64,000 bases of DNA. Source: Candidatus Omnitrophota bacterium. Lineage in GTDB: Bacteria; Omnitrophota; Gorgyraeia; Zapsychrales; Zapsychraceae. The DNA lies in assembly GCA_015233195.1 (NCBI GenBank), contig JADFYE010000005.1, positions 12,122 through 76,121 on the forward strand. The letters are read 5' to 3'. The position numbers were made by a program, and so were the translations under genes. Positions within the stretch are counted from its first letter, which is position 1. Every line of letters begins with the position of its first letter. Below, piece by piece: positions 1 through 64,000 of the stretch. The notes under the pieces were generated by a model that had not been told where the DNA came from, did no database searches, and was given only the letters and a program-made list of their open reading frames with translations.

Positions 1-514
1 CCGTATTCCCTGCGATCAAAGCCGGTGCCATTTTCCAGGCAGTCATGATCATAGGATAATTCCAGGGAATAACTGCCGCGATCACACCGATCGGTTCACG
101 CTCGATCAAACTTCTAACCGGTGCCGGAATATCTAATTCTTTAGAACTTAGCCATTTTTCAACGCCTGCAAAAAAATCAAATGTTTCAGCTGCAGTAGGC
201 ACATCAATTAAATTAGCATGCTTAATCGTCTTACCCACATCCGCGCATTCCAAACGCGCTAATTCAAAAGCATTATCCCGAATAAGCTGGGAGATCTTTT
301 TCAAATACTCCCCACGCTGCTGGACAGATAACTTTGACCACTCCCCATTATCAAACTGCTCACGGGCACTATTAATCGCAGACTGCATATCAATCAAAGA
401 CGCAGAAGCGACTTTAGCAAACACCTCTCCGTTAGAAGGATTGATAGCATCAAACACCTTCCCGTCAGAAGCAGGAGTTAATTGACCATTAAAATATAAA
501 TTATATACTTTCAT
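1..514 (-). CDS. Aldehyde dehydrogenase family protein, N-terminal part (gene runs off the window start)
   Basis: Absent from the ORF track because truncated. Minus-strand translation from the ATG at 512-514 reads MKVYNLYFNGQLTPASDGKVFDAINPSNGEVFAKV...EREPIGVIAAVIPWNYPMIMTAWKMAPALIAGNT, carrying the ALDH-family PWNYP and K..PAL.AGN motifs. Confidence 0.8.
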   Translation of the reverse strand, partial: MKVYNLYFNGQLTPASDGKVFDAINPSNGEVFAKVASASLIDMQSAINSAREQFDNGEWSKLSVQQRGEYLKKISQLIRDNAFELARLECADVGKTIKHANLIDVPTAAETFDFFAGVEKWLSSKELDIPAPVRSLIEREPIGVIAAVIPWNYPMIMTAWKMAPALIAGNT

Positions 515-607
515 AAAAAGCCCCTCACCCTACTCTTTCCTAAAAGGTTGAAAAAGATTTTAAAAAGTTACAAGCGTTGCGCAAAACACATTAACTTTTT
601 AAAGCCA

Positions 608-1642
608 CTATTCAACCGCCACCCTCGTCCAAAGTTCAAACACCCTCGAACACGGCGCATACCATTTAGAAATCTTCGCAAAATCCCCTTTTAAGACCAT
701 CTTCTTCTGGGTCGTAGCAACGAACGGATCCAACTCCCTCTTAAACACAGCCCGCCAAACCACCTCAGGAGCTGACGTCATAAATTCCGCGTTAGCGTTA
801 TTACCGAGATTAACAATCTTCCCCTTATCAAACGTAAAACTAAAAACTTCGCCAGTCTCATCCAACTTAACTGCCAATTCCATATTCATGTTCGTCTGAC
901 TACCAAGCTGTTTCATTTTTTCATCCGCATTTACTATATCGACAATAGCCTGCATATGCTCACGCGAAAAAAATTTCTTTTTGTCATCCTGTGCCTTTGT
1001 GCAATCATCCTGAGCGTTAACGAAGGATCTCTTTTTAGATTCTTCAGGCGCTATTGCTCCTTCAGAATGACAGCCTTGCTTAAAAACTTTAGCAATAGCT
1101 TCCGTCTTAATTGCTTCTTCCAAATTCTGGATCCAGCAAAAACAATCGAATAATTCCGGGCCGACCGCTAATACACCATGATTACGCAATACAGCCAATC
1201 CCTTACCTTTTAATTCAGCCAACACAGGTGAAATATCCTGTACGGTCGGAGAATACTGCTCAATCGCCTTAACTTCACCTAAATATAATTTCGCTTCAAA
1301 TATCCGAGGCACAAAAACCGGCTGTTCAATAAAAAAACCATTAACATACGGCGTATGCGTATGAATAATAGCTTTAACATCAGGAAAATTCTTATAGATC
1401 GCAGTATGAAGCATCTTTTCAGACGTGACTTTACCAGATTCCAAAGGATTCCCGTCATTATCACAAACCAAAAGATCTTTATCAATTAATCGTCCCAAGC
1501 AAGTTTTAGTTGCAGTTAAAATAATCCGTTTATCATCAACCCGGACGCTGATATTTCCATTCAATGCGCTCGCCAAATCCTTATCCCAAAGTAATTTACC
1601 AATCTCGATAATCTCATTTTTTAATTTTTTTATATTGTCCAT
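608..1642 (-). CDS. Class II aldolase/adducin-family protein (MtnB/Ald2-like) fused to a C-terminal SCP2 sterol-carrier domain
   Basis: The N-terminal ~200 aa carry GNISVR...HTHTPY...HGVLAVG aldolase-II motifs. A low-complexity linker follows, then a ~100-aa SCP2-like fold (ELAVKLDETGEVFSFTFDKGKIVNLGN...MVLKGDFAKISKWY). The likely real start is ATG 1640-1642 (MDNIKK), with GAGG 8 nt upstream. The ORF-track start at 1660 is a TTG. Confidence 0.75.
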   Translation of the reverse strand: MDNIKKLKNEIIEIGKLLWDKDLASALNGNISVRVDDKRIILTATKTCLGRLIDKDLLVCDNDGNPLESGKVTSEKMLHTAIYKNFPDVKAIIHTHTPYVNGFFIEQPVFVPRIFEAKLYLGEVKAIEQYSPTVQDISPVLAELKGKGLAVLRNHGVLAVGPELFDCFCWIQNLEEAIKTEAIAKVFKQGCHSEGAIAPEESKKRSFVNAQDDCTKAQDDKKKFFSREHMQAIVDIVNADEKMKQLGSQTNMNMELAVKLDETGEVFSFTFDKGKIVNLGNNANAEFMTSAPEVVWRAVFKRELDPFVATTQKKMVLKGDFAKISKWYAPCSRVFELWTRVAVE

Positions 1643-1653
1643 GATTTTAACCT

Positions 1654-2130
1654 CTAACAATTTATTAAATCATAATTTGGCACAAAAGTTTTTGTTTTCG
1701 ATTGTGCAATTTGTATATTATTAAATTTTAATAAAATACTTTTATCCACGTTAACAGCCAATGGCTTCTCTCCCTCAAAAATATAAAACGGCACATTATG
1801 CTCTTTTGCTAAAATCTGCAATATCGTACCACCAACCAAAGTTTTAAGCTGATCATTTACTTTCCCATGTCCCGATACCCAAACCTCTTTTACACAACCA
1901 TGCCCAAACAAAAACCCTGCCATATTATCCGCGATAACCGTAGGTGTTATTCCATGATGCAACAACTTCCGACACGTATGCTGACACGAAGTCAGATCCG
2001 GACGACCTTCTAAAACAAACACCTCGACAGCATCTTTTTTAAAGTGATCAAAAAAATTTTTACCAAAAAACCCGTGGAGCAAAACCACGCGTTTCTGTAA
2101 TTTTTCAACTATTGGATTGGCTAATTTCAT
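1654..2130 (-). CDS. Short eIF-2B/MtnA-family paralog (Rossmann-like C-terminal half only, catalytic motif degenerate)
   Basis: 158 aa that align to the C-terminal half of the adjacent MtnA-like protein (EGRPDLTSCQ...TVIADNMAGFLF...VWVSGHGKV...NVPFYIF versus ETRPYFQG...TLIADNAVGNVM...VIVGSDRNC...NIPFYVL). The ATG overlaps the upstream stop (ATGA). Confidence 0.5.
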   Translation of the reverse strand: MKLANPIVEKLQKRVVLLHGFFGKNFFDHFKKDAVEVFVLEGRPDLTSCQHTCRKLLHHGITPTVIADNMAGFLFGHGCVKEVWVSGHGKVNDQLKTLVGGTILQILAKEHNVPFYIFEGEKPLAVNVDKSILLKFNNIQIAQSKTKTFVPNYDLINC

Positions 2131-3104
2131 TTCCGCCCCATTTCCAAAGCAATAGCTCCGCCGGTTACTAATTCATGCGGCACCACATCAAACCCGGGAT
2201 AGAATCCCCGCACGTACCCTTTAATAGCTTTCTTACCTTCATAACGCAATAATTCTTCTTCCGGTCTAATCTCAACTGGAATATCCGCAGCACTTGCCAC
2301 TTTACTTGACGGCTGAGTTAAAACATAAAACGGAATATTAAAATGTTTTGATAATACTGCGATCTGATATGTCCCGATCTTATTCGCAAAATCACCATTA
2401 GCGCAATTACGATCTGATCCGACTATCACCTTATTAACCATTTTATTCGCCATAACATTACCTACTGCATTATCTGCGATCAATGTCACATCAGCTCCTA
2501 CCTGACCTAATTCCCAAGCAGTTAATTTTGCGCCTTGAAAATACGGACGAGTTTCGGTAGCAAAAAATTTCACTTTTTTATTTTGAGCTAAACACATACC
2601 AGCAGCCATAGCTAATTCACCGCTGACATTGCAATGAGTTAAAACTGAATCGCCGTCTTTAATCACTTCAGAAATTCTTTTAACCCGATCCAAACGACTA
2701 TATCGAACCCCCTGCAAATAACTATTAATATTCTTAACCACAAACGTTTTTAAATCTTGATGCGATTCCAACGCGACCTTTGCCCAATTCACGACGATAG
2801 ATGTTACTTCAGCAAAAGGAAACGTCGGACGGCTTTTATTCAAAGCCTCAGCGATCTGCCCGATCTTTACATAAAGATCCCGATCTGAAAAATTTTTTCC
2901 TCGTTCAATCTCGACTAAAAAAATACTCAATATCACCAAAAATTGACCAAACGCGCGCGTCTTCATTTCCTTAATTACAGACACAGCTTCGTTCGTGTTT
3001 CCAACCGGAATATACTGAACTTTTTCCGGAATAGCAGTCTCGTCCAGTACATAAAGAACATCTTTATCTAAACGACAAGGCCAAAATAAAATTGAATCTT
3101 CCAT
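2127..3104 (-). CDS. mtnA: S-methyl-5-thioribose-1-phosphate isomerase-like protein (eIF-2B alpha/beta/delta family). A ribose-1,5-bisphosphate isomerase is the alternative.
   Basis: 325 aa with the family hallmarks LTHCNVSG...ATETRPYFQGAKLTAWEL...TLIADNAVG...VIVGSDRNCANGDFANKIGTYQIAV...IPFYV. Confidence 0.7.
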   Translation of the reverse strand: MEDSILFWPCRLDKDVLYVLDETAIPEKVQYIPVGNTNEAVSVIKEMKTRAFGQFLVILSIFLVEIERGKNFSDRDLYVKIGQIAEALNKSRPTFPFAEVTSIVVNWAKVALESHQDLKTFVVKNINSYLQGVRYSRLDRVKRISEVIKDGDSVLTHCNVSGELAMAAGMCLAQNKKVKFFATETRPYFQGAKLTAWELGQVGADVTLIADNAVGNVMANKMVNKVIVGSDRNCANGDFANKIGTYQIAVLSKHFNIPFYVLTQPSSKVASAADIPVEIRPEEELLRYEGKKAIKGYVRGFYPGFDVVPHELVTGGAIALEMGRK

Positions 3105-3107
3105 AAA

Positions 3108-3857
3108 TTAAATGCCTTTAATCATATTAAACGCAATATCTATCATAGCTGCTTCAGCCATGTAATAGCTTGGATTCATAAATCCCATTTCACCTGTAAT
3201 AACATTGTCGCTGACTGCCATAATCGCAACTGCCGGGATTTTATAATGATTCGCTATCGTCAAAAATGCAGAGGTAACCATATCCGCAGCAATCGCGCCT
3301 TTTGCAACTGCACCATTTATCACATCTTTAGTTTCCCGTAATAAAGCATCCGTTGTCCAGCAAGATCCCATATGAACTGCACCGACCATTGGACCAGCTT
3401 GTTTAGCAACTTCAGCTAACTTTACTGATAAATTTTTATCTGAGAACGGTATTACATCTTTACCTGCATAATACTGTGATAGACCTTCACCGCAGATAGC
3501 ACTTGTAACAACTATCAAATCACCGACTTTAATATCTTCGCGTAAAGCACCACAGCTTCCTACGCGAATCATCGCTTTGGTCGTAGCATTACAAACTATT
3601 TCAGTCGTAATACCAGTATCCGCAGAAAAACGTCCGCCATTGATGGTCGTAACTTTCTTACCATTAAATTCGCCGGTATACATGGTATATTCCATGAAAG
3701 AAAAATTCTTGACCGGATTATTAAGCTTTTTCATGACAGCTTCCATACGTTCTTTAGGACCAGGCACGATCACATATTCCCCAATATCACCCGGACGCAA
3801 TTGCACCATTCCCATTAAATCCCGACCAGTTAAATGTATTTCACGTTTCATTGTCAT
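3108..3857 (-). CDS. Purine nucleoside / 5'-methylthioadenosine phosphorylase (PNP/UDP-1 family, DeoD-like)
   Basis: 249 aa with the VIVPGPKER...RVGSCGAL...VGDLIVV pattern of hexameric PNP. GGAG lies 6 nt upstream of the ATG. Its stop is 3 nt from the mtnA-like start. Confidence 0.75.
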   Translation of the reverse strand: MTMKREIHLTGRDLMGMVQLRPGDIGEYVIVPGPKERMEAVMKKLNNPVKNFSFMEYTMYTGEFNGKKVTTINGGRFSADTGITTEIVCNATTKAMIRVGSCGALREDIKVGDLIVVTSAICGEGLSQYYAGKDVIPFSDKNLSVKLAEVAKQAGPMVGAVHMGSCWTTDALLRETKDVINGAVAKGAIAADMVTSAFLTIANHYKIPAVAIMAVSDNVITGEMGFMNPSYYMAEAAMIDIAFNMIKGI

Positions 3858-3878
3858 ATTAATCTCCTAAATGAGCAC

Positions 3879-3948
3879 ATCACTTATGGAACAACGTGAA
3901 CATAAGTGATCAGTGCGAATTTATCCCGTTTGCAAAGCAAATCGGGAT
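3879..3948 (-). promoter_or_regulatory. Two stable hairpins in the 100-nt spacer between the acyl-CoA ligase stop and the phosphorylase gene start
   Basis: A perfect 10-bp inverted repeat, ATCACTTATG (3879-3888) and CATAAGTGAT (3901-3910), with a 12-nt loop. A second hairpin, ATCCCGTTTGC-AAA-GCAAA(T)CGGGAT, lies at 3923-3948. Confidence 0.4.
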
Positions 3949-3957
3949 TTCAACTGG

Positions 3958-5451
3958 TTATAATTTTGTTTTATCAATTTTCCCCGTTCTATTCTTCGGT
4001 AATTCTTTCCTTACTTCAAAATTATGCGGCACTTTAAAATGCGCTAAATGTTCTTTCATAAATGCCCGAAGATCCTCGATCGCAACATTCTCACCTTCTT
4101 TAAATACCACAAACGCTTTAATAGTTTCTCCCCGTAATTTATCAGGAATTCCTATAACCGCGGCTTCCGCCACACTTGGATGTTTATATAACGCCGACTC
4201 CACTTCAGGCGCCATCACCAATTGACCGCCCACCTTGATCATTTCTTTTTTCCGTCCCATGATATATAAAAATCCGTTCTCATCAAAACGACCCAGATCG
4301 CCCGTATATAAACCGTCTTTTCGTTTAATCTCTGCAGTCAACTCAGGATCTTTGTAATATTCTTTCATGATATAATCGCCTGCAATCACAATCTCACCCA
4401 CAGCGCCTTGCGGCAATTCTTTTCCCTCATCGCTCACGATCCTGATCGTCGAAAAAGGCGACGGTTTCCCCACACTCGCGATATTATCGCTATTCTTCAA
4501 AGGCGTTACTGTATTAGGCGGACACGTTTCAGTCATGCCCCATCCGTTCAACAATACCGCATTCGGACAATATTGATGAAACCTTGCTAAAATTTCTGGC
4601 GAGCTTGGCGCGCCGAATACTACCACCCAGCGCAAAGACGACAAATCAAAATTTTCAATGTGTTTCAAAGTAAGAATCGCGTTATACATAGGCGGCACAA
4701 TATGAAAACATGTTACTTTAAACTGCTGAACCAATTCCAAAAACTGCATAGGATTAAAACGATCCATCAATACCAAAGTAATCCCAAATAAAAGCATATT
4801 TTGAATATAAATTAACCCAGCGATATGGCTCAAAGGTAAGGCACAAAGTTTGATATCTTTATCCGTTAGGTCAACAAAGTATTCCATTGCCTTAGGCGAG
4901 CCGTCTAAATGTTTATATGTCAATAAAATGCCTTTAGGTTTTCCAGTTGTCCCCGACGTATACATAATAAGCGCAGGATCGGAATCTTTAATTTCCACTG
5001 ATAATGCGACAGCAGAAGATTTTGCCATTAATTCGCCGTATTTCAGCGAGCCTTCAACATTTCCATCCAGCAAAATAATTTTTTTAAGTTTCGGCAATTG
5101 CTTACATACAGCATTCAAATCAACATCTGGTCGTCCCAACGCAATCAATACCTTGGCTTCCGAGTGGCTCAAACACGAAACCAGTTCATCTTCTTTCAAC
5201 ATAAAGTCCAGCGGCACGCCAACTCCACCCAAACAAAATACAGTCAGATAACTAAACACATACTGCGGACAATTAGGCAAATAAATACCAACAGCATCGC
5301 CTTTTCCAATCCCCTGTGTTCGTAACACATTGGTAAGCCTCAAAACCTGATCTTGTAACTGCGCAAAATTAATTACCTGATCTTTAAATATCAAAGCAGG
5401 TTTGGACGCGTATTTCTTTGCTTGTGCGGTTAAAATATCATTGATTTTCAT
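3958..5451 (-). CDS. AMP-dependent acyl-CoA synthetase/ligase (long-chain-fatty-acid--CoA ligase-like)
   Basis: 497 aa with the AMP-binding motif YTSGTTGKPKG and a C-terminal GRKKEMIKVGG...LPKNRTGKIDK. Confidence 0.85.
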   Translation of the reverse strand: MKINDILTAQAKKYASKPALIFKDQVINFAQLQDQVLRLTNVLRTQGIGKGDAVGIYLPNCPQYVFSYLTVFCLGGVGVPLDFMLKEDELVSCLSHSEAKVLIALGRPDVDLNAVCKQLPKLKKIILLDGNVEGSLKYGELMAKSSAVALSVEIKDSDPALIMYTSGTTGKPKGILLTYKHLDGSPKAMEYFVDLTDKDIKLCALPLSHIAGLIYIQNMLLFGITLVLMDRFNPMQFLELVQQFKVTCFHIVPPMYNAILTLKHIENFDLSSLRWVVVFGAPSSPEILARFHQYCPNAVLLNGWGMTETCPPNTVTPLKNSDNIASVGKPSPFSTIRIVSDEGKELPQGAVGEIVIAGDYIMKEYYKDPELTAEIKRKDGLYTGDLGRFDENGFLYIMGRKKEMIKVGGQLVMAPEVESALYKHPSVAEAAVIGIPDKLRGETIKAFVVFKEGENVAIEDLRAFMKEHLAHFKVPHNFEVRKELPKNRTGKIDKTKL

Positions 5452-5492
5452 ATTAAATCCATTTTTAATATCTTAATATCTGGAGACACAAA

Positions 5493-5518
5493 ACTTAATT
5501 CAAAAAACTGAATTAAGT
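5493..5518 (-). terminator. Weak hairpin plus U-rich tract in the acyl-CoA ligase leader (attenuator-like)
   Basis: The minus-strand RNA forms ACUUAAUUC-AGUUUUUU-GAAUUAAGU followed by UUUGUGUCUCC, about 45 nt upstream of the ligase ATG. The stem is 9 bp but AU-rich. Confidence 0.3.
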
Positions 5519-5759
5519 ATCATGTCCCCGCAGTTTAAAATGAACTGTTATAAAATGTGCAGATGCAAGGCATTCCCGAGAGAATGCGGAGGCGTACTTT
5601 GTATGTACGTCGCACAAACGAACGAGGGAATAACACAGCAGATGCATATTTTAGAACAGTTCAATGTAGTAAAATTTTAATAGTTAGATTTTAATGGGTA
5701 TAATTGATAAGTCAAGAAAAAATTCCAAAAGTAAGGTAATTATATATTAATATTAAACT

Positions 5760-7061
5760 TTATCTAAAACTTAGGTCAGTAGGCGCGCGGCCCAATTCCT
5801 GCAGTAAAATTTTGGCAGATTCAATCTGAGCATCTAAAGACTCATGTTGATGCGCCCTTCCAGGATAAATTTCATATAAAGGTCGTTTTTCCAAAGGTGT
5901 TACATTAAGCATCATTGAATTAGCTCCAGATAAAAACGCCAAACGGCGCGCAGTCATATCCAAAGTTTCAAGACCAGTAGTTACTAATATTTTTACATGA
6001 GGCAATAAAAAAAATCTGGCAGATGATAGAGTATGAATTATTTCATCAACTGTAGGTGCTGGATGTTTTGCTAACGGAGTATATGGATGAGGCAAAAACG
6101 GTCCCATACTTAACATTTCAACATTCAGCTCCCCTGCTAATTCTATATCACTACTTATATCAGCATGAGTCTGCCCAGGCAAACCTATCAAAGACCCAGT
6201 AATTATTAAATACCCCAATTCATTCGCAGTTTTCAGATCTTGTAATCGGTCTTCAAACTTTGAACCAGGATGCATCTTAGAATATAAATCTGAATTTGAA
6301 GTTTCAAACCGCAACAATAACCCCCTAGCACCTGCAGCGTATAAACGTTTTAAACCATCCGTACCAACTTCGCCAAAACTAATAAAAATTAAAACTCCAA
6401 AACGTTTTTTTATCTCAGCAACAAGGTCAATAAGCTCATCAATCGGACGACCACGGTCTTCACCGCTTTGCAATACCAGCGCTTTAAACCCATAAACCTC
6501 AACCGCAATTCGCACAGACTCCAATATCTCGTCTTTAGACATTCGATATCTGGTTAAACTAGTATTCAATGCCGAAATCCCACAATAATGACAAACCTGG
6601 TCACACTCATTGCCAATTTCGATTATCCCATGCACGCAGCAAGAATTACCGTGATACTGATGTCTCAAATGATGTGCCGCGTTTTTAATAAACTCACGTT
6701 CACCAGCATCTTTCGCAGATAATAAATATTCCAATTCCTCTCGCAATATCCGTCCACCTGCAGCAACTTTATCATACATATCCCGGACTTTTGTATATTT
6801 CGCTCCAGCCCAAGGCATTTGTTTTACGCTAGCATCGTCAATATCTTTTAACTCAAAAAAAAGATCTTTCCATGTCTCTAGAGTTGTTTCAGCCTCTTTC
6901 TGACTTACCCGAGTTATAACAAAACCACCTTGTGCATATACATAATCGCCCACGCTTAATCCAGTTAACTCATTAATGGCTTTCTTCTCTTCGCCAAAAT
7001 AATCAACCAAAGCAAATTTACCTTCAAATGCTTTAACTTTTCCAGGAATAGCGTAACACAT
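5760..7061 (-). CDS. Fusion protein: N-terminal HypC/HupF-like [NiFe] hydrogenase maturation domain plus radical SAM domain (HydE/BioB/PylB-like)
   Basis: The N-terminus MCYAIPGKVKAF...VGDYVYAQGGFVITRVSQKEAETTLETWKDL is HypC-like, including the essential Cys2. Then come a CxxxCxxC cluster (CDQVCHYCG), LVLQSGED, ETSNSDLYSKMHPGSKFEDRL and GSLIGLPGQT, as in HydE/BioB-type radical SAM enzymes. GGAG lies 7 nt upstream of the ATG. Confidence 0.75.
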   Translation of the reverse strand: MCYAIPGKVKAFEGKFALVDYFGEEKKAINELTGLSVGDYVYAQGGFVITRVSQKEAETTLETWKDLFFELKDIDDASVKQMPWAGAKYTKVRDMYDKVAAGGRILREELEYLLSAKDAGEREFIKNAAHHLRHQYHGNSCCVHGIIEIGNECDQVCHYCGISALNTSLTRYRMSKDEILESVRIAVEVYGFKALVLQSGEDRGRPIDELIDLVAEIKKRFGVLIFISFGEVGTDGLKRLYAAGARGLLLRFETSNSDLYSKMHPGSKFEDRLQDLKTANELGYLIITGSLIGLPGQTHADISSDIELAGELNVEMLSMGPFLPHPYTPLAKHPAPTVDEIIHTLSSARFFLLPHVKILVTTGLETLDMTARRLAFLSGANSMMLNVTPLEKRPLYEIYPGRAHQHESLDAQIESAKILLQELGRAPTDLSFR

Positions 7062-7078
7062 TTAATGCTCCAGAATTA

Positions 7079-7414
7079 TTATACGATCTCTGTGATAAAA
7101 AATTCTTTTCCAGAAGGGAGTAGCGTGCCAAGCTTACGGCACTGAGGACACTGAAGATCAGAACCTTTTTTAGGATATTGAATATTACACGTCTTGCATT
7201 CTAGCAAAGCAGGCTTGAATTTCACTTCTAAAACAGTATTAGATAACACAGTATCAGCTATCATTTGTTCCCAATATAATCTGATACATCCCTCATCAAA
7301 ACCTAGCAATTCTCCTACGATCAAAACCGCTTTTTTAGGGTGTGGAATATTTTTATCTTTGACCGCTGCTAAAGCTTCAGCTACGACTTTCTGGACTTGA
7401 TGAACCTCATGCAT
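7079..7414 (-). CDS. hypA: Hydrogenase nickel-insertion protein HypA
   Basis: Starts MHEVHQV... and has two CxxC pairs (CKTC...CPQC). The ATG overlaps the echF stop by 8 nt. Confidence 0.8.
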   Translation of the reverse strand: MHEVHQVQKVVAEALAAVKDKNIPHPKKAVLIVGELLGFDEGCIRLYWEQMIADTVLSNTVLEVKFKPALLECKTCNIQYPKKGSDLQCPQCRKLGTLLPSGKEFFITEIV

Positions 7415-7742
7415 GGAACACGTCCTTATACCGTTTTTCAGAACAAGCAGCATATTTAGTATCCAGCACTAAACATTTTTTCGGACAAATTTCTACACAA
7501 GCATTACAGGATACACAACGCAGCCGGTCGATCTCCCAGCCTTTTTGTTCTTTAGTTACTACTATCGCTGCTGTCGGACATTTACGTTGACATAAGCCGC
7601 AGAAAATACATTTATCAATCTCGATTAAAACTTTACCACGAGTGCCAACAAAATATTTTTTCTCAACAAAAGGATATCTTTCAGTAACTGGACGACTGAA
7701 AAGATTGGATAACACTGATTTTGCCATTACTAATAATTTCAT
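7407..7742 (-). CDS. echF: Ech hydrogenase subunit F (2x[4Fe-4S] ferredoxin, NuoI-like)
   Basis: 111 aa with two CxxCxxCxxxCP motifs (CIFCGLCQRKCP, CVSCNACVEICP). Confidence 0.8.
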   Translation of the reverse strand: MKLLVMAKSVLSNLFSRPVTERYPFVEKKYFVGTRGKVLIEIDKCIFCGLCQRKCPTAAIVVTKEQKGWEIDRLRCVSCNACVEICPKKCLVLDTKYAACSEKRYKDVFHA

Positions 7743-7745
7743 ATA

Positions 7746-8825
7746 TTACCTCTCCGCACAGCTGATACAAGGATCAATAGTCAATACTAATATAGGAACA
7801 TCCGCCAACTGACATCCTTTCAGAATTTCCAACAAAGGCGTAATATTAGCGAATGTCGGAGTCCTGACTCTAAGCCTTTGCAAAAATTTAGTGCCATTAG
7901 CTTTAGCATAATAAATAACTTCACCGCGCGGCTGTTCAGAACGCGCAAAAAATTCTCCGTTCGGGAAACCAGTAACCTTAGCCTCAATTACGCCTTCTTT
8001 CATTTGTTGGACACATTTTTCAATTATATCAATTGATTGCGCCAACTCACGAATACGAACTTTACAACGGCTATAACAATCTCCCTCCGTCTCAACTATA
8101 GGCGCAAACCCAATCTTGCCATAAGCAGCATAGCCCATCATACGGATATCCATTGCTACTCCGCTGGCTCTAAGCATTGGACCTACCGCACCTAACGCCT
8201 TAGCATTTTCAGTAGTTAAAATTCCAACGCCCTGGGTACGATGTTTTACTGTGGTATCATCTAAAAATACCATACCCAGATCATTAATCTTTTTTTGGTA
8301 AACCCGTAATTTTTTAACAATCTCTTCTAATTTAGCCGGCGCAATATCCCGACGCACGCCTCCGACTTTAGCCGAACCAAAAATAACCCGACCCCCAGTG
8401 GTCTCTTCAATTATATCCAAAATATATTCGCGGATTTTCCAAGATTCCATGAAAAGACTTTCAAAACCAAACCCGTCAGCAGTCAAACCTAACCAAAGTA
8501 AATGACTATGTATACGGGAAAGCTCAGACCAGATAGTACGTAAATATTGCGCGCGTTCTGGCACTTCAATCTTCATCAACTCTTCCACTGCCATACAATA
8601 AGTAAGACCATGGATAAAACTGCATATGCCGCAGATACGTTCTGCCACATATGTATATTCTTGAAAATCTTTTTTCTCAACCAATTTTTCCAACCCACGA
8701 TGAATAAATCCTATGGACGGTATAGCTTCAACCACTTTCTCATCTTCCAAAACCAAATCCAAATGTATTGGCTCTGGAAGTACTGGATGCTGAGGACCAA
8801 AAGGAATGATCGTCCGTTTACTCAT
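7746..8825 (-). CDS. echE: Group 4 [NiFe] hydrogenase large subunit (EchE, NuoD-like)
   Basis: The N-terminal RICGICSFIHGL and C-terminal DPCISCAER motifs are the Ni-Fe ligand sites. The start was taken at MSKRTIIPFGPQHP, avoiding a 70-nt overlap with echD. Confidence 0.85.
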   Translation of the reverse strand: MSKRTIIPFGPQHPVLPEPIHLDLVLEDEKVVEAIPSIGFIHRGLEKLVEKKDFQEYTYVAERICGICSFIHGLTYCMAVEELMKIEVPERAQYLRTIWSELSRIHSHLLWLGLTADGFGFESLFMESWKIREYILDIIEETTGGRVIFGSAKVGGVRRDIAPAKLEEIVKKLRVYQKKINDLGMVFLDDTTVKHRTQGVGILTTENAKALGAVGPMLRASGVAMDIRMMGYAAYGKIGFAPIVETEGDCYSRCKVRIRELAQSIDIIEKCVQQMKEGVIEAKVTGFPNGEFFARSEQPRGEVIYYAKANGTKFLQRLRVRTPTFANITPLLEILKGCQLADVPILVLTIDPCISCAER

Positions 8826-9189
8826 GGCTCGTCTCCTTTGGTTTCTCGTCTTGATTGAACGCGTGTTTGATTCCTGTACGATAAAATTCACCTTTATAAT
8901 CCACTGCTATATTCTCCACTTTAACATCAAACAAATCATGAATTTCATTTTCATAAAGAAAAGCACTCAAATATACAGCGCTGATACTTGGCACTGGAGT
9001 TGACGTATCTTTAAGAATTATTTTAAAACTTTGATACACATAATCTTTATCAAAAGAATATTGTAACTCCAAACATTCAGGCAATTTGGTGCAACAAATC
9101 TGTACTAAACGCCAGCCTTCATATTTTAATTCACGAACTTTTGCCAAAAGGCTATCCAAAGTTATCTCCACTATAGTTTGCTGTATCAT
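8818..9189 (-). CDS. echD: Ech hydrogenase subunit D (NuoC-like 30-kDa subunit)
   Basis: 123 aa similar to NuoC, placed between the small and large subunit genes with 4-8 nt overlaps. Confidence 0.7.
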   Translation of the reverse strand: MIQQTIVEITLDSLLAKVRELKYEGWRLVQICCTKLPECLELQYSFDKDYVYQSFKIILKDTSTPVPSISAVYLSAFLYENEIHDLFDVKVENIAVDYKGEFYRTGIKHAFNQDEKPKETSHE

Positions 9190-9629
9190 TTTTTCACCTC
9201 TTCAGCCAGGCTTGCCGCCTTTTTTTTCTCTAAAATTCCCAATGCTTTTACTACCGCATCAATAAGTGCTTCTGGTCTTATTGGACACGAAGGAGCATAA
9301 ACATCAACTGGAACAACTTTATCTGCCCCGCCCAAAACATTATAACATTCCCTAAATACCCCGCCTGAAGTTGCGCATATACCAACTGCTATCACTACTT
9401 TAGGATTCGGCATCTGGTTATAAATATTTTGTACTACTGGTTTGTTTTGCTCATTTATCGACCCAGTCAATAAAAGTATATCCGCATGTTTTGGGTTACC
9501 CGTATTAATTACCCCAAAACGTTCTACGTCATACCTAGGCATCAAGGATGCTAAAACTTCAATATCACAGCCATTACAACTTGATCCATCATAATGAATT
9601 ATCCACGGTGATTTTGATAAAACACTCAT
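9186..9629 (-). CDS. echC: Group 4 [NiFe] hydrogenase small subunit (EchC, NuoB-like)
   Basis: Carries the proximal-cluster motifs CNGCD, GICATSGG and APSCPIRPE. Confidence 0.85.
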   Translation of the reverse strand: MSVLSKSPWIIHYDGSSCNGCDIEVLASLMPRYDVERFGVINTGNPKHADILLLTGSINEQNKPVVQNIYNQMPNPKVVIAVGICATSGGVFRECYNVLGGADKVVPVDVYAPSCPIRPEALIDAVVKALGILEKKKAASLAEEVKK

Positions 9630-9630
9630 A

Positions 9631-10500
9631 TTAACCCCTTATCATAAGATAAATAATATTCGCTCCGCCTAAAACTAAAGCCACTAACCAAGAACTTGCA
9701 ACCAAAGCTTGCCATCTTACTCTGGCAGTAGCATTATCAATTAACATTTGAGATAAAAATACTAACAATGACACGCTTAAACCCACCCAAACATTCGAAG
9801 CAAAAAATAAATAAACAATAGCTAAAACAAAAACATTTTCATACCAATGCGCCATTTCAATAATCGCTAAAGTCTTACCTGAAAACTCAGTAGTAATCCC
9901 TTTTACTAATTCTTGGTGAGCATGATGAGAAGTGGAAAGATCAAACGGAGATTTACGAAACTTAATTGGTAAAATAAAAAAGAAAGCTAGAAAAACGCCA
10001 GGCAAAACCATAATTAAAGATTTTGGATAATGAATTATATCTGTGATTTGAAAACTTTTAGTAACCATGTACATGCCAACTGCAACCATCATTAAAGCTG
10101 GTTCATATGACATCATTTGCAAAGCTTCCCTATGCGCGCCAATAACGCTATAAGGTGAACTGGCTTTAAAACCACCTAACACAAAAAATACTCCGGCTAA
10201 AGTTAATGCAAATATGATAAGTAAAAGATCTCCGCCTGCAAAAAATAATGCTCCAGTAAATACTGTCAGAACAAAAAAGAATTCTATATACAAAGTTTGT
10301 GAAGGACGCACCACCAAAGTTTCCTTTTTAAATAATTTAAGCACATCATAAAAAGGCTGTAATATCGGAGGTCCGATCCGATTCTGCATACGTGCTGTTA
10401 CTCTTCGATCCAGACCAGCTAATAACCCGCCTACGATTGGTGCTAAAACTAAATATGAAAGTAATATCTTAATTGACATATTACGCTCCCCCCAAAACAA
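9631..10500 (-). CDS. echB: Ech hydrogenase membrane subunit B (NuoH-like)
   Basis: 289 aa, polytopic and hydrophobic, in the operon position of EchB. Confidence 0.7.
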   Translation of the reverse strand: MFWGERNMSIKILLSYLVLAPIVGGLLAGLDRRVTARMQNRIGPPILQPFYDVLKLFKKETLVVRPSQTLYIEFFFVLTVFTGALFFAGGDLLLIIFALTLAGVFFVLGGFKASSPYSVIGAHREALQMMSYEPALMMVAVGMYMVTKSFQITDIIHYPKSLIMVLPGVFLAFFFILPIKFRKSPFDLSTSHHAHQELVKGITTEFSGKTLAIIEMAHWYENVFVLAIVYLFFASNVWVGLSVSLLVFLSQMLIDNATARVRWQALVASSWLVALVLGGANIIYLMIRG

Positions 10501-12373
10501 ATAATCCCAAGACGAACAATACGCCTAAGATCACGCCCAAATACATGAGCCGTTCCTCATTAAAATAATCATTTAAATAATAATTTTTCATTTCCATATC
10601 TTTAACTTCTAAAGCAGCTTGATATTGACCCTTGTGCCCTACATTTGCCCCAGCTAAATACGGATCAGATAATTTAACCCCGCTTCCATAATCTAAAAAT
10701 GTCAATGGGAACAAACATACCATTAAAAGCATAATACCCATAATAACAATATTTCCTTTACTTAATACCATCACGTTTCCGTATATCGCTGCAACATATG
10801 GATCAATTAAATTATGTGCCACCCAGGCAAAAAATCCGCATATAAAAACCGTTAATACTGACAATGTTCCCATTGCAATCCATTGACCAGTAGGTATACC
10901 TTTTTCAATATTCTCATATGGTTTATCTACTATTAAAACTTTGCCTAACCACTTCACCCAGAAAAATAAAGTAGCTGCACTACCAAAAATCAAAAATACC
11001 GCTGAAAAAGGACTAAAATCTATCATCGCCCGTAATACTGCCCATTTACTTATAAGCATACCAAACGGCGCTAAAAACATACCTGCAATTCCAATCTGCA
11101 ACATAACTGAAACCTTTGGCATACGCACAATCAAACCTGTCATATCTTCAACCTGACGGCTTCCGGTTTCATGCTCAATACCGCCCACGCATAAAAACAA
11201 AAGCCCCTTAGCAACCGCATGGAAAATTATCAATAAAATACCTGCCCAAACCGCTTCGTATGTTCCAACGCCCGCGCATAAAATTATTAAACCTAAGTTA
11301 GCTATAGTAGAATATGCCAATATTTTTTTAGCGTCATTTTGACTAATACAAATAAATGATCCAATCAAAAATGTAATTAACCCGACCATAGCAACAAACA
11401 AACCTAAAGTTGTACCCTGTAATTGATGAGCAAAACGTAATACCAAATAAACACCCGCCTTTACCATCGTACTAGAGTGAAGCAATGCTGAAACAGGCGT
11501 AGGCGCTACCATTGCCCCGACCAGCCATGAAGAACAAGGTAATTGTGCTGATTTAGTTAACCCAGCAAAACATAACAAAGCTACAGGCAATAAAACTAAA
11601 GTACCAGGTAAACTCATCATCTCATTTAACGCAATAGTGTGATGGGTCTTAAACAGCACGATTATTCCGATCAAAAAAGCTAAACCACCCAACAAATTCC
11701 ATCGTAACGCTAAAAATGAATTTGCAATGGATTGGTCATCTTGTTTATAACCAATCAAAATAAATGAGCAAACTGTTGTTATCTCCCAGAAAAATAATAA
11801 CCACATCAAATTATTAGAGAAGCAAACCCCAAACATCGCAGAAAGGAAAATAAAAATGAGACCTAGAAACAGCGGTCTTCTATCTTTTACTTCTTCATGA
11901 TGAGCATGAAAATCTTCCATATATCCTACTGCATACATGGCTATCAAACTTCCGATCACGCCGATAATCAAGCCCATGATCACTGAAAATAGATCAATAA
12001 ACAAATTGTTCTCTACATGCGCTGAATGACCAGCCCCAAAATGGAACCATAATAAAAGTCCGGTTTGAACAGCAATTAAAATTGAAACAATCATATCTTT
12101 ACGTCTTAACGCCAAAAATAAAATATAAGCCGCAAGCAAAACCTCAATAATCAACATAAAAGGCTCAATCCAACTAAAATGAGCAGGAACAAAGATTGGT
12201 GAACCTTTAAGCCCAATAGCTAAAAGTCCAATCGACACCACAATTAAAACTATAACCCCAGGATAAATAAATTTCTTAAATAAAGACGACCAACGGTTGA
12301 CCAAAGCTAAAGCGCCTATTAATAAAGGGAAAAGCATTAAGAAATACAGCAAGAACGGAACGTGGTTTTGCAT
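10481..12373 (-). CDS. echA: Ech hydrogenase membrane subunit A (NuoL/MnhA-like antiporter subunit)
   Basis: 630 aa with about 16 predicted helices and NuoL-type motifs. First gene of the echABCDEF operon. Confidence 0.75.
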   Translation of the reverse strand: MQNHVPFLLYFLMLFPLLIGALALVNRWSSLFKKFIYPGVIVLIVVSIGLLAIGLKGSPIFVPAHFSWIEPFMLIIEVLLAAYILFLALRRKDMIVSILIAVQTGLLLWFHFGAGHSAHVENNLFIDLFSVIMGLIIGVIGSLIAMYAVGYMEDFHAHHEEVKDRRPLFLGLIFIFLSAMFGVCFSNNLMWLLFFWEITTVCSFILIGYKQDDQSIANSFLALRWNLLGGLAFLIGIIVLFKTHHTIALNEMMSLPGTLVLLPVALLCFAGLTKSAQLPCSSWLVGAMVAPTPVSALLHSSTMVKAGVYLVLRFAHQLQGTTLGLFVAMVGLITFLIGSFICISQNDAKKILAYSTIANLGLIILCAGVGTYEAVWAGILLIIFHAVAKGLLFLCVGGIEHETGSRQVEDMTGLIVRMPKVSVMLQIGIAGMFLAPFGMLISKWAVLRAMIDFSPFSAVFLIFGSAATLFFWVKWLGKVLIVDKPYENIEKGIPTGQWIAMGTLSVLTVFICGFFAWVAHNLIDPYVAAIYGNVMVLSKGNIVIMGIMLLMVCLFPLTFLDYGSGVKLSDPYLAGANVGHKGQYQAALEVKDMEMKNYYLNDYFNEERLMYLGVILGVLFVLGLFVLGGA

Positions 12374-12442
12374 TTTTTATTTGCGGTTAAAAACGCACCT
12401 TTCAAATTAATAATTCAAATTAATAAGCACTATTAAAACTCA

Positions 12443-12569
12443 AGCTTTGAAGTTTATATTCTACAAAAAATATCAAAAGACGCAATAACAAAATTGTAAA
12501 TTAATAAACTTCCTTAGTTTAACCAGAACTAACTAATTTTAACAGCAAAAAAGCTTAAACTTCAAAACT
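12443..12569. repeat. Inverted-repeat pair flanking the ech operon promoter region and overlapping the padR stop
   Basis: AAGCTTTGAAGTTTA (12442-12456) and AAGCTTAAACTTCAAAAC (12551-12568) lie about 110 bp apart. The shared core TGAAGTTTA / TAAACTTCA matches 13 of 14 positions in reverse complement. Confidence 0.4.
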
Positions 12570-13073
12570 CTTAAGTAATCTGACTAAAGAATTAATCTCC
12601 GCCTCCACCAAATCAAGATCATGTTGAAGGATTATCTGCAAATGTTGACGAACATCTAAAGCCGAACGATTTAACTTGTTTAATTCTGTTCTAATCCGCT
12701 TAAGAACCAAAATCCTGCCCCGCAATTTTCGTTTAGCAGTCTTTTTATCAATATATTGCAGAAAATATAAGGATAAATCAAAATGAAAATATGGTCGTTC
12801 AACAGTTAAAAAACTTTCAGTTGCCAAACGGTCAAAAACTTTAGCGCCTTGTGAAGTCAGGCTATAAACATATTTTTCCGGGAATTTTCCTGAACGGTCA
12901 GTTTCCTTTTCAATCAAACCGTATTTTTCCATTTGCTTCAATGGATAATAAATGGATTTGATCTTTAACCCTAATAACGGTCCAAGCTCCTCTTCAATTA
13001 TACGCTTGATTTCATAACCGTGTTTAGGTCCATCCTTTAGCAACCCTAAAAATAAAAATTCATTTTCAATCAT
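12555..13073 (-). CDS. PadR-family transcriptional regulator
   Basis: FLFLGLLKDGPKHGYEIKRIIEEELG is a PadR winged-helix signature. Confidence 0.8.
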   Translation of the reverse strand: MIENEFLFLGLLKDGPKHGYEIKRIIEEELGPLLGLKIKSIYYPLKQMEKYGLIEKETDRSGKFPEKYVYSLTSQGAKVFDRLATESFLTVERPYFHFDLSLYFLQYIDKKTAKRKLRGRILVLKRIRTELNKLNRSALDVRQHLQIILQHDLDLVEAEINSLVRLLKSFEV

Positions 13074-13075
13074 AA

Positions 13076-14110
13076 TTATAAGATCAATTGCTGAGATCGT
13101 TCCGTGTAATCAATTATTTTTGCCATCATATCAATGGTTTCAACCGGATATTTGCCAACTGCGGTCTCACCTGAAAGCATTACCGCATCCGCACCGTCTA
13201 AAATTGCATTAGCCACATCAGATACTTCAGCCCGGGTTGGTCGATTATTTTCAGTCATAGTTTCAAGCATCTGAGTCGCAACTATCACAAATTTTTTATT
13301 CCGATTACATCTGCGTATAATATATTTCTGCATAATCGGAACTTGATATATCGGCAAACTTACCCCCATATCTCCTCTTGCAACCATTATCCCGTCACAA
13401 GCATCAATAATATCATCCACATTACGGATACCATCCAAATTTTCAATCTTTGATATTATTTTACAATCAGGCAATATTGGTCTAACTTTTTTTACCACAT
13501 GCAATATGTCTGCTGCATTGCGTACAAAAGATTGAGCGATCATATCAACTTTGTTTGCAATACCAAATTTAATGTCTTTTTTATCTTTTGCAGTAAACGT
13601 CTCCTGTTTCAATTTAAGACCAGGGATGTTTATACCTTTGCGGGATTTAAGGGAACCACCTTCACAAACTAAAACTTTTATCCGCTGTGAGTCTCGTTCC
13701 TTAACTTTCAAACAAATCCGTCCATCGTCAATAAAAATATTTGATCCAACTGGTATATCTTTGGCCGAACCCGTATAATCAAAAAAAATCTCTCCGGAGT
13801 TTTTAACTTTATCATTAGTCAAATAAACAATTGCGCCCAATTTTAGCTCAATTGGTTTATCCAAATGTCCAATACGAATCCGATAACCTTCAAGGTCCTG
13901 TAATATCTTTATTTGAAATTTATATCTGCCATTGATCTTTCGTACCAAATCAATCGCACCTTGATGCTGCTCATACGAACCATGTGAAAAATTTAAACGT
14001 ACAATATTAAGTCCCTTACGCGCCATCCGTACCAAAACATCTTCTGATAATGATGCTGGTCCTAAAGTAGCTATGATATTAGTATCCCTGGTTTGAACCT
14101 TTGCTTTCAT
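13076..14110 (-). CDS. pyk: Pyruvate kinase, short form (A and B domains only, no C-terminal allosteric domain)
   Basis: [10 protein letters not shown]...RLNFSHGS...MVARGDMG motifs in 344 aa. Typical pyruvate kinases are about 470 aa. Confidence 0.8.
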
Positions 14111-14119
14111 GGTATATCC

Positions 14120-14608
14120 CTATTTTACAGACGTATATTGCTTATCCAACAAACTAAAAATCATTTGTGCAGCCTTATCCCGGGCACGAGTGCTTAATGA
14201 AGTGACTTGGATTTTTATTTCATTTGTACGCGCAAATTTTGTAAAAAACACGCCTACTTCAGTAGTGTCAACTTGCCCAGGCACATCCATAAAAACTATT
14301 ATTCCCCTTAATCTGTCATCAATAAAAACCGAATACGGTCCATAAACTTTCTTATTGGGATCACTTTTATCTTTTAATAAAGGGTTATTCGATTTCACAT
14401 CTAATTTTAATTCTTGAGCAACTTGGGTGAGTGTTAAAACCGTATCATAACAATCGTCATAATTACAAGTATACACTTTAGACAAAGCCTTAAGATGTGC
14501 AGGGGATAAATGTTCAGTTGAAGTTCCCCAAACTTTACGTCCCGATTCCTGAACAAAAGAACAACCCGCCGCAAATACACATAACCCAATTAATAATATT
14601 TTTTTCAT
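14120..14608 (-). CDS. Lipoprotein, function unknown
   Basis: Signal peptide with the lipobox LIGLCVFAAGCS. Confidence 0.6.
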   Translation of the reverse strand: MKKILLIGLCVFAAGCSFVQESGRKVWGTSTEHLSPAHLKALSKVYTCNYDDCYDTVLTLTQVAQELKLDVKSNNPLLKDKSDPNKKVYGPYSVFIDDRLRGIIVFMDVPGQVDTTEVGVFFTKFARTNEIKIQVTSLSTRARDKAAQMIFSLLDKQYTSVK

Positions 14609-14663
14609 ATCATCTCCTTTAAAAGGGCACGAAGTATCGTGCCCCTACAACCTTGTCCACTTA

Positions 14664-15131
14664 TTATCCATACACATATGTCGCATTTAAAATATCATGC
14701 CGCCCTATAACGCCTATGATTTTCCCCTCCTGCATGACCGGCAAAAAATGAATATGCCACTTTATAACAATATCCAACATTTCTCGTAAGGTAGTGGTCG
14801 GAGCTATAGTTATTATGGTCTTCGACATTATCTCTAAAATAGGTAAATTTTTTGTCTTTTCTAAATGTTCATGTAAAGATTTATTCCGCTCATCATTTAC
14901 TCCCTGTTCTACCTGACGCGCGACTTTATCCAAAAGTATAAACAGATCAGTTAATGTTACAATACCAACTAGTTCTTTGTTCTCATTCACAACCGGAACC
15001 CCGCTGACTATTGACCTTAACATCAAATGCGCGACCTGACCAATAAGCATATCCGGCTTTACTGAGATAACACTTTCACTCATTATATCTTTGGCAAGTA
15101 TTTGATCTAAATTTAATTGATCATCTGACAT
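14664..15131 (-). CDS. CBS-domain pair protein
   Basis: Two CBS repeats (VISVKPDMLIGQVAHLM and TIITIAPTTTLREMLDIVIKWHIHFLPV). Confidence 0.7.
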   Translation of the reverse strand: MSDDQLNLDQILAKDIMSESVISVKPDMLIGQVAHLMLRSIVSGVPVVNENKELVGIVTLTDLFILLDKVARQVEQGVNDERNKSLHEHLEKTKNLPILEIMSKTIITIAPTTTLREMLDIVIKWHIHFLPVMQEGKIIGVIGRHDILNATYVYG

Positions 15132-15137
15132 AAAGAG

Positions 15138-16445
15138 TTACGCCTTAATTAAAGATTCCACCTTAATACGGTAATCATTACAAATCCGTTCTAATCCTAG
15201 TATCTGTGCTCTAGCTTTTACCAATTCATAATTCAACTGACGATCACGTTCCTGAAAACGCGCATTATTTTTTTCCGTATCCTCTACTCTAACAACCAAC
15301 CCGTGATTTTCTTTTTCCAACCTTTCTAACTCTAATTTTAAAACCTTTAACCCCTGCTCTAAAACCTCAACCTGTTTACTTCGCTCAGCGACTATATTTC
15401 GATATTCATCGCGCACTTTATCAACAGCCTGATTAATTCCGCCATACACATCCTCCCGCTTATTCAAAACCGCTGATACTTCACGATTTTTTTCATCAAG
15501 TTCAAACTCCAATTTTACAATTTCAGCTTTTAAATTATCAACCTGAGCAGTACTAGATTTTCCCGCATATTCAACCTGTTTTCTAAGAGTATCAATTTCA
15601 TTTTCAGCGGATAAACATTTATTTTCCAAAACTATTTTTTGCGCTTTTATTTCCTCAAGGAACTTTGTAAGCTTTTCATATTCCTTTTCCAAAGCAACTT
15701 TGTCTGAAGAGTAATCTATCCGCTGAGCTTCCGCTATTTTAAACTGTTCATCAACCTTCTGCTTAAATTCCTTTTCCACTTCCATTTTAATCAAATCAAA
15801 CCGCAATTGTGTTTCACGGTTCTCATTACCTAATTTTTCTTTTTCAAGCTGCACTTCGTGCAATTTCTGGTCAATCTCATCATATTTTTTTAACAAATCA
15901 ATTTTTTCTTTATGAAACTGAATTATTTCCTCCCGTAACCGCTTATTTTCTTCATTAAGCTGAATATTCGCTTCCCGCATCATACGTAACTGTTCTTCTT
16001 TTTCCTTCAAAAGCTTTTTCTCTTCTTCAGCCAATATTTTCATTTCCCGCGAAGACATTTCCCTTTTTAAAGCATCTTCCAATTTTTGATTATCCATTTG
16101 TAACTGCTGAATATTCTGTTCATACGACGACTGCCGGGTTTGAAATTCCCTTTTTAAAACATCAATTTCTCTAGTAATCTCTGGTAATCTTTCATTATTA
16201 AAAACTTCTAAATGGTGAGCTAAATGATCAACAGTCTGCGACATGGATAAAGGTTTGCTACTTTTAGAAACATTCTGCCGCAATTCTTTTATCTCATTAA
16301 TATCAGATATCGGAACAGCGTCAGCCGGAAGCTGTTTAGTTGAAATCTGCTTATTCAACATCAAAATCAAAGCTATTACAACCAAACCGATGATAGCAAT
16401 AATAAAAACCCAAATCATATGTTCTCCTTTACCAACATTTACCAT
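15138..16445 (-). CDS. Membrane-anchored coiled-coil protein, function unknown
   Basis: An N-terminal transmembrane helix (IWVFIIAIIGLVVIALILML) is followed by ~380 aa of E/K/Q/L-rich heptad-like sequence. The start could be the internal Met at 16418. Confidence 0.6.
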   Translation of the reverse strand: MVNVGKGEHMIWVFIIAIIGLVVIALILMLNKQISTKQLPADAVPISDINEIKELRQNVSKSSKPLSMSQTVDHLAHHLEVFNNERLPEITREIDVLKREFQTRQSSYEQNIQQLQMDNQKLEDALKREMSSREMKILAEEEKKLLKEKEEQLRMMREANIQLNEENKRLREEIIQFHKEKIDLLKKYDEIDQKLHEVQLEKEKLGNENRETQLRFDLIKMEVEKEFKQKVDEQFKIAEAQRIDYSSDKVALEKEYEKLTKFLEEIKAQKIVLENKCLSAENEIDTLRKQVEYAGKSSTAQVDNLKAEIVKLEFELDEKNREVSAVLNKREDVYGGINQAVDKVRDEYRNIVAERSKQVEVLEQGLKVLKLELERLEKENHGLVVRVEDTEKNNARFQERDRQLNYELVKARAQILGLERICNDYRIKVESLIKA

Positions 16446-17418
16446 CTTTAAGATATTTTACATAATCAGCTACTGCATAAGTTAAAGATGTGAACGGTTT
16501 TTTGTAACCGTTCGCACGCAACTTGGTCATATCTGCTTGAGTAAAATACTGGTATTTATCATGTAATATTTCGGGCATCGGAATATATTCAATATTAGTT
16601 TTCTTACCTACCGCCTTAAATAATGCATTTGCCAAATCATTCCAAGACTTGGCTTCGCCGGTACCTACGTTAAAAATCCCGTTAACTTGCGGATTATTAA
16701 AAAAATACATGACCACGTCAACCGCATCTTTTACATAAATAAAATCGCGTTTTTGCTCACCATCAGAATAATCTTGACGATGCGACTTAAATAAAACCAT
16801 TTTTCCTTCTTCAGCCACTTTCTTATAAGCTTTATTAACCACACTTCGCATATCTTCTTTATGATATTCATTCGGACCAAAAACATTAAAAAATTTCAAA
16901 CCAACAATACGATCCAAATAATGATTCTCTAACGCCCAAATATCAAAATCCTGTTTTGACTGACCGTACAAATTCAACGGTTTACATTTTCGCACCGTAT
17001 CATCATCGTCTTTGTAGCCTTCCCCACCGTCGCCATAAGTCGCAGCAGAACTAGCGTAAATAAAACGAATTTCATTCTTTAGCGCCCAATTCGCCAAAAT
17101 ACGGGTATATTCTAAATTATTTTCCTGAAAATATTTCGCATCTTGTACAGTAGTAGAACTGCATGCGCCCATATGTATTACTACTGATATCGGAACATCC
17201 AGCTTATTGCCGGTAACCAAATCTAAAAAATCCGTTTTATCATAATATTTTATATATTTTTTGCCGATTAAATTACGGGCTTTAATATCTGTGGTTGTAT
17301 CAGGAGTTAAATTATCCTCAAAATGATCCACTATTATTAGATCATCAAATCCCAATTCATTGAGCCGGGCAACAATACAACTACCAATAAACCCAGCCCC
17401 ACCTGTAATAATTTTCAT
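16429..17418 (-). CDS. hldD: ADP-L-glycero-D-manno-heptose 6-epimerase
   Basis: MKIITGGAGFIGS...YASSAATYG...FNVFGPNEYHKEDMRSVV is typical of HldD/RfaD. Confidence 0.85.
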   Translation of the reverse strand: MKIITGGAGFIGSCIVARLNELGFDDLIIVDHFEDNLTPDTTTDIKARNLIGKKYIKYYDKTDFLDLVTGNKLDVPISVVIHMGACSSTTVQDAKYFQENNLEYTRILANWALKNEIRFIYASSAATYGDGGEGYKDDDDTVRKCKPLNLYGQSKQDFDIWALENHYLDRIVGLKFFNVFGPNEYHKEDMRSVVNKAYKKVAEEGKMVLFKSHRQDYSDGEQKRDFIYVKDAVDVVMYFFNNPQVNGIFNVGTGEAKSWNDLANALFKAVGKKTNIEYIPMPEILHDKYQYFTQADMTKLRANGYKKPFTSLTYAVADYVKYLKDGKCW

Positions 17419-17439
17419 ATATACCTTCTTTTTGAATTC

Positions 17440-18054
17440 TTACTTTATTACTTCTACTGCCCGCTGGCGTTCTTCTTCCGCCAATATCCACTTTGCCAAA
17501 TTCTGCCCCATATTCCGAGCCATTTTTGCCCAATCACCTTTTTTTATCGAAACACTTTGAGTATCTTTAAATATAAACACAGTTTTTCCAGTCTCTACTT
17601 CTTTTAATTTTCCCTCCAGAGTCAATGTCATATTCTTTCGACGTAAAATATGACGTTGAAAAAATGAAGGTGTATCCATGGCATCAATAGTACCGGAAAT
17701 ATTAAAATTCGGCTTTAAATCTTTATCCGAAAATATTAAATCTATCTTAGACTTTTCAAATTCTTTGCCTTGTGATTCATACACATCCATGAATCCGCGG
17801 ACTATCATTACAGAAACAGTATCTGACTCTGGACCAGCCGAAACTTCTGTTCCAGGTAAAAACGGCATTATCATTAAATTCCCGCCTTTACGCAGCAATT
17901 CAGTATCAATAATTTTTGTTTCTTTAAGATAAGTCGGCAAATAAGAAACTTCAACAGCAGAAACTGCCGGCTTCTTTTTTAATTTTAGAGCATGACTGCA
18001 TCCAGAAGCTGAAAACAGTACTAATATAATTAATACTAAAATATAAGATTTCAT
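17440..18054 (-). CDS. Lipoprotein, function unknown
   Basis: Signal peptide with the lipobox LFSASGCS. Confidence 0.55.
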   Translation of the reverse strand: MKSYILVLIILVLFSASGCSHALKLKKKPAVSAVEVSYLPTYLKETKIIDTELLRKGGNLMIMPFLPGTEVSAGPESDTVSVMIVRGFMDVYESQGKEFEKSKIDLIFSDKDLKPNFNISGTIDAMDTPSFFQRHILRRKNMTLTLEGKLKEVETGKTVFIFKDTQSVSIKKGDWAKMARNMGQNLAKWILAEEERQRAVEVIK

Positions 18055-18131
18055 AATGCGATGATTCTAACACACGCATTTTTACGGCTCAAGGTAATAT
18101 TTATTTTTGATATAGGCGAATGATTAAATAA

Positions 18132-19625
18132 TTATCTTTTAGCTTTTTGCGTGAGTTGTTTTAGGCGATCAGATACTGTACGGGTTAACATTTTCTTTTC
18201 AGCTCTCCAAATCCAATTACCCTCTGTAGTAGCTGGAACATTCATCCTCGCGGTCTGGTCTAAACTCAAAACATCCTGCAAAGGAAACAGCGCTATTTGA
18301 GCAGCGGAGTCCATTGCAATTTTTATCAATGCCCAATTTATTTCTTTTCTGGGAACACGTTTTCCAATATACTCAAACACATTCATCTTTTCCTGTAATG
18401 TTGCTTCTTTTTTAAACCATCCCAATACAGTATTATTATCGTGAGTACCGGTATAAACCACACATTTACGCTTAAAATTATGCGGCAAATACGGATGAGT
18501 GTCCATGTTACCATTGAACGCAAATACTAAAATTTTCATACCCGGAAAACCAAATTTATCCATGGTAGCTACCACATCATCAGTAATCACTCCTAAGTCT
18601 TCAGCAATAATCGGTAAATGTGGAAACTTCTCCTCTACTGCAGTAAAAAATTCATCAGCCGGAACCGGCTGCCATTGACCATTAATCGCTGTAGGTTCTG
18701 AAACTGGCACTTGCCAAAAACCTACTAAGCCCCTGAAATGATCAATACGCACAACATCAAATAACTTCAAATTATGTTCTATCCTCCCCAGCCACCACTT
18801 AAATCCATCTGCTTGTAAAGCATCCCAATCATATAATGGATTACCCCAACGCTGACCAGTCTTACTAAAATAATCCGGCGGAACACCTGCCACAAACATT
18901 AAACGTTTTTGTTCGTCCAATTTAAAATACTGCGGATACGTCCACACATCTGAGCTGTCTTCACCGACATAAATTGGAATATCTCCAATTATTGAAACCC
19001 CTTTTTGATTACAATATTTTTTTAACTCCATCCATTGCGAAAAAAATACATACTGTAAAAATTTAACTTCTTCTAGCTTTTGGGAATATTTCTGCGCAAA
19101 ATCTCTTAATACCCGAGGATCACGGTCACGAATTTCTGCAGGCCAAGTATTCCACAACTGCTCTCCAACAATTTGTTTCAACACCACAAATAAAGCAAAA
19201 TCATCAAGCCAAAACGCATTATCTTTACAAAATTTTACAAAATCTTTTGTTGCCCCATTTTTATTTTTAAAAAAATTAGCATACGCCAAATCAAACAATT
19301 TAGTTTTAAACACCCGCACTGCAGGAAAATCAACTTTATCTTCCGAAAAATTTATACTCTCAATATCCTTCTTTTTTAACCATCCTTTTTCTATAAGTTT
19401 ATCCGGACTTATTAATATTGTATTCGACCCAAATGCTGAAAAACTACTGTAAGGCGAATTACCAAAAACATCGCTGGTCGGATTCAAAGGCAATATCTGC
19501 CAATATTTTTGTCCGCTTTGATTTAAAAAATCCACAAACGCATAAGCTTGCGGACCCAAATCGCCTATCCCATATTCTGACGGAAGCGATGTTATATGTA
19601 ATAAAATTCCACTGCCTTTTTTCAT
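18132..19625 (-). CDS. malQ: 4-alpha-glucanotransferase (amylomaltase, GH77)
   Basis: The N-terminal GILLHITSLPSEYGIGDLG is a GH77 hallmark. 497 aa. Confidence 0.85.
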   Translation of the reverse strand: MKKGSGILLHITSLPSEYGIGDLGPQAYAFVDFLNQSGQKYWQILPLNPTSDVFGNSPYSSFSAFGSNTILISPDKLIEKGWLKKKDIESINFSEDKVDFPAVRVFKTKLFDLAYANFFKNKNGATKDFVKFCKDNAFWLDDFALFVVLKQIVGEQLWNTWPAEIRDRDPRVLRDFAQKYSQKLEEVKFLQYVFFSQWMELKKYCNQKGVSIIGDIPIYVGEDSSDVWTYPQYFKLDEQKRLMFVAGVPPDYFSKTGQRWGNPLYDWDALQADGFKWWLGRIEHNLKLFDVVRIDHFRGLVGFWQVPVSEPTAINGQWQPVPADEFFTAVEEKFPHLPIIAEDLGVITDDVVATMDKFGFPGMKILVFAFNGNMDTHPYLPHNFKRKCVVYTGTHDNNTVLGWFKKEATLQEKMNVFEYIGKRVPRKEINWALIKIAMDSAAQIALFPLQDVLSLDQTARMNVPATTEGNWIWRAEKKMLTRTVSDRLKQLTQKAKR

Positions 19626-19626
19626 A

Positions 19627-22065
19627 TTATCTCCTCAATTTCACTTGTAAAACTTTCCCCAACTTATCAAAAGACTCGATCCAAAATTTCGCAGCCACAT
19701 CGTTCTTAACTGCTTTCTCATATTTCAAATGATAAACTGCTTTACCAATTTTAAAATATATATTCTGCGCCCTCCAAATATCCAAAGTAAATGATAGCCG
19801 ATTCAGCAATCTAATGATAGATTCAATATTTCCAATCAACAAAGTGTCTTCCGGATTTTCTTTCATTTTCTCCATTAAAATCGATATACGTTTACTCGCC
19901 TTCAATGAAATGGTTTCTTTATCCCGCATAAATCCCCAGCGCAGCATCTCATTAACCAGCCTCTCTAATTTAGAGACATCAATGTTATCATCCTCGATAG
20001 TATCCATTAAATCACGGTTCAAAATAAACTCAACTGTCATAGCTAAAGGCTTAGGTAAAGGAACACGGATACGATCCCGCAGCTGCATCAGAGGATAATA
20101 TTGATCATATATCTGACGGAAATTAGCTTCAATCAGCTCAACCGTCTCCTCAAATATTTTATTAAGGGCTAATCCTTGCTCATGCTGGAATAAATCCCAC
20201 AAAGTATACGTATGCGCGCCAAAAGAACTATTTATCAATTTTATCAACTCTGGCACATCATTATTTTTAAAAACTTTAGTTATCTGAGAACACATATTAT
20301 CAAAGTAGACCTGATCCACATGTTCCCTTAATCCGCAGGTAATATTATGATCACCTAAATGCAAAACTGCGAATTCTATCATTTTCCCCTCTGTAGTCAT
20401 TTCAGAACGAATAAAAGCCTGACCTATCAACAGAATTTGTTTACCCTGCGTTTCTCTTTGATATTTTTGCGGATCAGCAGTAAACGCATAAATCCGGATT
20501 TTTTTTGAATGATCTCCAAACAAAGAACAGATCGCGTAATGAGCACCGACTTTTAACAGATCGATCACCGCAGGTTTAACTTTTTTTAAATATATATTCT
20601 TTCCATCGCGAAACTGCGGAATATTGCTGTTTGCATATTTGATTTTATCCAAAAACATTGGTTCTAAGTCTATCTCTGCAACGTCATTCGCTAATTGCAT
20701 AGCCCGTGCAGCATACTGCATTATCTGTACTGGTTCTAGACCAGAAATATCGTCGAAAAACCAGCCACAGCTGGTGAACATCAATAAAGCATAACGCTGC
20801 ATTTCAAGCAATTTCAGAATTTTTACCCGTTCAATTGCATTTATACTTTCTTTAAAATTAGTCTGAAAAAATTTTTCTATATTTTCTGTAGACCTATCCA
20901 AAACTACATCAATATATTTATTGCGTATTAACCACGGATTATTTGTAAATACAGTCATTTCCTTGTCGAATACTCTAACCAGTTCATCCCTCAGCCAATT
21001 CATAGTATCCCGCAAAACGGAACGCCACTTTTGATTCCATCCAGCTTTTTTTGCAATACAGCAACCACAATCTTTCTCCCAGCGTCCTACTCCATGGCTG
21101 CAACTCCAAGCTGATCTTTCAATAATTTTAACTTCAAATTTCGGAGGACATTTTTCTAAAAATTCACCATACACAGTTATCTTTGCCAAATTATTCCGCT
21201 CAACATGATCAAACAAATACGATAAAGCCATATTCCCAAATTTTTGATGATGACCATATGTCTCTCCGTCAGTAGCAATATGCGACAACAACGGCATATC
21301 ACTATGGTCAGGAAATACAGATAACAGTCGATGAGCAAAACCCTCACCATTTTTTAATACATCTCCAAAAGCCACATCTTGAGATATTGGACCATCATAA
21401 AAAAATATAATTATGTTTTTCCCCGAAGGTAATTTACATAAATAAGGTATTTTAGGATCAATTTTTGCTCCGACAATATCTTTCCACTGGTCGTCAAAAC
21501 CTAGAGGTTTTATTTGCGCTGCCTGATAAGGACTTAAAATCGTATACTTAATGCCCATCTCTACCAAAAGATCCAAAGTTTGCAAATCAACTGCAGTTTC
21601 AGCTAGCCACATCCCTTCAGGCTTTCTAGCGAATCTATACTCAAAATCTTTAATACCCCAAAGTATCTGAGTATATTTATCGTTAGTATTAGCCAAAGGC
21701 ATAATTATATGATTATAGACTTGAGCAATCGCAGAACCATGTCCATTAAAACGCTTCAAACTTTCTTTATCAGCGTCCAATATAGCCTGATAAACTTTAG
21801 GTGAATTATGCTGCATCCAGGAAAGCAAGGTAGGTCCAAAATTAAAACTCATTTTGGAATAATTATTGACTATATCAACGATACGCTCTTCAGTATCAAG
21901 AATACGTGAAGCAGAATTTGGCTCATAACATTCAGCAGTAATTCTTTCATTCCAATCCCGATATGGATGCGCAGAATCCTGAATCTCAATAGCATCGAGC
22001 CACGAGTTTTCCCGTGGAGGCTGATAAAAATGTCCATGAATACAAATATATTTTTCCATGAGCAC
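19627..22065 (-). CDS. Glycoside hydrolase family 57 enzyme (alpha-amylase, amylopullulanase or glucanotransferase type) with an extended C-terminal region
   Basis: The N-terminal HGHFYQPPREN is the GH57 signature. 812 aa. Confidence 0.8.
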   Translation of the reverse strand: MLMEKYICIHGHFYQPPRENSWLDAIEIQDSAHPYRDWNERITAECYEPNSASRILDTEERIVDIVNNYSKMSFNFGPTLLSWMQHNSPKVYQAILDADKESLKRFNGHGSAIAQVYNHIIMPLANTNDKYTQILWGIKDFEYRFARKPEGMWLAETAVDLQTLDLLVEMGIKYTILSPYQAAQIKPLGFDDQWKDIVGAKIDPKIPYLCKLPSGKNIIIFFYDGPISQDVAFGDVLKNGEGFAHRLLSVFPDHSDMPLLSHIATDGETYGHHQKFGNMALSYLFDHVERNNLAKITVYGEFLEKCPPKFEVKIIERSAWSCSHGVGRWEKDCGCCIAKKAGWNQKWRSVLRDTMNWLRDELVRVFDKEMTVFTNNPWLIRNKYIDVVLDRSTENIEKFFQTNFKESINAIERVKILKLLEMQRYALLMFTSCGWFFDDISGLEPVQIMQYAARAMQLANDVAEIDLEPMFLDKIKYANSNIPQFRDGKNIYLKKVKPAVIDLLKVGAHYAICSLFGDHSKKIRIYAFTADPQKYQRETQGKQILLIGQAFIRSEMTTEGKMIEFAVLHLGDHNITCGLREHVDQVYFDNMCSQITKVFKNNDVPELIKLINSSFGAHTYTLWDLFQHEQGLALNKIFEETVELIEANFRQIYDQYYPLMQLRDRIRVPLPKPLAMTVEFILNRDLMDTIEDDNIDVSKLERLVNEMLRWGFMRDKETISLKASKRISILMEKMKENPEDTLLIGNIESIIRLLNRLSFTLDIWRAQNIYFKIGKAVYHLKYEKAVKNDVAAKFWIESFDKLGKVLQVKLRR

Positions 22066-22070
22066 CTGAA

Positions 22071-24164
22071 TTATTGACTATTTGAAGGCGGCTGTTCCGG
22101 CAATATCCAATCAACCGGTCCACCTATAGAAGAAGGCGCATCAAACGAATACTTATTTTTTCCATCAGTCCCATCTTGTATTCCCCGAGCAAACATTACA
22201 TCTTCAACTTGTTGCTTTCGGCTTTTAGGAGGAGTTTCTGGAATGCGGCGCTTAAAATAAAGCACGCCTAAAGGCGGTATGGTCAATTGAATACTATGTT
22301 TCCGTCCATGATGAGGTATCGGCTTAGATTGAACCCCTCCCAAATTACCCATACCAGCACCCCAATATTCTTTTGCATCAGAATTTAATATCTCTTGCCA
22401 AAACCCTGAAGCTGGAACACCTATCCGATAATTTGTATGCGGAGAAGGCGTAAAATTGCAGACCACTAAAATCACATCACGTTTATTTTTTCCCTTACGC
22501 AAAAAACTTATAATACTTCGTTCCCAATCTCCAGCGTCGATCCACTCAAATCCGTTAAAAGTAAAGTCATCTTCATACAAGGCTGGTTCAGACCGGTAAA
22601 TTTTATTAATTTCTTTCATCAACAAATGGACCCCTTGGTGCGATTCATGCTGCAATAAATGCCAATCTAGTTGAGCATTATTGTTCCACTCATTCCGCTG
22701 AGCCAATTCTACTCCCATAAATAAAAGTTTCTTACCCGGATGACCGTACATATATGCTAATAATGCACGTAGATTCGCAAATTTTTGCCAATCATCACAA
22801 GGCATCTTACTTAACAATGAACCCTTACCATGCACGACTTCGTCATGAGATAAAGAAAGTAAAAAATTCTCCGTATACGCATAAAGCATACTAAAAGTAA
22901 GTTCATTCTGATGAAATTTACGATAAATCGAATCTTTCTTAAAATATTCCAAAGTGTCGTGCATCCATCCCATATTCCATTTCATGCCAAACCCCAAACC
23001 TCCACAAGAAGTCGGGCGCGAAACATTCCCCCAAGCTGTTGACTCTTCTGCGATCATTTGAACATCAGGATAAAATTTATAAACATTTTCATTTAACGCC
23101 CTTAAAAATACTATTGATTCTAAATTCTCATTTCCGCCATAAATATTCGGCGACCAGCCTCCATGCTGCCGGGAATAATCCAAATACAACATCGAAGCTA
23201 CTGCGTCAACCCGCAATCCATCAGCATGATATTTATCAAACCAAAACAAAGCGCTGGAAATCAAAAATTCTTTTACCTCGTTACGACCATTATTAAAAAC
23301 ACAACAATTCCAATCCGGATGAACGCCTTTACGCGGATCACTATGTTCAAATACATGCGACCCATCAAAAAAATATAACCCATGCGCGTCAAAAGGAAAA
23401 TGTGACGGAACCCAGTCTAATAAAACGCCAATATTATTCTGGTGCAATTTATCTATCAATAACATTAACTCTTGTGGAGTGCCAAAAAAAGGAGTGGGAC
23501 CAAAATATCCTAGAACTTGATACCCCCAAGAATTAAAAAATGGATGATCCATGATAGGCATAAATTCAACATGGGTATAACCCATTTCTAAAATATATGG
23601 AACAAATTCTTCAGCTAATTCGGTGTAAGTTAAATACCGGTTATTATCATCAGTTTTCCTGCGCCAAGATCCAACATGCATTTCATAAATTGAAAATGGA
23701 GCATTAAGCGCGTTTTTTTTCGCTCGAGTCTGCATCCATTCTTGATCACCCCAGGTATAACTAAGATCCCATACTTTTGAAGCGGTTTGCGGCGGTTTTT
23801 CACTAAATGATCCAAACGGATCCTTTTTCTCAGTCTTAAAATTATGCTCTCTTGACTCCATAAAAAATTTATATATATCACCTACTTTGACACCAGGGAT
23901 AAATCCCTCCCAAATCCCAGAGTAATCCCAACGCACAAATAATGGATGTTCACCTCTATTCCAACCATTAAAATTACCCACTACTGAAACAAATTTAGCG
24001 CTTGGAGCCCAAACCGCAAAAAATACCCCATCCTGACCATTAACATTCATGGCATGAGCGCCTAAATGATCATAAAGTCGAAAATGACTACCTTCTTTAA
24101 AAAGATAGATATCTTGATCTGTTAATAGACTATGTGGTATTACAGTACCCATGGATTCCCCCAA
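22071..24164 (-). CDS. glgB: 1,4-alpha-glucan branching enzyme (GH13)
   Basis: 697 aa with a CBM48-like N-terminus (FAVWAPSA...VGNFNGWN) and GH13 catalytic motifs (GLRVDAVASM, DWVPSHF). Confidence 0.85.
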   Translation of the reverse strand: MGESMGTVIPHSLLTDQDIYLFKEGSHFRLYDHLGAHAMNVNGQDGVFFAVWAPSAKFVSVVGNFNGWNRGEHPLFVRWDYSGIWEGFIPGVKVGDIYKFFMESREHNFKTEKKDPFGSFSEKPPQTASKVWDLSYTWGDQEWMQTRAKKNALNAPFSIYEMHVGSWRRKTDDNNRYLTYTELAEEFVPYILEMGYTHVEFMPIMDHPFFNSWGYQVLGYFGPTPFFGTPQELMLLIDKLHQNNIGVLLDWVPSHFPFDAHGLYFFDGSHVFEHSDPRKGVHPDWNCCVFNNGRNEVKEFLISSALFWFDKYHADGLRVDAVASMLYLDYSRQHGGWSPNIYGGNENLESIVFLRALNENVYKFYPDVQMIAEESTAWGNVSRPTSCGGLGFGMKWNMGWMHDTLEYFKKDSIYRKFHQNELTFSMLYAYTENFLLSLSHDEVVHGKGSLLSKMPCDDWQKFANLRALLAYMYGHPGKKLLFMGVELAQRNEWNNNAQLDWHLLQHESHQGVHLLMKEINKIYRSEPALYEDDFTFNGFEWIDAGDWERSIISFLRKGKNKRDVILVVCNFTPSPHTNYRIGVPASGFWQEILNSDAKEYWGAGMGNLGGVQSKPIPHHGRKHSIQLTIPPLGVLYFKRRIPETPPKSRKQQVEDVMFARGIQDGTDGKNKYSFDAPSSIGGPVDWILPEQPPSNSQ

Positions 24165-24285
24165 AAAATTTCAACCTAAATTTCGATAACCCCTGAAATT
24201 ACAATATCTTAAAAACGTTCAATTGTATCATAAGAATTTTAAAAAATGAATTATTTTTTATTTTATAAACAAAACTTTTAATTAC

Positions 24286-25470
24286 TTACGCAGCTTCTAG
24301 GCGGGCAAATATTGCAGTATCCATACTCTCCATGTCAATAACCGGAACAGGTCTGGATAAGAAATATCCTTGAACAGCATCAACTCCTAATTGTTTTACT
24401 GCTTCCAATTCTTCTTTCTTTTCAATCCCTTCAGCAATAGACAAAATTTTGTTCTCCTGACAAAAACGTACAATAAACCTTACAATACTCATTTTTATTG
24501 TGTCTTTATGAATATTAGTAACTATATGTCTATCAATCTTTAATACTTCTGGACGCGTTCTTACTATTGATTCCAAACTTGCATATCCGCTGCCTACATC
24601 ATCTACCGCAAATCTAAAACCATTCTGGCGATAAATAGCCAAATGCTCAAAAAAACGGTCGTCATTTGATATAGCGGAACGCTCAGTAATTTCCAATACC
24701 ACTTCATCTGGAGTTATACCTGAATCTTTAAATATCGAATTTACTTCAATAAAACGTGCATCTTCTACCCAAAATGGGTTACAATTCAAAAAAAGTTTTT
24801 TGCCCTTCAACTTCGAACTAGCACTTTTTACAGCTTTTTGCCAGGATAACAATTCCAGATCAGAATAAAAACCATATTGTATACCCCATTTAAATAATAT
24901 TTCAGGGTTAGAAAGTAAGCCTGTAACTTGTGGACGAGCTAAAGCTTCGAATCCATACACTTTTGAAGTTTTTAATAAAAATATCGGCTGAAATGCGGGT
25001 ATCATTAATTCATTATCAACTATATGCCTTAACTGTTTTATTATTGACTCACTTTGTACTGCAGGATCAGCTTCAGAATAACTGTGGGAACGCCGCATAA
25101 CTGATTCGATACGAGCTAAAAGTTCTTCAAATTTAAATGGCTTGGTAAGATAATCATCTGCTCCTGAATAAAGAGCATCAGTTATATCATTAGGAGCTGA
25201 TTTAGCACTTAATATTACAACCGGTAAAGTTTGTGTCTTTGCATCCGCTCTTATCTTTTTTAATACCTCTAATCCGTTTTCATCCGGAAGAATAATATCC
25301 ATTATTATAAGATCGGTTTTAGCTGGGGATATTTTTTCAAACATCTCTTCACTGGAATTAGCCACTGAAACATCATATTCCCTCGATACTAGCAGCATCT
25401 TAAGCATTGATGCAACGGCAATATTGTCATCAACAATTAGAATATGCCTTCTTGATCTCGGAATATTCAT
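24286..25470 (-). CDS. Response regulator receiver domain fused to an EAL domain (c-di-GMP phosphodiesterase)
   Basis: The receiver domain has HILIVDDN...DLIIMDIILPDENG...KP. The EAL domain has EALAR, the core EITE and DDVGSGYASL. The start was taken at MNIPRS. Confidence 0.8.
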   Translation of the reverse strand: MNIPRSRRHILIVDDNIAVASMLKMLLVSREYDVSVANSSEEMFEKISPAKTDLIIMDIILPDENGLEVLKKIRADAKTQTLPVVILSAKSAPNDITDALYSGADDYLTKPFKFEELLARIESVMRRSHSYSEADPAVQSESIIKQLRHIVDNELMIPAFQPIFLLKTSKVYGFEALARPQVTGLLSNPEILFKWGIQYGFYSDLELLSWQKAVKSASSKLKGKKLFLNCNPFWVEDARFIEVNSIFKDSGITPDEVVLEITERSAISNDDRFFEHLAIYRQNGFRFAVDDVGSGYASLESIVRTRPEVLKIDRHIVTNIHKDTIKMSIVRFIVRFCQENKILSIAEGIEKKEELEAVKQLGVDAVQGYFLSRPVPVIDMESMDTAIFARLEAA

Positions 25471-25711
25471 ATACACCTCAACATGTTTTTCTGTATTTAG
25501 TATAAAACATTATTGAAAGAATTAACAGCCAAATTTAAAGCTATTATTGATTTAATAGAAAAGTTGTTTTTATAAATCATTTATTTTCAATATGTTATAA
25601 AACTGGTCTTGCCTAAAGTAAGCGATTACTTATTTTCAAAAATCACCTACATACGACTAAAGCATTACTAATTCGAAAATATGGAAATGAAAGATAATAA
25701 GCATAAAAACA

Positions 25712-26242
25712 TTAGTTAGAACATTTCTTATATATCAAAAACTTAAAAGAAATATCTGCGGATTTTATTTGTGGGGATTCTAATACAAGATAAAACCTAT
25801 CATCAAATTTAGGGAAATGCGCGTCACAATCAAAAGTTTGATCTATACGAGTAATATATAATTTTTCACAAGCCTTGTGTTCTATCGCCTGTTCATAGAC
25901 TTGCTGACCGCCAATAACAAAAATATTATCTACTCCTTTATTCTCTAAAATCTTCAAAGCTTCGTCTAAACCATTAGCGTTTAAAACATCTTTAGGTAAT
26001 TTTAAATTATTATTTCTGGTAAGAACCACATTAATCCTATCTTTTAATGGCTGAAAATTTTTAGGAATAGATTCCCACGTCTTACGTCCCATAATAACCG
26101 CGTTACTTGCCCCCTTATTCAAAACAAAAGTGGTAACTTGTTTAAAATATTTCAAATCAGCAGAAATATGCCAAGGCAAGTGTCCGCTCTTACCAATCCC
26201 ATTATTTTTATCAATCGCGACAACAATATTAAATTTTTTCAT
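25712..26242 (-). CDS. folA: Dihydrofolate reductase
   Basis: IVVAIDKNNGIGKSGHLPWH...VIMGRKTWESIP. Confidence 0.85.
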   Translation of the reverse strand: MKKFNIVVAIDKNNGIGKSGHLPWHISADLKYFKQVTTFVLNKGASNAVIMGRKTWESIPKNFQPLKDRINVVLTRNNNLKLPKDVLNANGLDEALKILENKGVDNIFVIGGQQVYEQAIEHKACEKLYITRIDQTFDCDAHFPKFDDRFYLVLESPQIKSADISFKFLIYKKCSN

Positions 26243-26248
26243 AATATC

Positions 26249-27064
26249 CTAAACAGCTATTGGAAATTTTATAAATGGATCATGCTCATACCCGATTAAT
26301 TCTATATCTTCAAACTTCATATCCAAAACTTTTTTATCTGCAATCTTAACCTGCGGTAATTTTTTAGGAGCACGTTTCATTTGCTCTTTAAGCCCGTCAA
26401 TATGATTTAAATAAATGTGCGCGTCACCTAAAGTATGTACAAAAACCCCAGGAGTTAATCTGCATTCCTGGGCTACCATTGCCAACAATAAAGCATAACT
26501 GGAAATATTAAATGGTACGCCAAGCGCGATATCCGCAGAACGCTGATAAAGCTGGCAATCTAACCTGCCGTTAACTACATAAAATTGAAAAAACGCGTGA
26601 CAAGGCGGTAAAGCCATTCTCTCAATGTCAGCCACATTCCACGCGCTCACAATAAGTCGTCGGGAATCTGGAGTTTTTTTGATCATATCGATAACTTGAG
26701 TTATCTGATCAACGTGTGATTTAATATAATTTTTAGTTTTGTCATCTTGAGTAAATTTTTCCCACTTTCGCCATTGATATCCGTATATAGGACCAAGCTC
26801 ACCATTTTCTTTAGCCCACGCGTCCCAAATAGGAGTATGTTGTTTCAAATCATCATTTATATTAGTCGATCCTCTTAAAAACCAAACTAATTCTCTTACT
26901 ACAGCAGAAAACAAAACTTTTTTAGTAGTTACAATCGGGAAGCCTTCACGCAGATCAAAACGCATTTGATATCCAAACACCGAGATGGTTCCCACGCCAG
27001 TACGGTCTTCTTTTCTCTCACCATTTTCAATAACATATTTAACCAAATCTAAATATTGTTTCAT
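26249..27064 (-). CDS. thyA: Thymidylate synthase
   Basis: EDRTGVGT...IVSAWNV...[11 protein letters not shown]...[15 protein letters not shown]. Confidence 0.9.
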
Positions 27065-27075
27065 TTAATAACCTT

Positions 27076-27945
27076 TCAAGTCCCTTTTTTAAATAAAATA
27101 GCGTTCCAGTCTTTGCCTTTTTTAACACTTACTGGCTTTAATGATTGCGCAAAAACCATTTTAACTTTCTTAAAATTATCGTGTGAAATTCCTGAAACAG
27201 CCAAATATCCGCCAATTTTAACACACTTAATAATCTTATCCGCCATAGCTAATAGTTCTAAAGAAACCAAATTAGCCGCTACCAAATCAAATTTTTTATT
27301 AATTTTACTTCCCCCAAAATCTCCAGTAAGTAAAACATAATCATTATATCCGTTAAACCGTAAATTTTCATCCGCATTTTTTATACAATCTTCACTAATA
27401 TCCAAAGCCATCATATCCGTAGCTCCGCAATTTAAAGCAACTAAAGCTAAAATTCCTGTACCAGTACCAATGTCCAAAAAAGAATTAAATTTTCCCTTTA
27501 AAGATTCAATTAACTCCGACATAAAACGGGTAGTTTCATGCATGCCTGTGCCAAATGCCAAATTACTATCAATATAAATAATCTTTTTAGATTTTTTATG
27601 ACAATATGTGGATTTTAACCAGGCAGGAACTACTACAATATCAGACGTTAAAGCAAAAGGCTTAAAATCTTCTTTCCATTTATTCTGCCAATACTCATTA
27701 TCCATTTCAGAATATCGCGCGATTACATGCTTCAAATTTAATTTTTTAAACTTATCCAAAATATTCTTTGATCTCGAGGAAGAAGAGGAAAAAACCATTA
27801 AAGAAATATTTTTTTTAGTAACCCTTTCAATAATCGCATATCGATCAATTTTTAAATCCAAAACTAAAACATCCCGTAAAATATCAGCAGCGCCTAATAA
27901 ATCCGCAGTTTTTATTAAAAAAGTTATTTGAAAAGTTTTTGACAT
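27076..27945 (-). CDS. prmA: Ribosomal protein L11 methyltransferase
   Basis: AFGTGMHETT...LDIGTGTGILAL. Confidence 0.8.
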   Translation of the reverse strand: MSKTFQITFLIKTADLLGAADILRDVLVLDLKIDRYAIIERVTKKNISLMVFSSSSSRSKNILDKFKKLNLKHVIARYSEMDNEYWQNKWKEDFKPFALTSDIVVVPAWLKSTYCHKKSKKIIYIDSNLAFGTGMHETTRFMSELIESLKGKFNSFLDIGTGTGILALVALNCGATDMMALDISEDCIKNADENLRFNGYNDYVLLTGDFGGSKINKKFDLVAANLVSLELLAMADKIIKCVKIGGYLAVSGISHDNFKKVKMVFAQSLKPVSVKKGKDWNAILFKKGT

Positions 27946-27951
27946 TACAAG

Positions 27952-28971
27952 TTATATTAAAGATACCTTATTCTTTCCAGTTTTTTTAGCCTCATACATG
28001 CCCTTGTCAATCTTAGTGATCAGATCTTTAGCAGTTTCCACATCAGTATCTGGTCTGCCTCCTACCCCTATACTCAAAGTACAAAAAGGCATACGTATAG
28101 ATTCGTCATGCACCAGTTCAAAAAAAAGTTTCTGAATACGTTCAGCCGCAGTAATAGCATTTACTTTATTAGTTTCCGGTAAAATAACCATAAATTCATC
28201 TCCGCCATAACGCCCGACAATATCTACTTCACGTAAATGACTTTTTATTAATGCTGCGGTTTTTTTCAAAACTGCATCACCTTTTTGATGACCGTATTTA
28301 TCATTTACCTGCTTAAAATTATCCATATCGATCATCATACACGACAGATCCAAACGATAACGCTTTGCACGCGCAACCTCTTCTTCTAAACGATAACGAA
28401 TTGCAGAATGGTTCAAGACATTTGTCAATCCGTCAGTTTGAGCCAGTTGTTTCAAATGGCGCTCATAGCGTTTTTGAACCGATATATCCTGTAAAGTCAC
28501 AATTACTCTTTTCCAAGAATTCTTGTATACTTCAGGTACAGATACTTTAAGCCGCACATCATACAATCGTCCAGTCAGCGTCCGACTTTTAAATTCCGTT
28601 TCAAATGTATCGTTACCATTAAGTAATGCTGAAAACTCCTCAACCAAAGTGTTCAGAGCAGACTTATGCACCACTTTCCCCAAATTATCAATTAGTTGTG
28701 CTTTAGTTTTTGCGCCGTACAATTTAACTGCAGCCAAATTAACATCTACAATTTTTAATTTCCGAAAAGTATCTTTTACCAATTTAGGATGATCGAATAA
28801 ATATTTCCGGTAATCTTCAACCTTATATTTTTCTAAATAAGATTTAAGATTTGCTAACGCTGAAAAATCCTCTTCCCAAATCGCAATCGGTGAATAATCA
28901 AAAATTAACTTTAACCGGTCATAATCATAATTATCTTTTACAGTTGAAATCTTTTGTGAAGAGCTCGCCAT
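27952..28971 (-). CDS. PAS-domain diguanylate cyclase (GGDEF)
   Basis: An N-terminal PAS-like region is followed by the DGLTNVLNH, RYGGDEF and Y.AKK motifs. Confidence 0.8.
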   Translation of the reverse strand: MASSSQKISTVKDNYDYDRLKLIFDYSPIAIWEEDFSALANLKSYLEKYKVEDYRKYLFDHPKLVKDTFRKLKIVDVNLAAVKLYGAKTKAQLIDNLGKVVHKSALNTLVEEFSALLNGNDTFETEFKSRTLTGRLYDVRLKVSVPEVYKNSWKRVIVTLQDISVQKRYERHLKQLAQTDGLTNVLNHSAIRYRLEEEVARAKRYRLDLSCMMIDMDNFKQVNDKYGHQKGDAVLKKTAALIKSHLREVDIVGRYGGDEFMVILPETNKVNAITAAERIQKLFFELVHDESIRMPFCTLSIGVGGRPDTDVETAKDLITKIDKGMYEAKKTGKNKVSLI

Positions 28972-28981
28972 AATAAATCCT

Positions 28982-30613
28982 TTATAAATTAAATTTTATT
29001 AAAGATGGTTCATAATCCGCTGGCTTTTCAAAACCTAATAAATTCATTGTGGTCGCAGCAATATTGGCTAACCCCCGATGTGAAAGCTCAGCCATTACAT
29101 ATTCGCCATTACAATTTTTATCCACAATAAAAAATGGTACTGGATTCAAAGAATGAGCAGTACTTACTGTCTTAACCCCTTTTTTAACCGTAAACATTTC
29201 ATCCGCATTGCCATGGTCTGCAGTTACCAGTGTGATACCGTTCAAATCATTAACCACATCAACCAATTTTCCCACACATTCATCCACAGTGCTGACTGCA
29301 GTTATAATGGCTTCAGGTATTCCAGTATGTCCGACCATATCACCATTAGCAAAATTCAACCTGCCGAATTTATATTTACCAGAACGCAGCAATTCAGTGG
29401 TACGTGCAGTTATCTCATAGGCTTTCATTTTAGGAGCCTTATCAAATCGGACTTTATCTGACGGTATTTCTTCATAATATTCCATTTTTGGATTAATGTA
29501 TCCGGTTTTATTGCCGTTCCAAAAATAAGTAACATGCCCATATTTCTGGGTTTCAGAAATAGCAAATGAAGTTACTCCATTAGCGCACAAGTAATCTCCC
29601 AAAGTCCGTTCAATTACCGGAGGATTAACTAAATAATTATTCGGCAAATGCATATCTCCATCATATTGCATCATCCCTGCGAACAAAACCTGCGGCACCC
29701 GCTCTCGGTCAATTTTATCAAATGACGCATCGCCTTCAAAAGCCTGAGTTATCTCGATCGCGCGATCTCCTCTAAAATTAAAAAATACTACTGAATCTCC
29801 GTCGTTTATTGTCCCAATTGGTTTGCCGTCCTTAGCAATAACGAAAGCCGGCAAATATTGATCAGTTATCTTGGGATCCTCTTTATAATAAATTTGAACA
29901 GCTTCAGACGCTGAATTAAAATATCGACCTTTACCAAGCACATGCGCATCCCAGCCGCGTTTTACTATGCTCCAATCCGCGTTATAACGATCCATAGTAG
30001 TGACCATGCGTCCGCCGCCTGAAGCAATAGCATAATTAAAACCTTTTACATTTATTTCTTTTAAAACCATTTCCAACTGGTCTATATACTTACCCGCGCT
30101 TTTTTCATATACATCACGACCGTCTAAAAGCACATGCACTCTTACATTTTTTACGTCTTGCTTAGCGCATTCCTGTAACATTGCTAACAAATGATTAATA
30201 TGTGAATGAACATTCCCGTCTGAAAGTAATCCCATAAAATGAAACGTTTTATTTTCGCGAATTACATTAGAAGTGAGTTTCGCCCATATGTCAGTTTTAA
30301 AAATACTGCCATCATCTATGGAAACCTGCACCAGCTTTGCTCCTTGCGCGAATACTCGTCCAGCACCGAGCGCATTATGCCCAACCTCACTGTTACCCAT
30401 GTCTTCATCTGAAGGCATACCTACTGCTTTTCCATGCGCCTGAAGCTGGCAATATAATTTACTTTGCATATACTTATTCAACGTTTCCGGCTTAGCCATA
30501 AACACGCCGTCGCTCTCATCGTGTTTTCCAATACCCACCCCATCCATAACAATCAAAAGTAAAGGTCCAGGTCGACCGGAAAAATTTTGCAATTTATTCA
30601 GACTAAGATTCAT
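28982..30613 (-). CDS. gpmI: 2,3-bisphosphoglycerate-independent phosphoglycerate mutase
   Basis: LLIVMDGVGIG...MGNSEVGHNALGAGR, 543 aa. Confidence 0.85.
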   Translation of the reverse strand: MNLSLNKLQNFSGRPGPLLLIVMDGVGIGKHDESDGVFMAKPETLNKYMQSKLYCQLQAHGKAVGMPSDEDMGNSEVGHNALGAGRVFAQGAKLVQVSIDDGSIFKTDIWAKLTSNVIRENKTFHFMGLLSDGNVHSHINHLLAMLQECAKQDVKNVRVHVLLDGRDVYEKSAGKYIDQLEMVLKEINVKGFNYAIASGGGRMVTTMDRYNADWSIVKRGWDAHVLGKGRYFNSASEAVQIYYKEDPKITDQYLPAFVIAKDGKPIGTINDGDSVVFFNFRGDRAIEITQAFEGDASFDKIDRERVPQVLFAGMMQYDGDMHLPNNYLVNPPVIERTLGDYLCANGVTSFAISETQKYGHVTYFWNGNKTGYINPKMEYYEEIPSDKVRFDKAPKMKAYEITARTTELLRSGKYKFGRLNFANGDMVGHTGIPEAIITAVSTVDECVGKLVDVVNDLNGITLVTADHGNADEMFTVKKGVKTVSTAHSLNPVPFFIVDKNCNGEYVMAELSHRGLANIAATTMNLLGFEKPADYEPSLIKFNL

Positions 30614-30750
30614 TTATATCTCCTTATAAAATTCTATAACAACAAAATACCTATACATTTTACATTAAAACCTACCATTTTAAAAAAATAATTTAAATAT
30701 AGGCGGGAATACAACACAAGAGTTTTTGAATATATGCAAACTTTAATAAA

Positions 30751-30939
30751 CTATTTTTTCTTTTTAGGTGAATAATGGTAATTCATCCAATCACTTGAGA
30801 ATTTCTCCAACCAATCTGCTGCAGCTGAATCAAATCCGATATCCCGTCCAGCCTTCTCGCTTTCTATCCACAGATGCCGATTGATCTCCTCGACCACTTG
30901 GCGGTCTTTCAATAAATCAGTTTTATCTTTAGTATTCAT
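30751..30939 (-). CDS. Small conserved hypothetical protein (62 aa)
   Basis: Intact ORF with a conserved-looking core EINRHLWIESEKAGRDIGFDSAAADWL. The family name was not recalled. Confidence 0.45.
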   Translation of the reverse strand: MNTKDKTDLLKDRQVVEEINRHLWIESEKAGRDIGFDSAAADWLEKFSSDWMNYHYSPKKKK

Positions 30940-31007
30940 GCGGTCATATCCTCCGTAAATAATAGTAAAACTGACTTAACCTGTTGTCAATAAAATAGTT
31001 AAAATAT

Positions 31008-31364
31008 TCACTTTTTATATTCAGTATATTTTTTGATTGAACCTTTAACCAATTTAACTGGATATCTTTTCTCCGTCTTTTTTAATTTATTCAAAATTAT
31101 CTTCTCAAAATCAATCCCGTACAAATTGCAAAAATCTAATAAATATATCGCGATATCCGCCAGCTCATCTTCAATCTCCACACGTTTAGTTTTATCTTTT
31201 AAAAGTTTTTTCGCCTGATCCACAGTATCCAACCATTGAAAATGCTCCATCAACTCTGCGGCTTCAATAGCAATAGACATACTTAAATTTTTAGGCGAGT
31301 GAAACTTTTCCCAGCATCTTTCTTTTACAAATCTTCTTATTTCCATTTTTATATTTTTCATCAC
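31008..31364 (-). CDS. MazG-like nucleoside triphosphate pyrophosphohydrolase (all-alpha NTP-PPase)
   Basis: RFVKERCWEKFHSPKNLSMSIAIEAAELMEHFQW...EDELADIAIYLL is typical of MazG/YpjD-type house-cleaning NTPases. Confidence 0.65.
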   Translation of the reverse strand: MMKNIKMEIRRFVKERCWEKFHSPKNLSMSIAIEAAELMEHFQWLDTVDQAKKLLKDKTKRVEIEDELADIAIYLLDFCNLYGIDFEKIILNKLKKTEKRYPVKLVKGSIKKYTEYKK

Positions 31365-31434
31365 TAATCCATCCCAATACTCAAAAAATTATATTTTCTT
31401 TCTTAAACCCGAATTGTCCATTGAAAAATGCAGG

Positions 31435-32472
31435 TTAAACTAAAATTAGTTCACCTTGATCAACCACAGAATCAACTTTTAAAAGACATACAATATCTTT
31501 CTTTATCTGCTTTGCTATAGCAAGCGCAAAATTAACTGGCACTGCATTTCCAACCATTTTATATCCATCCGCCAAACCTTTATATTTGAAAATAAAGCTA
31601 TCCGGAAAAGTTTGGACTCTAGCGCATTCTCTTATGGACAGCCGCCTATACAATTTTTCTTTTCCAGGCACAAAAATACGCTTATCTTGTTCCACAAAAA
31701 GCATCTTAGGTGCCTGCGGATGAATAGGCGCATGCCGCCCCCCTGCTTGAATAGTATACGAAGGCTCATCCCAACCCCTGACCCGATTCCTCGACATAAA
31801 AATTGTTGAAAAACTTCCAGTCATATATTCATGATTAGGAACTTTTAAAAAATTTTCCTTGGTCCTATTAAATTCAGCTGCTGGAACAGCGGAATCTTTT
31901 AAATCCCAAATTGCATCCCTCAAATTAAGCGGAGCTTTAGGCGAAGGGAATTGATACGATATTCCCAAATCTTTTCGATAACCTACAAAAATAACTCTCC
32001 AACGCTCCTGCGGAACATCATAGTAATTTACATTAAGCAGGTCATACTTGACATTATAACCCGCATCACTAAATTGCTCTAAAATACTATTAAAAGCTTT
32101 GCCATGTTTTTGATGTAACATGCCTGAAACATTTTCAGCTAAAAAAAACAATGGTTTCTTATCCCGAAGAATTCTGATATATTCCCAAAAGACTTTACCT
32201 CTTTTATCATTTATACCTCTACCCGCTCCTGCTTCACTCCAACTTTGGCACGGTGGTCCGCCGATAATGCCATCAGTATCTGGTATAGCCGAAGATGGAA
32301 CATCTAAAATACTCCGCTGGTCCAACTCTACTCTTGGGAAATTATATTTAAATGTTTCCCAAATTGTTGGATCATATTCATTCGCCCATTTAATTAAAAA
32401 ACCGGCTTTTTCAAATCCCAAGTCTAGCCCACCTGCGCCAGCGAATAAAGATACAACCTGCAACTTCTTCAT
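31435..32472 (-). CDS. DNA (cytosine-5)-methyltransferase
   Basis: The m5C-MTase motifs occur in canonical order: FAGAGG (I), GGPPCQSWS (IV), ENV (VI), QERWRV (VIII) and GNAVP (X). Confidence 0.85.
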   Translation of the reverse strand: MKKLQVVSLFAGAGGLDLGFEKAGFLIKWANEYDPTIWETFKYNFPRVELDQRSILDVPSSAIPDTDGIIGGPPCQSWSEAGAGRGINDKRGKVFWEYIRILRDKKPLFFLAENVSGMLHQKHGKAFNSILEQFSDAGYNVKYDLLNVNYYDVPQERWRVIFVGYRKDLGISYQFPSPKAPLNLRDAIWDLKDSAVPAAEFNRTKENFLKVPNHEYMTGSFSTIFMSRNRVRGWDEPSYTIQAGGRHAPIHPQAPKMLFVEQDKRIFVPGKEKLYRRLSIRECARVQTFPDSFIFKYKGLADGYKMVGNAVPVNFALAIAKQIKKDIVCLLKVDSVVDQGELILV

Positions 32473-32490
32473 TTTTTAATCCTTATAAAG

Positions 32491-33351
32491 TTAATTCATT
32501 ACAAATTTTACTAATTTCGCATCAATAAATTTAGCCGGATTATCTGGATTCTTAATCTTAACATCTGCTATAGAAAAAATATCTCTTCCAGCTTTTTCGA
32601 ATTCATCACGATCAACTTTTGGAAAACTTTGATATTTAGAATTTCTCATCAATGCAAATAAAGTGAATTTATTATTCTTATTACATTCGGTTATATAATC
32701 AAAAACTTTAACCGGATTTTCTATAGCCCACATACCTCTAATACGAAGGTTTGTTATCCCCATGGGATCAACTTGGTTTACCCTACCTAATTCTTTAGTT
32801 TCCGATAATTCTACATCATTTATATCCTTAACGCCTTCTACAATTTTATTTTTAATTCGTTCATAAACCTTATTGTTTGCCGCATAACAATCGCCATAAA
32901 TCATCCACAGCGTCTTGAGTTTAGTTTTATCTGACGCATCCAATACACCTATTGAATAAATAATATCCTTAATATCCCATTTTTCACATTTTTTACATGC
33001 CAGGGTAAGCATGTCACTATCAGAGTAAAGTTTCGACTTTGGATACGAGCTATTAAGCGCAATCTCATTTTTTAATCCTTCAATTTTTTTTACTTCAACC
33101 GCGTCCCCACCTGAAACAATAAAATCAGGCGGATTATTTTGATTACCAATATACGACAAAAATTCTCCATAAATTTTATCTTTGTTATTAATGGATGACA
33201 CATTTAGTGAATTGCAAAAAATATCTTTTAAAAAATATTCCAAAGCAATCCCCATACTATTAATTCTATTAGAACTAGAATAAACCTGCATTAAATCATT
33301 TCTATTAAAAGTCACAAGATTTAAAATGGCTTTTAGTATATTGGTTGACAT
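32491..33351 (-). CDS. Type II restriction endonuclease (PD-(D/E)xK fold), partner of the adjacent m5C methyltransferase
   Basis: PPDFIVSGGDAVEVKK fits PD...(D/E)xK. The gene is 18 nt downstream of the MTase on the same strand. The start was taken at MSTNILK. Confidence 0.55.
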   Translation of the reverse strand: MSTNILKAILNLVTFNRNDLMQVYSSSNRINSMGIALEYFLKDIFCNSLNVSSINNKDKIYGEFLSYIGNQNNPPDFIVSGGDAVEVKKIEGLKNEIALNSSYPKSKLYSDSDMLTLACKKCEKWDIKDIIYSIGVLDASDKTKLKTLWMIYGDCYAANNKVYERIKNKIVEGVKDINDVELSETKELGRVNQVDPMGITNLRIRGMWAIENPVKVFDYITECNKNNKFTLFALMRNSKYQSFPKVDRDEFEKAGRDIFSIADVKIKNPDNPAKFIDAKLVKFVMN

Positions 33352-33508
33352 CTTAAATCTCCTGGAAATTCTTATATTTTTATATTTAATAACCAAAAAA
33401 ACCATTTAAACAATATTTACATTATCTACAATTGATATTATATTGCCAATCACAAAAATTTATATCGAAAATTTAATTACTACGATATCATTAACTGGCA
33501 AAATCAAA

Positions 33509-34273
33509 TTATTTCTTTTCAGGCAAACAACCCCAGCTTTCATCCTCCAGTATTGCATTTATTGCCGCAATACTAGCCTGAAAAAATGACTGTCCTTCTC
33601 TGATTTCGCCGCGAAAAGCTTCACCGGTAAATTTTGATAACTGTGATAAAAGTGCTTTGCGTTCAGTTGCAGTTATTCCTAACGCATATAATGAACCAAA
33701 TTTATCTAGCTTATTGCTAATTAAAACTTTACTCGCCAATACTGAAGCTCCTAATATTTGCGATAATCCGTCTCTACGCTGAGCAGCTAACTGCGACATT
33801 TTCAACATGAAATCAGCAGGGTCGATATCCGCTTTTTTCTTTTTCTGTATTTCCGCCTGATAGATCTTATCCACCAATAAACGCTCTTGATTATTATTCT
33901 CAATTAAAACATCGCAAGCTTTCTTAAAATCATATACAATTTTTAATATCAGCCCATTTTCACTTTTTTCATACCGAGCCAGATAATTTCGTGCCACCCG
34001 CAAATTAGCATTGGCGTTTATTAACGCATCCAAATATGTTTTTACTTTCTCAGGTTTTGCAGTCAAAAGATTTAATTCCACAAACTGCTTATTCAATTTT
34101 TCATTTAATTCAAAATATGATAAGGTATCAATATATCGACGCATAAAATCATATTTTTTACCGTCAGGATTATTTTTAGCAAACTCATTAACATCTCCGG
34201 TAAAATCAACTACAGCCCCGCCTATACTCACTGATAAGAAAAAAATAACAATTAAAGAAAAAAACTTTTTCAT
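33509..34273 (-). CDS. Secreted hypothetical protein
   Basis: N-terminal signal peptide (FFSLIVIFFLSVSIGGA). Mostly helical and charged. Confidence 0.5.
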   Translation of the reverse strand: MKKFFSLIVIFFLSVSIGGAVVDFTGDVNEFAKNNPDGKKYDFMRRYIDTLSYFELNEKLNKQFVELNLLTAKPEKVKTYLDALINANANLRVARNYLARYEKSENGLILKIVYDFKKACDVLIENNNQERLLVDKIYQAEIQKKKKADIDPADFMLKMSQLAAQRRDGLSQILGASVLASKVLISNKLDKFGSLYALGITATERKALLSQLSKFTGEAFRGEIREGQSFFQASIAAINAILEDESWGCLPEKK

Positions 34274-34274
34274 A

Positions 34275-35894
34275 TTATTCTCCTATATTTTTTTGGGCGC
34301 CAAACATCGACTTAGGCAATTCATACTTTTTTATCAAATCCTGATTAACCCAATTCCGCTTTAATAAAATTAGCGTATACCCGTCTACAAATACCGGCGC
34401 CCATTGCGGATCATTAATGCGTTTAATCAAAAATGGCTGTCCCCAAGGCGTAAGATCATGTCTATAAAAAAATATTACATTAAAATGATATTTTGAATCT
34501 ATTTCGCGCCATTTATTTTCATCTTCCTGCATCGGCACGAATAGATCCTGAAAAAATTCTACACTGTATGCTTCAGGTCGGTTATCCACGAACACCCGCT
34601 CCGGAAATAAATGATATATCAAATATCCACCTATGTCATAATTGTTAAATATTGGACCTTGCAACCGGTTATTTTTAAAAAAGTCTGCTGCCAGATCAGC
34701 GCCTGGAACAGTGCCAGGTAAAATACCAAATTTAGCAATAACTTTAGGAAACCACCAACCCTGAACTGATTCTGGAACCAAAACACTTAAAAAACTACGA
34801 TTATACGGCGAATAAATTGTCTCTCGAGTTATTGAACCAACTGCTAGACCAGTTACACCTAAAACAGCCATGAAAGTCAAAACTACTCGGATAATTTTCA
34901 TTTTTTGGCATAAAAGCCAGTCATAGGTAATAGCACTTAATATTGGAATGGCTATCAATCCCCAAACATGTATACCCCGTATCATTTTCCACGCAATTAG
35001 AGAGAAAAATAAAAATATAACAAATAACGCAATATACTTTTTAAAAAATTTTGAAATTACAGATAAGAGCCATATAAAAACTGCTATCCCAAATACGATC
35101 TCAAAATATAGATAAGTTCCGATTTGCGGAAAACGTTTTTGCATAAACAACACTGTTTGATTCTCGACCAGCATATATCCATATTCACGAAAAATATTAA
35201 ATGGTTCAATTGCGCCTTTAAGACCATATGGATTAATCAAACAAGCAAACATAACTGCCAACAATAAATATATATGGGCAGGTGCTCCTCGCCAATCCCG
35301 ATCAATAAATTTATTAATTAAAAAAGCGCCAACTAATACTGGTCCAAAAATAAAATAAATATGAAAATTAACCCACAGCACTTGCAGCAACACTATGATC
35401 CATATCCAGCCGGATGGTAATTTCTTTTTATAGTCAAACCACAACAGCGAGAACATAATAGTTAAAAATAAAAAACTAAACCCTTCTGGACGGATTTCAA
35501 GACGAGTAACTATTAATGGCATGCATAAAACCGAATAGAATAAAACTACCCAAAAATTTGAAAAACGTACTGCAGAAAAAAATACAATTCCAAACGCTAA
35601 CAATAATATCATCATATAAAATAATGATAAACCATAAAACCCTGCGCACTTCCACATCAAATAAAATACTGCACCTGACGCCCAATGATGATTAATCGCG
35701 CTATATTGAGGTTCAGTATAAGAATAAAAATTGGTGGAAACCAACTTATGCTGAGTAAATAATATCTCACCATTTTTTATATGCCGTCCCAAGTCTGCAG
35801 TATGCAGTTGAATCCTAGGACAATAAAATACCGCTAACAAAAGCGTTAGCCAGATAAATAAAATGCACTTTATCCACCCAAAACTTTTAAACAC
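34275..35894 (-). CDS. Polytopic membrane protein with a C-terminal periplasmic domain, possibly a GT-C-type glycosyltransferase
   Basis: 539 aa with about 12 predicted helices followed by a soluble ~180-aa tail. Sits 1 nt upstream of the secreted protein gene. Confidence 0.45.
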   Translation of the reverse strand: MFKSFGWIKCILFIWLTLLLAVFYCPRIQLHTADLGRHIKNGEILFTQHKLVSTNFYSYTEPQYSAINHHWASGAVFYLMWKCAGFYGLSLFYMMILLLAFGIVFFSAVRFSNFWVVLFYSVLCMPLIVTRLEIRPEGFSFLFLTIMFSLLWFDYKKKLPSGWIWIIVLLQVLWVNFHIYFIFGPVLVGAFLINKFIDRDWRGAPAHIYLLLAVMFACLINPYGLKGAIEPFNIFREYGYMLVENQTVLFMQKRFPQIGTYLYFEIVFGIAVFIWLLSVISKFFKKYIALFVIFLFFSLIAWKMIRGIHVWGLIAIPILSAITYDWLLCQKMKIIRVVLTFMAVLGVTGLAVGSITRETIYSPYNRSFLSVLVPESVQGWWFPKVIAKFGILPGTVPGADLAADFFKNNRLQGPIFNNYDIGGYLIYHLFPERVFVDNRPEAYSVEFFQDLFVPMQEDENKWREIDSKYHFNVIFFYRHDLTPWGQPFLIKRINDPQWAPVFVDGYTLILLKRNWVNQDLIKKYELPKSMFGAQKNIGE

Positions 35895-35912
35895 TTTTCA
35901 CCTAAAAAATAA

Positions 35913-36920
35913 TTAAGCTTTGCCTGCAGAACCCAGAACATTAACATTCTTAGATTTATACATTTGGACTAAAGCAGTCCGAGCTGGTCCCAAATATTTC
36001 CGAGGATCGAACTCTGCCGGATTCTCTGCAAAATATTTACGGATAGCAGCAGTCATAGCCAGACGACCGTCAGAATCAATATTTACTTTACATACTGCTG
36101 AAGTTGCTGCTCTGCGCAATTGTTCTTCCGGTATACCAATAGTATCTTTCATTTTTCCACCGAATTGATTAATAATCTTAACATCTTCGACAGATACTGA
36201 TGAAGACCCGTGTAAAACAATTGGAAAACCTGGTATACGCTTTTCAATTTGCTCAAGAATATCAAAACGTAAAGGCGGCGGAATCAAAACCCCGTCGGCA
36301 TTACGAGTACATTGCTCCGGCTTAAATTTATTAGCGCCATGCGATGTCCCGATCGAAATTGCCAATGAATCAACTCCGGTTTTCTTAACAAAATCTTCAA
36401 CTTCTTCCGGATGAGTATAAGTTGAATGCGCGGCGGAAACCTCATCTTCAATGCCAGCTAAAACTCCTAATTCACCTTCTACCGTAACATCAAACTGATG
36501 AGCATATTCAACAACTTTTTTTGTCAACGCCACGTTATCTTCATATGAATGATGTGAACCATCGATCATAACCGACGAGAAACCGGTCTCAATACATGAT
36601 TTGCATAATTCAAAAGTATCACCATGGTCTAAATGCAGCGCAATTGGGATCTCTTTTAAATTTTTTTCTTTTGCCATACGTCGCATCATTTCAACTGCAC
36701 CTTGACCCATAAATTGAAGCATGGTCTGATCCGCGTATTTACGCGCTCCACTTGAAACCTGTAAAATTACCGGAGATTGCGATTCAACACAAGCAGTAAT
36801 TATCGCCTGCAATTGTTCCATATTATTAAAATTATATGCCGGAACAGCATATTTACCTGCCATAGCTTTTTGAAACATTTCCCGAGTATTTACTAACCCT
36901 AATTGCTTGTATGAAACCAT
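35913..36920 (-). CDS. fba: Fructose-bisphosphate aldolase, class II
   Basis: ALHLDHG...HGSSS and other class II FBA motifs in 335 aa. Confidence 0.85.
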   Translation of the reverse strand: MVSYKQLGLVNTREMFQKAMAGKYAVPAYNFNNMEQLQAIITACVESQSPVILQVSSGARKYADQTMLQFMGQGAVEMMRRMAKEKNLKEIPIALHLDHGDTFELCKSCIETGFSSVMIDGSHHSYEDNVALTKKVVEYAHQFDVTVEGELGVLAGIEDEVSAAHSTYTHPEEVEDFVKKTGVDSLAISIGTSHGANKFKPEQCTRNADGVLIPPPLRFDILEQIEKRIPGFPIVLHGSSSVSVEDVKIINQFGGKMKDTIGIPEEQLRRAATSAVCKVNIDSDGRLAMTAAIRKYFAENPAEFDPRKYLGPARTALVQMYKSKNVNVLGSAGKA

Positions 36921-36964
36921 ATCAACCCCTTTTCTATATAATTATTAAAATTTCGCTTTAACCT

Positions 36965-37525
36965 TTAACCCGTTACCTTTGACCTATTATTGCCGCTATT
37001 ATATTTGTTTAAAAAATAAAGTCCAGTATAAATTCGAGGACCAACCAATCTTCCCGCCTTACGTTTTTTAGCCAACCATTCTTCAGCTTGATCCAACGGA
37101 ACTTCAAAATGTTCAATAACTTCACCATCAACTCCTCCGCCAACTCCAACTTTTTTCAAACCTATAGCCTGAACCATTACTACCATATCTGAACTTATCC
37201 CACACGAAGCTGGACCATCTAAAACTTTTATAATTTTTTTAGCGGTATACCCGGTTTCTTCTAATAACTCTCGGCGTGCCGCAGCAATAAAACTTTCTTT
37301 TTTACCAAACTTACTATCGCCTATAAGACCTGCAGGAAATTCAATTACTTTTTTCTGTACTGGAGGTCTAAACTGTTCAATAAAAATCACCTTATTCTCA
37401 TCAGTCATAGCTAAAATAATAACTGCCCCAGAGGAATGGGGACGTTCAACATATTCCCACTCACCAACACACACAAAATGAAGATGCTTTCCTTTATGAA
37501 TTGTAATTTTTTTATGCTTTGTCAT
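36965..37525 (-). CDS. NUDIX hydrolase (ADP-ribose pyrophosphatase-like)
   Basis: Nudix box GLIGDSKFGKKESFIAAARRELLEETGY. Confidence 0.75.
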   Translation of the reverse strand: MTKHKKITIHKGKHLHFVCVGEWEYVERPHSSGAVIILAMTDENKVIFIEQFRPPVQKKVIEFPAGLIGDSKFGKKESFIAAARRELLEETGYTAKKIIKVLDGPASCGISSDMVVMVQAIGLKKVGVGGGVDGEVIEHFEVPLDQAEEWLAKKRKAGRLVGPRIYTGLYFLNKYNSGNNRSKVTG

Positions 37526-37588
37526 TATTTAACCTTATAAAAAAGGCACATCAAACGATGCGCCTTATTTACATTACCCAATATAAAA

Positions 37589-38251
37589 TTATTTAGCTGG
37601 AGCTGCAGCTTCAGGCTGAACTGCAGGCTTTACTTCAGGCACAACCGCAGGTGGCACTACAGGCGCGGGAGTTTGATTAGTAGTTGAAGTTTTAACACTA
37701 CTCAAAACTCCGCTATTTAAAAGCTGATCCATCTTTTTTCCCTTCCAAGAGCGCAGAGTACATACATTCTCAAATGTTAGCTTTAATTCCGCGTAATGAT
37801 AATACGACATTTCACCGTCGCCTGAAGATTCTTCGATTAAAGTTGGAGTTTTATAATCTTTATACAAACGTTCAATCGGATATTCAACACCAATTATCTG
37901 ACCACCTTCAAGATTAGTCCGAAGTTTATTAACATCCTTACTCCAGCCAGATGGTTGTGAAAAATCATATTCCCATTTACGAAAAAGTACTTGCTTATCA
38001 AACTCTAAAATTAAATCAGTATATTCAAAAGTCACCTTTTTCTTAGAATCAGTTATAATCGCAGGTTCCCCGTAACGCGACCTAATATCTTTTAACCTTG
38101 AAATATCAACCTTTAGATTTTCATCCAACAAATCTCTCTTCAGTTGCAATATATCTTCATTAGTAGCGATACGTTTATCCATCGCTAAAGCTAAATTAGA
38201 AAAAAAAGTGATCCCAATAAAAAACGCTATCCAAATTTTAACAGATCTCAT
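37589..38251 (-). CDS. Secreted protein with a Pro/Ala/Val-rich C-terminal tail
   Basis: Signal peptide, with the C-terminus PAPVVPPAVVPEVKPAVQPEAAAPAK. Confidence 0.5.
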   Translation of the reverse strand: MRSVKIWIAFFIGITFFSNLALAMDKRIATNEDILQLKRDLLDENLKVDISRLKDIRSRYGEPAIITDSKKKVTFEYTDLILEFDKQVLFRKWEYDFSQPSGWSKDVNKLRTNLEGGQIIGVEYPIERLYKDYKTPTLIEESSGDGEMSYYHYAELKLTFENVCTLRSWKGKKMDQLLNSGVLSSVKTSTTNQTPAPVVPPAVVPEVKPAVQPEAAAPAK

Positions 38252-38253
38252 AA

Positions 38254-38460
38254 TTACCGCCCTTTCGGTTTATTAATATCCGCATACAAAAACTCAATAT
38301 CATCATTTTGCTGTCGAGAAGCGTAAGAACTGCGAATTTTTAGATCTTTATTTTTATCAACTCTAAAAAATGATTTAACGAAAAAAACCGGAGCAAACAA
38401 ACCAAAAACAAAAGCTGTCAACAAAAACCATGACAGATTAATTTTTTTCTTCTTCTGCAT
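38254..38460 (-). CDS. Small membrane protein (68 aa)
   Basis: Single transmembrane helix (WFLLTAFVFGLFAPVFFV). Sits 2 nt upstream of the preceding gene. Confidence 0.4.
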   Translation of the reverse strand: MQKKKKINLSWFLLTAFVFGLFAPVFFVKSFFRVDKNKDLKIRSSYASRQQNDDIEFLYADINKPKGR

Positions 38461-38582
38461 TTCTCCCCCCAGATCAATTCAGAAATTTTTATGATAATTT
38501 ATGCATCCCTGTATAAATATATTTTAACATAACAAACCTAAGCCCCAATAAAAATATAAAAAATAATAACTCTGCTTCCAAA

Positions 38583-40307
38583 CTAAAAAATTTCTTTATC
38601 GACGGCATTTAACAACGGTCTAATCGTAATATCACTAAAATCAAACTTTATATCCGCAGCCGCGAATAATTCCATTAAAGAACAGCTTCCACCCAAAGCC
38701 AAAGCCTGCTTATAACACTGCACTGCCAATTTAAAATCTTTCCTGAAATTTAACCATATCTGCAACGCTCCTAATTGCGCGATCCCATATTCAATATAAT
38801 AAAATGGAACTTCAAAAATATGCAGTTGCCTATGCCATAAATAAGTCTGCTCTTCGTCCAGACCAGACCAATCAACTGCCTGAGAACCAAAACGCGATCT
38901 AATCTCTATCCATTTTTTCCGTCGATCTTCGCTAGTATGCCCTGGATTTTCATACATCCAATGCTGAAAACTATCAACTACCGCAACCCAAACTAAAATA
39001 AAAACTACATCTTCCCAATGTTCGATTTTAGAACGCAAAAACTCATCCGCGCTATAAAACTCAGACAAAAATTCCCCGCCTAATAATTCCATGCCCATCG
39101 AAGCAACCTCGCAAAATTCCATCGGCGCATGACGATAATCAAGCAAAGGATCTACGCTGCAAGCAAAAGCATGAAACGCGTGCCCGCCCTCGTGCAATAA
39201 AGTCCGCACATCCGAATCCAATCCCACCGCATTCATAAAAATAAATGGTTTACGCGTTTCATTTAATGTCGACTGATAACCACCAGGCGCTTTACCTTTT
39301 CGACTTGCCAAATCCAGCAAACCGTGTTCACGCATCTGTTTAAATTGCCCACCCAATTCCGGATCTACTTGCGCGAAAATTTGGTTACAGCCTGCAATCA
39401 ATCTATCAATCTCAGTAAAAGGTTTTAATGCCTCCCTCCCTAACGGATCAACTGCAGTATCCCACGGACGTAAAACATTTAGCTTCATTTGATTTCTACG
39501 GCGTTCTAAAATTTTTATCCAAACCGGCACTACAAATTTTTCAATTGCCTCATGATATTTTTTACAATCTTCCGGTAAATAATCAAACCTATGCAAAGCT
39601 TTAAATTTATAATCACGGTAATTATCAAAACCGCAATTTTTCGCAATTTGGTTACGCAAATAAAACATCCGGTCAAAAATAGAATTTAATTTATCTTTAT
39701 CCTTCAACCGCCTTTGACTGATCGCGCGCCAAGCAGTTTCTCGCTTAACCCGGTCAGTTTCATGCAAATATTTTTCCATCTGCGGCAAAGTATGTTCTGT
39801 ACCATTAAACTCAACCGTCATCTTCCCGCATATCGCCTGATATTCCTGACTTAAAAGATCCACTTCAGTTTCAAGCGCAATATTTTCTTCTCTGAACAAT
39901 TTAACATCCTGTTCAATTTTACGTAAATATATCCCATACCGTTTTTCGTTTACCGGATATGTTCTAACTTTATCCAACAAAAATAAATCCAATTTTTGTT
40001 CATAAGGTTTCATCGCCGGAATAACATTTTCAATGAACGCGCTATACGCTTTTGCTCTTTGCTCATCGTCAGTCTGGCAAGTCATTAAAATATATAAAAC
40101 CGAACTATGCTGATCAACTGCTGCCTCAAACTCAGATCTATCAAATATCCACTGTTCCAAATCATTAGAACTGTTAATCACCTTATCCAATAACAACTTG
40201 TAATATTTTTCAATAATCGCCCAATCTCCCAAATTATCATCAACGCCTAAAAATTTACGTTCTACAAATGGCTTAAAACCCTTTAAATTTTCGCCTGTTA
40301 TATCCAT
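38583..40307 (-). CDS. pepF: Oligoendopeptidase F (peptidase M3B)
   Basis: Contains HEGGHAFH (HExxH) in the M3 fold. 574 aa. Confidence 0.8.
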   Translation of the reverse strand: MDITGENLKGFKPFVERKFLGVDDNLGDWAIIEKYYKLLLDKVINSSNDLEQWIFDRSEFEAAVDQHSSVLYILMTCQTDDEQRAKAYSAFIENVIPAMKPYEQKLDLFLLDKVRTYPVNEKRYGIYLRKIEQDVKLFREENIALETEVDLLSQEYQAICGKMTVEFNGTEHTLPQMEKYLHETDRVKRETAWRAISQRRLKDKDKLNSIFDRMFYLRNQIAKNCGFDNYRDYKFKALHRFDYLPEDCKKYHEAIEKFVVPVWIKILERRRNQMKLNVLRPWDTAVDPLGREALKPFTEIDRLIAGCNQIFAQVDPELGGQFKQMREHGLLDLASRKGKAPGGYQSTLNETRKPFIFMNAVGLDSDVRTLLHEGGHAFHAFACSVDPLLDYRHAPMEFCEVASMGMELLGGEFLSEFYSADEFLRSKIEHWEDVVFILVWVAVVDSFQHWMYENPGHTSEDRRKKWIEIRSRFGSQAVDWSGLDEEQTYLWHRQLHIFEVPFYYIEYGIAQLGALQIWLNFRKDFKLAVQCYKQALALGGSCSLMELFAAADIKFDFSDITIRPLLNAVDKEIF

Positions 40308-40322
40308 ACTGCCCTTTCTTAC

Positions 40323-40350
40323 TTGACAAATTGCAAAACATTAGTATACT
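40323..40350 (+). promoter_or_regulatory. Sigma70-type promoter of rpmB
   Basis: TTGACA at 40323-40328, a 16-nt spacer, then TATACT at 40345-40350. AAGGAA lies 7 nt before the ATG at 40408. Confidence 0.6.
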
Positions 40351-40407
40351 TTTACTCTCAAGTTCGAAATCTGTCTAATCATTTTAAATAAATTATAAGG
40401 AATCTTT

Positions 40408-40632
40408 ATGAAAGAATGTATTATTTGCAAAAAAACCACTCAGCCAGGCGCTAAATATAAAAGACGCGGTATGGTTAAAAGTAAAGGTGGTGCTGGTTCT
40501 AAAATCGTTGGAAAAACTTTCCGTACTTTTGAGCCAAATTTACAAAAAATTAAAGTAAATATAAATGGGACTGTTAAACGTGTTGACGTTTGCACCAGCT
40601 GTATTCAAAAAGGTAAAATTACAAAAGCTTAA
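40408..40632 (+). CDS. rpmB: 50S ribosomal protein L28
   Basis: 74 aa with FEPNLQKIKV...RVDVCTSCIQKGKI. It is the only plus-strand gene in the window. Confidence 0.8.
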   Translation: MKECIICKKTTQPGAKYKRRGMVKSKGGAGSKIVGKTFRTFEPNLQKIKVNINGTVKRVDVCTSCIQKGKITKA

Positions 40633-40654
40633 ATTTAAATATTAGAGTTTTAAT

Positions 40655-40688
40655 AAAAAAGACCATGAGTAACTATGGTCTTTTTTAA
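40655..40688. terminator. Bidirectional rho-independent terminator between rpmB (+) and recJ (-)
   Basis: AAAAAA-GACCAT-gagtaact-ATGGTC-TTTTTT is a perfect hairpin flanked by an A-run and a T-run. Confidence 0.75.
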
Positions 40689-40705
40689 TTTATAATTTTA
40701 AAATC

Positions 40706-42388
40706 CTAAACCGCCAACCTAATATCCTTAAGTTTTAATTGTGCTACCGGCGCTTTATTCCAATCATCAATCCCAATATTAAAAGCCAAATCAACTTTAT
40801 TCCCCACGTCTATCATATTCGCAAAACTTCCCATTCCAAAACCAACCGCAGATATTGAAGAATCCCCGTCACTTACCCAAAACTTAATAGTTTCTTTCCC
40901 CATAACTTGCGGACGACTTTTTACTGTAACACCTAAAACACAAAACACCGGCTCAGGATTTCCTTCACCAAACGGCTCCATGGTATCAATAGTATTAGCC
41001 AATTCTAAACCAACATCATCCAAACTCACTTCACAATCAATATTTATGTTAGGTATCAGCCGCTTTAATTCCAAATCTGTATGAGCAATTTTATTTATAG
41101 CCTTTTTAAACGCTTCAATATGTTCAACTTTTATAGTAAGACCAGCAGCCCCTTCATGCCCGCCAAATCGTTCTAACAAATCTGAACATTCCAATAAAGC
41201 GTCATGTAAATGAAACCCGTCAATAGAACGAGCTGAAGCAGTACCAATTCCGTCCTCAACTGATATAACAATAGCCGGACGATAATATTTATCAGTTATA
41301 CGGGAAGCGACTATTCCCAAAACTCCTTTATGCCATCCCTCTTTGCACAAAACAATTACTTTATCCTCTATAAAATTAACTTCGCGCTCAACTAATGCCA
41401 ATGCCTCGTCTATAACTTCCCTTTGCATTTTCTGACGAAGATTATTGTGTTTTTCCAACTCAGCAGCAAAACCTTGAGCTTTAACATCATCCTGCGCAAG
41501 AAATAGATCTAAGGAATCATGCGCTGAATCCATACGACCTGCAGCATTTATCCTCGGTCCTAAAATAAACCCAATGTGAAACGGTCTTATGGTTTTTCCT
41601 AAGATCTTCGCGTTTTCTAAAAGCGCCCGCAATCCTTTATTCCTGGTCTGATTAAGCCGCTTTAAACCGCTTTTTACCAGTATCCGATTCTCGCCCAACA
41701 ATGGCACAATATCTGCCACAGTTCCAATCGCCGCAAAATCCAAAGCTTCATCTGTAATCTGCCCTATAAGCGCCTGGGATATTTTTGCAGCCAGACCAAC
41801 CCCGGCTAAATGTTTAAATGGATAAGGGCAACCTTTTTGTTTTGGATTAACTATTGCAACTGCATCCGGTAATTCTTCCGACGGCTCATGATGATCAATA
41901 ATAATAACTTCCAGACCTAATTTATTTACTGCATCAACCGCTGCACACGCATTGATACCGCAATCAACTGTTACGATCAAACTTATCCCATTACTCTTAG
42001 CTATCTCGCCGATATCCATGCTTAGACCATAGCCGTGCAACATCCGGTGCGGAATATGATTATCAACCACAATCCCATATTGTTGAAATGTATCATGAAG
42101 TAAAGCTGAAGCAGTTACACCATCAACATCATAATCGCCGTATATCAAAACTTTTTCTTTACGGTCTCGGGCTAATTTAATCCGCTCCACTGCTTCTTTC
42201 ATCCCCTTCATAATAAATGGATCTAAAAGATCGCTCATGGTAGAAGATAAAAATTGTCGAGCATCTTCTGGAAGTTTAATGTCGCGATTTATCAAAAGCT
42301 GGGCTACAACTGGATGAATACTTAACGCAGAAACTAATTTAGCCTTGCACTTAGGATGTGCCGGCAAAATATTCCAAATTTTATCCAT
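40706..42388 (-). CDS. recJ: Single-stranded-DNA-specific exonuclease RecJ
   Basis: DHH/DHHA1 motifs (VLIYGDYDVDGVTASALL, IIIDHH) in 560 aa. Confidence 0.85.
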   Translation of the reverse strand: MDKIWNILPAHPKCKAKLVSALSIHPVVAQLLINRDIKLPEDARQFLSSTMSDLLDPFIMKGMKEAVERIKLARDRKEKVLIYGDYDVDGVTASALLHDTFQQYGIVVDNHIPHRMLHGYGLSMDIGEIAKSNGISLIVTVDCGINACAAVDAVNKLGLEVIIIDHHEPSEELPDAVAIVNPKQKGCPYPFKHLAGVGLAAKISQALIGQITDEALDFAAIGTVADIVPLLGENRILVKSGLKRLNQTRNKGLRALLENAKILGKTIRPFHIGFILGPRINAAGRMDSAHDSLDLFLAQDDVKAQGFAAELEKHNNLRQKMQREVIDEALALVEREVNFIEDKVIVLCKEGWHKGVLGIVASRITDKYYRPAIVISVEDGIGTASARSIDGFHLHDALLECSDLLERFGGHEGAAGLTIKVEHIEAFKKAINKIAHTDLELKRLIPNINIDCEVSLDDVGLELANTIDTMEPFGEGNPEPVFCVLGVTVKSRPQVMGKETIKFWVSDGDSSISAVGFGMGSFANMIDVGNKVDLAFNIGIDDWNKAPVAQLKLKDIRLAV

Positions 42389-42412
42389 TATCTCTCCTTG
42401 GGAAGAAGGAGA

Positions 42413-44086
42413 TCACATTTTAGAAGGCGCACTAACCCCGATTAAGCGCAACCCATTGGCAAGGGTAGTCCGTGCCGCGTTCGCCAAAGCCAACCGCTCC
42501 GACGAAAGATCCTGGTCTTCAGTAATTACCCGATGCCGGTCGTAGAACTTATGGAACGCTGTAGCCAATTCAAGCATATAGCTCGCCAAAGGATACGGAT
42601 CCATTTGTTTGTAACAAACCAACAACGCTGATGAAAAACCATTTATCTTTTTTATGAGATTTATCTCTTCTTCCTCGTTAAGTAAACGGAATCCAGCACC
42701 TTTAGCTGAAATACCGCAAGCAGCTGCTTTTTCATTTATGCTATGTACCCGAGCATGAGCGTATTGAATGTAATAAACCGGGTTCTCAGCAGTCTGCTTT
42801 TTTGCAACTTCTAGGTCAAACTCCAGCTGCGCTTTTATATGGCGCATTAAAAAGAAATATCTTGAAGCGTCTTTTCCGACCTCTTCAAGCACTTCCCTCA
42901 AAGTAATATATTGTCCTTTACGGGTAGACATTGATAAAACCTGCCCGTCTCTAAATATAGTAGCTAATTGTACTATCAACACTTCAATATCATCTTTATT
43001 ACGACCTAAAGCCTGTGCTGCTGCTTTTAAACGCGGTATGTAACCATGATGATCCGGACCTAAAATATCAAAAACACGACTGAAACCGCGATCAAATTTA
43101 TTTTTATGATAAACAATATCCGGCGCCAAATATGTATAACTGCCGTCACTCTTACGCACTACCCGGTCTTTATCATCGCCCAGATCAGTAGTCTTAAACC
43201 ACAATGCCCCGTCTTTTTCATATATAAGACCTTTTCGAGCGATCTCTTCCAAAACCTTTTTAATATTTTCCGCACCCGCAACTTTTGACTCAAACGACCA
43301 GCAATCATACTGCACGCCAAAATCTTCCAATTCTTTGCGATTAACCTCCAGCAAATACCCTCCAGCAAAATCTTTAAATTCCTGCTCAGTCAACGCATCC
43401 AATTGCTCTAAATTTTTGATCGAGTGCTTATCCAAAAAAAGCTGAGCCATATCCCGAATATAATCACCTTGATAATGATCTTCAGGATACTCAACTACTC
43501 GTCCTAATATTTCATTCGCGCGCAAACGCACTGAATTTCCTAATATCCGGATCTGATTTCCGCCGTCATTTACATAATATTCTTTTTTAGCATCAAATCC
43601 TATATGCCGCAAAATATTCACCAACGCGTCCCCTACTGCTGCTTGACGCGCATGTGCCACACTTAAAGGTCCAGTCGGATTAGCACTAACAAACTCGATC
43701 ATTAATTTTTCATTTTTGCCATAATCCAATTTACCAAAAGCCTGGTCAGCTTTCAAAATGCCCTCTAAAATATCCCGAAAAAACTGAGTACTAAAAAAGA
43801 AATTAATAAAACCCGGATTTTTGACTTCAACTTTAGCGATCTTAGATTTTATTTTTGATTTCTCGAGCAAGGCGTTTATTTTAATTACCAACTCTTGAGC
43901 TATAACCATAGGCGGCTTACGTAAGATCTTGGCAGATTTTAAGGCTAGCGTAGTGGAAATATCACCAAATTCCTTCTCGATCGGAATCTCCCACTCAATC
44001 AAAGGCAGATCAGTCCCAGCAGGCAAAGAATCTTTTATAGATCCTATTAATATATCCGCTAATTGTTCTTCAATATTTTGAGACAT
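42413..44086 (-). CDS. argS: Arginine--tRNA ligase
   Basis: SANPTGPLSVAHARQAAVGDAL, KSDGSYTY and a DALR anticodon-binding C-terminus. 557 aa. Confidence 0.85.
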   Translation of the reverse strand: MSQNIEEQLADILIGSIKDSLPAGTDLPLIEWEIPIEKEFGDISTTLALKSAKILRKPPMVIAQELVIKINALLEKSKIKSKIAKVEVKNPGFINFFFSTQFFRDILEGILKADQAFGKLDYGKNEKLMIEFVSANPTGPLSVAHARQAAVGDALVNILRHIGFDAKKEYYVNDGGNQIRILGNSVRLRANEILGRVVEYPEDHYQGDYIRDMAQLFLDKHSIKNLEQLDALTEQEFKDFAGGYLLEVNRKELEDFGVQYDCWSFESKVAGAENIKKVLEEIARKGLIYEKDGALWFKTTDLGDDKDRVVRKSDGSYTYLAPDIVYHKNKFDRGFSRVFDILGPDHHGYIPRLKAAAQALGRNKDDIEVLIVQLATIFRDGQVLSMSTRKGQYITLREVLEEVGKDASRYFFLMRHIKAQLEFDLEVAKKQTAENPVYYIQYAHARVHSINEKAAACGISAKGAGFRLLNEEEEINLIKKINGFSSALLVCYKQMDPYPLASYMLELATAFHKFYDRHRVITEDQDLSSERLALANAARTTLANGLRLIGVSAPSKM

Positions 44087-44094
44087 AATTATTC

Positions 44095-44152
44095 TAAAAA
44101 ATAGACCATATTACAAAGAAAAATCAGTTCAAACATCTTTGCAATATGGTCT
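44095..44152 (-). terminator. Long hairpin plus U-run between rsfS and argS (terminator or attenuator-like)
   Basis: On the minus-strand RNA, AGACCAUAUUGCAAAG, an 18-nt loop and CUUUGUAAUAUGGUCU form a 16-bp stem with one G-U pair. AUUUUUUAG follows, and the hairpin ends 16 nt before the argS ATG. Confidence 0.55.
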
Positions 44153-44154
44153 AG

Positions 44155-44523
44155 TTAATTTACTTTTCTTTGAGGTATTTCTTCAACCCAATCGATCTTC
44201 TTAGCATCGCGCCACAAATACTCTAATTGATAGAACTCACGGGTATCTTTTTCAAACACATGCACCACAACATCACCAATATCAAAAACCACCCAATCGT
44301 TTTTACCAGTGCGTTGTTTTGATGAAATCTTCATCCCAGTTTTAGCGAGTTCGTCTTGAATATTATCCGCAATAGCTTTCACATGACGATCAGTGTTCCC
44401 GGTACAAATAACAAAATAATCGCAAAAATTAACAATTTCTTTCATTTCCAGGATCGCAATATTTTCCGCTTTCTTATCCGAAGCAAATTGTGCGATTTTA
44501 CTTACCAGATCGTTAGGTATCAA
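44155..44523 (-). CDS. rsfS: Ribosomal silencing factor RsfS (Iojap)
   Basis: SDKKAENIAILEM...CDYFVICTGNTDRHVKAIADNI...DWVVFDIGDVVVHVF. The apparent start is a TTG. Confidence 0.75.
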   Translation of the reverse strand: MIPNDLVSKIAQFASDKKAENIAILEMKEIVNFCDYFVICTGNTDRHVKAIADNIQDELAKTGMKISSKQRTGKNDWVVFDIGDVVVHVFEKDTREFYQLEYLWRDAKKIDWVEEIPQRKVN

Positions 44524-44585
44524 AGATGTAGACCGTGCGATAGTTTGAATTTCCCTTTTAAATTAATAAAGTTATTTATTAATAC

Positions 44586-44756
44586 TTATTTTTTAAGTTT
44601 AGCTGCTTGATCTTTTCCCAAAACTCTCCAGCATTCATGCGTTCCTACTTGCGATTTAGTAACCGCGAAAAATCTGCCATTCTTTTCACGAACTTCATAA
44701 GCATCAGAATCAAACTTCTTCTTTGATTTTACATCATAAAAAGACAACTTCTCCAT
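44586..44756 (-). CDS. Small hypothetical protein (56 aa), below the ORF-track size cutoff
   Basis: ATG 44754-44756 has GGAGG 5 nt upstream. The translation is MEKLSFYDVKSKKKFDSDAYEVREKNGRFFAVTKSQVGTHECWRVLGKDQAAKLKK, ending at a TAA at 44586-44588. Confidence 0.45.
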   Translation of the reverse strand: MEKLSFYDVKSKKKFDSDAYEVREKNGRFFAVTKSQVGTHECWRVLGKDQAAKLKK

Positions 44757-44821
44757 GCGTGCCTCCTAGTTATAAGTTTAAAATTGTTTTTGATTTTAAC
44801 TGATACCAATACAAAAGTCAA

Positions 44822-46090
44822 CTATATCCCCAAAATTTCTCTTATATCGCGCTCTTGAGCATGACTTACTTGACCTACCAACGCAAGATTAAATTTCTTC
44901 TCATCAATTATTTGTTGAGCTAAAATCTGAATATCACCCTTCGTAATCTTTGCGAATTCAGCTAACACTTCCTTTATAGTCTTTACCTTGTTCTGCTGTA
45001 ATACCCACTCAGTCATCCACAACATATGATCCATAGTATCTTCCAAACCTAAAAGCAACTGACCCACTAAATAATCCTTGGCTCTTTGAAATTCATCCTG
45101 CGATATGCCATTCTTTTTTACTTTACGTAATTCCGTAATAATAAGATCAAATGCTTGTACTAATTTCTTATTGTCTACACCGGCACGTACTGCAAACAAA
45201 CCTGTATCAGATAAATATTTAGCACTGCAGCCAATCGAATATGCCAGCCCCCGCTTTTCTCTAACTTCACTAAACAGCCGGCTCGACATATTTCCGCCTA
45301 AAATAGTAGTTAAAATACTCATTTTATAACGATCTTTATGTCCCTCTGCCAAACCAGGCATACCTAAAAGCATATGTATTTGCTCTGTTTTTTTATCCGA
45401 AATTTTATATCTGGCAATTTTTTGTTCTAAATTCGAAGGTATACACCCTGGAGCTTTTCGAACTGATAAACCAGATAATTTCTTTTTTATTAAAGCCAAA
45501 ATTCTATTATTTTCAATCTCACCAGCAATACCAATAACCGCATTTGAAGGTGCATAATGTGCCTGATGAAATTTGCAGAGATCCTGCCTACTCATACCCA
45601 TAACCGTATCGGCTGTACCAGCCAAACCTTGACCTAATGGATGCTCTCCCCACATTAGTTTCTCTAAAACATCAACCACATGATGAGCCGGCTGATCCGC
45701 GTACATTTTTATTTCTTCTACAATAACAGTTTTTTCTTTTGCAACATCTTTAGCATTTATATTCGGGAAGAAAGCTATATCAGCCAAAATATCAAAAGTC
45801 CGGTCAAAATGTTGAGATGGGATCTTGGCATAAAAACAGGTTTGTTCTTCAGCAGTAAAAGCATTCAAAGCACCGCCCACACCTTCAATCATTTCTTTTA
45901 TTTCTGCGCATTTATAATTACGACTTCCTTTAAAAACTATATGCTCCAAAAAATGCGCGGCACCCTTTATAATTTTTTGCTCATAACGACCACCAGCACC
46001 TACCATAATCCCCAAAGCGATACTATTCCGCTGACTCATATTATGAGTAACAACCCTCAAACCATTATTTAGTTTCTGTTGTTTATACAT
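44822..46090 (-). CDS. M16-family zinc peptidase (insulinase/PqqL-like)
   Basis: Inverted zinc-binding motif HFLEH...E near the N-terminus. 422 aa. Confidence 0.75.
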   Translation of the reverse strand: MYKQQKLNNGLRVVTHNMSQRNSIALGIMVGAGGRYEQKIIKGAAHFLEHIVFKGSRNYKCAEIKEMIEGVGGALNAFTAEEQTCFYAKIPSQHFDRTFDILADIAFFPNINAKDVAKEKTVIVEEIKMYADQPAHHVVDVLEKLMWGEHPLGQGLAGTADTVMGMSRQDLCKFHQAHYAPSNAVIGIAGEIENNRILALIKKKLSGLSVRKAPGCIPSNLEQKIARYKISDKKTEQIHMLLGMPGLAEGHKDRYKMSILTTILGGNMSSRLFSEVREKRGLAYSIGCSAKYLSDTGLFAVRAGVDNKKLVQAFDLIITELRKVKKNGISQDEFQRAKDYLVGQLLLGLEDTMDHMLWMTEWVLQQNKVKTIKEVLAEFAKITKGDIQILAQQIIDEKKFNLALVGQVSHAQERDIREILGI

Positions 46091-46096
46091 AAGCTC

Positions 46097-48118
46097 CTAA
46101 AAAATTACAGTTATAAGTAAACCAATAAAAATCAAAAACACTGCCCAATAAAATTTAATGTCATAAATATGACTTTTATATCGTTCTTCTTTTGTTCTGA
46201 TCTCGCAAGTTTCGATATATGGCACTGGGTCCCTTCGATACCAACCAAATATCTCAACATCCTGATCAATAAAATTCTTGGTCTTTAAGACTCCCCAACT
46301 ATTGCTAATTGCCAACGGACTTTCCCGATCCAAAAAAATCATACCAGTTTCATCTTTAAAAATAATATCATCCGTTAATATCGATACCGCACTTCCTCGT
46401 CCGATAATTTTTCCTTTAACCTGACAAGCTACTGGTCTAATTTCAGAAACTTTAATTTTTTTCAACAAAGCATGCACATTCATCGGAGCAAATTCACCCG
46501 AAGGATAAGCCATGAATAATTTTAAAAAATAACCTAAACCTAAAGCAGCGACCAGCATGCCTAACTGATGAAAACCTGAACGTTCCAACCCTAAAAATAC
46601 GACCAGCAAAGTTATTATAACAAAAACTACCGGCGCTAAATTTATAGACACTTCAAATAAAAAATTTACCCAAAATGATTCGGGTCGTTTTTCATCAAAT
46701 GTTACATAGGATTCCCTGCCTAAATATTCAGAAAAGTTATTTAACATGCTAATGCGTTTAGCCAACAATGGATGGGTTGATCTAACTTCGTAATATAGCG
46801 CCCACGGACTCCACATATCCCACTTTGCCGCATCTTTTATTGTATCACACGCAGGTTCATTGCCAGCCTCAATAACCATGCTCAAAGCTTGCTCCTCATC
46901 AAATATTCCAAAAGCCTTGATAGCCTTAAAACCATCTTGGCGCTCATTCTGTTCTTTAATGTTTACATTTTTTCCAGCTAAACTGTATCCAATTTTTACT
47001 AAAGCAGAACATAATTTTTCCGGATGCCCAGTAACTTCTCCTGAAAAACGATCCGCGTAATATTCCCTTACTCTCGAGAACCATACAAAGGTCATCTCAT
47101 GCATAATATAAAAAATGTATGCGATCCTCGATATAACATAGCGAGCGGCTTCATTGGGGATTTTTTCTGACCTGCGGCAAGTATGATATATGTAATTCCA
47201 AAATAATGGTAAAGGTTGAAATAATGTTATCAATAACATATCCCACCTGGATATATGCCCAATTTCATGCGCAGTAACCGCCCTAAGTTCTTCCTCGTCT
47301 AACAAATCCAACAAACCTTCAGAAACCACCAAACGACTGCTATTAGCATGATATCCATAAGTAAAAGACTGGGGAGCTCCGTCGGGTATTATCCCTATCA
47401 AAGGCATTGCAATATTTTTATCTTTACATGTTTCGCGTATAAAATTTACCAGTTTTGAATATTTATTTTCTAGAACTGAAAAATCCAGCCAATCCACCTG
47501 ATAAAATCCTTTTAACAATAAATCCATAAATATTGGTCCGGTTAAAAACAACGTGACCATTATCAAAACGCTGAGCATAGGCACTAAAAGTAACGGCAAT
47601 TTAAAACATAAAACCAATATCGATAAAACCAATGATATTAAAACATAATATCCAGCTACCCCTGCTACTGAACTTAAAATCAAATTCGGCAAAGGCAATA
47701 ATCCGATCCGTACATTTGGCATGTAAGAATCATAAGTAGTGCCGTCCAATTTTCCATCAAATGAAAATTCCTGATCAACATTAATTCTCAATCTATCGAT
47801 TGGGAACTTTTTTATCTCATCCCGGTCTAACCATATCCCGCCGCTATAAGGACAATAATCTATCACCACTTCACCATCAAACATGTTAAACTCAACCATA
47901 AGTTTATCTGAAACTGGAGATACGCGATTTGATGGGCGTTGTTTTAAAATCGCTTCATTAAATTTTTTCTCAATATAATTTGGAAACTTTGTGAAAAAAT
48001 AAATCTCGTCTTTGTCCAGCCAGATTCCTTCACACTGCGGGCAAAGATCTACTTCAACGCCTTGGCGAGTCAATACTGAACTCAAGTCCATATTTTCACA
48101 AACCGGACAGCGTTTCAT
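46097..48118 (-). CDS. Membrane M48-family metalloprotease (HtpX-like) with two N-terminal zinc-ribbon domains
   Basis: Two CPxC...CPQCEGIWLD / CPYSGGIWLD ribbons of the zf-TFIIB-like type are followed by multiple transmembrane segments and a HEIGH...E..AD M48 active site. Confidence 0.7.
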   Translation of the reverse strand: MKRCPVCENMDLSSVLTRQGVEVDLCPQCEGIWLDKDEIYFFTKFPNYIEKKFNEAILKQRPSNRVSPVSDKLMVEFNMFDGEVVIDYCPYSGGIWLDRDEIKKFPIDRLRINVDQEFSFDGKLDGTTYDSYMPNVRIGLLPLPNLILSSVAGVAGYYVLISLVLSILVLCFKLPLLLVPMLSVLIMVTLFLTGPIFMDLLLKGFYQVDWLDFSVLENKYSKLVNFIRETCKDKNIAMPLIGIIPDGAPQSFTYGYHANSSRLVVSEGLLDLLDEEELRAVTAHEIGHISRWDMLLITLFQPLPLFWNYIYHTCRRSEKIPNEAARYVISRIAYIFYIMHEMTFVWFSRVREYYADRFSGEVTGHPEKLCSALVKIGYSLAGKNVNIKEQNERQDGFKAIKAFGIFDEEQALSMVIEAGNEPACDTIKDAAKWDMWSPWALYYEVRSTHPLLAKRISMLNNFSEYLGRESYVTFDEKRPESFWVNFLFEVSINLAPVVFVIITLLVVFLGLERSGFHQLGMLVAALGLGYFLKLFMAYPSGEFAPMNVHALLKKIKVSEIRPVACQVKGKIIGRGSAVSILTDDIIFKDETGMIFLDRESPLAISNSWGVLKTKNFIDQDVEIFGWYRRDPVPYIETCEIRTKEERYKSHIYDIKFYWAVFLIFIGLLITVIF

Positions 48119-48849
48119 TTATTATTCTCCAAGCATGAACTTTCACAATATTTTTTAAACTCCATAACTGCACTGATAGCGCCTAAAGCGCCATTGATCT
48201 TTAAAGGTATACGTTTTTTATCATCACTAAACCAGAAACCAAAATTTTTCGGGTCACCGCTCATAAATACAGCCTTATAGCGTTGTTTATTTATTTTTAT
48301 GTTATTAATTTTGGATATTATAAATTTTACTTCTTTCGTCGGCAACTCTGAATTTATTTTAGCGCCTAATTCAGCATTCCCATTCATTCTAAACCTATAT
48401 ATGATCCCATACACGTTATCTATCGGACCATTCTTTTTAATTTCTAATTTATCCGTCGCATCTTTACTCAAATCAATAATCTCAACTTTACGCTGGTCTT
48501 GAAAATAAGTTTCTTCAATTTTTTGTTTATTACCAAATATATTCAAATCGCGGAAATTTTTAAGCGGATAAAACGTCTGTGGATCAAAATACAAATTCTC
48601 TTCGTCATAAAACCCGGTAGCTTTTGCCCTAAAAACAATATGTTGCGCCTGCTTACCGTTTATTTCAGTCAAGCCTTTATATTCTAAAGCTGCTTCGCCA
48701 ATAGTAATCTTTAATTTTTTTATATCAAAAATTATGGTCTCTCCTACGGTAAAAGGCAGGGGCTGCGATACTGCAGTTTGCGCGGACGCATAACCCGCAC
48801 TAAAAATTGAAACACAACTAAAAATTAACAACACATATCGTAAAATCAT
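48115..48849 (-). CDS. Secreted hypothetical protein (DUF3108-like beta-rich protein)
   Basis: Has a signal peptide. Its stop overlaps the M48 protease start. Confidence 0.45.
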   Translation of the reverse strand: MILRYVLLIFSCVSIFSAGYASAQTAVSQPLPFTVGETIIFDIKKLKITIGEAALEYKGLTEINGKQAQHIVFRAKATGFYDEENLYFDPQTFYPLKNFRDLNIFGNKQKIEETYFQDQRKVEIIDLSKDATDKLEIKKNGPIDNVYGIIYRFRMNGNAELGAKINSELPTKEVKFIISKINNIKINKQRYKAVFMSGDPKNFGFWFSDDKKRIPLKINGALGAISAVMEFKKYCESSCLENNK

Positions 48850-49985
48850 ATCCTGTCGTATTCTTTCACAAATCCTTCTAATAGTTTAGTGCCTTTTATT
48901 AAAGTCGAGATGTTCAAATATTCGTCAGTCGTATGCGCTGTACCTTTTGCTCCCACACCTGTAGCAAAAGCCGGAATCTTATGTTTCCGAAAAAATGATA
49001 TAACAGTAGCGCCTTCACTTCCTTTTAATATGACAGGGATTTTCTCTTTTTGGGCTGACCTGACATAAGCTTTCACAAATGGATGTTCTTTACTAATCTC
49101 ATACGGTCTTTGATGATCATCAATTATAAATTCAAATTTTTTAGTTTCTGATCCAATTACTTTCTTAATTTGATTTATGACATCTTCACCAACCATACCC
49201 GGCAAATAACGTATATCGACTGAAAATTCACAAAAATCAGCCACCATATTAACTTTATCCCCGCCTTTAATCGTCCCGATATTAATAGTCGGTTCGCGTA
49301 AAAACTGGTGCTTCACATATGGCAATTTTAATGCTTTTAATTTTGCTATCACCAGAGCGGCAATCTCAATTGCGTTCACTCCCAGCCAATTATACGCACC
49401 ATGCGCTTTTTTACCAAAAATCTGCACCCTGCAGTGTATCAAACCTTTTTGGGCTATGACTGCGTGATTGTCGTCTGAATCAAGCACCAAAGCCAATCCG
49501 GGTTTTAAAACTTTTTTATCTACCAAAGGTAATATACCAGCTTTACTTCCAGTCTCCTCGTCTACAGTTGCAGCCATGACAACATCTTTACGCAACTTTA
49601 CTCCATCCTCGACTAGACTGCGCATGATCTCCATTGAAGCAGCTAAATTTCCTTTGTCATCTGACGATCCACGACCATAAATTTTATTACCTACAACCTG
49701 TCCTAATGGATTATATTTCCAGCCAGTACCGATCGGCACAGTATCAAAATGCGGGGTCAAAAGAATTGATTGTTTTTGCGCTTGCGCCCGAGGTAAAGAA
49801 CCCTTTAAAGTAGCGATTATATTTGGTCGGTTCTTAGCATAAGTCACCAGTTTCACTTCCAGACCTAAAGACCGCATATCGTTCTCGATAAACTTAGCTA
49901 AAGCTAACTCATTACCTGGAGGATTTTCCGAATTAAAAGATAAAACTTTTTTAGTTAAAGCAATCAAGCGTAGTTTATTTATCAC
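48846..49985 (-). CDS. M20-family metallopeptidase/deacylase (ArgE/DapE-like)
   Basis: GRGSSDDKGNLAASMEIM and other M20 motifs. The probable start is GTG at 49983-49985, with AGGAG 6 nt upstream and an 8-nt overlap with the upstream stop. It was chosen over the ORF-track ATG at 50069, which overlaps the upstream gene by 95 nt. Confidence 0.7.
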   Translation of the reverse strand: MINKLRLIALTKKVLSFNSENPPGNELALAKFIENDMRSLGLEVKLVTYAKNRPNIIATLKGSLPRAQAQKQSILLTPHFDTVPIGTGWKYNPLGQVVGNKIYGRGSSDDKGNLAASMEIMRSLVEDGVKLRKDVVMAATVDEETGSKAGILPLVDKKVLKPGLALVLDSDDNHAVIAQKGLIHCRVQIFGKKAHGAYNWLGVNAIEIAALVIAKLKALKLPYVKHQFLREPTINIGTIKGGDKVNMVADFCEFSVDIRYLPGMVGEDVINQIKKVIGSETKKFEFIIDDHQRPYEISKEHPFVKAYVRSAQKEKIPVILKGSEGATVISFFRKHKIPAFATGVGAKGTAHTTDEYLNISTLIKGTKLLEGFVKEYDRI

Positions 49986-50289
49986 CGAACAACTCCTGAG
50001 CTTTGGAAGCCCCGATGTGCCGCTTATAATCATCGTGGTCAATAATTTGCAGACTGGGACGCTGTTCAACGATTTTATGCAATTTAGGCATGTTAGTTAT
50101 CACGTTGCGGAATGCTATATATTTAAATTCGGCTTTGCAATGCGGGCATTGATGCATATCCAACTTAACGTTCAATTCGCTGCAGTTAGCACATTGAGCA
50201 GCTAAGTCACCATAGATCATCAAATGAGCTTTGACCTCTTGAATATCATACTTCTTATAGGTTCGAATTAAACCCTGATTATGCGACAT
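49975..50289 (-). CDS. Hypothetical protein with a putative zinc ribbon (CxxC...CxxC)
   Basis: 104 aa containing CANC...CPHC. Confidence 0.45.
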   Translation of the reverse strand: MSHNQGLIRTYKKYDIQEVKAHLMIYGDLAAQCANCSELNVKLDMHQCPHCKAEFKYIAFRNVITNMPKLHKIVEQRPSLQIIDHDDYKRHIGASKAQELFGDK

Positions 50290-50488
50290 AGTTTATATCT
50301 CGACTAATATGTTCCCATAAAAAAGTGTATTGCAAACAAGGCAGCCTTCTAAAATGTTATATTCAAGAAAAGGCTGGGGTTCAAGCCGCATTTCAATTTA
50401 TATTGCAAGATGCGGGTTAAATGCTGACTCATGTTTGCGATTATAACACAGCAGACTATTTGTAGAGCAGAAAAAAATTAAATATATT

Positions 50489-50764
50489 CTACATCTTTTT
50501 ATACGCGCATCTGCGGTCGCCGGGCCAGAATTCATTCAAAATATCCCGTATCGGCACACAGGTAAATTTCCTGCCATTTATAGTTTTATGCGGACCAAAT
50601 CGATTAGCATAATCAGAGCAAAAAAACTTTCCATATTTTCCTGCTCTTAAATTCTCACACGGATCACCTTCTGCTTTACCACAGCATGCTCCGCAATTTT
50701 TACAAATTGCCTCCCACTCTTCAGCTTGTTTTTTCTGTAAAGCGTAATAATTGTGCTCGTCCAT
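50489..50764 (-). CDS. Cys-rich small protein, YkgJ/UPF0153-like putative Fe-S or zinc-binding protein
   Basis: 91 aa with the CKNCGACCG...C...C...C...C pattern. Confidence 0.5.
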   Translation of the reverse strand: MDEHNYYALQKKQAEEWEAICKNCGACCGKAEGDPCENLRAGKYGKFFCSDYANRFGPHKTINGRKFTCVPIRDILNEFWPGDRRCAYKKM

Positions 50765-50772
50765 ATTCTGAT

Positions 50773-51825
50773 TTATTTTTTCCTAATATATTCCGCAACT
50801 TCATAAATCAATTTTTCTGAATCTTCCCAGCCTAAACATGGATCAGTAATCGATTGCCCATAAACATTTTTTCCGACAGGCTTTGCGCCTTCAACCAAAT
50901 AACTTTCTATCATTAACCCGCGAACCATATCTTTTAAGACCAGAGATTCCATACGGCTCCACATTACCTCATGCGTAATACGGATCTGCTGTTTGAACTG
51001 TTTATTAGAATTAGAATGGTTGGTATCCACAATTATAGAAGGATTCGGATAGCCGCGTTCTTTGTATAACTCCGCGACTCTAATCATATCCTCAAAATGA
51101 TAATTAGGTATCGACCTGCCTGCTAAATCAACTGCACCCCTTAAAATACAATGAGTAAGCGGATTACCTGAAGTTTTAACTTCAAATCCGTTATAAATAT
51201 ATACATGCGGCAACAATGCGGCATGAACCGCATTCATCATTACAGTTATATCGCCGCTGGTTGGATTTTTCATGCCTACTGGAACATCAAATCCACTTGA
51301 AGTAAGACGATGGTTCTGATTTTCAACTGAGCGCGCGCCAACTGCAACATAACTCAAAAGATCAGCTAAATATGGATAATTACTTGGATAAAGCATTTCA
51401 TCAGCTGCTGATAATCCAGTTTCTTCAAGCACACGAATATGCATGCGACGAATAGCTTTTATACCCTCAACAATATTAGGATCTTCAGTTGGATCAGGTT
51501 GATGTGCCATGCCTTTATAACCTTCCCCTGTTGTGCGGGGTTTATTAGTATAAATCCGCGGCACAAGCACCACCGCATCCCTAACCTTTTCCTGAACCTT
51601 AGCCAAACGATTTACATATTCACATACAGAATTTTCATCATCTGCAGAACATGGTCCAATAATCAAAAGAAATTTATTATCCACTCTAGTAAATACATTC
51701 TGGATAGCCCGATCCCGTTTAGCTTTCAAAGCTTTAAGCTGTAAACTCATAGGTATTTCCCGAATAATCTCCTCAGGAGATGGTATTTTACGAATATATT
51801 GAAAACTCATAATTAATCCTTTCAA
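50773..51825 (-). CDS. 3-deoxy-7-phosphoheptulonate (DAHP) synthase, class I (AroG/F/H type)
   Basis: LLIIGPCSADDE...KPRT and other class I alpha motifs in 350 aa. The start may be the internal Met at 51810. Confidence 0.8.
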   Translation of the reverse strand: MKGLIMSFQYIRKIPSPEEIIREIPMSLQLKALKAKRDRAIQNVFTRVDNKFLLIIGPCSADDENSVCEYVNRLAKVQEKVRDAVVLVPRIYTNKPRTTGEGYKGMAHQPDPTEDPNIVEGIKAIRRMHIRVLEETGLSAADEMLYPSNYPYLADLLSYVAVGARSVENQNHRLTSSGFDVPVGMKNPTSGDITVMMNAVHAALLPHVYIYNGFEVKTSGNPLTHCILRGAVDLAGRSIPNYHFEDMIRVAELYKERGYPNPSIIVDTNHSNSNKQFKQQIRITHEVMWSRMESLVLKDMVRGLMIESYLVEGAKPVGKNVYGQSITDPCLGWEDSEKLIYEVAEYIRKK

Positions 51826-51914
51826 AAATATCTTTATTTGTCCGTCTTACTTTTGCTATTTTATAAGGTTTGAAACATTTGGCAAGTATTAAAATTTTGA
51901 ATAAAAATAAAAAA

Positions 51915-52184
51915 GCCGATAAAGCAAGGAGCCTACACAGGAGACTCACATGGCGACGGTTCCGCATCACAAGTATGCTTTCAACATCGCAGGAAACAAC
52001 CGGGCGGTCATTCCCTCACTTCGGCAACTCAGCCACCATATTGTCTATTAACCTAACCATTCTTAATCTACGTGCCTCGGGCGATCCAGTCGCCTCCGCC
52101 AGGCCTCTTCGGTCCTTGACAACTTAGGTCTGAAGTTTTGCGTCCCCGGATTTCCCCGGGTTTGCCTTTATCGGCTAAGTAAAA
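51915..52184 (-). ncRNA. GC-rich structured RNA of about 270 nt with terminal long-range helix and U-run terminator, containing a c-di-GMP-I aptamer-like 5' domain
   Basis: The minus-strand transcript starts GCCGAUAAAG and ends CUUUAUCGGC-UUUUUUAUUUUU. The two ends form a perfect 10-bp helix. The region is clearly GC-richer than its flanks. No ORF on the minus strand exceeds 14 aa. Confidence 0.55.
52085..52178 (-). promoter_or_regulatory. c-di-GMP-I (GEMM) riboswitch aptamer-like element
   Basis: The minus-strand RNA reads GGCAAACC-CGGGGAAAUCCGGGG-ACGCAAAAC-UUCAGACCUAAGUUGUCAAGGACCGAAG-AGGCCU. This matches the GEMM-I core (GCAAACC, a GAAA tetraloop hairpin, GGACGCAAAGC, then a CCUAAG-type tetraloop-receptor hairpin) and closely parallels the Vibrio cholerae Vc2 aptamer. 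Confidence 0.6.
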
Positions 52185-52238
52185 TATACCATACCGAATA
52201 AACAAAACAAGACCAAAATAATACCGTCAAGATAACGT

Positions 52239-52862
52239 TTACTTCCGCTTAGACGCTATAAGTCCGGCAATCTTGTCACCCCAAATATCCAAAATAAGAC
52301 CTAAAGATTTTTGATCCAAATCATTATTAAATGGATCAGCATACATTTTTAAAGCTAAAGGCTGCACATCTGACATTGATAAAATGATCTGCTTAGTTGA
52401 CGCATCTCTAACCTCAACTTCTATAATCAAGTCTGAAGGGTCATAAACTTGATTGGAATTAGCATTTATCATCCGCATTAAAGCGCGCTGCGGCTGTGAT
52501 CTAAAAGAACCTTTTAATGCAATATTTACTATCAAAGCTTTTGATTTATCTTTAAACATTTTTTCATCTTCAACTACGTCCATCATAGCTAATTTTAATT
52601 TTGCGCTTATATGATGATTTACTACCTGCGCCACTAATTCAAATACTTCTGGTCGGAGCGTATCTTTTTCAAAATCATTAGTTTCATCATTCTGAGTCGA
52701 GATCTCTATACCTCTAAGGTCAATCATTGCTACAGAAATTTCCTTATATGATGCCAAATTCACATCCGAGTTTTTACAATCCGCTTTAAAATTATCAGCG
52801 TGAACTAAAGGAGCATACAATAGCGCAAACACAATAAAAAAATATCGAATCCATATATTCAT
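52239..52862 (-). CDS. Secreted hypothetical protein
   Basis: Signal peptide (IWIRYFFIVFALLYAPLVHA). The start was taken at MNIWIRY to avoid an overlap with trpF. Confidence 0.5.
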   Translation of the reverse strand: MNIWIRYFFIVFALLYAPLVHADNFKADCKNSDVNLASYKEISVAMIDLRGIEISTQNDETNDFEKDTLRPEVFELVAQVVNHHISAKLKLAMMDVVEDEKMFKDKSKALIVNIALKGSFRSQPQRALMRMINANSNQVYDPSDLIIEVEVRDASTKQIILSMSDVQPLALKMYADPFNNDLDQKSLGLILDIWGDKIAGLIASKRK

Positions 52863-52869
52863 AATGCCT

Positions 52870-53511
52870 CTATTTCTCGTCGATTTCACTTTGACTTGGA
52901 GAACGAAAATTCAAAACATCAAAAAATGCTCGGATCTTACGCGCGTCTTTTATACCAGGAGATTTTTCAAGACTGCTGGACACGTCGATTGCGTAAGGAT
53001 TTACAGCTTCAACAGCTTGGCGCACATTCTCTACAGTTATACCTCCGGATAATATTATCGGCTTATCAAACTTCTGCCCTTTTAACATTTCCCAATTGAA
53101 TGCTGTGCCAGTACCGCCTTCAATCCCTTCCTTAAAAGTATCAAATAGGTAAGCATCAACCATATATTCTTTTATCTGACCAAAATCAAATTGAGGAGCA
53201 ATCTTAAACGCTTTTATAATCTTACAATCTTTAAACCTTTTGCAATATTGAGCAGTTTCTTTACCATGAAATTGTACAGTCTTGATACGAGTAAAATTAC
53301 AAACTTCACGCACAGCTCTTTCACTCAAATCAACAAAAACACCGACTGGTGTTATAAAAGGCGGTAAAGCTTCGATCAATTTGCGCGCCTTACTTGGACT
53401 TATGTAACGCGGACTTTTTTTATGAAATATGAATCCAACTGCCCATGCGCCGTAATACGCAGCCTTTTGCGCGTCCTCGTGATTAGTGATACCACAAACT
53501 TTTACTCGCAT
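52870..53511 (-). CDS. trpF: Phosphoribosylanthranilate isomerase
   Basis: MRVKVCGIT...AVGFIF...FLDT-like motifs in 213 aa. Confidence 0.8.
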   Translation of the reverse strand: MRVKVCGITNHEDAQKAAYYGAWAVGFIFHKKSPRYISPSKARKLIEALPPFITPVGVFVDLSERAVREVCNFTRIKTVQFHGKETAQYCKRFKDCKIIKAFKIAPQFDFGQIKEYMVDAYLFDTFKEGIEGGTGTAFNWEMLKGQKFDKPIILSGGITVENVRQAVEAVNPYAIDVSSSLEKSPGIKDARKIRAFFDVLNFRSPSQSEIDEK

Positions 53512-53529
53512 ATGATTCCTTTTGTATAG

Positions 53530-54306
53530 TTAAAATAATTCTTTAATTTTCGCCCCAATATCGTCCGAACGCATAAAGACTTCTCCCATTAATACTGCAT
53601 GAGCCCCTGCCTGTTTAACCCTTAAAATATCTTCTCTGGTCTTAAGTCCACTTTCTGCAACAATAACCTTATCTTTTGGTATCAACGGTATGAGTTTTTC
53701 ACATACAGCTAAATCAACATTAAAAGTTTTAAGATCGCGATTATTAATACCAATGATTTCTGCTCCGCATTTCAAGGCGCGATTCAACTCCGCCTCGTCG
53801 TGTACTTCAACCAAACAATCCAAGTCTAATTGAGATGCCACAGTTATAAAATTTTTTATTTGAATATCAGTCAAAATAGCGACGATCAAAAGAACAGCGC
53901 TAGCACCCAAATATTGCGTTTCGTAGATCTGCCCTTCATCTATAATAAAATCTTTTCGCAAGATTGGCATTTTAAACTGATCTGCCACTTGTCGCATGTA
54001 AGCAGGTTTACCTAAAAAATATTTTTCTTCAGTCAATATAGAAAACGCTGCCGCGCCATTGTTAGCATATGCTTCAGCAATTTTTAACACATCAAATTTT
54101 TCTCTAATTAGCCCTAAAGACGGTGAAGCTTTTTTTATTTCTGCAATTAAATTAATTTTACCAGGCTGAGAAATTTGTTTTTTAAATATTGAATACCGCT
54201 TATATTCAGCCAGATCTATTCGCGCTTTTATACGAGCGTAAAATTCTTTACTGCGCGCAACTTCAAATTTCTTATATTCAACAATATCTTTTAAGAAATC
54301 ATTCAT
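53530..54306 (-). CDS. trpC: Indole-3-glycerol phosphate synthase
   Basis: IAEIKKASPS...ILTEEKYF...GINNRDL...ESG. The start was taken at MNDFLKDIVEYKK. Confidence 0.8.
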   Translation of the reverse strand: MNDFLKDIVEYKKFEVARSKEFYARIKARIDLAEYKRYSIFKKQISQPGKINLIAEIKKASPSLGLIREKFDVLKIAEAYANNGAAAFSILTEEKYFLGKPAYMRQVADQFKMPILRKDFIIDEGQIYETQYLGASAVLLIVAILTDIQIKNFITVASQLDLDCLVEVHDEAELNRALKCGAEIIGINNRDLKTFNVDLAVCEKLIPLIPKDKVIVAESGLKTREDILRVKQAGAHAVLMGEVFMRSDDIGAKIKELF

Positions 54307-55574
54307 TATTTCTCTTTCTCTCTCCACACCTTTGCTCCAACCTTCAACAATTTATCTTCTAAATCTTCATATCCACGTTCCAAATGATAAATACGATGTA
54401 TTTCGGTCGTACCTTTTGCCATTAAACCAGCTATAAGCAAAGCCGCTGAAGCGCGTAAGTCAGACGCCATTACCGGAGCGCCATGTAATTTTTTAACACC
54501 CTGCACGATCGCGGCAGTCCCTTCTCGACGAATATCCGCGCCCATCCGATTCATTTCCGCGATATGAATAAACCGATCTGGATAAACCTTATCTGAAATA
54601 ATACTAACCCCTTCAATGGTTGCCATAAAAGCCATGAACTGAGCTTGCAGATCCGTCGGAAAACCTGGATATGGATACGTAGTAACACTTACCGGCTTAA
54701 ATTTTTTACTGGTACTTACTTTTATATCACCATTTTTTTCAGCATAAACTTTTACACCTGCCTGGTTCAGACGATCTACCAAAGCAAATAAATGTTTTAA
54801 GTTTGCATTTTTAATGGTCAGATCACTCCTGGTAGCTGCAGCTAATAAAATATACGTGCCAGCCTCAATGCGGTCAGGTATGATCTCATACGTAATGCCT
54901 TTTAATTTTTTTACACCCTTTATCTTAAGACGAGGACTGCCTTTACCTTCAATATTTGCGCCCATCTCAATGAGAAATTCAGTAAGATCCTCAATTTCAG
55001 GTTCGCAAGCAGCAAATTCAATTACAGTTTCACCTTCAGCTAAAACCGCAGCCATCAATACATTCGCAGTCGCTAAAACTGAAGAACCAAATACTCCGCC
55101 TAAAAATATTTCATTACCAATTAATTTTGGAGCCGTAGCCAAAACATAACCGCCGTCTACTGATATTTTCGCGCCCAACGCTTCCACACCTTTAATATGT
55201 AAATCTACTGGACGAATACCAATAACACATCCACCAGGTAAAGAAACTTTGGCTTTTTTTAATTTCCCTAATAATGGGCCAAGCACGCAAAATGATCCAC
55301 GCATCGTCGAAACTAAATCATAATCCGCTATATATCCGGCTTTCTTACCAGCCTTTACAGTCAAAGTATTATCTTTATAATCAACTTCCTTACCCAATGA
55401 CTGAAGTAATTTAATCATGGTGCGCGTATCCCGTAAATTCGGGACTCGTTTCAACACTACCGTGTCGTCGGTCAAAAGTGTTGCAGCCATGATCGGCAGA
55501 CTCGAATTTTTTGAACCGCTGATATTTACATCACCTTTAAGTGATGCCCCCCCTTTTAACATTAAAACATCCAT
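54306..55574 (-). CDS. murA: UDP-N-acetylglucosamine 1-carboxyvinyltransferase
   Basis: LKGDVNISGSKNSSLPIMAATLL...GGCVIGIRPVDLHIKGVEALGA carries the MurA catalytic Cys loop. 422 aa. Confidence 0.85.
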   Translation of the reverse strand: MDVLMLKGGASLKGDVNISGSKNSSLPIMAATLLTDDTVVLKRVPNLRDTRTMIKLLQSLGKEVDYKDNTLTVKAGKKAGYIADYDLVSTMRGSFCVLGPLLGKLKKAKVSLPGGCVIGIRPVDLHIKGVEALGAKISVDGGYVLATAPKLIGNEIFLGGVFGSSVLATANVLMAAVLAEGETVIEFAACEPEIEDLTEFLIEMGANIEGKGSPRLKIKGVKKLKGITYEIIPDRIEAGTYILLAAATRSDLTIKNANLKHLFALVDRLNQAGVKVYAEKNGDIKVSTSKKFKPVSVTTYPYPGFPTDLQAQFMAFMATIEGVSIISDKVYPDRFIHIAEMNRMGADIRREGTAAIVQGVKKLHGAPVMASDLRASAALLIAGLMAKGTTEIHRIYHLERGYEDLEDKLLKVGAKVWREKEK

Positions 55575-55607
55575 TGAATAACTCCTTTATGAGAAATATA
55601 TATAATT

Positions 55608-56405
55608 CTATTGTTTGTCTGCAAAAATAATCCGTTTAATTCCAACATAATCCAAAATAAATTCTGGTTTTGAAAAACATCCTTTAGCTTTAATCATATC
55701 CGCGACCAGGTCAAACTGATCATCACCTAATTCCATTATCAAACGTCCAGACCCTATTAAAAATTTATGCGCGTGCTCGACGATAATTCTATAATAATCC
55801 AAACCATCTATGCCGCCATTTAAAGCCAAATCCGGCTCTTGTCTGACATCCTTAGGCAGATTTTTTAATTGATCTGTTGGAATATAAGGCGGATTACTAA
55901 TTATCATATCAAAAAAATTTTCCCGCCGCCATGTTGTTGATAAAAATTCCAACATATCCTTTTGAATAAAATCTATTCTATCCATTACCCCATTCAATTG
56001 AGCGTTCTTACGCGCCACGTCTAACGTCTCAGCAGAAATGTCAATTGAAACAACTTTTACTTTAAAACATTGTTTAGCTAAAGTAATAGCAATGTTACCT
56101 GAACCAGTACCCAAATCTAAAACATTATTCTCATCGCCTGTACACCCTTTTAAAAAATGTATCGCAGTTTCAACCATTATTTCAGTTTCAGGACGAGGAA
56201 TTAATACATGTTTATTAACTAATAACCGTGTTCCCATAAAATCACATGAACCCAAAATATACTGCAGCGGCTCACCTGAAGCCAAACGGGCAGTCATTTC
56301 ATCATATATTTTTTGCTGAGAAATATTTAGCTTAGGCGGGGAAAGGTAAAGGTCTTTTCTGCTGCATTTTAAAATGAACGTTAGGATTTGTTCATTTGCG
56401 TTCAT
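55608..56405 (-). CDS. prmC: Release factor glutamine N5-methyltransferase PrmC (HemK)
   Basis: LDLGTGSGNIAI and NPPY motifs. Sits immediately downstream of prfA with a 14-nt overlap. Confidence 0.8.
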   Translation of the reverse strand: MNANEQILTFILKCSRKDLYLSPPKLNISQQKIYDEMTARLASGEPLQYILGSCDFMGTRLLVNKHVLIPRPETEIMVETAIHFLKGCTGDENNVLDLGTGSGNIAITLAKQCFKVKVVSIDISAETLDVARKNAQLNGVMDRIDFIQKDMLEFLSTTWRRENFFDMIISNPPYIPTDQLKNLPKDVRQEPDLALNGGIDGLDYYRIIVEHAHKFLIGSGRLIMELGDDQFDLVADMIKAKGCFSKPEFILDYVGIKRIIFADKQ

Positions 56406-57459
56406 TGAGCGAATCCTCTGCGTCCGCTTGAATTAAAGCATTCGTCAATTCATCTAAATCACCGTCGAGAATAGTATCCAAACGATGACTGGTAAAACCA
56501 ATTCGATGATCAGTTACCCGATGATCTGAAAAATTATAAGTTCGGATTTTATCGCTCCGGTCACCAGTACCGATCTTAAGCCTGCGTTCCTTAGTCTCTT
56601 TAGCCAATTGATCGCTTTGATATTTATCCAATAGCCGAGCACGTAAAACCCGCATCGCTTTATTCTTATTTTTTAATTGAGAACGCTCGTCCTGACAAAT
56701 TACTACCAGCCCGGTCGGGATATGGGTTAAACGTACCGCAGAATCAGTAGTATTAACACTTTGACCACCTGGACCTGAAGAACGGAAAATATCAATGCGA
56801 AGATCAGCTGGATTAATTTGTACGTCGATTTCTTCAGCTTCAGCCATAACCGCAACTGTAGCCGCCGACGTATGGATACGACCGGAAGCTTCAGTAGCTG
56901 GCACGCGTTGAACGCGATGCGCACCGCTTTCCCACTTTAAATGTTTTTCCGCGCCTTTACCGCTGATACTAAAAATAACTTCTTTAAATCCTCCCGTATC
57001 TGATTCGTGCGATTCCATCATCTCAACCTTCCAACCTTTTCGGTCAGCAAAACGGGTGTACATCCTAAAAAGATCAGCAGCAAATAAACTCGCTTCCTGC
57101 CCGCCTGTACCAGCACGAATTTCAATAATCATGTTCCGATTTTTTTCCGCAGCTTTAGGATTTAAAATCTCATCAATCCGCAGCCGGATCTTTTCCTGCT
57201 TTTGGCGCAGCTCTTTTAATTCTTCTTGGGCTAAAGACTCAAAGTCAGGATCTTGCTTCTCTTTAAGCAAAAGTTCCAGATCTTGCTCTTGACGAAGCAT
57301 GGTCTGGAACTCTTTACCTAACACCACTAATGGCGTTAAGTCGGAATATTCTTTAGCTAATTTTTGATACTGCTCTTTATCATTAATAATAGCAGGATCA
57401 GCAAGGAACTGCTCGAGCTCAAGATAACGTTGTTCGGCTTTCTTAAGCTTATCTAACAT
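56392..57459 (-). CDS. prfA: Peptide chain release factor 1
   Basis: Has the RF1-specific PAT tripeptide (RVPATEASGR) and the GGQ motif (SGPGGQSVNTT). Confidence 0.9.
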   Translation of the reverse strand: MLDKLKKAEQRYLELEQFLADPAIINDKEQYQKLAKEYSDLTPLVVLGKEFQTMLRQEQDLELLLKEKQDPDFESLAQEELKELRQKQEKIRLRIDEILNPKAAEKNRNMIIEIRAGTGGQEASLFAADLFRMYTRFADRKGWKVEMMESHESDTGGFKEVIFSISGKGAEKHLKWESGAHRVQRVPATEASGRIHTSAATVAVMAEAEEIDVQINPADLRIDIFRSSGPGGQSVNTTDSAVRLTHIPTGLVVICQDERSQLKNKNKAMRVLRARLLDKYQSDQLAKETKERRLKIGTGDRSDKIRTYNFSDHRVTDHRIGFTSHRLDTILDGDLDELTNALIQADAEDSLNERK

Positions 57460-57464
57460 AAAAA

Positions 57465-57671
57465 TTATTTTTTACCTTTAGCGAACTTCTTCTGGAATTT
57501 CTCAATACGACCTGCAGTATCAAGCAACTTCTTTTCCCCGGTGAAGAACGGATGGCAATTTGCACAAATCTCAACACGAATGCTGGGTTTCGTCGAATGA
57601 ATATGGGCGATGTTCCCGCAAGCGCATGCGATAGTGGTTTCCTTATAATCCGGATGAATTGCACTCTTCAT
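57465..57671 (-). CDS. rpmE: 50S ribosomal protein L31
   Basis: MKSAIHPDYKET...CACGN...CANCHPFFTG. GGAGG lies upstream. Confidence 0.85.
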   Translation of the reverse strand: MKSAIHPDYKETTIACACGNIAHIHSTKPSIRVEICANCHPFFTGEKKLLDTAGRIEKFQKKFAKGKK

Positions 57672-57784
57672 TTTGTACCAACCTCCTATAACTTATGGTA
57701 TTTCTTAAACTATTTACACATTGATTAAATTACTCTTTTAAAGCGCACAAGTATACAATAACTTGTTTTAAATGCCAATACTTT

Positions 57785-59113
57785 TTATTCTCTACTAAGA
57801 TTCGCCAAGAAATCAGCGTTGGTTTTGTATTTACTTAGACGATCAATTAACAATTCCATTGCTTCTGCGGAATTCAGATCATTCATGGCTTTACGCAATA
57901 ACCATGCGCGTTGCAAATCAGCATCCGGCATAAGTTTCTCTTCATGACGAGTATTAGAGCGTTTAATGTCAATTGCAGGATAAATACGACGCTGGAATAA
58001 ATTGCGATCTAATTGTAATTCCATGTTACCCGTACCTTTGAACTCTTCAAAAATAACTTCATCCATACGGCTTCCAGTATCGACTAAGGCTGTAGCGATA
58101 ACCGTTAAACTTCCGCCTTCTTCCAGAGCCCGGGCAGCACCAAAAAAGCGTTTCGGACGATGTAAAGCATTAGCGTCCACACCACCGCTTAATATCTTGC
58201 CGCTATGCGGAACTACCGTGTTATAAGCGCGTGCTAAACGAGTAATACTGTCGAGGAGAATTACAACATCCCGTTTATGTTCAACCAAACGTTTAGCTTT
58301 TTCTAAAACAATTTCCGCGACTTGGACGTGACGATCTGCAGGTTCATCAAAGGTTGAAGCAATTACTTCACCTTTTACACTGCGCTGCATATCAGTAACT
58401 TCTTCCGGACGCTCGTCGATAAGAAGCACCATTAAATGTATTTCCGGATGATTGGTGGTCATGGCATTCGCGATCTTTTGCAATAAAACAGTTTTACCGC
58501 TGTATGGAGGAGCAACTATCAAAGCCCGCTGTCCTTTTCCAACCGGAATCAATAAATCAATTACTCTGGTCGAAACTTCTTTTTGATCATTTTCCAGCTT
58601 AATCCGTTCAAACGGATACAGCGGAGTTAAGTTATCAAAAAATATTTTATCTTTGCAGTCTTCAGGATTCTCAAAATTAACTGCTTCGACTTTAAGTAAA
58701 GCAAAATATTTTTCACCTTCTTTAGGCGGACGGATATGCCCGCTGACTGTATCACCAGTCTTAAGATCAAACCTGCGGATTTGCGACGGAGAAACATAAA
58801 TATCATCCGGACATGGCAGATAATTATAATTCATGCTTCTTAAAAAACCAAAACCTTCAGGCAAGATTTCCAAAGTGCCTTCACCGAACATCATGCCGGC
58901 TTTTTCAGCCTGGGCTTGAAGCACCTTGAATATCAAATCCTGTTTACGGATGCCGCTAACGCCATTTAATCCCAAGCCGCGCGCGAATTCCGTTAACTCC
59001 GACATTTTCATATTTTTGAGTTTAGTAATATCCATTTGATTAGCACCGTCCGGGATAATATCTTTCTCCCGAGCCGGACGCTCCGGTCTTTCTCTGACAG
59101 GTCTTTCAGCCAT
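57785..59113 (-). CDS. rho: Transcription termination factor Rho
   Basis: Has an N-terminal RNA-binding domain, a Walker A motif ([12 protein letters not shown]) and a RecA-like core. The start was taken at MAERPVRER (ATG 59111-59113), which has AGAGGGAG upstream. The longer ORF-track start at 59191 would overlap coaE by 34 nt. Confidence 0.85.
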
Positions 59114-59157
59114 GCTATTTTCTCCCTCTTTCGATGGTTTTTTATTCTCGTCTTTAA

Positions 59158-59760
59158 CTACACGCTTAACTCTGGTTGTATCTTTTTCCATAATTTTTCT
59201 ACTTGTACTCTCAATTGGTTTAATGTTTTATTATTATCTATTTGAACGTCTGCTCGACGGATTTTTTCCATTAACGGCATTTGAGCTGCTATTCGATTTT
59301 TCGCTTCGAGTTCGGAAAGTCCTAAATTTTTTCCAGAACGTTTGATCTGTTCATTAACCTTTGCGGTAACCACCACAACCAGATCACAAACCTTATCCAA
59401 CTTAGCTTCAAATAAAAGCGGCACATCCAGCACGATAACGCTATTTGTTTTATTTGCAGCTTTAAGCACTGCTCTTATTTCTTGATCCACTACTGGATGA
59501 ACTATTTTTTCCAAAGCCTTTAATTTTTTAGGATCAACGAAAACTATTTTCGCTAATTTTTTACGATCTATACTTCCTGCACTTAATATGCCTTTGCCAA
59601 ATAATTTAACCACTCCTGAAAAACTTTTACCATTCTTAGACAAAGAACGCCGCGCTATCTGGTCAGCATTAAGGTTAATACCTTTAGCTTTATGCGCCAA
59701 CATCGAAGCTACTGTAGATTTTCCAGTACTTAGACTACCTGTGATACCGATAACAAACAT
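59158..59760 (-). CDS. coaE: Dephospho-CoA kinase
   Basis: [17 protein letters not shown] is a P-loop at the N-terminus. 200 aa. Confidence 0.8.
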
Positions 59761-61154
59761 TTATATATCTCTACATATTGTTTAGCTGAACTATCCCAAG
59801 CAAATTCTGAGCGGAAAGCATTCGCCACTAACTTTTCAAAATGTTCCTTTTGATGAAAAAGATCAACTGCCTGACGCAAATTCCAAACAAATGAACCTTT
59901 ATTATTCCGCTCGAACAAGAAACCATTACCTAAGCCTGTTTCCTTATTATAATGAGTCACCGTATCAACCAACCCGCCGGTATAACTTACTAAAGGGATA
60001 GTGCCGTATTTTAACGCTATCATCTGACTTAAACCGCACGGTTCGAACAAAGAAGGCATCAAAAACATATCGCAACCTGCATATATCTTATGTGCCAGAT
60101 CTTCAGCAAACTCAATTGCTACCGCGAATTTATTATTATAACGACCAGCTTCCCACTTCAAACGATTCACCAAATCCTGCTGACCTAAGCCTTGAATTAC
60201 CAGCTGAATATCCATGCTCATCAATTCGTGCAAACTTTGCAAGATCAAATCAAAACCCTTTTGATGAGAAAGACGGCTGACTACCCCAAAAAGCGGAACT
60301 TCAGGTCGCTGCGGTAAATGCAAACGTTGCTGCAACGCTAATTTATTAAGCGCTTTACCTTCCTTATAATTATCAACCGAATATTTATGCTCTAAATATT
60401 TATCTTCAGTCGGATTCCAAACTTGATAATCTAAACCATTCAAAACTCCCATTACCTTCTGACGATTATGCCGCAACACATTATCTAAATTATTACCAAA
60501 TTCTTTAGTCTGGATTTCTTTCGCGTATTGTGGACTTACTGTAGTAATTTCATGCGAACAAATGATGCCGGCTTTCAGCAGATTAATACTTCCGTAGAAC
60601 TCCAATAAATTCGGATGAAACAACTCTGGACCCAAATGCAACTTACCAAAAAAATGTTTTGGAAAAACTCCTTGATAGGCAATATTGTGGATCGTTAAAA
60701 GGGTCTTAGTTTGCGCATAAAATGTATCATAATTATACCAATGTTTCAAGTACACTGGTATTAAAGCGGTTTGCCAGTCATGGCAGTGAATTATATCGAC
60801 GGGGGTTTCAAAATCCCGCAAAGTGTCTAAAACTTTTTGACAAAAATATTGGTAACGATCAAGGTTATCACCGTAATCTCCACGCCCATCCGCGTAAATA
60901 CCATCCCGCATAAAATATTGGTCATGGATTAAAAAATAAACATCAACTTTATCACCTAACGTGGTATGCAAAATATCCGGTCGGATTTTTTCTAACGGTA
61001 AATTCTTATTCGCAACTTCTTTATAAAACGGCATGAATATGCTTACATTATGTCCTAATTTTTCCAAAGCCAAAGGCAAACTGCCGCATACGTCCGCTAA
61101 CCCGCCGGTCTTAGCAAATGGATAAACTTCAGAAGCACAAAAAACAATATTCAT
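59730..61154 (-). CDS. glgA: Glycogen synthase (GT5, ADP/UDP-glucose type)
   Basis: MNIVFCASEVYPFAKTGGLADV and the C-terminal GT-B motifs (MPSLFEPCGLSQM). 474 aa. Confidence 0.85.
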   Translation of the reverse strand: MNIVFCASEVYPFAKTGGLADVCGSLPLALEKLGHNVSIFMPFYKEVANKNLPLEKIRPDILHTTLGDKVDVYFLIHDQYFMRDGIYADGRGDYGDNLDRYQYFCQKVLDTLRDFETPVDIIHCHDWQTALIPVYLKHWYNYDTFYAQTKTLLTIHNIAYQGVFPKHFFGKLHLGPELFHPNLLEFYGSINLLKAGIICSHEITTVSPQYAKEIQTKEFGNNLDNVLRHNRQKVMGVLNGLDYQVWNPTEDKYLEHKYSVDNYKEGKALNKLALQQRLHLPQRPEVPLFGVVSRLSHQKGFDLILQSLHELMSMDIQLVIQGLGQQDLVNRLKWEAGRYNNKFAVAIEFAEDLAHKIYAGCDMFLMPSLFEPCGLSQMIALKYGTIPLVSYTGGLVDTVTHYNKETGLGNGFLFERNNKGSFVWNLRQAVDLFHQKEHFEKLVANAFRSEFAWDSSAKQYVEIYKCLLSVSQVV

Positions 61155-61157
61155 AAT

Positions 61158-63743
61158 TTATTCCATTTCCGCCCAATTTTTTCCTGACTTAACTGTTACG
61201 ACAATCGGCACGGATAATTTTAACGGATTTTCCATAAGCTTTTTTACAAGTTTTTCTACTTCTTCTTTTTCAGATTTAACAACATCAAACACTAACTCGT
61301 CGTGAACTGTAATAATCATTTTAGACTCTAATCCGCGCGCATTCAACTCCTGATAAATTTGTACCATTGCCATTTTTATAAGATCAGCAGCGCTGCCTTG
61401 CACCGGAGTATTGATCGCCTGACGCTGGGCGAATTGACGCATAGAATTATTATCATTGTGGATCTCAGGAATATATCTACGGCGATTTAGTAAAGTGAGC
61501 ACATAACCTTTCTCCTCGCATTCTTTTATAGTTTTATCCATATATTCTTTTACTTTTGGATAAGTAGCAAAATATCGTTCGATAAATTCCTGAGCTTCTT
61601 TATTAGTCACATTAAGATCCCGAGCCAAACCATAGGCGCTCATCCCATAAACTATTCCAAAATTAACTCTTTTCGCAGCATAACGCATTTCCCGGGTCAC
61701 CGAGTCTTGTTCAACCCCAAACATTAATGCTGCAGTGCGCTGATGAATATCTAATCCAGCTTTAAAAGAACGGATCAATTCATCGTCTTGAGATAAATGC
61801 GCTAATATCCTAAGTTCGATCTGAGAATAATCAGCTGCAACTAAAATACGGTCTTTATCAGATGGAATAAATGCTTTACGGATTTCCCGTCCCATTTCAG
61901 TACGAATCGGAATATTCTGCAAATTCGGATTGCGAGAGCTGAACCGTCCGGTTTCTGCTCCAGTTTGAAAAAATTCTCCATGCACCCGTCCAGTAGTATT
62001 ATTCACGAGTTTGGGTAAAGCATCTATGTAAGTTGACTTTAATTTAGCTATCTGACGGTATTCCAATATCAAAGCGGGAAACTCATTATCTTTTGATAAT
62101 TTCTGTAAAACTTCTTCATCAGTCGATAAACCGGTCTTAGTTTTTTTACCTGCCGGTAATTTTAATTTCTCAAATAAAATACGGCTCAATTGTTTAGGCG
62201 AATTTAAATTGAATTCTTCACCAGCTAATTCATATAATTTTTTCTGAAGCACATCAATATTTTTTTCACATTCAACTGAAAAATTATTTAAAAATCCCAC
62301 ATCAATACAAATACCTTCTTTCTCCATATCTGCCAGCACTTCAGCCAAAGGCAGTTCAATAGCATTAAATAATTGCAGCAATGAATGCTGGTCTAACTCT
62401 GATTTAAGTAAAGCATATAATTCAAATATTGCCTGCGCCATGGACGCAAATATATTTTCCCCATCCAACGACCGTTTCAAATATCTAGCAGCTAGCTGGT
62501 CGATAGCTTGAACACTTTGCGTCGGAGATAGCAGATAAGCAGCTAACAAAACATCAAAACATTCGCCTTTCATCTTAAAATTATTAGCGAAACACAGCCG
62601 ATGGAATTTTTTTATATCAAAAAATATTTTAATAACAGACTCGTCTTCTAACATATCAGCCAAAAGTCCAAACCGCTCTACCGGAATATTAAAAACTTTT
62701 TCACCGCCAATAGATATAAATAAATTTTTTACATATGAAACATCTGATCCTTCTTCTGAACTTGATAACAATAAAACAACTTTACCCGCAGCTTTAACTT
62801 TTACAATTAAAGACTGTATCTCACTTTTTCCAGCCAGATCAATAATTTGCATTTTTGATGCAGGATTACTGTTTTCATCTTCACCCACTGCAAAACTTTC
62901 TGCAAATTTCTTAAATTCTAATTCTTTAAATATTGAATAAAGCTCACTTTTATTTGGAGGTTCAACTTTCATGTTCGACATATCAAAATGAAACGGCACT
63001 TCAGTATTTAAAACTGCTAACTTACGACTCAATTCAGCCATATCTTTTTGCGCTAAAAGTTTTTCCCGTAATTTATCACTCTTAACTTCAGTAATTGAGG
63101 AATACACACCATCCAGCGAACCAAACTGAGTTAACAAATTAACTGCAGTAACTTTTCCTACACCATTAACCCCTGGGATATTATCTGAACTATCTCCAGC
63201 AAAACCTATATAATCCGCAATTGCTTCAGGATAAATTCCCATTTTTTCTTTTACTTCTTCCCGGCTAAACATCACTTCCCTGCGCGGACTAAAAACTTTT
63301 ACTTTATCATCCACTAATTGGAACATGTCTTTATCATCTGAAACAATAACCGTTTCAACATTCTGTTGGGATGCTTCTTTAGCCAAAGTAGCTATAATAT
63401 CATCTGCTTCAAATCCAGCTAATTCAAATGACGGAATATTAAAAGCAGCTACTACTTTTTTTATAACTGGTATCTGTTCAATTAACTTTTCAGGCATAGG
63501 CGGGCGCTGGATTTTATAATCAGCAAACAGCTCTTTCCTTAAAGTCTTTTTCTTGGAATCAAAACAGATTGCCATATATTCAGGCTTAAAATCCTTTAAT
63601 ATCTTATTTAAGATATTAACAAACCCAAATACAGCATTAGTCGCCTGACCAGAACTGGTCGCCAATTCCGCGATCGCGTAAAACGAACGGTAACATAAAG
63701 CATGTCCGTCTATCAAATATACTTTTTTTTGTGGTTTACTCAT
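61158..63743 (-). CDS. polA: DNA polymerase I
   Basis: 861 aa with a 5'-3' exonuclease N-terminus, a central 3'-5' exonuclease-like domain, and polymerase motifs A and B (DYSQIELR, RRYAAKRVNFGIVYG). Confidence 0.9.
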   Translation of the reverse strand: MSKPQKKVYLIDGHALCYRSFYAIAELATSSGQATNAVFGFVNILNKILKDFKPEYMAICFDSKKKTLRKELFADYKIQRPPMPEKLIEQIPVIKKVVAAFNIPSFELAGFEADDIIATLAKEASQQNVETVIVSDDKDMFQLVDDKVKVFSPRREVMFSREEVKEKMGIYPEAIADYIGFAGDSSDNIPGVNGVGKVTAVNLLTQFGSLDGVYSSITEVKSDKLREKLLAQKDMAELSRKLAVLNTEVPFHFDMSNMKVEPPNKSELYSIFKELEFKKFAESFAVGEDENSNPASKMQIIDLAGKSEIQSLIVKVKAAGKVVLLLSSSEEGSDVSYVKNLFISIGGEKVFNIPVERFGLLADMLEDESVIKIFFDIKKFHRLCFANNFKMKGECFDVLLAAYLLSPTQSVQAIDQLAARYLKRSLDGENIFASMAQAIFELYALLKSELDQHSLLQLFNAIELPLAEVLADMEKEGICIDVGFLNNFSVECEKNIDVLQKKLYELAGEEFNLNSPKQLSRILFEKLKLPAGKKTKTGLSTDEEVLQKLSKDNEFPALILEYRQIAKLKSTYIDALPKLVNNTTGRVHGEFFQTGAETGRFSSRNPNLQNIPIRTEMGREIRKAFIPSDKDRILVAADYSQIELRILAHLSQDDELIRSFKAGLDIHQRTAALMFGVEQDSVTREMRYAAKRVNFGIVYGMSAYGLARDLNVTNKEAQEFIERYFATYPKVKEYMDKTIKECEEKGYVLTLLNRRRYIPEIHNDNNSMRQFAQRQAINTPVQGSAADLIKMAMVQIYQELNARGLESKMIITVHDELVFDVVKSEKEEVEKLVKKLMENPLKLSVPIVVTVKSGKNWAEME

Positions 63744-63764
63744 GACCTAGCTTGGGAATTAATT

Positions 63765-64000
63765 CTATTTAGATAACGTGGAAAGTAGATCCTCTAACTC
63801 TTTCTTTGCTGAATCCGGATCACCTGACTCTAATTTTTTGACTGCCTGTTCTGAGTATGCTTGCACGGTTTGATTTGCTTTGGCTGCCTCAGCCTGCTTT
63901 AATTGCTGGCTGCTTTTTGTATCACTGGGAATAAGTTTTAGAGCCCACGTGAACTCATCAATCGCTTTTTTATAATCTTCCTGCTCCAACGCTTTTTTAC
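63765..64000 (-). CDS. Hypothetical helical protein, possibly partial (the frame stays open to the window end)
   Basis: The ORF-track start at 63989 is a TTG. The reading frame continues upstream as ...KKALEQEDYKK, so the real start may lie beyond the window. Confidence 0.35.
   Translation of the reverse strand, partial: KKALEQEDYKKAIDEFTWALKLIPSDTKSSQQLKQAEAAKANQTVQAYSEQAVKKLESGDPDSAKKELEDLLSTLSK

Follow-up and report, generated by a model that had tools for sequence, protein, structure and literature searches.

Does the tightly packed minus-strand gene cluster at the start of this stretch of Candidatus Omnitrophota DNA encode a DHAP shunt, the known pathway that breaks down by-products of the cofactor SAM, or does it feed some other biosynthesis? 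The DNA analysed (the window) is a stretch of 64,000 nucleotides of a metagenome-assembled genome (assembly GCA_015233195.1, contig JADFYE010000005.1, positions 12,122 to 76,121 of the forward strand). A sequence-only reading had recognized in it a phosphorylase, an MtnA-like isomerase, a short IF-2B-family protein and an aldolase fused to an SCP2 domain, flanked by an aldehyde dehydrogenase (ALDH) and an AMP-forming acyl-CoA ligase, and had proposed a DHAP-shunt-like operon with an oxidative fate for the aldehyde product. To clarify this proposal, the open reading frames, the protein families, the conservation of the locus and its neighbourhood were examined in turn.

Gene content of the operon

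All the open reading frames described by the sequence-only reading were recovered on the minus strand at the positions it gave, and its observation is therefore confirmed. The features are listed in Table 1. The phosphorylase stop lies 3 nt before the ATG of the MtnA-like gene, and the stop of the latter overlaps the start of the short IF-2B gene as ATGA. However, two details needed correction. The aldolase/SCP2 frame, which extends over 608..1660, most likely starts at the ATG at 1642, since this start matches the NCBI model P0001 and the invariant Met in the family alignment. In addition, the ligase-phosphorylase gap is 100 nt and the aldolase-ALDH gap is 93 nt in this genome, so only the four middle genes are tightly packed here, although all six are tight in relatives.

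Table 1. Features of the operon and its putative regulator in the window
Position	Strand	Length	Feature	Remark
2..514	-	171 aa (N-terminal part)	NAD(P)-dependent, acid-forming aldehyde dehydrogenase	Last gene; ATG at 514-512; runs off the window
608..1642	-	344 aa	Class II aldolase-family enzyme joined to a C-terminal SCP2 domain	
about 1103-1615	-		Aldolase domain	
about 992-1063	-		Disordered linker	
611-988	-		SCP2 domain	
1654..2130	-	158 aa	Short IF-2B-family protein	Rossmann-like C-domain only; probable non-catalytic partner or adaptor
2127..3104	-	325 aa	MtnA-like aldose-1-phosphate/ketose-1-phosphate isomerase	
3108..3857	-	249 aa	NP-I (hexameric DeoD/Udp-type) nucleoside phosphorylase	Distinct subfamily
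3958..5451	-	497 aa	AMP-forming acyl-CoA (or acyl-carrier) ligase, FadD/4CL type	First gene
5665..5715	-		Conserved promoter and operator	
5715-5710	-		-35 element	TTGACT
5693-5688	-		-10 element	TAAAAT
5684-5665	-	20 bp	Palindromic operator	ACTATTAAAATTTTACTACA
12555..13073	-		PadR-family regulator, probable repressor	Separated from the operon here by a hydrogenase gene block

In Pfam searches, Aldolase_II scored 7e-35, PNP_UDP_1 2e-28 and AMP-binding 9e-89, AMP-binding_C was also present, and IF-2B scored 1e-49 for the long protein and 8e-12 for the short one, in the latter case over profile positions 130-213 only. The SCP2 domain scored 4e-4 (21.0 bits against a cutoff of 21.3), and an SCP2 fold on a disordered tether was further indicated. 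For the truncated ALDH, NCBIfam hits were to the betaine-, phenylacetaldehyde- and acetaldehyde-DH families. Its full-length ortholog in locus L001 of the comparison set (L001:11005-12507) matched Pfam Aldedh at 5e-165, and its best solved relatives were ALDH1/2/9-type enzymes.

To examine whether the isomerase belongs with MtnA or with the ribose-1,5-bisphosphate isomerases of the AMP/RuBisCO pathway, an alternative named beforehand as one that would refute the shunt, its scores against both were compared. The isomerase scored 190.6 against TIGR00524, above its cutoff of 185.85, and 206-215 bits against MtnA models, compared to 115 bits against the ribose-1,5-bisphosphate isomerase model. With solved structures the scores were 147 against 94 bits, the best solved relatives being the MtnA-type 1T5O, 2YVK and 1T9K. 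The catalytic Cys (THCN) and Asp (GSDR) are conserved. The isomerase thus groups with MtnA.

The short IF-2B protein lacks the catalytic Cys and Asp. The sequence VWVSGHGKV replaces VIVGSDR, and the catalytic Cys of THCN is an invariant Gly (LLHG) in every member of its family of 150-190-aa proteins, while the EGRP and DNMAGFLF motifs are kept. Its dN/dS is 0.07-0.28. The short protein is homologous to the extra C-terminal domain of 505-aa MtnA fusions found in other phyla. Therefore, it is not a stray truncated paralog, as the sequence-only reading had it, but the split form of a domain that is fused to the C-terminus of MtnA in Methylomirabilota, Binatia and "Deltaproteobacteria".

The specificity of the phosphorylase cannot be read from its sequence. 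It is about equally distant from Udp and DeoD (about 92 bits, below their cutoffs) and matches no MtnP model; it is not an MtnP-type MTA phosphorylase. Its phosphate/base residues R37, R98, S101 and D170 are conserved; however, the His that aligns with the N-terminal His of the templates is Met in 70 of 73 members, and the EME motif is DMV in 73 of 73. The closest NCBIfam model for the ligase was PRK06187, long-chain-fatty-acid-CoA ligase (441.7 bits against a cutoff of 476), and its best solved relatives were FadD5, feruloyl-CoA synthetase, 4CL and FadD13.

The aldolase keeps the three His metal ligands and the Glu, as do distant family members. Nevertheless, it is not in the characterised DrdA/FucA clade and is not a close relative of the characterised shunt aldolase DrdA, since it scored 32 bits to 6BTD and 60 bits to 4C24. 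Its best match was the uncharacterised Aquifex aq_1979 (83 bits), and it reached no NCBIfam cutoff. The sequence-only reading had regarded the fusion to SCP2 as novel. The fusion is not novel as a sequence, because more than 2,800 aldolase-SCP2 fusions were found and they also occur in Methylomirabilota, Binatia and "Deltaproteobacteria", but this family is uncharacterised.

Conservation and genomic neighbourhood

To further elucidate whether the six genes form one unit, related loci were compared. The operon was found in almost every Omnitrophota genome, and all six genes occur in this order in 56 of 60 evaluable species-level Omnitrophota loci, which is not expected by chance. An ALDH is next to the aldolase in 56 of the 60. 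Median gaps within the operon run from -14 to 21 nt, compared to 97-132 nt to the flanking genes. A conserved promoter/operator lies directly upstream of the ligase: the consensus CTTGACAAA-N9-TnTAnTAAAATCnAACTAnTAAAATTTTACTAnT occurs within 400 nt upstream of the ligase in 61 of 65 loci, with only 2 other sites in those loci. The ligase and the ALDH thus belong to the same unit as the four middle genes. A PadR gene is the immediate upstream neighbour of the ligase in 45 of the 66 loci where an ORF precedes it, and is present in 45 of 52 loci with at least 6 kb of upstream flank. The PadR protein of the window scored 4e-13 against Pfam PadR; that it binds the operator is inferred. No SAM-related signal supports the shunt, as no riboswitch was found.

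The core set of phosphorylase, isomerase, aldolase/SCP2 and ligase recurs in Methylomirabilota, Binatia and "Deltaproteobacteria". Ligase orthologs of 35-53% identity are present in the Methylomirabilota-type loci and in the comparison locus L091. An acid-forming ALDH directly follows the aldolase in Omnitrophota and in loci L088 and L091, which implies an aldehyde product. Aldehyde-oxidase/xanthine-DH-type genes lie within 3-5 kb in loci L083 and L092, and Fer2 plus an unannotated 660-aa gene occupy the same position in locus L086. However, some loci do not fit fully. The Methylomirabilota-type loci lack both the ALDH and the radical-SAM gene described below, and loci L085 and L086 have the aldolase/SCP2 without a phosphorylase or full isomerase. 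No fucose or other sugar-catabolic genes were found in 92 loci, so this second possible objection to the shunt was not borne out either.

The operon is embedded in a larger conserved cluster, which the sequence-only reading could not see. It is repeatedly linked to a B12-radical-SAM enzyme, a type-II-PKS-like KSα/KSβ-ACP-cyclase set, a phosphopantetheinyl transferase or a lipid exporter. Orthologous B12-radical-SAM genes (48-58% identity) occur in three different arrangements, including inside the operon in L091, and a ketosynthase lies downstream in 48 of 48 loci with enough flank. These linkages argue against simple housekeeping salvage.

Proposed function and alternative readings

The interpretation of the sequence-only reading is partly supported by these results. 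The enzyme set of the DHAP shunt is present and conserved as an operon, and the linkage of the ligase and the ALDH makes an oxidative fate (aldehyde to acid to thioester) plausible. This oxidative route is not without precedent, because the fluoroacetate pathway uses phosphorylase, isomerase, aldolase and ALDH (PMC3999930); the shunt itself has its precedent in DrdK/I/A (PMC6079011).

We speculate, with moderate confidence, that the operon dismantles an adenosine-type nucleoside carrying a 5' substituent X in place of the 5'-hydroxyl, in a line of five reactions. In this view, the phosphorylase would remove the base to give 5-X-ribose-1-phosphate, and the isomerase, working with the short IF-2B protein as a structural or adaptor subunit, would convert it to 5-X-ribulose-1-phosphate. 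The metal-dependent aldolase would then split this into DHAP and X-CH2-CHO, the ALDH would oxidise the aldehyde to X-CH2-COOH, and the ligase would convert the acid to a thioester. This is DHAP-shunt chemistry with the oxidative step of the fluoroacetate pathway plus an activation step, and DHAP-shunt chemistry with such an oxidative, thioester-forming end is the best reading of the data. Transcription would start at the promoter and operator upstream of the ligase, probably under control of the neighbouring PadR. Since the module travels with the B12-radical-SAM enzyme and the ketosynthase set, its most likely role is to remove the 5'-deoxyadenosine (and methylthioadenosine) generated by that pathway, returning the carbon as DHAP plus an acetyl-type thioester that the ketosynthase system can use. 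With its two unstudied protein add-ons and the lipid/polyketide-building genes beside it, the operon may feed an unknown biosynthesis rather than only recycle waste. Gene content, domain families, conserved catalytic residues, operon structure, purifying selection, the split or fused state of the IF-2B domain and the genomic associations are established by the analysis, whereas the identity of the substrate, the direction of the reactions, their products, the ligand of the SCP2 domain and the pairing of regulator and operator are inferences. The size of X in particular is a difficulty for this view. A lipid-binding SCP2 domain on a flexible tether, a FadD/4CL-type rather than Acs-type ligase, PadR/MarR regulators and, in L091, an MMPL/HAE3 exporter are not needed for acetaldehyde or methylthioacetaldehyde and hint at a hydrophobic ligand.

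These same features make it possible, although we consider it unlikely, that the module is a dedicated biosynthetic feeder for a large or hydrophobic 5' substituent. Radical-SAM chemistry would attach a lipid or polyketide intermediate R to C5' of adenosine, as HpnH does for adenosylhopane, and the module would trim the adduct to DHAP plus R-CH2-CHO, then the acid and the thioester, in effect adding two ribose carbons to R while the tethered SCP2 domain holds R. The MMPL/HAE3, DUF1329 and DUF1302 export genes directly after the ALDH in L091, where the radical-SAM gene is inside the operon, and the KSα/KSβ, ACP, cyclases and a PlsC-like acyltransferase around the module in L088 are in line with this, as are the changed His and EME positions of the phosphorylase. 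However, no class B (B12-binding) radical-SAM enzyme is known to transfer the adenosyl group, and this one is nearest to BchE/HpnJ and AprD4, with low scores. Moreover, the phosphorylase resembles HpnG only weakly (38 bits), the Methylomirabilota-type loci have no radical-SAM gene, and the route would be very costly in SAM. It is more doubtful still that the aldolase-family protein is an MtnB-like dehydratase, or a decarboxylase or epimerase, in an anaerobic methionine-salvage variant or an unrelated sugar-phosphate pathway. The superfamily does include such enzymes, the NCBIfam MtnB, OtnC and FucA models all score similarly low (59-92 bits), the best solved relative is uncharacterised, and the L081-type protein aligns with the MtnB model over its full length (68 bits). 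Nevertheless, no enolase-phosphatase, dioxygenase or RuBisCO-like protein is present in 92 loci, the acid-forming ALDH that directly follows in most loci requires an aldehyde product, and full-length matches of the window protein are better to aldolase-type models than to MtnB.

General nucleoside/ribose catabolism, in which an ordinary nucleoside would pass through ribose-1-P and ribulose-1-P to DHAP plus glycolaldehyde, then glycolate and glycolyl-CoA, as a bacterial analogue of the haloarchaeal non-carboxylating pentose-bisphosphate route, appears very unlikely. The phosphorylase is DeoD/Udp-like rather than MtnP-like, a weak hit to the haloarchaeal ribulose-1-phosphate aldolase model was obtained (44 bits for the window protein and 72 bits for L081), and Omnitrophota are thought to be host-dependent and could scavenge nucleosides. 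However, the isomerase is not R15P-isomerase-like, and no kinase, phosphatase, RuBisCO or transporter is present in the loci. The phosphorylase family also has Met at the position of the template N-terminal His and Val in place of the second Glu of EME; in E. coli DeoD/Udp these residues contact the ribose 5'-OH and 2'/3'-diol. Nor does this reading explain the SCP2, radical-SAM or ketosynthase associations. The least likely reading is that the module runs in the synthetic direction, with an aldehyde from a fatty or polyketide acid condensed with DHAP, isomerised and coupled to a base to build an unusual 5'-modified nucleoside or sugar-lipid. The class II aldolase, isomerase and phosphorylase reactions are all reversible, as was shown for DrdA (PMC6079011), and the association with ACP/ketosynthase and PPTase genes would fit. 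The ligase being the first gene is equally compatible with either direction, but the ALDH is of the irreversible acid-forming type and no reductase domain is present to make an aldehyde from the ligase product.

Gene content and conservation of the operon

The first 5.5 kb of the window were found to carry six minus-strand genes, and a Pfam search confirmed the family of every one of them. The features and their coordinates are listed in the table below. The genes that the sequence-only reading had placed here were thus confirmed, and the junctions were as it had described: there were 3 nt between the phosphorylase stop and the isomerase start, and an ATGA overlap joined the isomerase and the short IF-2B gene. 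The aldolase probably starts 11 nt after the stop of the short IF-2B gene, at a position that agrees with the database protein model (P0001) and with the invariant Met of the family. In this genome, the ligase-phosphorylase gap was 100 nt and the aldolase-ALDH gap was 93 nt.

Coordinates of the features in the window and in the related loci
Feature	Location	Strand	Remarks
Aldehyde dehydrogenase (ALDH) fragment	2..514	-	ATG at 514; cut by the window edge
Class II aldolase with C-terminal extension (SCP2)	608..1660	-	probable start at the ATG at 1642
Short IF-2B-family protein	1654..2130	-	158 aa
MtnA-like isomerase	2127..3104	-	325 aa
PNP_UDP_1 phosphorylase	3108..3857	-	249 aa
AMP-binding ligase	3958..5451	-	497 aa
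Promoter and palindromic operator	5715..5665		214 nt upstream of the ligase start
[NiFe] group-4-type hydrogenase and maturation gene block	5760-12373	-	between the PadR gene and the promoter/operator
HypC/HupF-HydE-like protein	5760-7061	-	433 aa
PadR gene	12555-13073	-	
Pyruvate-kinase homolog	13076-14110	-	344 aa
Conserved upstream gene series including PadR	12555-19625	-	also in L006, L016, L020 and other loci
Plus-strand ORFs	4850-5251 and 45680-46072	+	inside longer minus-strand ORFs
Type-II-PKS/FAS-like cluster (example)	L001:12821-20596		outside the window; also in L058 (complete chromosome OY759724.1)
Small protein following the AMP-ligase	L081:12619-12978; L083:12667-13035; L086:12205-12516		103-122 aa
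HdrD/TfrB-like Fe-S protein	L081:6323-7546		about 405 aa; equivalents in L083, L084, L090 and L092

The aldolase was 100% identical to a protein of a Candidatus Omnitrophica MAG. A scan of one genome per GTDB species found 145 relatives, and the best 80 loci were all Omnitrophota MAGs, some of them labelled "uncultured Planctomycetales". A tblastn search with the window proteins showed the order ligase, phosphorylase, isomerase, short IF-2B, aldolase/SCP2 and ALDH in essentially every locus with enough flank, and all six genes were present in 56 of 60 evaluable loci. The median intergenic distances inside the set were −14 to 21 nt. In contrast, the gap from the upstream PadR gene to the ligase had a median of 132 nt and was never 30 nt or less, and the gap from the ALDH to the next gene had a median of 97 nt.

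Upstream of the ligase, 61 of 65 loci carried the same element, CTTGACAAA-N9-TnTAnTAAAATC-nAACTAnTAAAATTTTACTAnT, and only two other copies occurred anywhere else in those loci. It reads as a −35/−10 pair followed by a 20-bp palindrome; the palindrome ACTAGTAAAATTTTACTAGT is the putative binding site of the PadR protein. A consensus scan for terminators and promoters was not significant overall, and only this promoter, which is supported by cross-species conservation, was retained. A search of window positions 1-8000 against Rfam (E up to 1) found no riboswitch or other known RNA; therefore, a SAM/SAH riboswitch cannot be used as evidence. The possibility that the ALDH and the ligase are mere passengers of synteny was rejected, because the flanking genes vary while the six stay together, the gaps are tight, and the operator sits upstream of the ligase. 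The six genes therefore form one regulated transcription unit, of which the ligase and the ALDH are genuine members.

Properties of the individual proteins

The isomerase scored 206-215 bits against MtnA models and 114.8 bits against the ribose-1,5-bisphosphate (R15P) isomerase model TIGR00511, whose cutoff is 314. It passed only the general eIF-2B_rel cutoff (TIGR00524, 190.6 against 185.85), and the MtnA equivalog cutoffs were not reached (206 against 279). Its best solved relatives were MtnA-type proteins (144-147 bits), compared with 84-94 bits for R15P isomerases. The catalytic Cys in THCN and the Asp in GSDR were conserved. The loop after the Cys was about eight residues shorter than in the solved MtnA structures, and the motif HCN(V/I)SGE was shared by all members of this module. 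A literature search for the substrate-pocket residues of MtnA returned nothing useful.

The short IF-2B protein belongs to a family of 150-190-aa proteins. The catalytic Cys is an invariant Gly and the Asp motif is lost, but EGRP and (I/T)ADNMAGFLF are invariant. It evolves faster than its neighbours (about 38% identity against about 60%); nevertheless, it is under purifying selection, with dN/dS of 0.07-0.28. The idea that this ORF is a pseudogene was rejected on account of these dN/dS values and the conservation of the family. In Methylomirabilota, Binatia and "Deltaproteobacteria" loci, the isomerase gene encodes about 505 aa, and the extra C-terminal 165 residues are homologous to the short protein, as shown by alignment, by BLASTP (2e-11) and by hhalign (probability 98.4%). 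The short ORF, which the sequence-only reading had taken for a truncated paralog, is therefore the split form of a domain that is fused elsewhere, which is classical evidence that the two proteins act together. In one locus (L085), the short protein sits next to the aldolase/SCP2 without a full isomerase, so it may bridge isomerase and aldolase.

The aldolase keeps the three His metal ligands, the Glu and the phosphate-binding GN-S loop, even in members that are only 27-40% identical. However, it reached no NCBIfam cutoff and was about equally distant from the FucA, OtnC, MtnB and archaeal "aldolase" models. Its best solved relative was the uncharacterised aq_1979 (83 bits). The SCP2 domain, with an SCP2 alpha/beta fold and the C-terminal GK-x-K-x-G-D-type motif, is the most conserved part of the protein within Omnitrophota, and the block DPFVATTQKKMxL(R/K)GDFAxISKWYAPC corresponds to the usual SCP2 C-terminal motif.

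The phosphorylase is an NP-I (DeoD/Udp-type) enzyme of a separate subfamily. It matched the Udp/DeoD models at about 92 bits, below their cutoffs, and matched no MtnP model. Across 73 members the phosphate and base residues are kept. The His that aligns with the N-terminal His of the templates is Met in 70 of 73 members, and the "EME" motif is "DMV" in all 73. In the E. coli DeoD and Udp structures, that His contacts the ribose 5'-OH and the second Glu contacts the 2'/3'-diol. These changes fit a substrate without a 5'-OH, although this reading is an inference from sequence alone. The ligase is of the FadD/4CL type and is not an Acs-type acetate ligase: PRK06187 scored 442 bits against a cutoff of 476, and the best structures were FadD5, feruloyl-CoA synthetase, 4CL and FadD13. 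The ALDH is an ordinary acid-forming NAD(P) enzyme close to the betaine-, phenylacetaldehyde- and ALDH1/2-type enzymes.

Comparison with known pathways and possible roles

To clarify which pathway the operon resembles, it was compared with the closest known systems. The DHAP shunt for 5-deoxyribose disposal (MtnP or MtnN plus MtnK, MtnA and Ald2; DrdK-DrdI-DrdA of Bacillus thuringiensis; PMC6079011, PMC10986504) likewise consists of an operon with a base-removing enzyme, an MtnA-family isomerase and a metal-dependent class II aldolase, with DHAP plus an aldehyde as expected products. Here, however, the clustered phosphorylase, whose action on a 5'-deoxynucleoside is only inferred, is of the NP-I DeoD/Udp type rather than MtnP or a kinase, the isomerase has an extra dead IF-2B domain, either split or fused, an ALDH and an AMP-ligase are integral parts of the operon, and the module is linked to B12-radical-SAM and KS/CLF genes. 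The aldolase carries an SCP2 domain and does not belong to the Ald2/DrdA (FucA-like) clade: it scored only 32 bits to the characterised shunt aldolase DrdA (6BTD) and 60 bits to S. pneumoniae FucA, which is 53% identical to DrdA (PMC6079011). The fluoroacetate branch of the fluorometabolite pathway of Streptomyces cattleya and Nocardia brasiliensis (FlA, FlB, isomerase, aldolase and fluoroacetaldehyde dehydrogenase; PMC3999930) has the same chain, from a 5'-X-5'-deoxyadenosine through phosphorylase, isomerase and aldolase to an NAD-ALDH giving X-CH2-COOH, and shows that the oxidative fate has a precedent and can serve biosynthesis. The fl genes are scattered, whereas here they form one operon together with a ligase, and no SAM_HAT-type domain (fluorinase/chlorinase) was found among the Pfam-annotated conserved neighbours or in the gene tables of the loci L081 to L092, to which this search was confined.

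Canonical methionine salvage (MtnA, MtnB dehydratase, enolase-phosphatase, dioxygenase) also places a member of the class II aldolase/adducin superfamily after an MtnA-type isomerase. The MtnB models scored 59-67 bits, over the N-terminal half only, against cutoffs of 137 and 226; none of the downstream genes (MtnC or MtnW/X, MtnD) was among the neighbours in 92 loci, and an ALDH follows instead. The archaeal AMP/pentose-bisphosphate pathways (R15P isomerase with RuBisCO, or haloarchaeal ribulose-1-phosphate aldolase) share nucleoside phosphorolysis followed by an IF-2B-family isomerase, and in haloarchaea a class II aldolase then gives DHAP; in the present loci the isomerase groups with MtnA, and no ribose-1-phosphate kinase, RuBP phosphatase or RuBisCO is present. 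For L-fuculose/L-rhamnulose catabolism, the FucA models scored 34-92 bits, far below cutoffs of 250-400, and no sugar-catabolic neighbours occurred in any locus. Neither the grouping of the isomerase with R15P isomerases nor a sugar-catabolic aldolase context, the two outcomes set beforehand as counting against a DHAP shunt, was therefore observed. The eIF2B alpha/beta/delta regulatory subunits, catalytically inactive relatives of MtnA, resemble the short IF-2B protein in being non-catalytic members of the family that keep part of the ligand-binding motifs; the short protein, however, is bacterial, consists of the Rossmann-like C-domain only (about 160 aa), and is genetically coupled, or fused, to an active MtnA-type enzyme. 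In MFE-2/SCPx, alkylsulfatase C-terminal domains and UbiJ/UbiT, an SCP2 fold is likewise appended to an enzyme, usually to hold or deliver a hydrophobic ligand, but we found no description of a fusion to a class II aldolase.

The chemistry proposed by the sequence-only reading is the best fit, running from phosphorolysis through 1-phosphate aldose-ketose isomerisation and aldol cleavage to DHAP plus an aldehyde, which is then oxidised and activated. The three-enzyme core has a precedent in DrdK/I/A (PMC6079011). That interpretation was nevertheless only partly supported. What changes is the likely role. The module is inferred to be regulated by a PadR or MarR protein, carries a lipid-carrier domain and a FadD-type ligase, and is linked, in several independent gene arrangements, to a B12-radical-SAM enzyme, a type-II-PKS-like set, a phosphopantetheinyl transferase (PPTase) or a lipid exporter. 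The gene families, the conserved residues, the operon structure, the selection on the short IF-2B protein and the genomic associations were observed directly in the sequences, whereas the substrate, the formation of DHAP plus an aldehyde from MTA or 5'-deoxyadenosine, the role of the regulator and the ligand of the SCP2 domain are inferred.

The most economical reading, in which we have moderate confidence, is that the module clears the 5'-deoxyadenosine (and MTA) made by the pathway of the linked B12-radical-SAM enzyme and type-II-PKS-like set and returns the carbon as DHAP and an acetyl-type thioester. A feeder role with a hydrophobic 5' substituent is possible but more doubtful; it would explain the SCP2 domain, the ligase type and the exporter, but it requires radical-SAM chemistry that has not been seen for class B enzymes. 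Non-aldolase chemistry is considered unlikely, and ordinary nucleoside catabolism and the reverse, synthetic direction are less likely still. It is also unlikely, though not excluded, that the module is part of a previously unknown way of building lipids or polyketides. In this view, a radical-SAM enzyme would join the 5'-deoxyadenosyl group to a hydrophobic intermediate, and the phosphorylase, isomerase and SCP2-tethered aldolase would cut the adduct so that two ribose carbons stay on the product as an aldehyde. The aldehyde would be oxidised, activated and passed to a KSα/KSβ-ACP system, and SAM would thus serve as a two-carbon donor, with DHAP as the by-product.

In literature searches, we found no description of this module, in Omnitrophota or otherwise, of the aldolase-SCP2 fusion or of the split/fused dead IF-2B domain, and one hopanoid preprint that was retrieved was irrelevant. 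Compared with the DHAP shunt, the operon adds an oxidative, thioester-forming end, a catalytically dead IF-2B domain either fused to or split from the isomerase, which is a clean example of a pseudoenzyme partner in the MtnA/eIF2B family, and a lipid-carrier domain tethered to the aldolase. The conserved promoter/operator and the small, soluble enzymes make the hypothesis directly testable in vitro. Since Omnitrophota, a large, uncultured and probably host-dependent phylum, keeps the operon in nearly every genome, it is likely important for their biology; the module is also present in several other phyla. The repeated association with biosynthetic genes suggests that SAM by-product chemistry is wired into a biosynthetic pathway whose product is unknown.

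Gene neighbourhoods of the aldolase/SCP2 family and of the window

To examine how widespread the fusion is, which the sequence-only reading had regarded as novel, 1.8 billion representatives were searched with the SCP2 domain alone. Only 69 hits were found, nearly all of them 320-340-aa aldolase+SCP2 proteins. A profile built from the distant members retrieved more than 2,800 proteins, some named as Methylomirabilota, Binatia or Deltaproteobacteria. A 694-aa predicted metagenome protein (P0275) on a 3.4-kb contig combines Radical_SAM_N2, a B12-binding domain and a truncated radical-SAM core with a truncated aldolase domain and an SCP2 domain. Since both middle domains are truncated, it was treated as a possible assembly or gene-call chimera rather than as evidence of fusion, although it may be a real fusion.

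In the loci L081-L084, L089, L090 and L092, the order was MarR, Fe-S/CCG protein, phosphorylase, fused isomerase, aldolase/SCP2 and AMP-ligase, without an ALDH; the contig start cuts L089, so that nothing can be read upstream of its phosphorylase. The Fe-S protein directly upstream of the phosphorylase in these non-Omnitrophota loci is HdrD/TfrB-like (Fer4 plus two CCG domains), and it may stand in for the missing ALDH or point to thiol/disulfide chemistry. Aldehyde-oxidase/xanthine-DH-type genes lie nearby in L083 and L092, and an Sfp-type PPTase lies downstream in L081-L083 and L090. A small conserved protein follows the ligase in the Methylomirabilota-type loci L081-L083, L089 and L092. Its core is ENRNWIE-FFGGDLMHTRTIDL...EEIPHKTTVYEHPRTMI; it has no Pfam family, no homolog in the Omnitrophota loci or the window and no obvious phosphopantetheine-attachment Ser motif, so it was not called a carrier protein. 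In L091, the order was ligase, B12-radical-SAM, phosphorylase, isomerase, short IF-2B, aldolase/SCP2, ALDH, MMPL/HAE3 transporter, DUF1329 and DUF1302. In L088, it was KS, KS, B12-radical-SAM, ACP, cyclase, SRPBCC, MFS, SDR, unknown, amidohydrolase, phosphorylase, isomerase, aldolase/SCP2, ALDH and PlsC-like acyltransferase. L086 had the aldolase/SCP2 plus ligase only.

In the main Omnitrophota type, the ALDH is directly followed by a B12-binding radical-SAM gene, a DUF2621-like 95-aa protein, an SRPBCC protein, an ApbA-like reductase, two ketosynthases, an ACP, a PF04199 cyclase, a second SRPBCC protein and sometimes a SnoaL-like protein. For the window's own genome, these downstream genes are inferred from relatives. 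A ketosynthase was present in 48 of 48 loci with at least 8 kb of downstream flank, and the radical-SAM gene in 41 of 48. The first KS keeps Cys, His and His, whereas the second has Arg, Gly and Asn at those positions, which makes a KSα/KSβ pair. Together with the ACP and cyclases, this is a type-II-PKS/FAS-like cluster of unknown product, conserved across the phylum; the first KS also passed the FabF subfamily cutoff, so a fatty-acid-like product is not excluded. The radical-SAM proteins of the different arrangements are orthologous at 48-58% identity. A published catalogue lists uncharacterised KS-CLF pairs in Candidatus Omnitrophica (PMC10132072).

Synteny also extends upstream of the operon in many Omnitrophota, in the order 4-alpha-glucanotransferase, an unknown 204-aa protein, a NAD epimerase, an unknown protein of about 450 aa, a CBS pair, a hemerythrin-like protein, an unknown 162-aa protein, the pyruvate-kinase barrel domain and PadR, all on one strand. 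In the pyruvate-kinase homolog, Pfam matched the PK barrel domain only (residues 8-326) and no C-terminal PK domain was reported; it is conserved in 15 loci directly upstream of PadR. Among the 81 loci compared, the hydrogenase block occurs only in this genome, so it looks like an insertion into otherwise conserved synteny. Within it, one protein has an N-terminal HypC/HupF domain ([NiFe]-hydrogenase chaperone) fused to a HydE-like radical-SAM domain with a BATS domain, scoring 231 bits against the HydE model, just under the cutoff of 254.6, which is an unusual combination of [NiFe] and [FeFe] maturation modules. All but two of the 52 ORFs of at least 120 aa listed between 3958 and 63743 lie on the minus strand, and GC skew was negative (-0.10 to -0.35) throughout the 12 kb profiled.

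Follow-up and report, generated by a model that had tools for sequence, protein, structure and literature searches.

The gene described here encodes a fusion of a class II aldolase/adducin-type domain with an SCP2-fold domain. It lies close to the start of the window, the 64,000-nucleotide stretch of DNA from a Candidatus Omnitrophota bacterium (Table 1). The open reading frame spans 608..1660 on the minus strand; a GAGG Shine-Dalgarno sequence precedes the start ATG at 1642, and translation ends at a TAG stop at 608-610. The plus-strand reading of 608-1642 is riddled with stops, which places the gene on the minus strand. A deposited entry, P0001, named 'class II aldolase/adducin family protein [Candidatus Omnitrophica bacterium]', matches the product at 100% identity. 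The initial annotation had called both a class II aldolase and an SCP2 domain in this protein, and both calls are borne out by Pfam, by the domain matches of homologues, by an AF2 model and by Foldseek.

Table 1. Features of the aldolase-SCP2 locus (window coordinates)
Feature	Position	Strand	Basis or remark
Aldehyde dehydrogenase (ALDH), NAD(P)-dependent, 5' part (171 codons)	1..514	minus	cut by window start; ATG 514-512
Aldolase-linker-SCP2 fusion gene, 344 aa	608..1642	minus	stop codon 608-610; ORF list and translation
SCP2-fold domain, residues 222-344	611..979	minus	PF02036, AF2, Foldseek
Disordered, charged, hypervariable linker, residues 193-221	980..1066	minus	pLDDT, identity, alignment
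Class II aldolase/adducin-type catalytic domain, residues 1-192	1067..1642	minus	Pfam PF00596, PDB matches, Foldseek
Truncated IF-2B/MtnA-like protein, 158 aa	1654..2130	minus	Pfam IF-2B 8.2e-12, profile positions 130-213 only
MtnA-like isomerase (5-methylthio-/5-deoxy-ribose-1-phosphate isomerase family), 325 aa	2127..3104	minus	TIGR00524, MtnA models, PDB
Nucleoside phosphorylase, DeoD/uridine-phosphorylase (PNP_UDP_1) type, 249 aa	3108..3857	minus	Pfam PNP_UDP_1 1.6e-28
AMP-forming acyl-CoA ligase, 497 aa, first cassette gene	3958..5451	minus	Pfam AMP-binding 8.9e-89 and AMP-binding_C

Gene order and spread of the fusion

The fusion gene is part of a cluster that counts at least 12 genes. 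The cassette itself has a near-invariant order: acyl-CoA ligase, nucleoside phosphorylase, MtnA-like isomerase, truncated isomerase-like protein, aldolase-SCP2 and ALDH. The cassette genes are closely packed or overlapping; no terminator-like site was found between the cassette genes of the window, and promoter and terminator scans stayed at background level. The region downstream of the window, taken from orthologous loci, continues with a B12 radical-SAM enzyme and then a KS/CLF/ACP/cyclase (type II PKS-like) set. Synteny was counted in evaluable species-level genomes, 51 upstream and 42 downstream of the fusion. On the upstream side, the truncated isomerase-like gene is present directly next to the fusion in 51/51, as is the ligase within the cassette (51/51), with phosphorylase and isomerase each found in 50/51. 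Downstream, ALDH, ApbA, KS and a CLF-like KS each occur in 42/42, ACP in 40/42 and the B12 radical-SAM gene in 38/42. Neighbours of the same kinds accompany divergent fusions, namely the phosphorylase (L090), the truncated IF-2B protein (L089), the AMP-ligase (L086) and ApbA (L088). At a further locus, L093, where the aldolase is 35% identical, the set of radical-SAM enzyme, phosphorylase, isomerase, short isomerase, aldolase and ALDH is complete and KS/CLF genes are absent. By linking the breakdown of nucleosides with synthesis of a polyketide type, the cluster gives a hint of a pathway not yet described. A published KS-CLF catalogue names Candidatus Omnitrophica in passing.

The MtnA-like isomerase scores 190.6 bits against the TIGR00524 (eIF-2B_rel) cut-off of 185.85 and 206-215 bits with MtnA models, matches methylthioribose-1-phosphate isomerases in the PDB at ~1e-41, and keeps the catalytic Cys of the THCN motif and the catalytic Asp of the GSDR motif. 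Aligned to this full-length paralogue, the truncated protein corresponds to the C-terminal half of the isomerase fold alone; it is devoid of the catalytic Cys region, its catalytic Asp is substituted, and it is probably a non-catalytic partner subunit. Its gene stops 11 nt before the aldolase ATG; overlap of the two genes is seen in other genomes and also in two divergent lineages. The nucleoside phosphorylase falls under every NCBIfam cut-off and matches uridine phosphorylase, DeoD PNPs and the Sulfolobus MTA phosphorylase 1jds (1.3e-13) in the PDB. For the ligase, the best NCBIfam model of an orthologue is the long-chain-fatty-acid-CoA ligase PRK06187 (444 bits versus a cut-off of 476), and the best PDB matches are FadD5, feruloyl- and 4-coumarate-CoA ligases and FadD13; judged from these matches, its likeness is to CoA ligases for long-chain and aryl acids and not to acetyl-CoA synthetase. 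The ALDH part within the window is 58% identical over 171 aa to a full-length Aldedh orthologue (locus L001) that is BADH/ALDH1-2-like and non-acylating.

An apparent fusion could arise from a sequencing error or frameshift that removed a stop codon in the linker. This origin is rejected, as at least 120 full-length homologues exist, the best 120 of which are all fusions of 330-367 aa covering 98-100% of the query, and relatives of the C-domain occur, with the same gene context, in 145 species-representative genomes, nearly all labelled Omnitrophota. These counts give an estimate of how often the architecture appears in public genomes, and the fusion is genuine. The initial annotation knew of no SCP2 domain described with a sugar-phosphate aldolase, which agrees with our searches: a full-text search for 'class II aldolase' together with 'SCP2' gave no paper, a broader search for an SCP2 domain with an aldolase returned nothing relevant, and the DHAP-shunt papers PMC6079011 and PMC6302742 make no mention of SCP2. 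Likewise, nothing relevant was found in the literature on Omnitrophota, aldolase and radical SAM, the Omnitrophota genome papers examined do not mention the cluster, and no solved structure recovered by Foldseek joins class II aldolase and SCP2 folds.

The aldolase domain, the linker and the SCP2 domain

The N-terminal domain belongs to the Aldolase_II family (PF00596, residues 10-180, 6.9e-35, 121 bits versus a gathering cut-off of 22.2). Its predicted metal ligands are H94, H96, H155 and E75, which on the basis of alignment and established knowledge of FucA we take to be the equivalents of FucA His92/His94/His155/Glu73. Predicted phosphate-site residues are G29-N30-x-S32, T43 and S/T73-74. 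Among 31 close homologues, the metal ligands, G29-N30-x-S32 and S/T73-74 are invariant or nearly so, and E116 is a further invariant residue of the domain; G29, N30, S32, E75, H94, H96 and H155 are also invariant in 14 divergent fusions of 27-42% identity. The closest solved relative by sequence is Aquifex aq_1979 (2irp), and the PDB sequence matches to 2irp and FucA span residues 8-189 only. In Foldseek (E 2e-13 to 1e-9), the model has the alpha/beta fold of FucA-like aldolases, matching fuculose-1-phosphate aldolases with target-normalised TM scores of 0.74-0.84 and DrdA (6btd/6btg) with 0.75-0.78. A homotetramer with active sites at subunit interfaces is characteristic of this family; the model here is of a monomer.

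Assignment to a characterised equivalog was attempted with NCBIfam and failed in each case, the cut-offs for MtnB, FucA, AraD, OtnC and ribulose-1-phosphate aldolase all being missed. The MtnB model TIGR03328 gives 59.2 bits against a cut-off of 137.05 and covers residues 11-98 only, the MtnB model PRK09220 gives 66.7 bits against 226, and FucA TIGR01086 gives 34 bits against 400.25. The best score, 91.9 bits against a cut-off of 250, belongs to the archaeal FucA_Meth. Because these cut-offs are missed, the substrate and reaction type rest on gene context, and their assignment is a prediction.

The charged linker that had been proposed from the letters of the sequence is borne out and is flexible as modelled: residues 194-218 have pLDDT <50 in the AF2 monomer, and mean pairwise identity among 120 homologues drops to 9%, with a length that varies in the alignment. 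The tether comprises 25-60 residues and starts at the last helix of the aldolase domain. With a pTM of 0.56, the AF2 monomer places the two domains relative to each other without confidence.

Detection of the SCP2 domain by Pfam is borderline, but model and homologues agree on its identity. PF02036 matches residues 256-326 at 21.1 bits in the whole protein and at 22.0 bits when the domain is searched by itself, versus a gathering score of 21.3; 18/18 homologue C-domains match PF02036 (best 6.1e-8), and a precomputed match exists for roughly half of the 120 homologues. Modelled by AF2, the C-domain (pLDDT 91.5) shows the SCP2 alpha/beta fold of N-terminal helices, a five-stranded sheet and C-terminal helices, and in Foldseek the top 46 PDB matches (E <1e-3) are all SCP2 proteins or SCP2-like domains, with TM up to 0.85; its neighbours are sterol/fatty-acid carriers, alkylsulfatase C-domains and UbiJ. 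The model and these matches rule out a different fold for the C-terminal region, and as modelled residues 222-344 are a genuine SCP2 fold. Thus, the domain identity given by the initial annotation stands, but its proposed start near residue 245 does not: the domain begins at about 222, and two N-terminal helices, residues 227-250, are part of the fold.

Conservation is distributed unevenly over the protein. Mean pairwise identity among the 120 homologues is 75% for the SCP2 domain and 84% for its C-terminal half versus 63% for the aldolase domain, which indicates tighter constraint on the SCP2 domain than on the catalytic one. Within the SCP2 domain lies the near-invariant block DPFVATTQKKMxLxGDFAKISKWYAPCSRxFELW. 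SCP2 folds bind long hydrophobic ligands. Near-invariance over 35 residues is unusual for a generic lipid-binding SCP2 domain, and a protein-protein interface fits at least as well. A stand-alone SCP2 relative (P0196) has no aldolase gene adjoining and thus lends no independent support.

Predicted route and alternative explanations

The reading that we favour, with a probability of about one half, is that the aldolase cleaves a 5-substituted 5-deoxy-D-ribulose-1-phosphate in a route resembling the DHAP shunt, with the SCP2 domain serving as a hydrophobic pocket, a docking surface or both; substrate class, flux direction and SCP2 role are inferred. The nucleoside phosphorylase and the MtnA-like isomerase would convert a nucleoside to a 5-substituted ketose-1-phosphate, which the metal-dependent N-terminal domain would split into dihydroxyacetone phosphate (DHAP) and an aldehyde. 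ALDH, encoded by the downstream gene, would oxidize the aldehyde to an acid, and the acyl-CoA ligase, encoded by the first gene, would convert the acid to a CoA ester; such a route would follow DHAP-shunt logic with two further steps. In most Omnitrophota, the cassette genes adjoin those for the B12 radical-SAM enzyme and for the KS/CLF/ACP/cyclase system, which could then use up the activated acid. Aldol cleavage is preferred over MtnB-type dehydration because neither an enolase-phosphatase nor an acireductone dioxygenase family was found among the Pfam-annotated neighbours of three loci. The order of phosphorylase, isomerase and class II aldolase is experimentally established for 5-deoxyribose salvage, and the same logic has been noted for fluoroacetaldehyde formation (PMC6079011).

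In the DHAP-shunt-like route, the probable task of the SCP2 domain is to hold a non-polar group or to dock a partner. It may hold the non-polar end of the substrate or of the aldehyde product; alternatively, it may bind the dehydrogenase or the truncated isomerase-like protein, which is translationally coupled to the aldolase. The effect would be that the reactive aldehyde is handed on, not released. Transfer of the aldehyde to the neighbouring dehydrogenase had been suggested at the outset, and the presence of ALDH directly downstream in 42/42 evaluable genomes fits this idea. Sequestration of a volatile C2 aldehyde, suggested alongside it, is a less likely role. The known DHAP-shunt aldehydes, acetaldehyde and 2-methylthioacetaldehyde, are small and would have no need of an SCP2 pocket, so that either the substrate differs here or the SCP2 domain acts otherwise.

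A doubtful alternative turns the cassette into a biosynthetic C2 extension derived from SAM. The B12 radical-SAM enzyme would adenosylate a hydrophobic acceptor; the phosphorylase would strip the adenine, and isomerase and aldolase-SCP2, with the acceptor held by the SCP2 domain, would trim the ribose down to acceptor-CH2-CHO, from which ALDH and ligase would make an acceptor-CH2-CO-SCoA starter for KS/CLF/ACP. Related chemistry is known, in that HpnH attaches a 5'-deoxyadenosyl group to diploptene and MqnE to a chorismate derivative, with the related HpnG and MqnB removing adenine. This scheme gives a role to every conserved gene, among them those for the radical-SAM enzyme and the ligase of long-chain/aryl type, and to the SCP2 domain as well; in 42/42 genomes, the KS/CLF cluster directly adjoins the cassette, and L093 holds radical-SAM enzyme, phosphorylase, both isomerases, aldolase-SCP2 and ALDH together. 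However, we know of no B12-binding radical-SAM enzyme that transfers an adenosyl group; the best-scoring models for the present enzyme, BchE and HpnJ, stay far under their cut-offs, and in 4/42 genomes the enzyme's gene does not adjoin the cassette. The phosphorylase, weakly similar to HpnG (1.3e-9) and futalosine hydrolase (4.6e-6), is much nearer DeoD and uridine phosphorylase, and the acceptor molecule is hypothetical. If true, the scheme would make SAM a donor of C2 (carboxymethyl) units in a new way and provide polyketide starters from a new source, both conserved across a candidate phylum, and the cassette would be biosynthetic, not a salvage unit. The opposite case, which we consider unlikely, is plain by-product disposal: an ordinary DHAP shunt for 5'-deoxyadenosine and/or methylthioadenosine would yield acetaldehyde or 2-methylthioacetaldehyde, then the acid and its CoA ester, with an SCP2 domain that sequesters the small aldehyde or is structural, aiding oligomerisation or solubility. 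Clusters of phosphorylase, isomerase and class II aldolase are established 5'-deoxynucleoside salvage units (PMC6079011), and PMC10986504 and PMC12632272 likewise present them as such. The radical-SAM gene, adjacent in 38/42 genomes, is a possible source of by-product, and radical-SAM enzymes are inhibited by 5'-deoxyadenosine (PMC6079011). Nevertheless, disposal leaves unexplained the retention of the SCP2 domain and its conservation above that of the catalytic domain, a long-chain/aryl-type ligase instead of acetyl-CoA synthetase, and the joining of the cassette to a KS/CLF/ACP/cyclase cluster across dozens of species; neither PMC6079011 nor PMC6302742 describes an SCP2 fusion.

Two further readings change the reaction or the substrate of the aldolase domain. 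The class II aldolase superfamily includes NovR, PhtC and pyruvic oxime dioxygenase. We judge it improbable that the domain is an MtnB-like dehydratase, epimerase, decarboxylase or oxygenase acting on a hydrophobic polyketide-related substrate presented by SCP2. Weaker PDB matches to NovR (4.9e-6) and TqaM (0.012), weaker Foldseek matches to pyruvic oxime dioxygenase and pyridine-dicarboxylate decarboxylase, and best NCBIfam scores that all lie under cut-off point in this direction; set against them are the invariant phosphate-site residues of sugar-phosphate aldolases, MtnB models that match residues 4-98 only at 59-67 bits (cut-offs 137-226), an aldehyde dehydrogenase as the product-side neighbour, and tight linkage to the phosphorylase and a catalytically intact MtnA-like isomerase, which predicts a ketose-1-phosphate substrate. 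Catabolism of nucleoside ribose, passing from ribose-1-phosphate through ribulose-1-phosphate to DHAP and glycolaldehyde and on to glycolate and glycolyl-CoA, appears highly improbable. Haloarchaeal pentose-bisphosphate metabolism has an analogous ribulose-1-phosphate aldolase step, and the phosphorylase here is of DeoD/uridine-phosphorylase rather than MTAP type. The aldolase does match the NCBIfam ribulose-1-phosphate aldolase model weakly (1.1e-11), but its 44.6 bits are far under the cut-off of 300; the isomerase is MtnA-like, reaching only 115 bits with the ribose-1,5-bisphosphate isomerase model (cut-off 314), and glycolaldehyde is polar, which still leaves the SCP2 domain unexplained.

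Should the SCP2 domain bind a hydrophobic molecule, either substrate or product, the pathway would handle an undescribed nucleoside-derived compound and may supply an unusual polyketide-type starter; if it is a docking module, the protein would clearly exemplify the channelling of an aldehyde by a carrier domain on a tether. Known routes through phosphorylase, isomerase and class II aldolase process small SAM by-products with single-domain aldolases, whereas here a lipid-carrier fold is attached, and in an uncultured phylum, over far more than a hundred species, that fold is more conserved than the catalytic domain. Whichever role the SCP2 domain has, the cassette offers a concrete, testable entry into Omnitrophota metabolism, and the protein is a candidate aldolase for biocatalysis that would bring its own hydrophobic binding module.

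Relation to known systems

The adenosylhopane route, HpnH followed by HpnG, shares with the C2-extension scheme only its logic, the action of a radical-SAM enzyme and a PNP_UDP_1-family enzyme on a lipid-linked 5'-deoxyadenosine. The phosphorylase reaches 37.9 bits with the HpnG model (1.3e-9) versus a cut-off of 187, and membership in that family is unsupported. To our knowledge, HpnH has no B12-binding domain, and we know of no isomerase, aldolase or ALDH steps in hopanoid side-chain formation.

As in the fusion, a C-terminal SCP2 fold is attached to or stands beside an enzyme in SCPx thiolase, MFE-2 dehydrogenase/hydratase, the alkylsulfatases SdsA1/Pisa1 and UbiJ, and the C-domain model superposes on these structures with Foldseek E values of 1e-6 to 1e-4. 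These known partners act on lipids, long alkyl sulfates or polyprenyl quinones, whereas the partner here is a sugar-phosphate aldolase. The best structural match is the Thermus thermophilus SCP2 protein TT1886 (1wfr, 2cx7; E 6e-9, TM 0.83-0.85, rmsd 2.1-2.8 A, 18-20% identity), which is also the top, weak, profile-sequence PDB match to the C-domain (E 0.14). TT1886 is free-standing, with ~130 aa, and has neither an aldolase nor the Omnitrophota DPFVATTQKKM...WYAPCSR block.

The DHAP-shunt aldolases, DrdA of Bacillus thuringiensis and Ald2 of Rhodospirillum rubrum and ExPEC E. coli, have the same class II fold with a metal site of three His and one Glu. They likewise stand beside a 5'-deoxynucleoside phosphorylase (or kinase) and an MtnA-type isomerase, and yield the products predicted here, DHAP and an aldehyde (PMC6079011). 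Gene content places the Omnitrophota loci with such clusters: phosphorylase and isomerase are each present in 50/51, and three loci have no acireductone dioxygenase or enolase-phosphatase neighbours. By sequence, no close relationship to the characterised Ald2/DrdA is seen, the match to DrdA (6btd) reaching 5e-7 over residues 4-122 only. DrdA and Ald2 are single-domain proteins of ~200-215 aa without SCP2, as opposed to a fusion of 344 aa here, and their clusters as described consist of three genes and transporters, without the truncated isomerase paralogue, ALDH, ligase or KS/CLF cluster.

The fluoroacetate pathway of Streptomyces cattleya includes a fluoroacetaldehyde dehydrogenase step, the counterpart of the aldehyde oxidation proposed here. 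As summarised in PMC6079011 and PMC6302742, this pathway leads from SAM-derived 5'-fluorodeoxyadenosine to a substituted acetate, and its phosphorylase, MtnA-like isomerase and class II aldolase act in the same reaction order as proposed here. Unlike in S. cattleya, no SAM halogenase family occurs in the Pfam-annotated flanks of three Omnitrophota loci, and the aldolase of that species lacks an SCP2 domain. In S. cattleya, the route gives a toxin precursor, whereas the product proposed for the Omnitrophota cassette is a CoA-activated building block.

Domain architecture of the fusion protein

Plus-strand translation of positions 608–1642 is interrupted by stop codons throughout, which places the gene on the minus strand, within an open reading frame spanning 608..1660. 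An ATG at 1642, 8 nt downstream of GAGG, starts a 344-aa product. A protein deposited from a Candidatus Omnitrophica MAG as 'class II aldolase/adducin family protein' matches it with 100% identity; public entries for such proteins carry this name or 'L-fuculose-phosphate aldolase'. As the initial annotation had proposed, the N-terminal part is a class II aldolase fold (Pfam Aldolase_II, residues 10–180, 6.9e-35). Against solved structures, the full-length model matches in Foldseek through its aldolase half only, to fuculose-1-phosphate aldolases, Aquifex aq_1979, YgbL and DrdA (target-normalised TM 0.74–0.84), and neither fold nor sequence searches found a solved structure with both aldolase and SCP2 folds. 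Metal-site residues H94, H96, H155 and E75 are invariant in homologue alignments, as is the phosphate-site motif G29-N30-x-S32, with T43 and S/T73-74 nearly invariant among close homologues; from the alignment and general knowledge of FucA, we take these to correspond to the FucA site residues. Conservation of both sites points to a ketose-1-phosphate as the probable substrate. The protein reaches no NCBIfam equivalog cut-off: its best match is archaeal FucA_Meth (91.9 bits versus 250), MtnB models cover only the N-terminal half (59–67 bits versus 137–226), and FucA scores 34 bits against a cut-off of 400.

The Pfam match to SCP2 is borderline (residues 256–326, 21.1 bits versus a gathering score of 21.3). 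The isolated C-terminal region scores 22.0 bits, and the C-domains of 18/18 homologues match SCP2 (best 6.1e-8), with no competing family for any of them. AlphaFold2, run with a 31-sequence alignment, predicts two confident domains (mean pLDDT 86.4) separated by a segment with pLDDT <50 (residues 194–218). Modelled in isolation (pLDDT 91.5, pTM 0.82), the C-domain gives 46 Foldseek PDB matches with E <1e-3, all to SCP2 proteins or SCP2-like domains; Thermus thermophilus SCP2 leads (1wfr/2cx7; E 6e-9 and 1e-7, TM 0.83–0.85), and the remainder comprise Archaeoglobus AF1534, alkylsulfatase C-domains, UbiJ-SCP2 and SCP2 of animals, yeast and insects. The SCP2 identity first assigned thus stands; the start near residue 245 does not, because the modelled fold includes two N-terminal helices and begins near residue 222.

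Mean pairwise identity over 120 homologues is 63% in the aldolase domain, 9% in the linker, 75% in the SCP2 domain and 84% in its C-terminal half, where the block DPFVATTQKKMxLxGDFAKISKWYAPCSRxFELW is practically invariant. On this pattern the SCP2 domain is presumably no passive appendage: purifying selection appears to act more strongly on this tethered domain than on the catalytic one.

Distribution of the fusion

Among 5.8 billion protein clusters, 617 matched the fusion; the best 120 of these are all full-length (330–367 aa, query coverage 98–100%, identity 52–100%), which establishes a genuine fusion and not a sequencing artefact, and every one that carries a label is labelled Omnitrophota. 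With one genome scanned for each GTDB species, 145 genomes encode the C-domain, so the fusion is not rare. Labels of the 80 loci retrieved are overwhelmingly Omnitrophota, with some automated bins called 'uncultured Planctomycetales' and one 'archaeon'. A C-domain profile matched only 101 proteins among 1.84 billion representatives, nearly all of them 318–342-aa aldolase fusions or fragments thereof and the rest a few weak stand-alone SCP2 proteins, so that this SCP2 subfamily occurs as an aldolase fusion and essentially nowhere else. Divergent fusions (27–42% identical) retain the architecture and all catalytic residues. The representative search also returned P0143 (694 aa), in which a radical-SAM region at the N-terminus precedes the last two-thirds of an aldolase–SCP2 protein; this could be another fusion that arose naturally, or else an error of assembly or gene calling.

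Conserved gene neighbourhood

The cassette genes of the window are closely packed on one strand, with no terminator-like sites in their intergenic gaps. In the full-length MtnA-like isomerase the catalytic motifs THCN (Cys) and GSDR (Asp) are intact. Its truncated paralogue is limited to the C-terminal half of the isomerase fold: the region bearing the Cys is missing and, in alignment with the full-length protein, Gly-His stands where Asp-Arg is expected. Beyond the cassette, a 433-aa protein fuses a HupF/HypC hydrogenase-maturation domain (residues 1–64) to radical-SAM and BATS domains (HydE/BioB-like). Adjoining genes encode HypA, a two-cluster ferredoxin and the large subunit of a group-4, complex-I-like NiFe hydrogenase; NADH-dehydrogenase and antiporter-like membrane subunits come next.

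Coordinates of features in the window and in other loci
Locus	Feature	Position	Strand
Window	AMP-forming acyl-CoA ligase	5451-3958	minus
Window	PNP_UDP_1 nucleoside phosphorylase	3857-3108	minus
Window	MtnA-like isomerase	3104-2127	minus
Window	Truncated IF-2B/MtnA-like protein, 158 aa	2130-1654	minus
Window	Aldolase–SCP2	1642-608	minus
Window	Aldehyde dehydrogenase (ALDH), first 171 codons	514-1	minus
Window	HupF/HypC–radical-SAM–BATS fusion	5760-7061	minus
L001	Downstream cluster	10629-17014	
L048	Downstream cluster	11881-19124	
L029	Downstream cluster	17012-19626	
L093	Radical-SAM and cassette block	6473-12399	
L004	23S_rRNA_IVP-family genes	6951-7316, 8150-8530, 17804-18205	

Synteny was assessed by comparing the 13 translated genes of one orthologous locus with all retrieved loci; sufficient sequence was available upstream in 51 species genomes and downstream in 42. 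Upstream lie the ligase (51/51), phosphorylase (50/51), isomerase (50/51) and, directly adjacent, the truncated isomerase-like gene (51/51), often overlapping by 4–23 nt. The last is also paired with aldolase–SCP2 in two divergent lineages (L089, where the genes overlap, and L093), and its product looks like a non-catalytic partner subunit. Downstream are ALDH (42/42), a BchE/HpnJ-like B12-binding radical-SAM enzyme (38/42), a DUF2621-like 84-aa protein (42/42), an ApbA-type reductase (42/42), two ketosynthases (both 42/42) and an ACP (40/42). All the genes counted, upstream and downstream, keep one order and strand; an MFS transporter is sometimes present as well. The Cys-His-His triad is intact in the first ketosynthase; in the second, Arg and Asp replace triad residues, marking it as a predicted chain-length-factor-like partner (KS/CLF). 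A PF04199 cyclase, an SRPBCC polyketide cyclase, an SDR ketoreductase and a SnoaL-like protein follow, and together these genes form a type II PKS-like set, kept in ~40 Omnitrophota species. In L004, three small PF05635 genes lie between otherwise colinear cluster genes, an insertion seen in one genome.

The divergent locus L093 joins, in this order, the B12-binding radical-SAM enzyme, phosphorylase, isomerase, truncated isomerase, aldolase–SCP2 (35% identical) and ALDH in one block without KS/CLF genes, its products each 33–47% identical to their Omnitrophota counterparts. The radical-SAM enzyme would thus be part, with the nucleoside cassette, of a conserved, older core. Other divergent fusions neighbour a phosphorylase (L090), an AMP-ligase (L086) or a small protein and ApbA (L088); one is solitary (L087).

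A candidate pathway and the place of the SCP2 domain

[quoted passage not shown] Conversion of 5'-deoxyadenosine to DHAP and acetaldehyde by this route is experimentally established (PMC6079011), as is that of methylthioadenosine to DHAP and methylthioacetaldehyde (PMC6079011; PMC10986504, PMC12632272); the same order yields fluoroacetaldehyde from 5'-fluorodeoxyadenosine in Streptomyces cattleya (PMC6079011). We infer, with a probability of about 0.65, that aldolase–SCP2 performs the aldol cleavage in a pathway of this kind: the phosphorylase and then the isomerase would feed it, and cleavage would release DHAP and an aldehyde. The cassette would extend the known route by ALDH and the acyl-CoA ligase, suggesting that the aldehyde's carbon skeleton is retained and activated, not thrown away. 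The ALDH is of a generic, non-acylating kind, and the ligase most resembles CoA ligases of the long-chain fatty-acid, feruloyl and 4-coumaroyl types and not acetyl-CoA synthetase.

A C2 aldehyde fits uncomfortably with the SCP2 fold, its extreme conservation, the long-chain/aryl ligase and the fixed KS/CLF linkage, which together suggest a non-polar 5-substituent on the substrate or a docking and channelling function of the SCP2 domain. In FucA, a mobile C-terminal tail shuts over the active site. The flexible tether departs at this place, where the final helix of the aldolase domain ends, so that by analogy the aldehyde side of the pocket could lie within range of the SCP2 domain; in the full-length monomer model (pTM 0.56) inter-domain geometry is unreliable.

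Ordinary by-product disposal, with the SCP2 domain sequestering a small aldehyde, as the initial annotation had it, or purely structural, is simple, but it accounts for neither SCP2 conservation, ligase type nor PKS linkage, and we hold it to be unlikely. All genes would gain a role if the radical-SAM enzyme adenosylated a hydrophobic acceptor and the cassette trimmed the adenosine to a carboxymethyl group, a SAM-derived C2 extension priming KS/CLF. We find this doubtful: it requires chemistry that B12-binding radical-SAM enzymes, to our knowledge, are not known to perform, and their gene is not adjacent to the cassette in 4/42 genomes. The conserved phosphate site and isomerase linkage make another, non-aldolase chemistry of the superfamily distinctly improbable, and catabolism of ribose-1-phosphate to glycolaldehyde is very improbable. 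The original observation is confirmed in all three parts and its interpretation is partly supported.

Full-text searches found no paper combining a class II aldolase with SCP2, in line with the initial annotation, which was aware of no earlier description, and none that treats this cluster in Omnitrophota; a KS-CLF catalogue names Candidatus Omnitrophica as one of 14 phyla, with no further detail (PMC10132072). The genomic setting is new and highly conserved, and the architecture is real, common within one candidate phylum, not explained by the known pathway and open to direct testing. In the DHAP-shunt papers PMC6079011 and PMC6302742, the fusion partners mentioned for class II aldolase domains are limited to a HAD phosphatase (plant DEP1) and MtnD. 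Compared with the aldolases of that shunt, aldolase–SCP2 is probably of the same type, and adds a strongly constrained SCP2 module of its own.

Follow-up and report, generated by a model that had tools for sequence, protein, structure and literature searches.

A HypC domain fused to a HydE-type radical SAM enzyme in [NiFe] hydrogenase operons of Omnitrophota: a candidate maturase

Why does an [NiFe] hydrogenase operon end with a gene that joins a HypC domain to a radical SAM enzyme? Such a gene was found in a 64-kb stretch of an Omnitrophota genome (the whole stretch analysed, hereafter the window), where it directly follows echABCDEF-hypA as the final member of the ech-hypA operon (Table 1). 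The stop codon of hypA is separated from the ATG of the fusion gene by 17 nt, and a ribosome-binding site (GGAG) lies 8 nt upstream of the ATG. The first-pass annotation had described a 433-aa gene at 5760-7061 that ends the cluster. A single, uninterrupted ORF is indeed present there, with a product starting with MCYAIPGKV; as a correction, the gene lies on the minus strand. The assembly of the [NiFe] cofactor has been described as requiring the six Hyp proteins, HypA to HypF, in all organisms. The first-pass annotation had further stated that canonical [NiFe] maturation is not known to use a radical SAM enzyme and that its anaerobic CO source is unresolved. A review from 2025 on how the [NiFe] cofactor is made agrees: it mentions no radical SAM enzyme and names the source of CO under anaerobic conditions as the most pressing question still open in the field (PMC12134894). 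Searches of the accessible literature turned up neither a fusion of HypC with a radical SAM enzyme nor a part played by HydG in maturing [NiFe] enzymes.

Is the fusion gene real? Pfam models assigned HupF_HypC to residues 1-64 (54.1 bits, cutoff 28.5), Radical_SAM to residues 147-308 (56.6 bits), and BATS to residues 324-403 of the product, and AlphaFold2 predicted one confident protein (pLDDT 92.4, pTM 0.91). With proteins clustered at 90% identity, more than 120 clusters carry the fusion, and most of them come from Omnitrophota MAGs. Carriers include the complete or near-complete genomes CP070797.1, OY969425.1, JAQTUX010000001.1 (1.26 Mb), CAWCLF010000001.1, and CAWIGG010000002.1. All of the 120 clusters listed share the two-domain architecture, and so do about 22 representatives at 50% identity. 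In a search for a cultured carrier, the named carriers were MAGs throughout. Since the architecture recurs in at least 120 clusters at about 433 aa and on many independent contigs, a frameshift or annotation artefact was ruled out, and the fusion of HypC and radical SAM in one gene is confirmed.

Table 1. Features of the ech-hypA operon and of the fusion gene in the window, and triple fusions found in relatives
Feature	Position	Strand	Length or basis
HypC~HydE-like fusion gene	5760..7061	-	433 aa; single ORF; Pfam HupF_HypC + Radical_SAM + BATS; architecture conserved
HydE-type radical SAM (beta-alpha)8 barrel, residues 93-427	5781..6785	-	Full-length match to T. maritima HydE
CX3CX2C radical SAM cluster motif, C153, C157, C160 (CDQVCHYC)	6582..6605	-	Read from sequence
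Signature C141-C142-V143-H144	6630..6641	-	Differential conservation
HypC domain, residues 1-75	6837..7061	-	Alignment to HypC structures 2z1c, 3vyr, 3d3r, 2ot2
Gln44 codon, at the conserved HypC His position	6930-6932	-	Alignment to HypC structures
Cys2 codon	7056-7058	-	Within the HypC domain
hypA, nickel metallochaperone, full length	7079..7414	-	CxxC...CxxC zinc site; Pfam HypA 66 bits; TIGR00100
EchF-like 2x[4Fe-4S] subunit	7407..7742	-	Fer4 families
[NiFe] large subunit (EchE-like)	7746..8891	-	Complex1_49kDa + NiFeSe_Hases; RICGIC...DPCISCAER
EchD-like subunit	8818..9189	-	Complex1_30kDa
[NiFe] small subunit (EchC-like)	9186..9629	-	Oxidored_q6 106 bits
EchB-like membrane subunit	9631..10500	-	NADHdh 168 bits
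EchA-like antiporter-type membrane subunit, first gene of the operon	10481..12373	-	Proton_antipo_M 185 bits
HypC-HydE-HydG triple fusion L016			921 aa
HypC-HydE-HydG triple fusion L040			915 aa
HypC-HydE-HydG triple fusion P0123			906 aa; 5 contigs
HypC-HydE-HydG triple fusion P0131			881 aa

As had been proposed from the sequence, the N-terminal domain resembles HypC and includes its essential Cys. It scores above the cutoff of Pfam PF01455 and below that of NCBIfam TIGR00074 (38.5 bits, cutoff 48). With the HypC/HybG/HupF proteins (E. coli HypC, 2OT2; T. kodakarensis HypC, 2Z1C) it shares the Met-Cys N-terminus, the OB-fold with a C-terminal helix, a PF01455 score above the cutoff, and the location inside a hydrogenase/hypA operon. 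Cys2 is invariant in all 60 fusions aligned, and the Met-Cys start makes it residue 1 after removal of Met. Unlike these proteins, the HypC domain is covalently joined to a radical SAM enzyme. Moreover, the histidine of the VHxGFA motif (E. coli His51), with which canonical HypC binds Fe/CO2, is replaced; Gln44 (in YAQGGF) aligns with it, and this Gln is invariant in the 60 fusions. HypC works with the HypD scaffold, and while hypD usually adjoins a hypC gene, about 75 fusion neighbourhoods have no hypD, hypE, or hypF.

The rest of the protein had been placed in the HydE/BioB/PylB/HmdB group, and the motifs on which that was based (CDQVCHYCG, LVLQSGED, and GSLIGLPGQT) are all found in the ORF. 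It is specifically HydE-like: TIGR03956 (HydE) is the best model with 231.4 bits, under its equivalog cutoff of 254.6, and BioB (97.6, cutoff 225), PylB (123.5, cutoff 348.2), and HmdB (73, cutoff 320.9) are under their cutoffs as well. The domain matches T. maritima HydE end to end (213 bits), and in the model of the fusion it superposes on 5fep with a Foldseek TM of 0.93 and an rmsd of 1.9 Å. With T. maritima HydE (PDB 3IIZ, 5FEP, 7O1O, and 8QMK), the fusion has in common its sequence and fold over the full length, the CX3CX2C motif, a BATS region, and the residues of the upper pocket. HydE itself is known only from the assembly of [FeFe] hydrogenases.

I compared residue conservation between 76 fusion and 119 canonical sequences. 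CX3CX2C is invariant in both sets. The upper-pocket and Fe-relay residues E58, Q107, R159, M224, M291, and T268/T269 (T. maritima numbering) are conserved in 71-76 of the 76 fusions, and R180, Y303, and Y306 are likewise retained; M224 and M291 correspond to Met316 and Met384 of the fusion. In contrast to T. maritima HydE, 73-76 of the 76 fusions have H, F, and G in place of R54, T134, and R155, which 110-113 of the 119 canonical sequences keep. At the S3 product site, C141-C142-V143-H144 stands for V51-H52-x-R54, so that the fusions gain a conserved Cys141-Cys142 pair. Further signature residues are F226, G247, S318, and S382 of the fusion. Other differences from T. maritima HydE are V289S and G226S, K309 being mostly R, a conserved C-terminal PTDL extension, the N-terminal HypC domain, and the lack of auxiliary-cluster cysteines. 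Four residues have been reported in contact with the CN ligands of the HydE Fe(I) dimer product, and R54, T134, and R155 are three of them (PMC11826987). The Thr and two Arg of the S3 site are conserved, and [FeFe] maturation is impaired when one of the three is mutated (PMC10114646). The C52/H54/F134/G155/S226/S289 signature (T. maritima numbering) separates this subfamily from true [FeFe] maturases; many members carry the NCBI label '[FeFe] hydrogenase H-cluster radical SAM maturase HydE', and the signature matters for inferring hydrogen metabolism from metagenomes.

Which hydrogenase does the fusion accompany? In the window, the operon partner has the ligands of a group 4 Ech-type [NiFe] hydrogenase (RxCGxC and DPCxxCxx[HR]) and five partner subunits. 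Both Cys motifs are present in the large subunit, which stops at the DPCISCAER motif with a C-terminal tail of 0 aa and therefore needs no protease. The listed hypA ORF spans 7079-7453, and translation probably begins with the MHE at 7414. Counts of promoter and terminator signals in the operon did not exceed those in shuffled sequence and were therefore uninformative. For the relatives, flanks of up to 10 kb were analysed; the tree was a neighbour-joining tree without bootstrap support. Across about 75 related loci, the neighbours of the fusion are [NiFe] hydrogenases (Ech, Mbh, and group 3b), HypA, HycI, and nickel transporters (CbiM/NikM and NicO), and 41 fusion loci carry an [NiFe] large subunit of these types with both Cys pairs. 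The occurrence of the same fusion in other genomes, which the first-pass annotation had suggested checking, was established beside Ech (group 4) and other [NiFe] types. The loci L012, L029, and L030 have the fusion and no hydrogenase nearby.

Tblastn searches with E. coli queries in 85 loci plus the window (1.13 Mb) detected HypC in 61 loci, HycE in 42, HycI in 37, and HypA in 24; HypB, HypD, HypE, and HypF gave no match. A HypD motif search of these loci and the window was likewise empty. For the window itself, the profile search and tblastn bore out the earlier remark that hypB, hypD, hypE, and hypF are missing. The [FeFe] hydrogenase HydA was detected in none of the fusion loci, while the positive control in Thermodesulfovibrio was detected. 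HydF was found in only three fusion loci (L018, L051, and L052), where a full HydF-HydG-HydE set lies beside the fusion. Since these loci encode a canonical standalone HydE besides the fusion, the fusion is a paralogue with its own role. The full set could also mean that an [FeFe] enzyme is encoded elsewhere in those genomes.

HydG adjoins the fusion in most non-Ech loci with enough flank. The adjacent HydG scores 463 bits against TIGR03955 (cutoff 312) and matches the T. italicus structure over its full length (443 bits). Furthermore, HypC, HydE, and HydG form a single polypeptide in four independent lineages, all beside [NiFe] genes (Table 1). The analogy to HydE/HydG drawn in the first-pass annotation is strengthened by this, as HydG of the relatives is adjacent or fused, and lies beside [NiFe] and never [FeFe] genes. 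HydG was not found within the 64-kb window, nor in the flanks (up to 10 kb) of nine other Ech-type loci, that is, in 0 of 10 Ech-type members. Thus, the HydG partnership is extrapolated to the lineage of the window, to which the MAGs JADFYJ01, JADFYI01, and DYQZ01 also belong. The Ech-type fusions share every signature residue with the relatives whose HydG is adjacent or fused.

From comparative genomics, I infer that the fusion is probably a dedicated [NiFe]-hydrogenase maturase, in which a neofunctionalised HydE domain and a HypC iron carrier handle a tyrosine-derived Fe-carbonyl/cyanide unit. HydG, which would be encoded outside the window in the source genome, would split tyrosine and assemble the cysteine-bound Fe(CO)2(CN) synthon known as complex B. 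Complex B would be bound in the conserved upper pocket of the HydE-like domain, where the 5'-deoxyadenosyl radical would attack the cysteine sulfur, like in canonical HydE, and the released mononuclear Fe-carbonyl/cyanide unit may be held by Met316 and Met384. Since the S3 site, which normally positions the two-iron product, is rebuilt, it is proposed that the mononuclear unit is not dimerised. Rather, it would be handed to Cys2 of the tethered HypC domain, which would then dock on the apo large subunit for insertion of the iron unit. Nickel would next be added by HypA, and HycI may trim the C-terminal tail in the types that have one. The route as a whole may stand in for HypD/E/F. With its two CO and one CN, complex B does not match the one CO and two CN that the [NiFe] site needs, and the conversion between these ligand sets counts against the proposed route.

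As in the HydG-HydE-HydF pathway of H-cluster assembly, HydG would turn tyrosine into Fe-bound CO and CN before an enzyme of the HydE type acts, and the relatives even fuse both. The proposed route would differ in that nearly all fusion loci lack the HydF scaffold, that the client would be an [NiFe] large subunit and not an [FeFe] hydrogenase, and that the product would be mononuclear and not the [Fe2S2(CO)4(CN)2] dimer. HypX, which makes CO for [NiFe] enzymes under aerobic conditions, is also an accessory enzyme, and the fusion would likewise supply a diatomic ligand to HypC-bound iron. However, the fold and chemistry are unrelated: HypX uses formyl-THF and CoA, is compatible with oxygen, and works with HypCD, while the fusion would employ anaerobic radical SAM chemistry.

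Could the Hyp set be complete after all? HydG and the fusion might supplement a canonical HypCDEF encoded elsewhere, by providing anoxic CO or Fe-CO while CN is made from carbamoyl phosphate via HypE/HypF. The anaerobic CO source is open even with a full Hyp set (PMC12134894), a standalone HypC adjoins the fusion in L088, and hypDEF could sit beyond the flanks of up to 10 kb. I consider this unlikely, as HypD/E/F are absent from the very 1.13 Mb and about 75 loci where HypA, HycI, the HypC domain, and nickel transporters cluster, the HypC domain of the fusion has no His51 equivalent, and HydG yields CN besides CO. A radical SAM domain with other radical chemistry, one that acts on, for example, the large subunit or a small-molecule ligand and uses no HydG product, with HypC only for targeting to the apo-hydrogenase, is improbable. 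It would be more plausible for the Ech-type lineage, given the ten members without HydG within 10 kb, and the remodelled pocket could take another substrate. Nevertheless, the Ech-type proteins have all the signature residues of their HydG-linked relatives and keep the complex-B pocket residues of HydE, and the four triple fusions link the subfamily to HydG.

It seems very improbable that the fusion is an ordinary HydE for [FeFe] maturation, its HypC-like OB-fold being an accessory or carrier and its proximity to [NiFe] genes incidental. The NCBI naming, the HydF of L018, L051, and L052, and the closest outside relatives of its HydG, which lie in a canonical [FeFe] operon of Thermodesulfovibrio, would fit. 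However, HydA is absent from the fusion loci while 41 of them have an [NiFe] large subunit, the window protein falls under the HydE equivalog cutoff, the S3 residues reported as important for [FeFe] maturation are replaced, and a canonical HydE and the fusion occur together in the same gene cluster. In addition, published Omnitrophota MAGs have one hydrogenase type each, and carriers of group 3b or 4g were reported to have no second hydrogenase (PMC8542988). Terms with hyp or hyd do not occur in the tables that supplement the Ace Lake Omnitrophota paper.

The first-pass reading, a strong candidate for a new step in making or modifying the [NiFe] cofactor ligands, is supported by these comparisons. 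HypC tethered to a HydE paralogue, and to HydG in four lineages, in [NiFe] operons that have no hypD/E/F makes a testable anaerobic candidate, with CO and possibly CN coming from tyrosine by radical SAM chemistry. The wider version is tentative and has somewhat less than an even chance: Omnitrophota and several other uncultured lineages may mature [NiFe] enzymes without HypD/E/F, with all three diatomic ligands taken from tyrosine via HydG and the HypC-fused HydE paralogue making and inserting a mononuclear Fe(CN)2(CO). If true, the [NiFe] cofactor could be made in a second way, by radical SAM chemistry. The [FeFe] and [NiFe] maturation systems, thought unrelated, would then have exchanged parts and be linked by an evolutionary bridge. 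Such a compact maturation module could aid the heterologous production of [NiFe] hydrogenases.

The HydG partners of the fusions belong to two HydG lineages. An auxiliary-cluster variant, CTAGYRC...RTG[KE]C, was considered as a general [NiFe] signature and rejected, as the extra Cys is lineage-specific. The C-x5-C shift is not specific to [NiFe] loci, because it is also found in a Thermodesulfovibrio HydG within a canonical [FeFe] operon. The other lineage, used by divergent fusions and two of the triple fusions, has the canonical CX2CX22C motif.

It was found that the fusion gene is a single ORF, whose ATG is preceded by GGAG and lies 17 nt past the hypA stop codon. Pfam assigned residues 1-64 of the product to HupF_HypC (54.1 bits; cutoff 28.5), residues 147-308 to Radical_SAM and residues 324-403 to BATS. 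Residues 1-67 are alignable to solved HypC proteins, with Cys2 present, and residues 93-427 can be aligned with Thermotoga maritima HydE (TmHydE; 213 bits) from one end to the other. The top NCBIfam model was HydE (TIGR03956) at 231.4 bits, slightly under its cutoff of 254.6, followed far below by PylB (123.5), BioB (97.6) and HmdB (73). TmHydE was also the closest solved structure (TM 0.93, rmsd 1.9 Å; forms bound to complex B, the cysteine-bound Fe(CO)2(CN) synthon from HydG, included) to an AlphaFold2 model based on a 60-sequence alignment (pLDDT 92.4, pTM 0.91). Thus, the first-pass annotation was right about a HypC fold followed by a radical SAM enzyme of the HydE/BioB/PylB/HmdB branch, in which HydE is the best match.

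Is the fusion real and widespread? Each of the 120 best clusters at 90% identity shows this two-domain architecture of ~433 aa; they share 53-94% identity with the query and come mainly from Omnitrophota MAGs. This rules out an artefact in which a frameshift joined two genes, a possibility raised at first pass. The fusion does occur in other genomes; among 1.84 billion representatives, searched exhaustively, about 22 clusters at 50% identity have a HypC domain on a HydE-like body. In databases, fusion proteins are variously labelled as HydE, HypC, radical SAM protein or biotin synthase.

Features of the window and of the related loci (L and P numbers)
Locus	Feature	Position	Strand	Remarks
Window	HypC~HydE-like fusion gene	5760-7061	-	433 aa; N-terminus MCYAIPGKV
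Window	hypA, 2x[4Fe-4S] subunit, [NiFe] large subunit, EchD-, small-subunit-, EchB- and EchA-like genes		as fusion	upstream of fusion; tight spacing
Window	AMP-binding (acyl/aryl-CoA ligase-type) gene	3958-5451	-	308 nt downstream of fusion
Window	PNP_UDP_1 purine/MTA-type phosphorylase, IF-2B-family isomerase (plus short second copy), class II aldolase with SCP2 tail	608-3857	-	just downstream of fusion
Window	C-5 cytosine DNA methylase and NgoPII-family endonuclease	31435-33405	-	type II restriction-modification pair
L008	short HypA	9747-9989		
L008	Rex redox-sensing repressor	11312-11965		
L008	HydG	11970-13466		shifted Cys motif
L034	short HypA	18951-19205		
L040	short HypA	8473-8715		no CxxC motifs
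L018	HydF-HydG-HydE set	2-3316		complete; immediately upstream of 3b hydrogenase
L051	HydF-HydG-HydE set	412-4365		as L018
L052	HydF-HydG-HydE set	29-3505		as L018
L088	standalone HypC	9766-9996		76 aa; directly before fusion
L088	further, unrelated radical SAM gene	16474-17595		373 aa; ends 3b hydrogenase operon
L016	HypC-HydE-HydG polypeptide			921 aa; complete Omnitrophota chromosome
L040	HypC-HydE-HydG polypeptide			915 aa; after Mbh-HycI-HypA
P0123	HypC-HydE-HydG polypeptide			906 aa; five contigs, independent samples; after 3b operon and HycI
P0131	HypC-HydE-HydG polypeptide			881 aa; beside [NiFe] small and large subunit genes and short HypA

Neighbours were tabulated at about 85 related loci of genomic or metagenomic origin. 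Relatives of at least 63% identity, and the more divergent L015 (53%), share the echABCDEF-hypA-fusion arrangement of the window (arrangement A), after which a CbiM/PDGLE Ni/Co transporter component often comes; one of them, L032, gave no hypA match. In relatives of ~50% identity, the order is an Mbh/Mrp-type group 4 hydrogenase, the large-subunit protease HycI, a short HypA, the fusion, Rex and HydG (arrangement B). In arrangement C, a group 3b hydrogenase, HycI and usually HypA precede the fusion, and HydG is usually nearby. The co-occurrence with group 4 hydrogenases that the first pass proposed to look for was seen for both Ech and Mbh types, and it extends to group 3b. Three loci (L012, L029 and L030) have a fusion without any hydrogenase nearby. 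The large subunit has both Ni-Fe cysteine pairs in 41 loci. In the window it carries RICGIC...DPCISCAER and stops at the motif. The length of its C-terminal tail parallels the presence of HycI: the tail is 0 aa long in the Ech type, which has no HycI, whereas Mbh-type subunits have 30-35 aa and group 3b subunits 8-9 aa. The short HypA of the Mbh/3b-type loci (80-84 aa) keeps the MHE nickel-binding N-terminus and matches only roughly the first 68 of the 116 positions in the HypA model; the window HypA is full length with both CxxC pairs.

When genuine E. coli proteins were used as tblastn queries against 1.13 Mb of the loci, HypC matched 61 loci (the fusion itself), HycE 42, HycI 37 and HypA 24, while HypB, HypD, HypE and HypF matched none. 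Signature-motif scans, checked on E. coli, concur. The same search, together with the window genes, upheld the earlier statement that the window lacks hypB, hypD, hypE and hypF; its remaining 50 kb encodes housekeeping functions and has no further hyp or hyd gene. No fusion locus has an [FeFe] HydA, which the same queries and motifs detected in Thermodesulfovibrio control loci. Omnitrophota MAGs are reported in one paper to have a single hydrogenase type each (PMC8542988), which fits a [NiFe] client for the fusion.

In arrangements B and C, the other radical SAM gene encodes a genuine HydG (TIGR03955, 463 bits; cutoff 312), aligning over its full length, C-terminal auxiliary-cluster domain included, with the T. 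italicus HydG structure (443 bits). No HydG was found in the window or within the flanks of its Ech-type relatives. In four lineages, HypC, HydE and HydG form a single polypeptide. This is strong evidence that the three domains act in one pathway. In the Omnitrophota-type HydG, CX2C...RTGDR is replaced by a shifted motif, CTAGYRC... (C-x5-C), and an additional Cys (RTG[KE]C); this form is seen in L008 and in 92 of the 120 best HydG homologues. The shift also occurs in a 70%-identical HydG of a canonical Thermodesulfovibrio [FeFe] operon (HydA, TM1266-like, aspartate ammonia-lyase, HydG, HydF, HydE), and the canonical CX2CX22C motif is found in the loci of divergent fusions and in two of the four triple fusions. 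Therefore, the partner looks like an ordinary HydG that was recruited on at least two occasions. Among the contexts inspected, the additional Cys occurs only in [NiFe]-linked HydGs, some of which lack it (His in L040, for example). The Rex gene of L008 and 10 other genome loci is mostly directly between the fusion and hydG, in a few loci elsewhere in the flanks. This placement suggests that the maturation genes may be under NADH/NAD-responsive control.

A set of 76 fusion-type sequences was compared with 119 canonical ones of HydE (Tm numbering). The fusions retain the radical SAM cysteines, the upper-pocket residues for binding and reaction of complex B (E58, Q107, R159, R180, T268/T269, Y303 and Y306), and M224 and M291, the two methionines carrying the Fe(I)(CO)2(CN)S species. 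The product site S3 differs. R54 (113/119 canonical sequences) is His in 76/76 fusions, T134 (110/119) is Phe in 73/76, and R155 (110/119) is Gly or Ala in 76/76; V289 and G226 are both replaced by Ser. R54, T134 and R155 are reported to touch the CN ligands of the Fe(I) dimer (PMC11826987), and the conserved threonine and two arginines around S3 are important in [FeFe] maturation (PMC10114646). Cys occupies position 52 in 76/76 and position 51 in 67/76 fusions (Cys141-Cys142 in the window protein). The core of this signature is also present in three HypC-less sisters of the fusion clade, and HypC-bearing sequences group away from canonical HydE in an NJ tree without bootstraps. In the HypC domain, the essential Cys2 is invariant, but an invariant Gln stands in place of the conserved HypC histidine (E. 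coli His51).

L018, L051 and L052 have the order HydF-HydG-canonical HydE-3b hydrogenase-HycI-HypA-fusion. This coexistence shows that the HydE domain of the fusion is a paralogue with its own role; the standalone L051 HydE has canonical residues. No [FeFe] HydA lies within 20 kb of these sets, and an [FeFe] enzyme may be encoded elsewhere in these genomes.

Read most economically, the neighbourhoods suggest a radical SAM route that would replace HypD, HypE and HypF. HydG would make complex B, whose cysteine sulfur the HydE-like domain would attack by radical chemistry. At the rebuilt S3 site, a two-iron product would no longer be supported or positioned; from there, a mononuclear Fe-carbonyl/cyanide unit would go to Cys2 in the tethered HypC domain, and this domain would insert it into the apo large subunit. 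HypA would add nickel, and HycI would trim the tail where there is one. This scheme demands a ligand change from Fe(CO)2(CN) to Fe(CN)2(CO), for which the surplus cyanide given off by HydG, one for each complex B (PMC10114646), could in principle serve. Alternatively, the fusion route may merely supply CO to canonical Hyp machinery encoded elsewhere. In its proposed working, the fusion resembles HydE but departs from it in equivalog score, in the residues at S3 and in gene association with HydA and HydF; likewise, it resembles HypC but lacks the conserved His, the HypD partnership and a score above the TIGR00074 cutoff. In the literature searched, a 2025 field review included, nothing was found that links a radical SAM enzyme, HydG or tyrosine to [NiFe] maturation.

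The AMP-binding gene keeps its position only in the closest relative, L001, and is therefore probably outside the module. The phosphorylase-isomerase-aldolase group, also syntenic in L001 only, resembles the DHAP-shunt salvage set for 5'-deoxyadenosine and methylthioadenosine, which are by-products of radical SAM enzymes. Nearly every credible gene of the 64-kb window, the restriction-modification pair included, is on the minus strand, an unusually long co-directional run.
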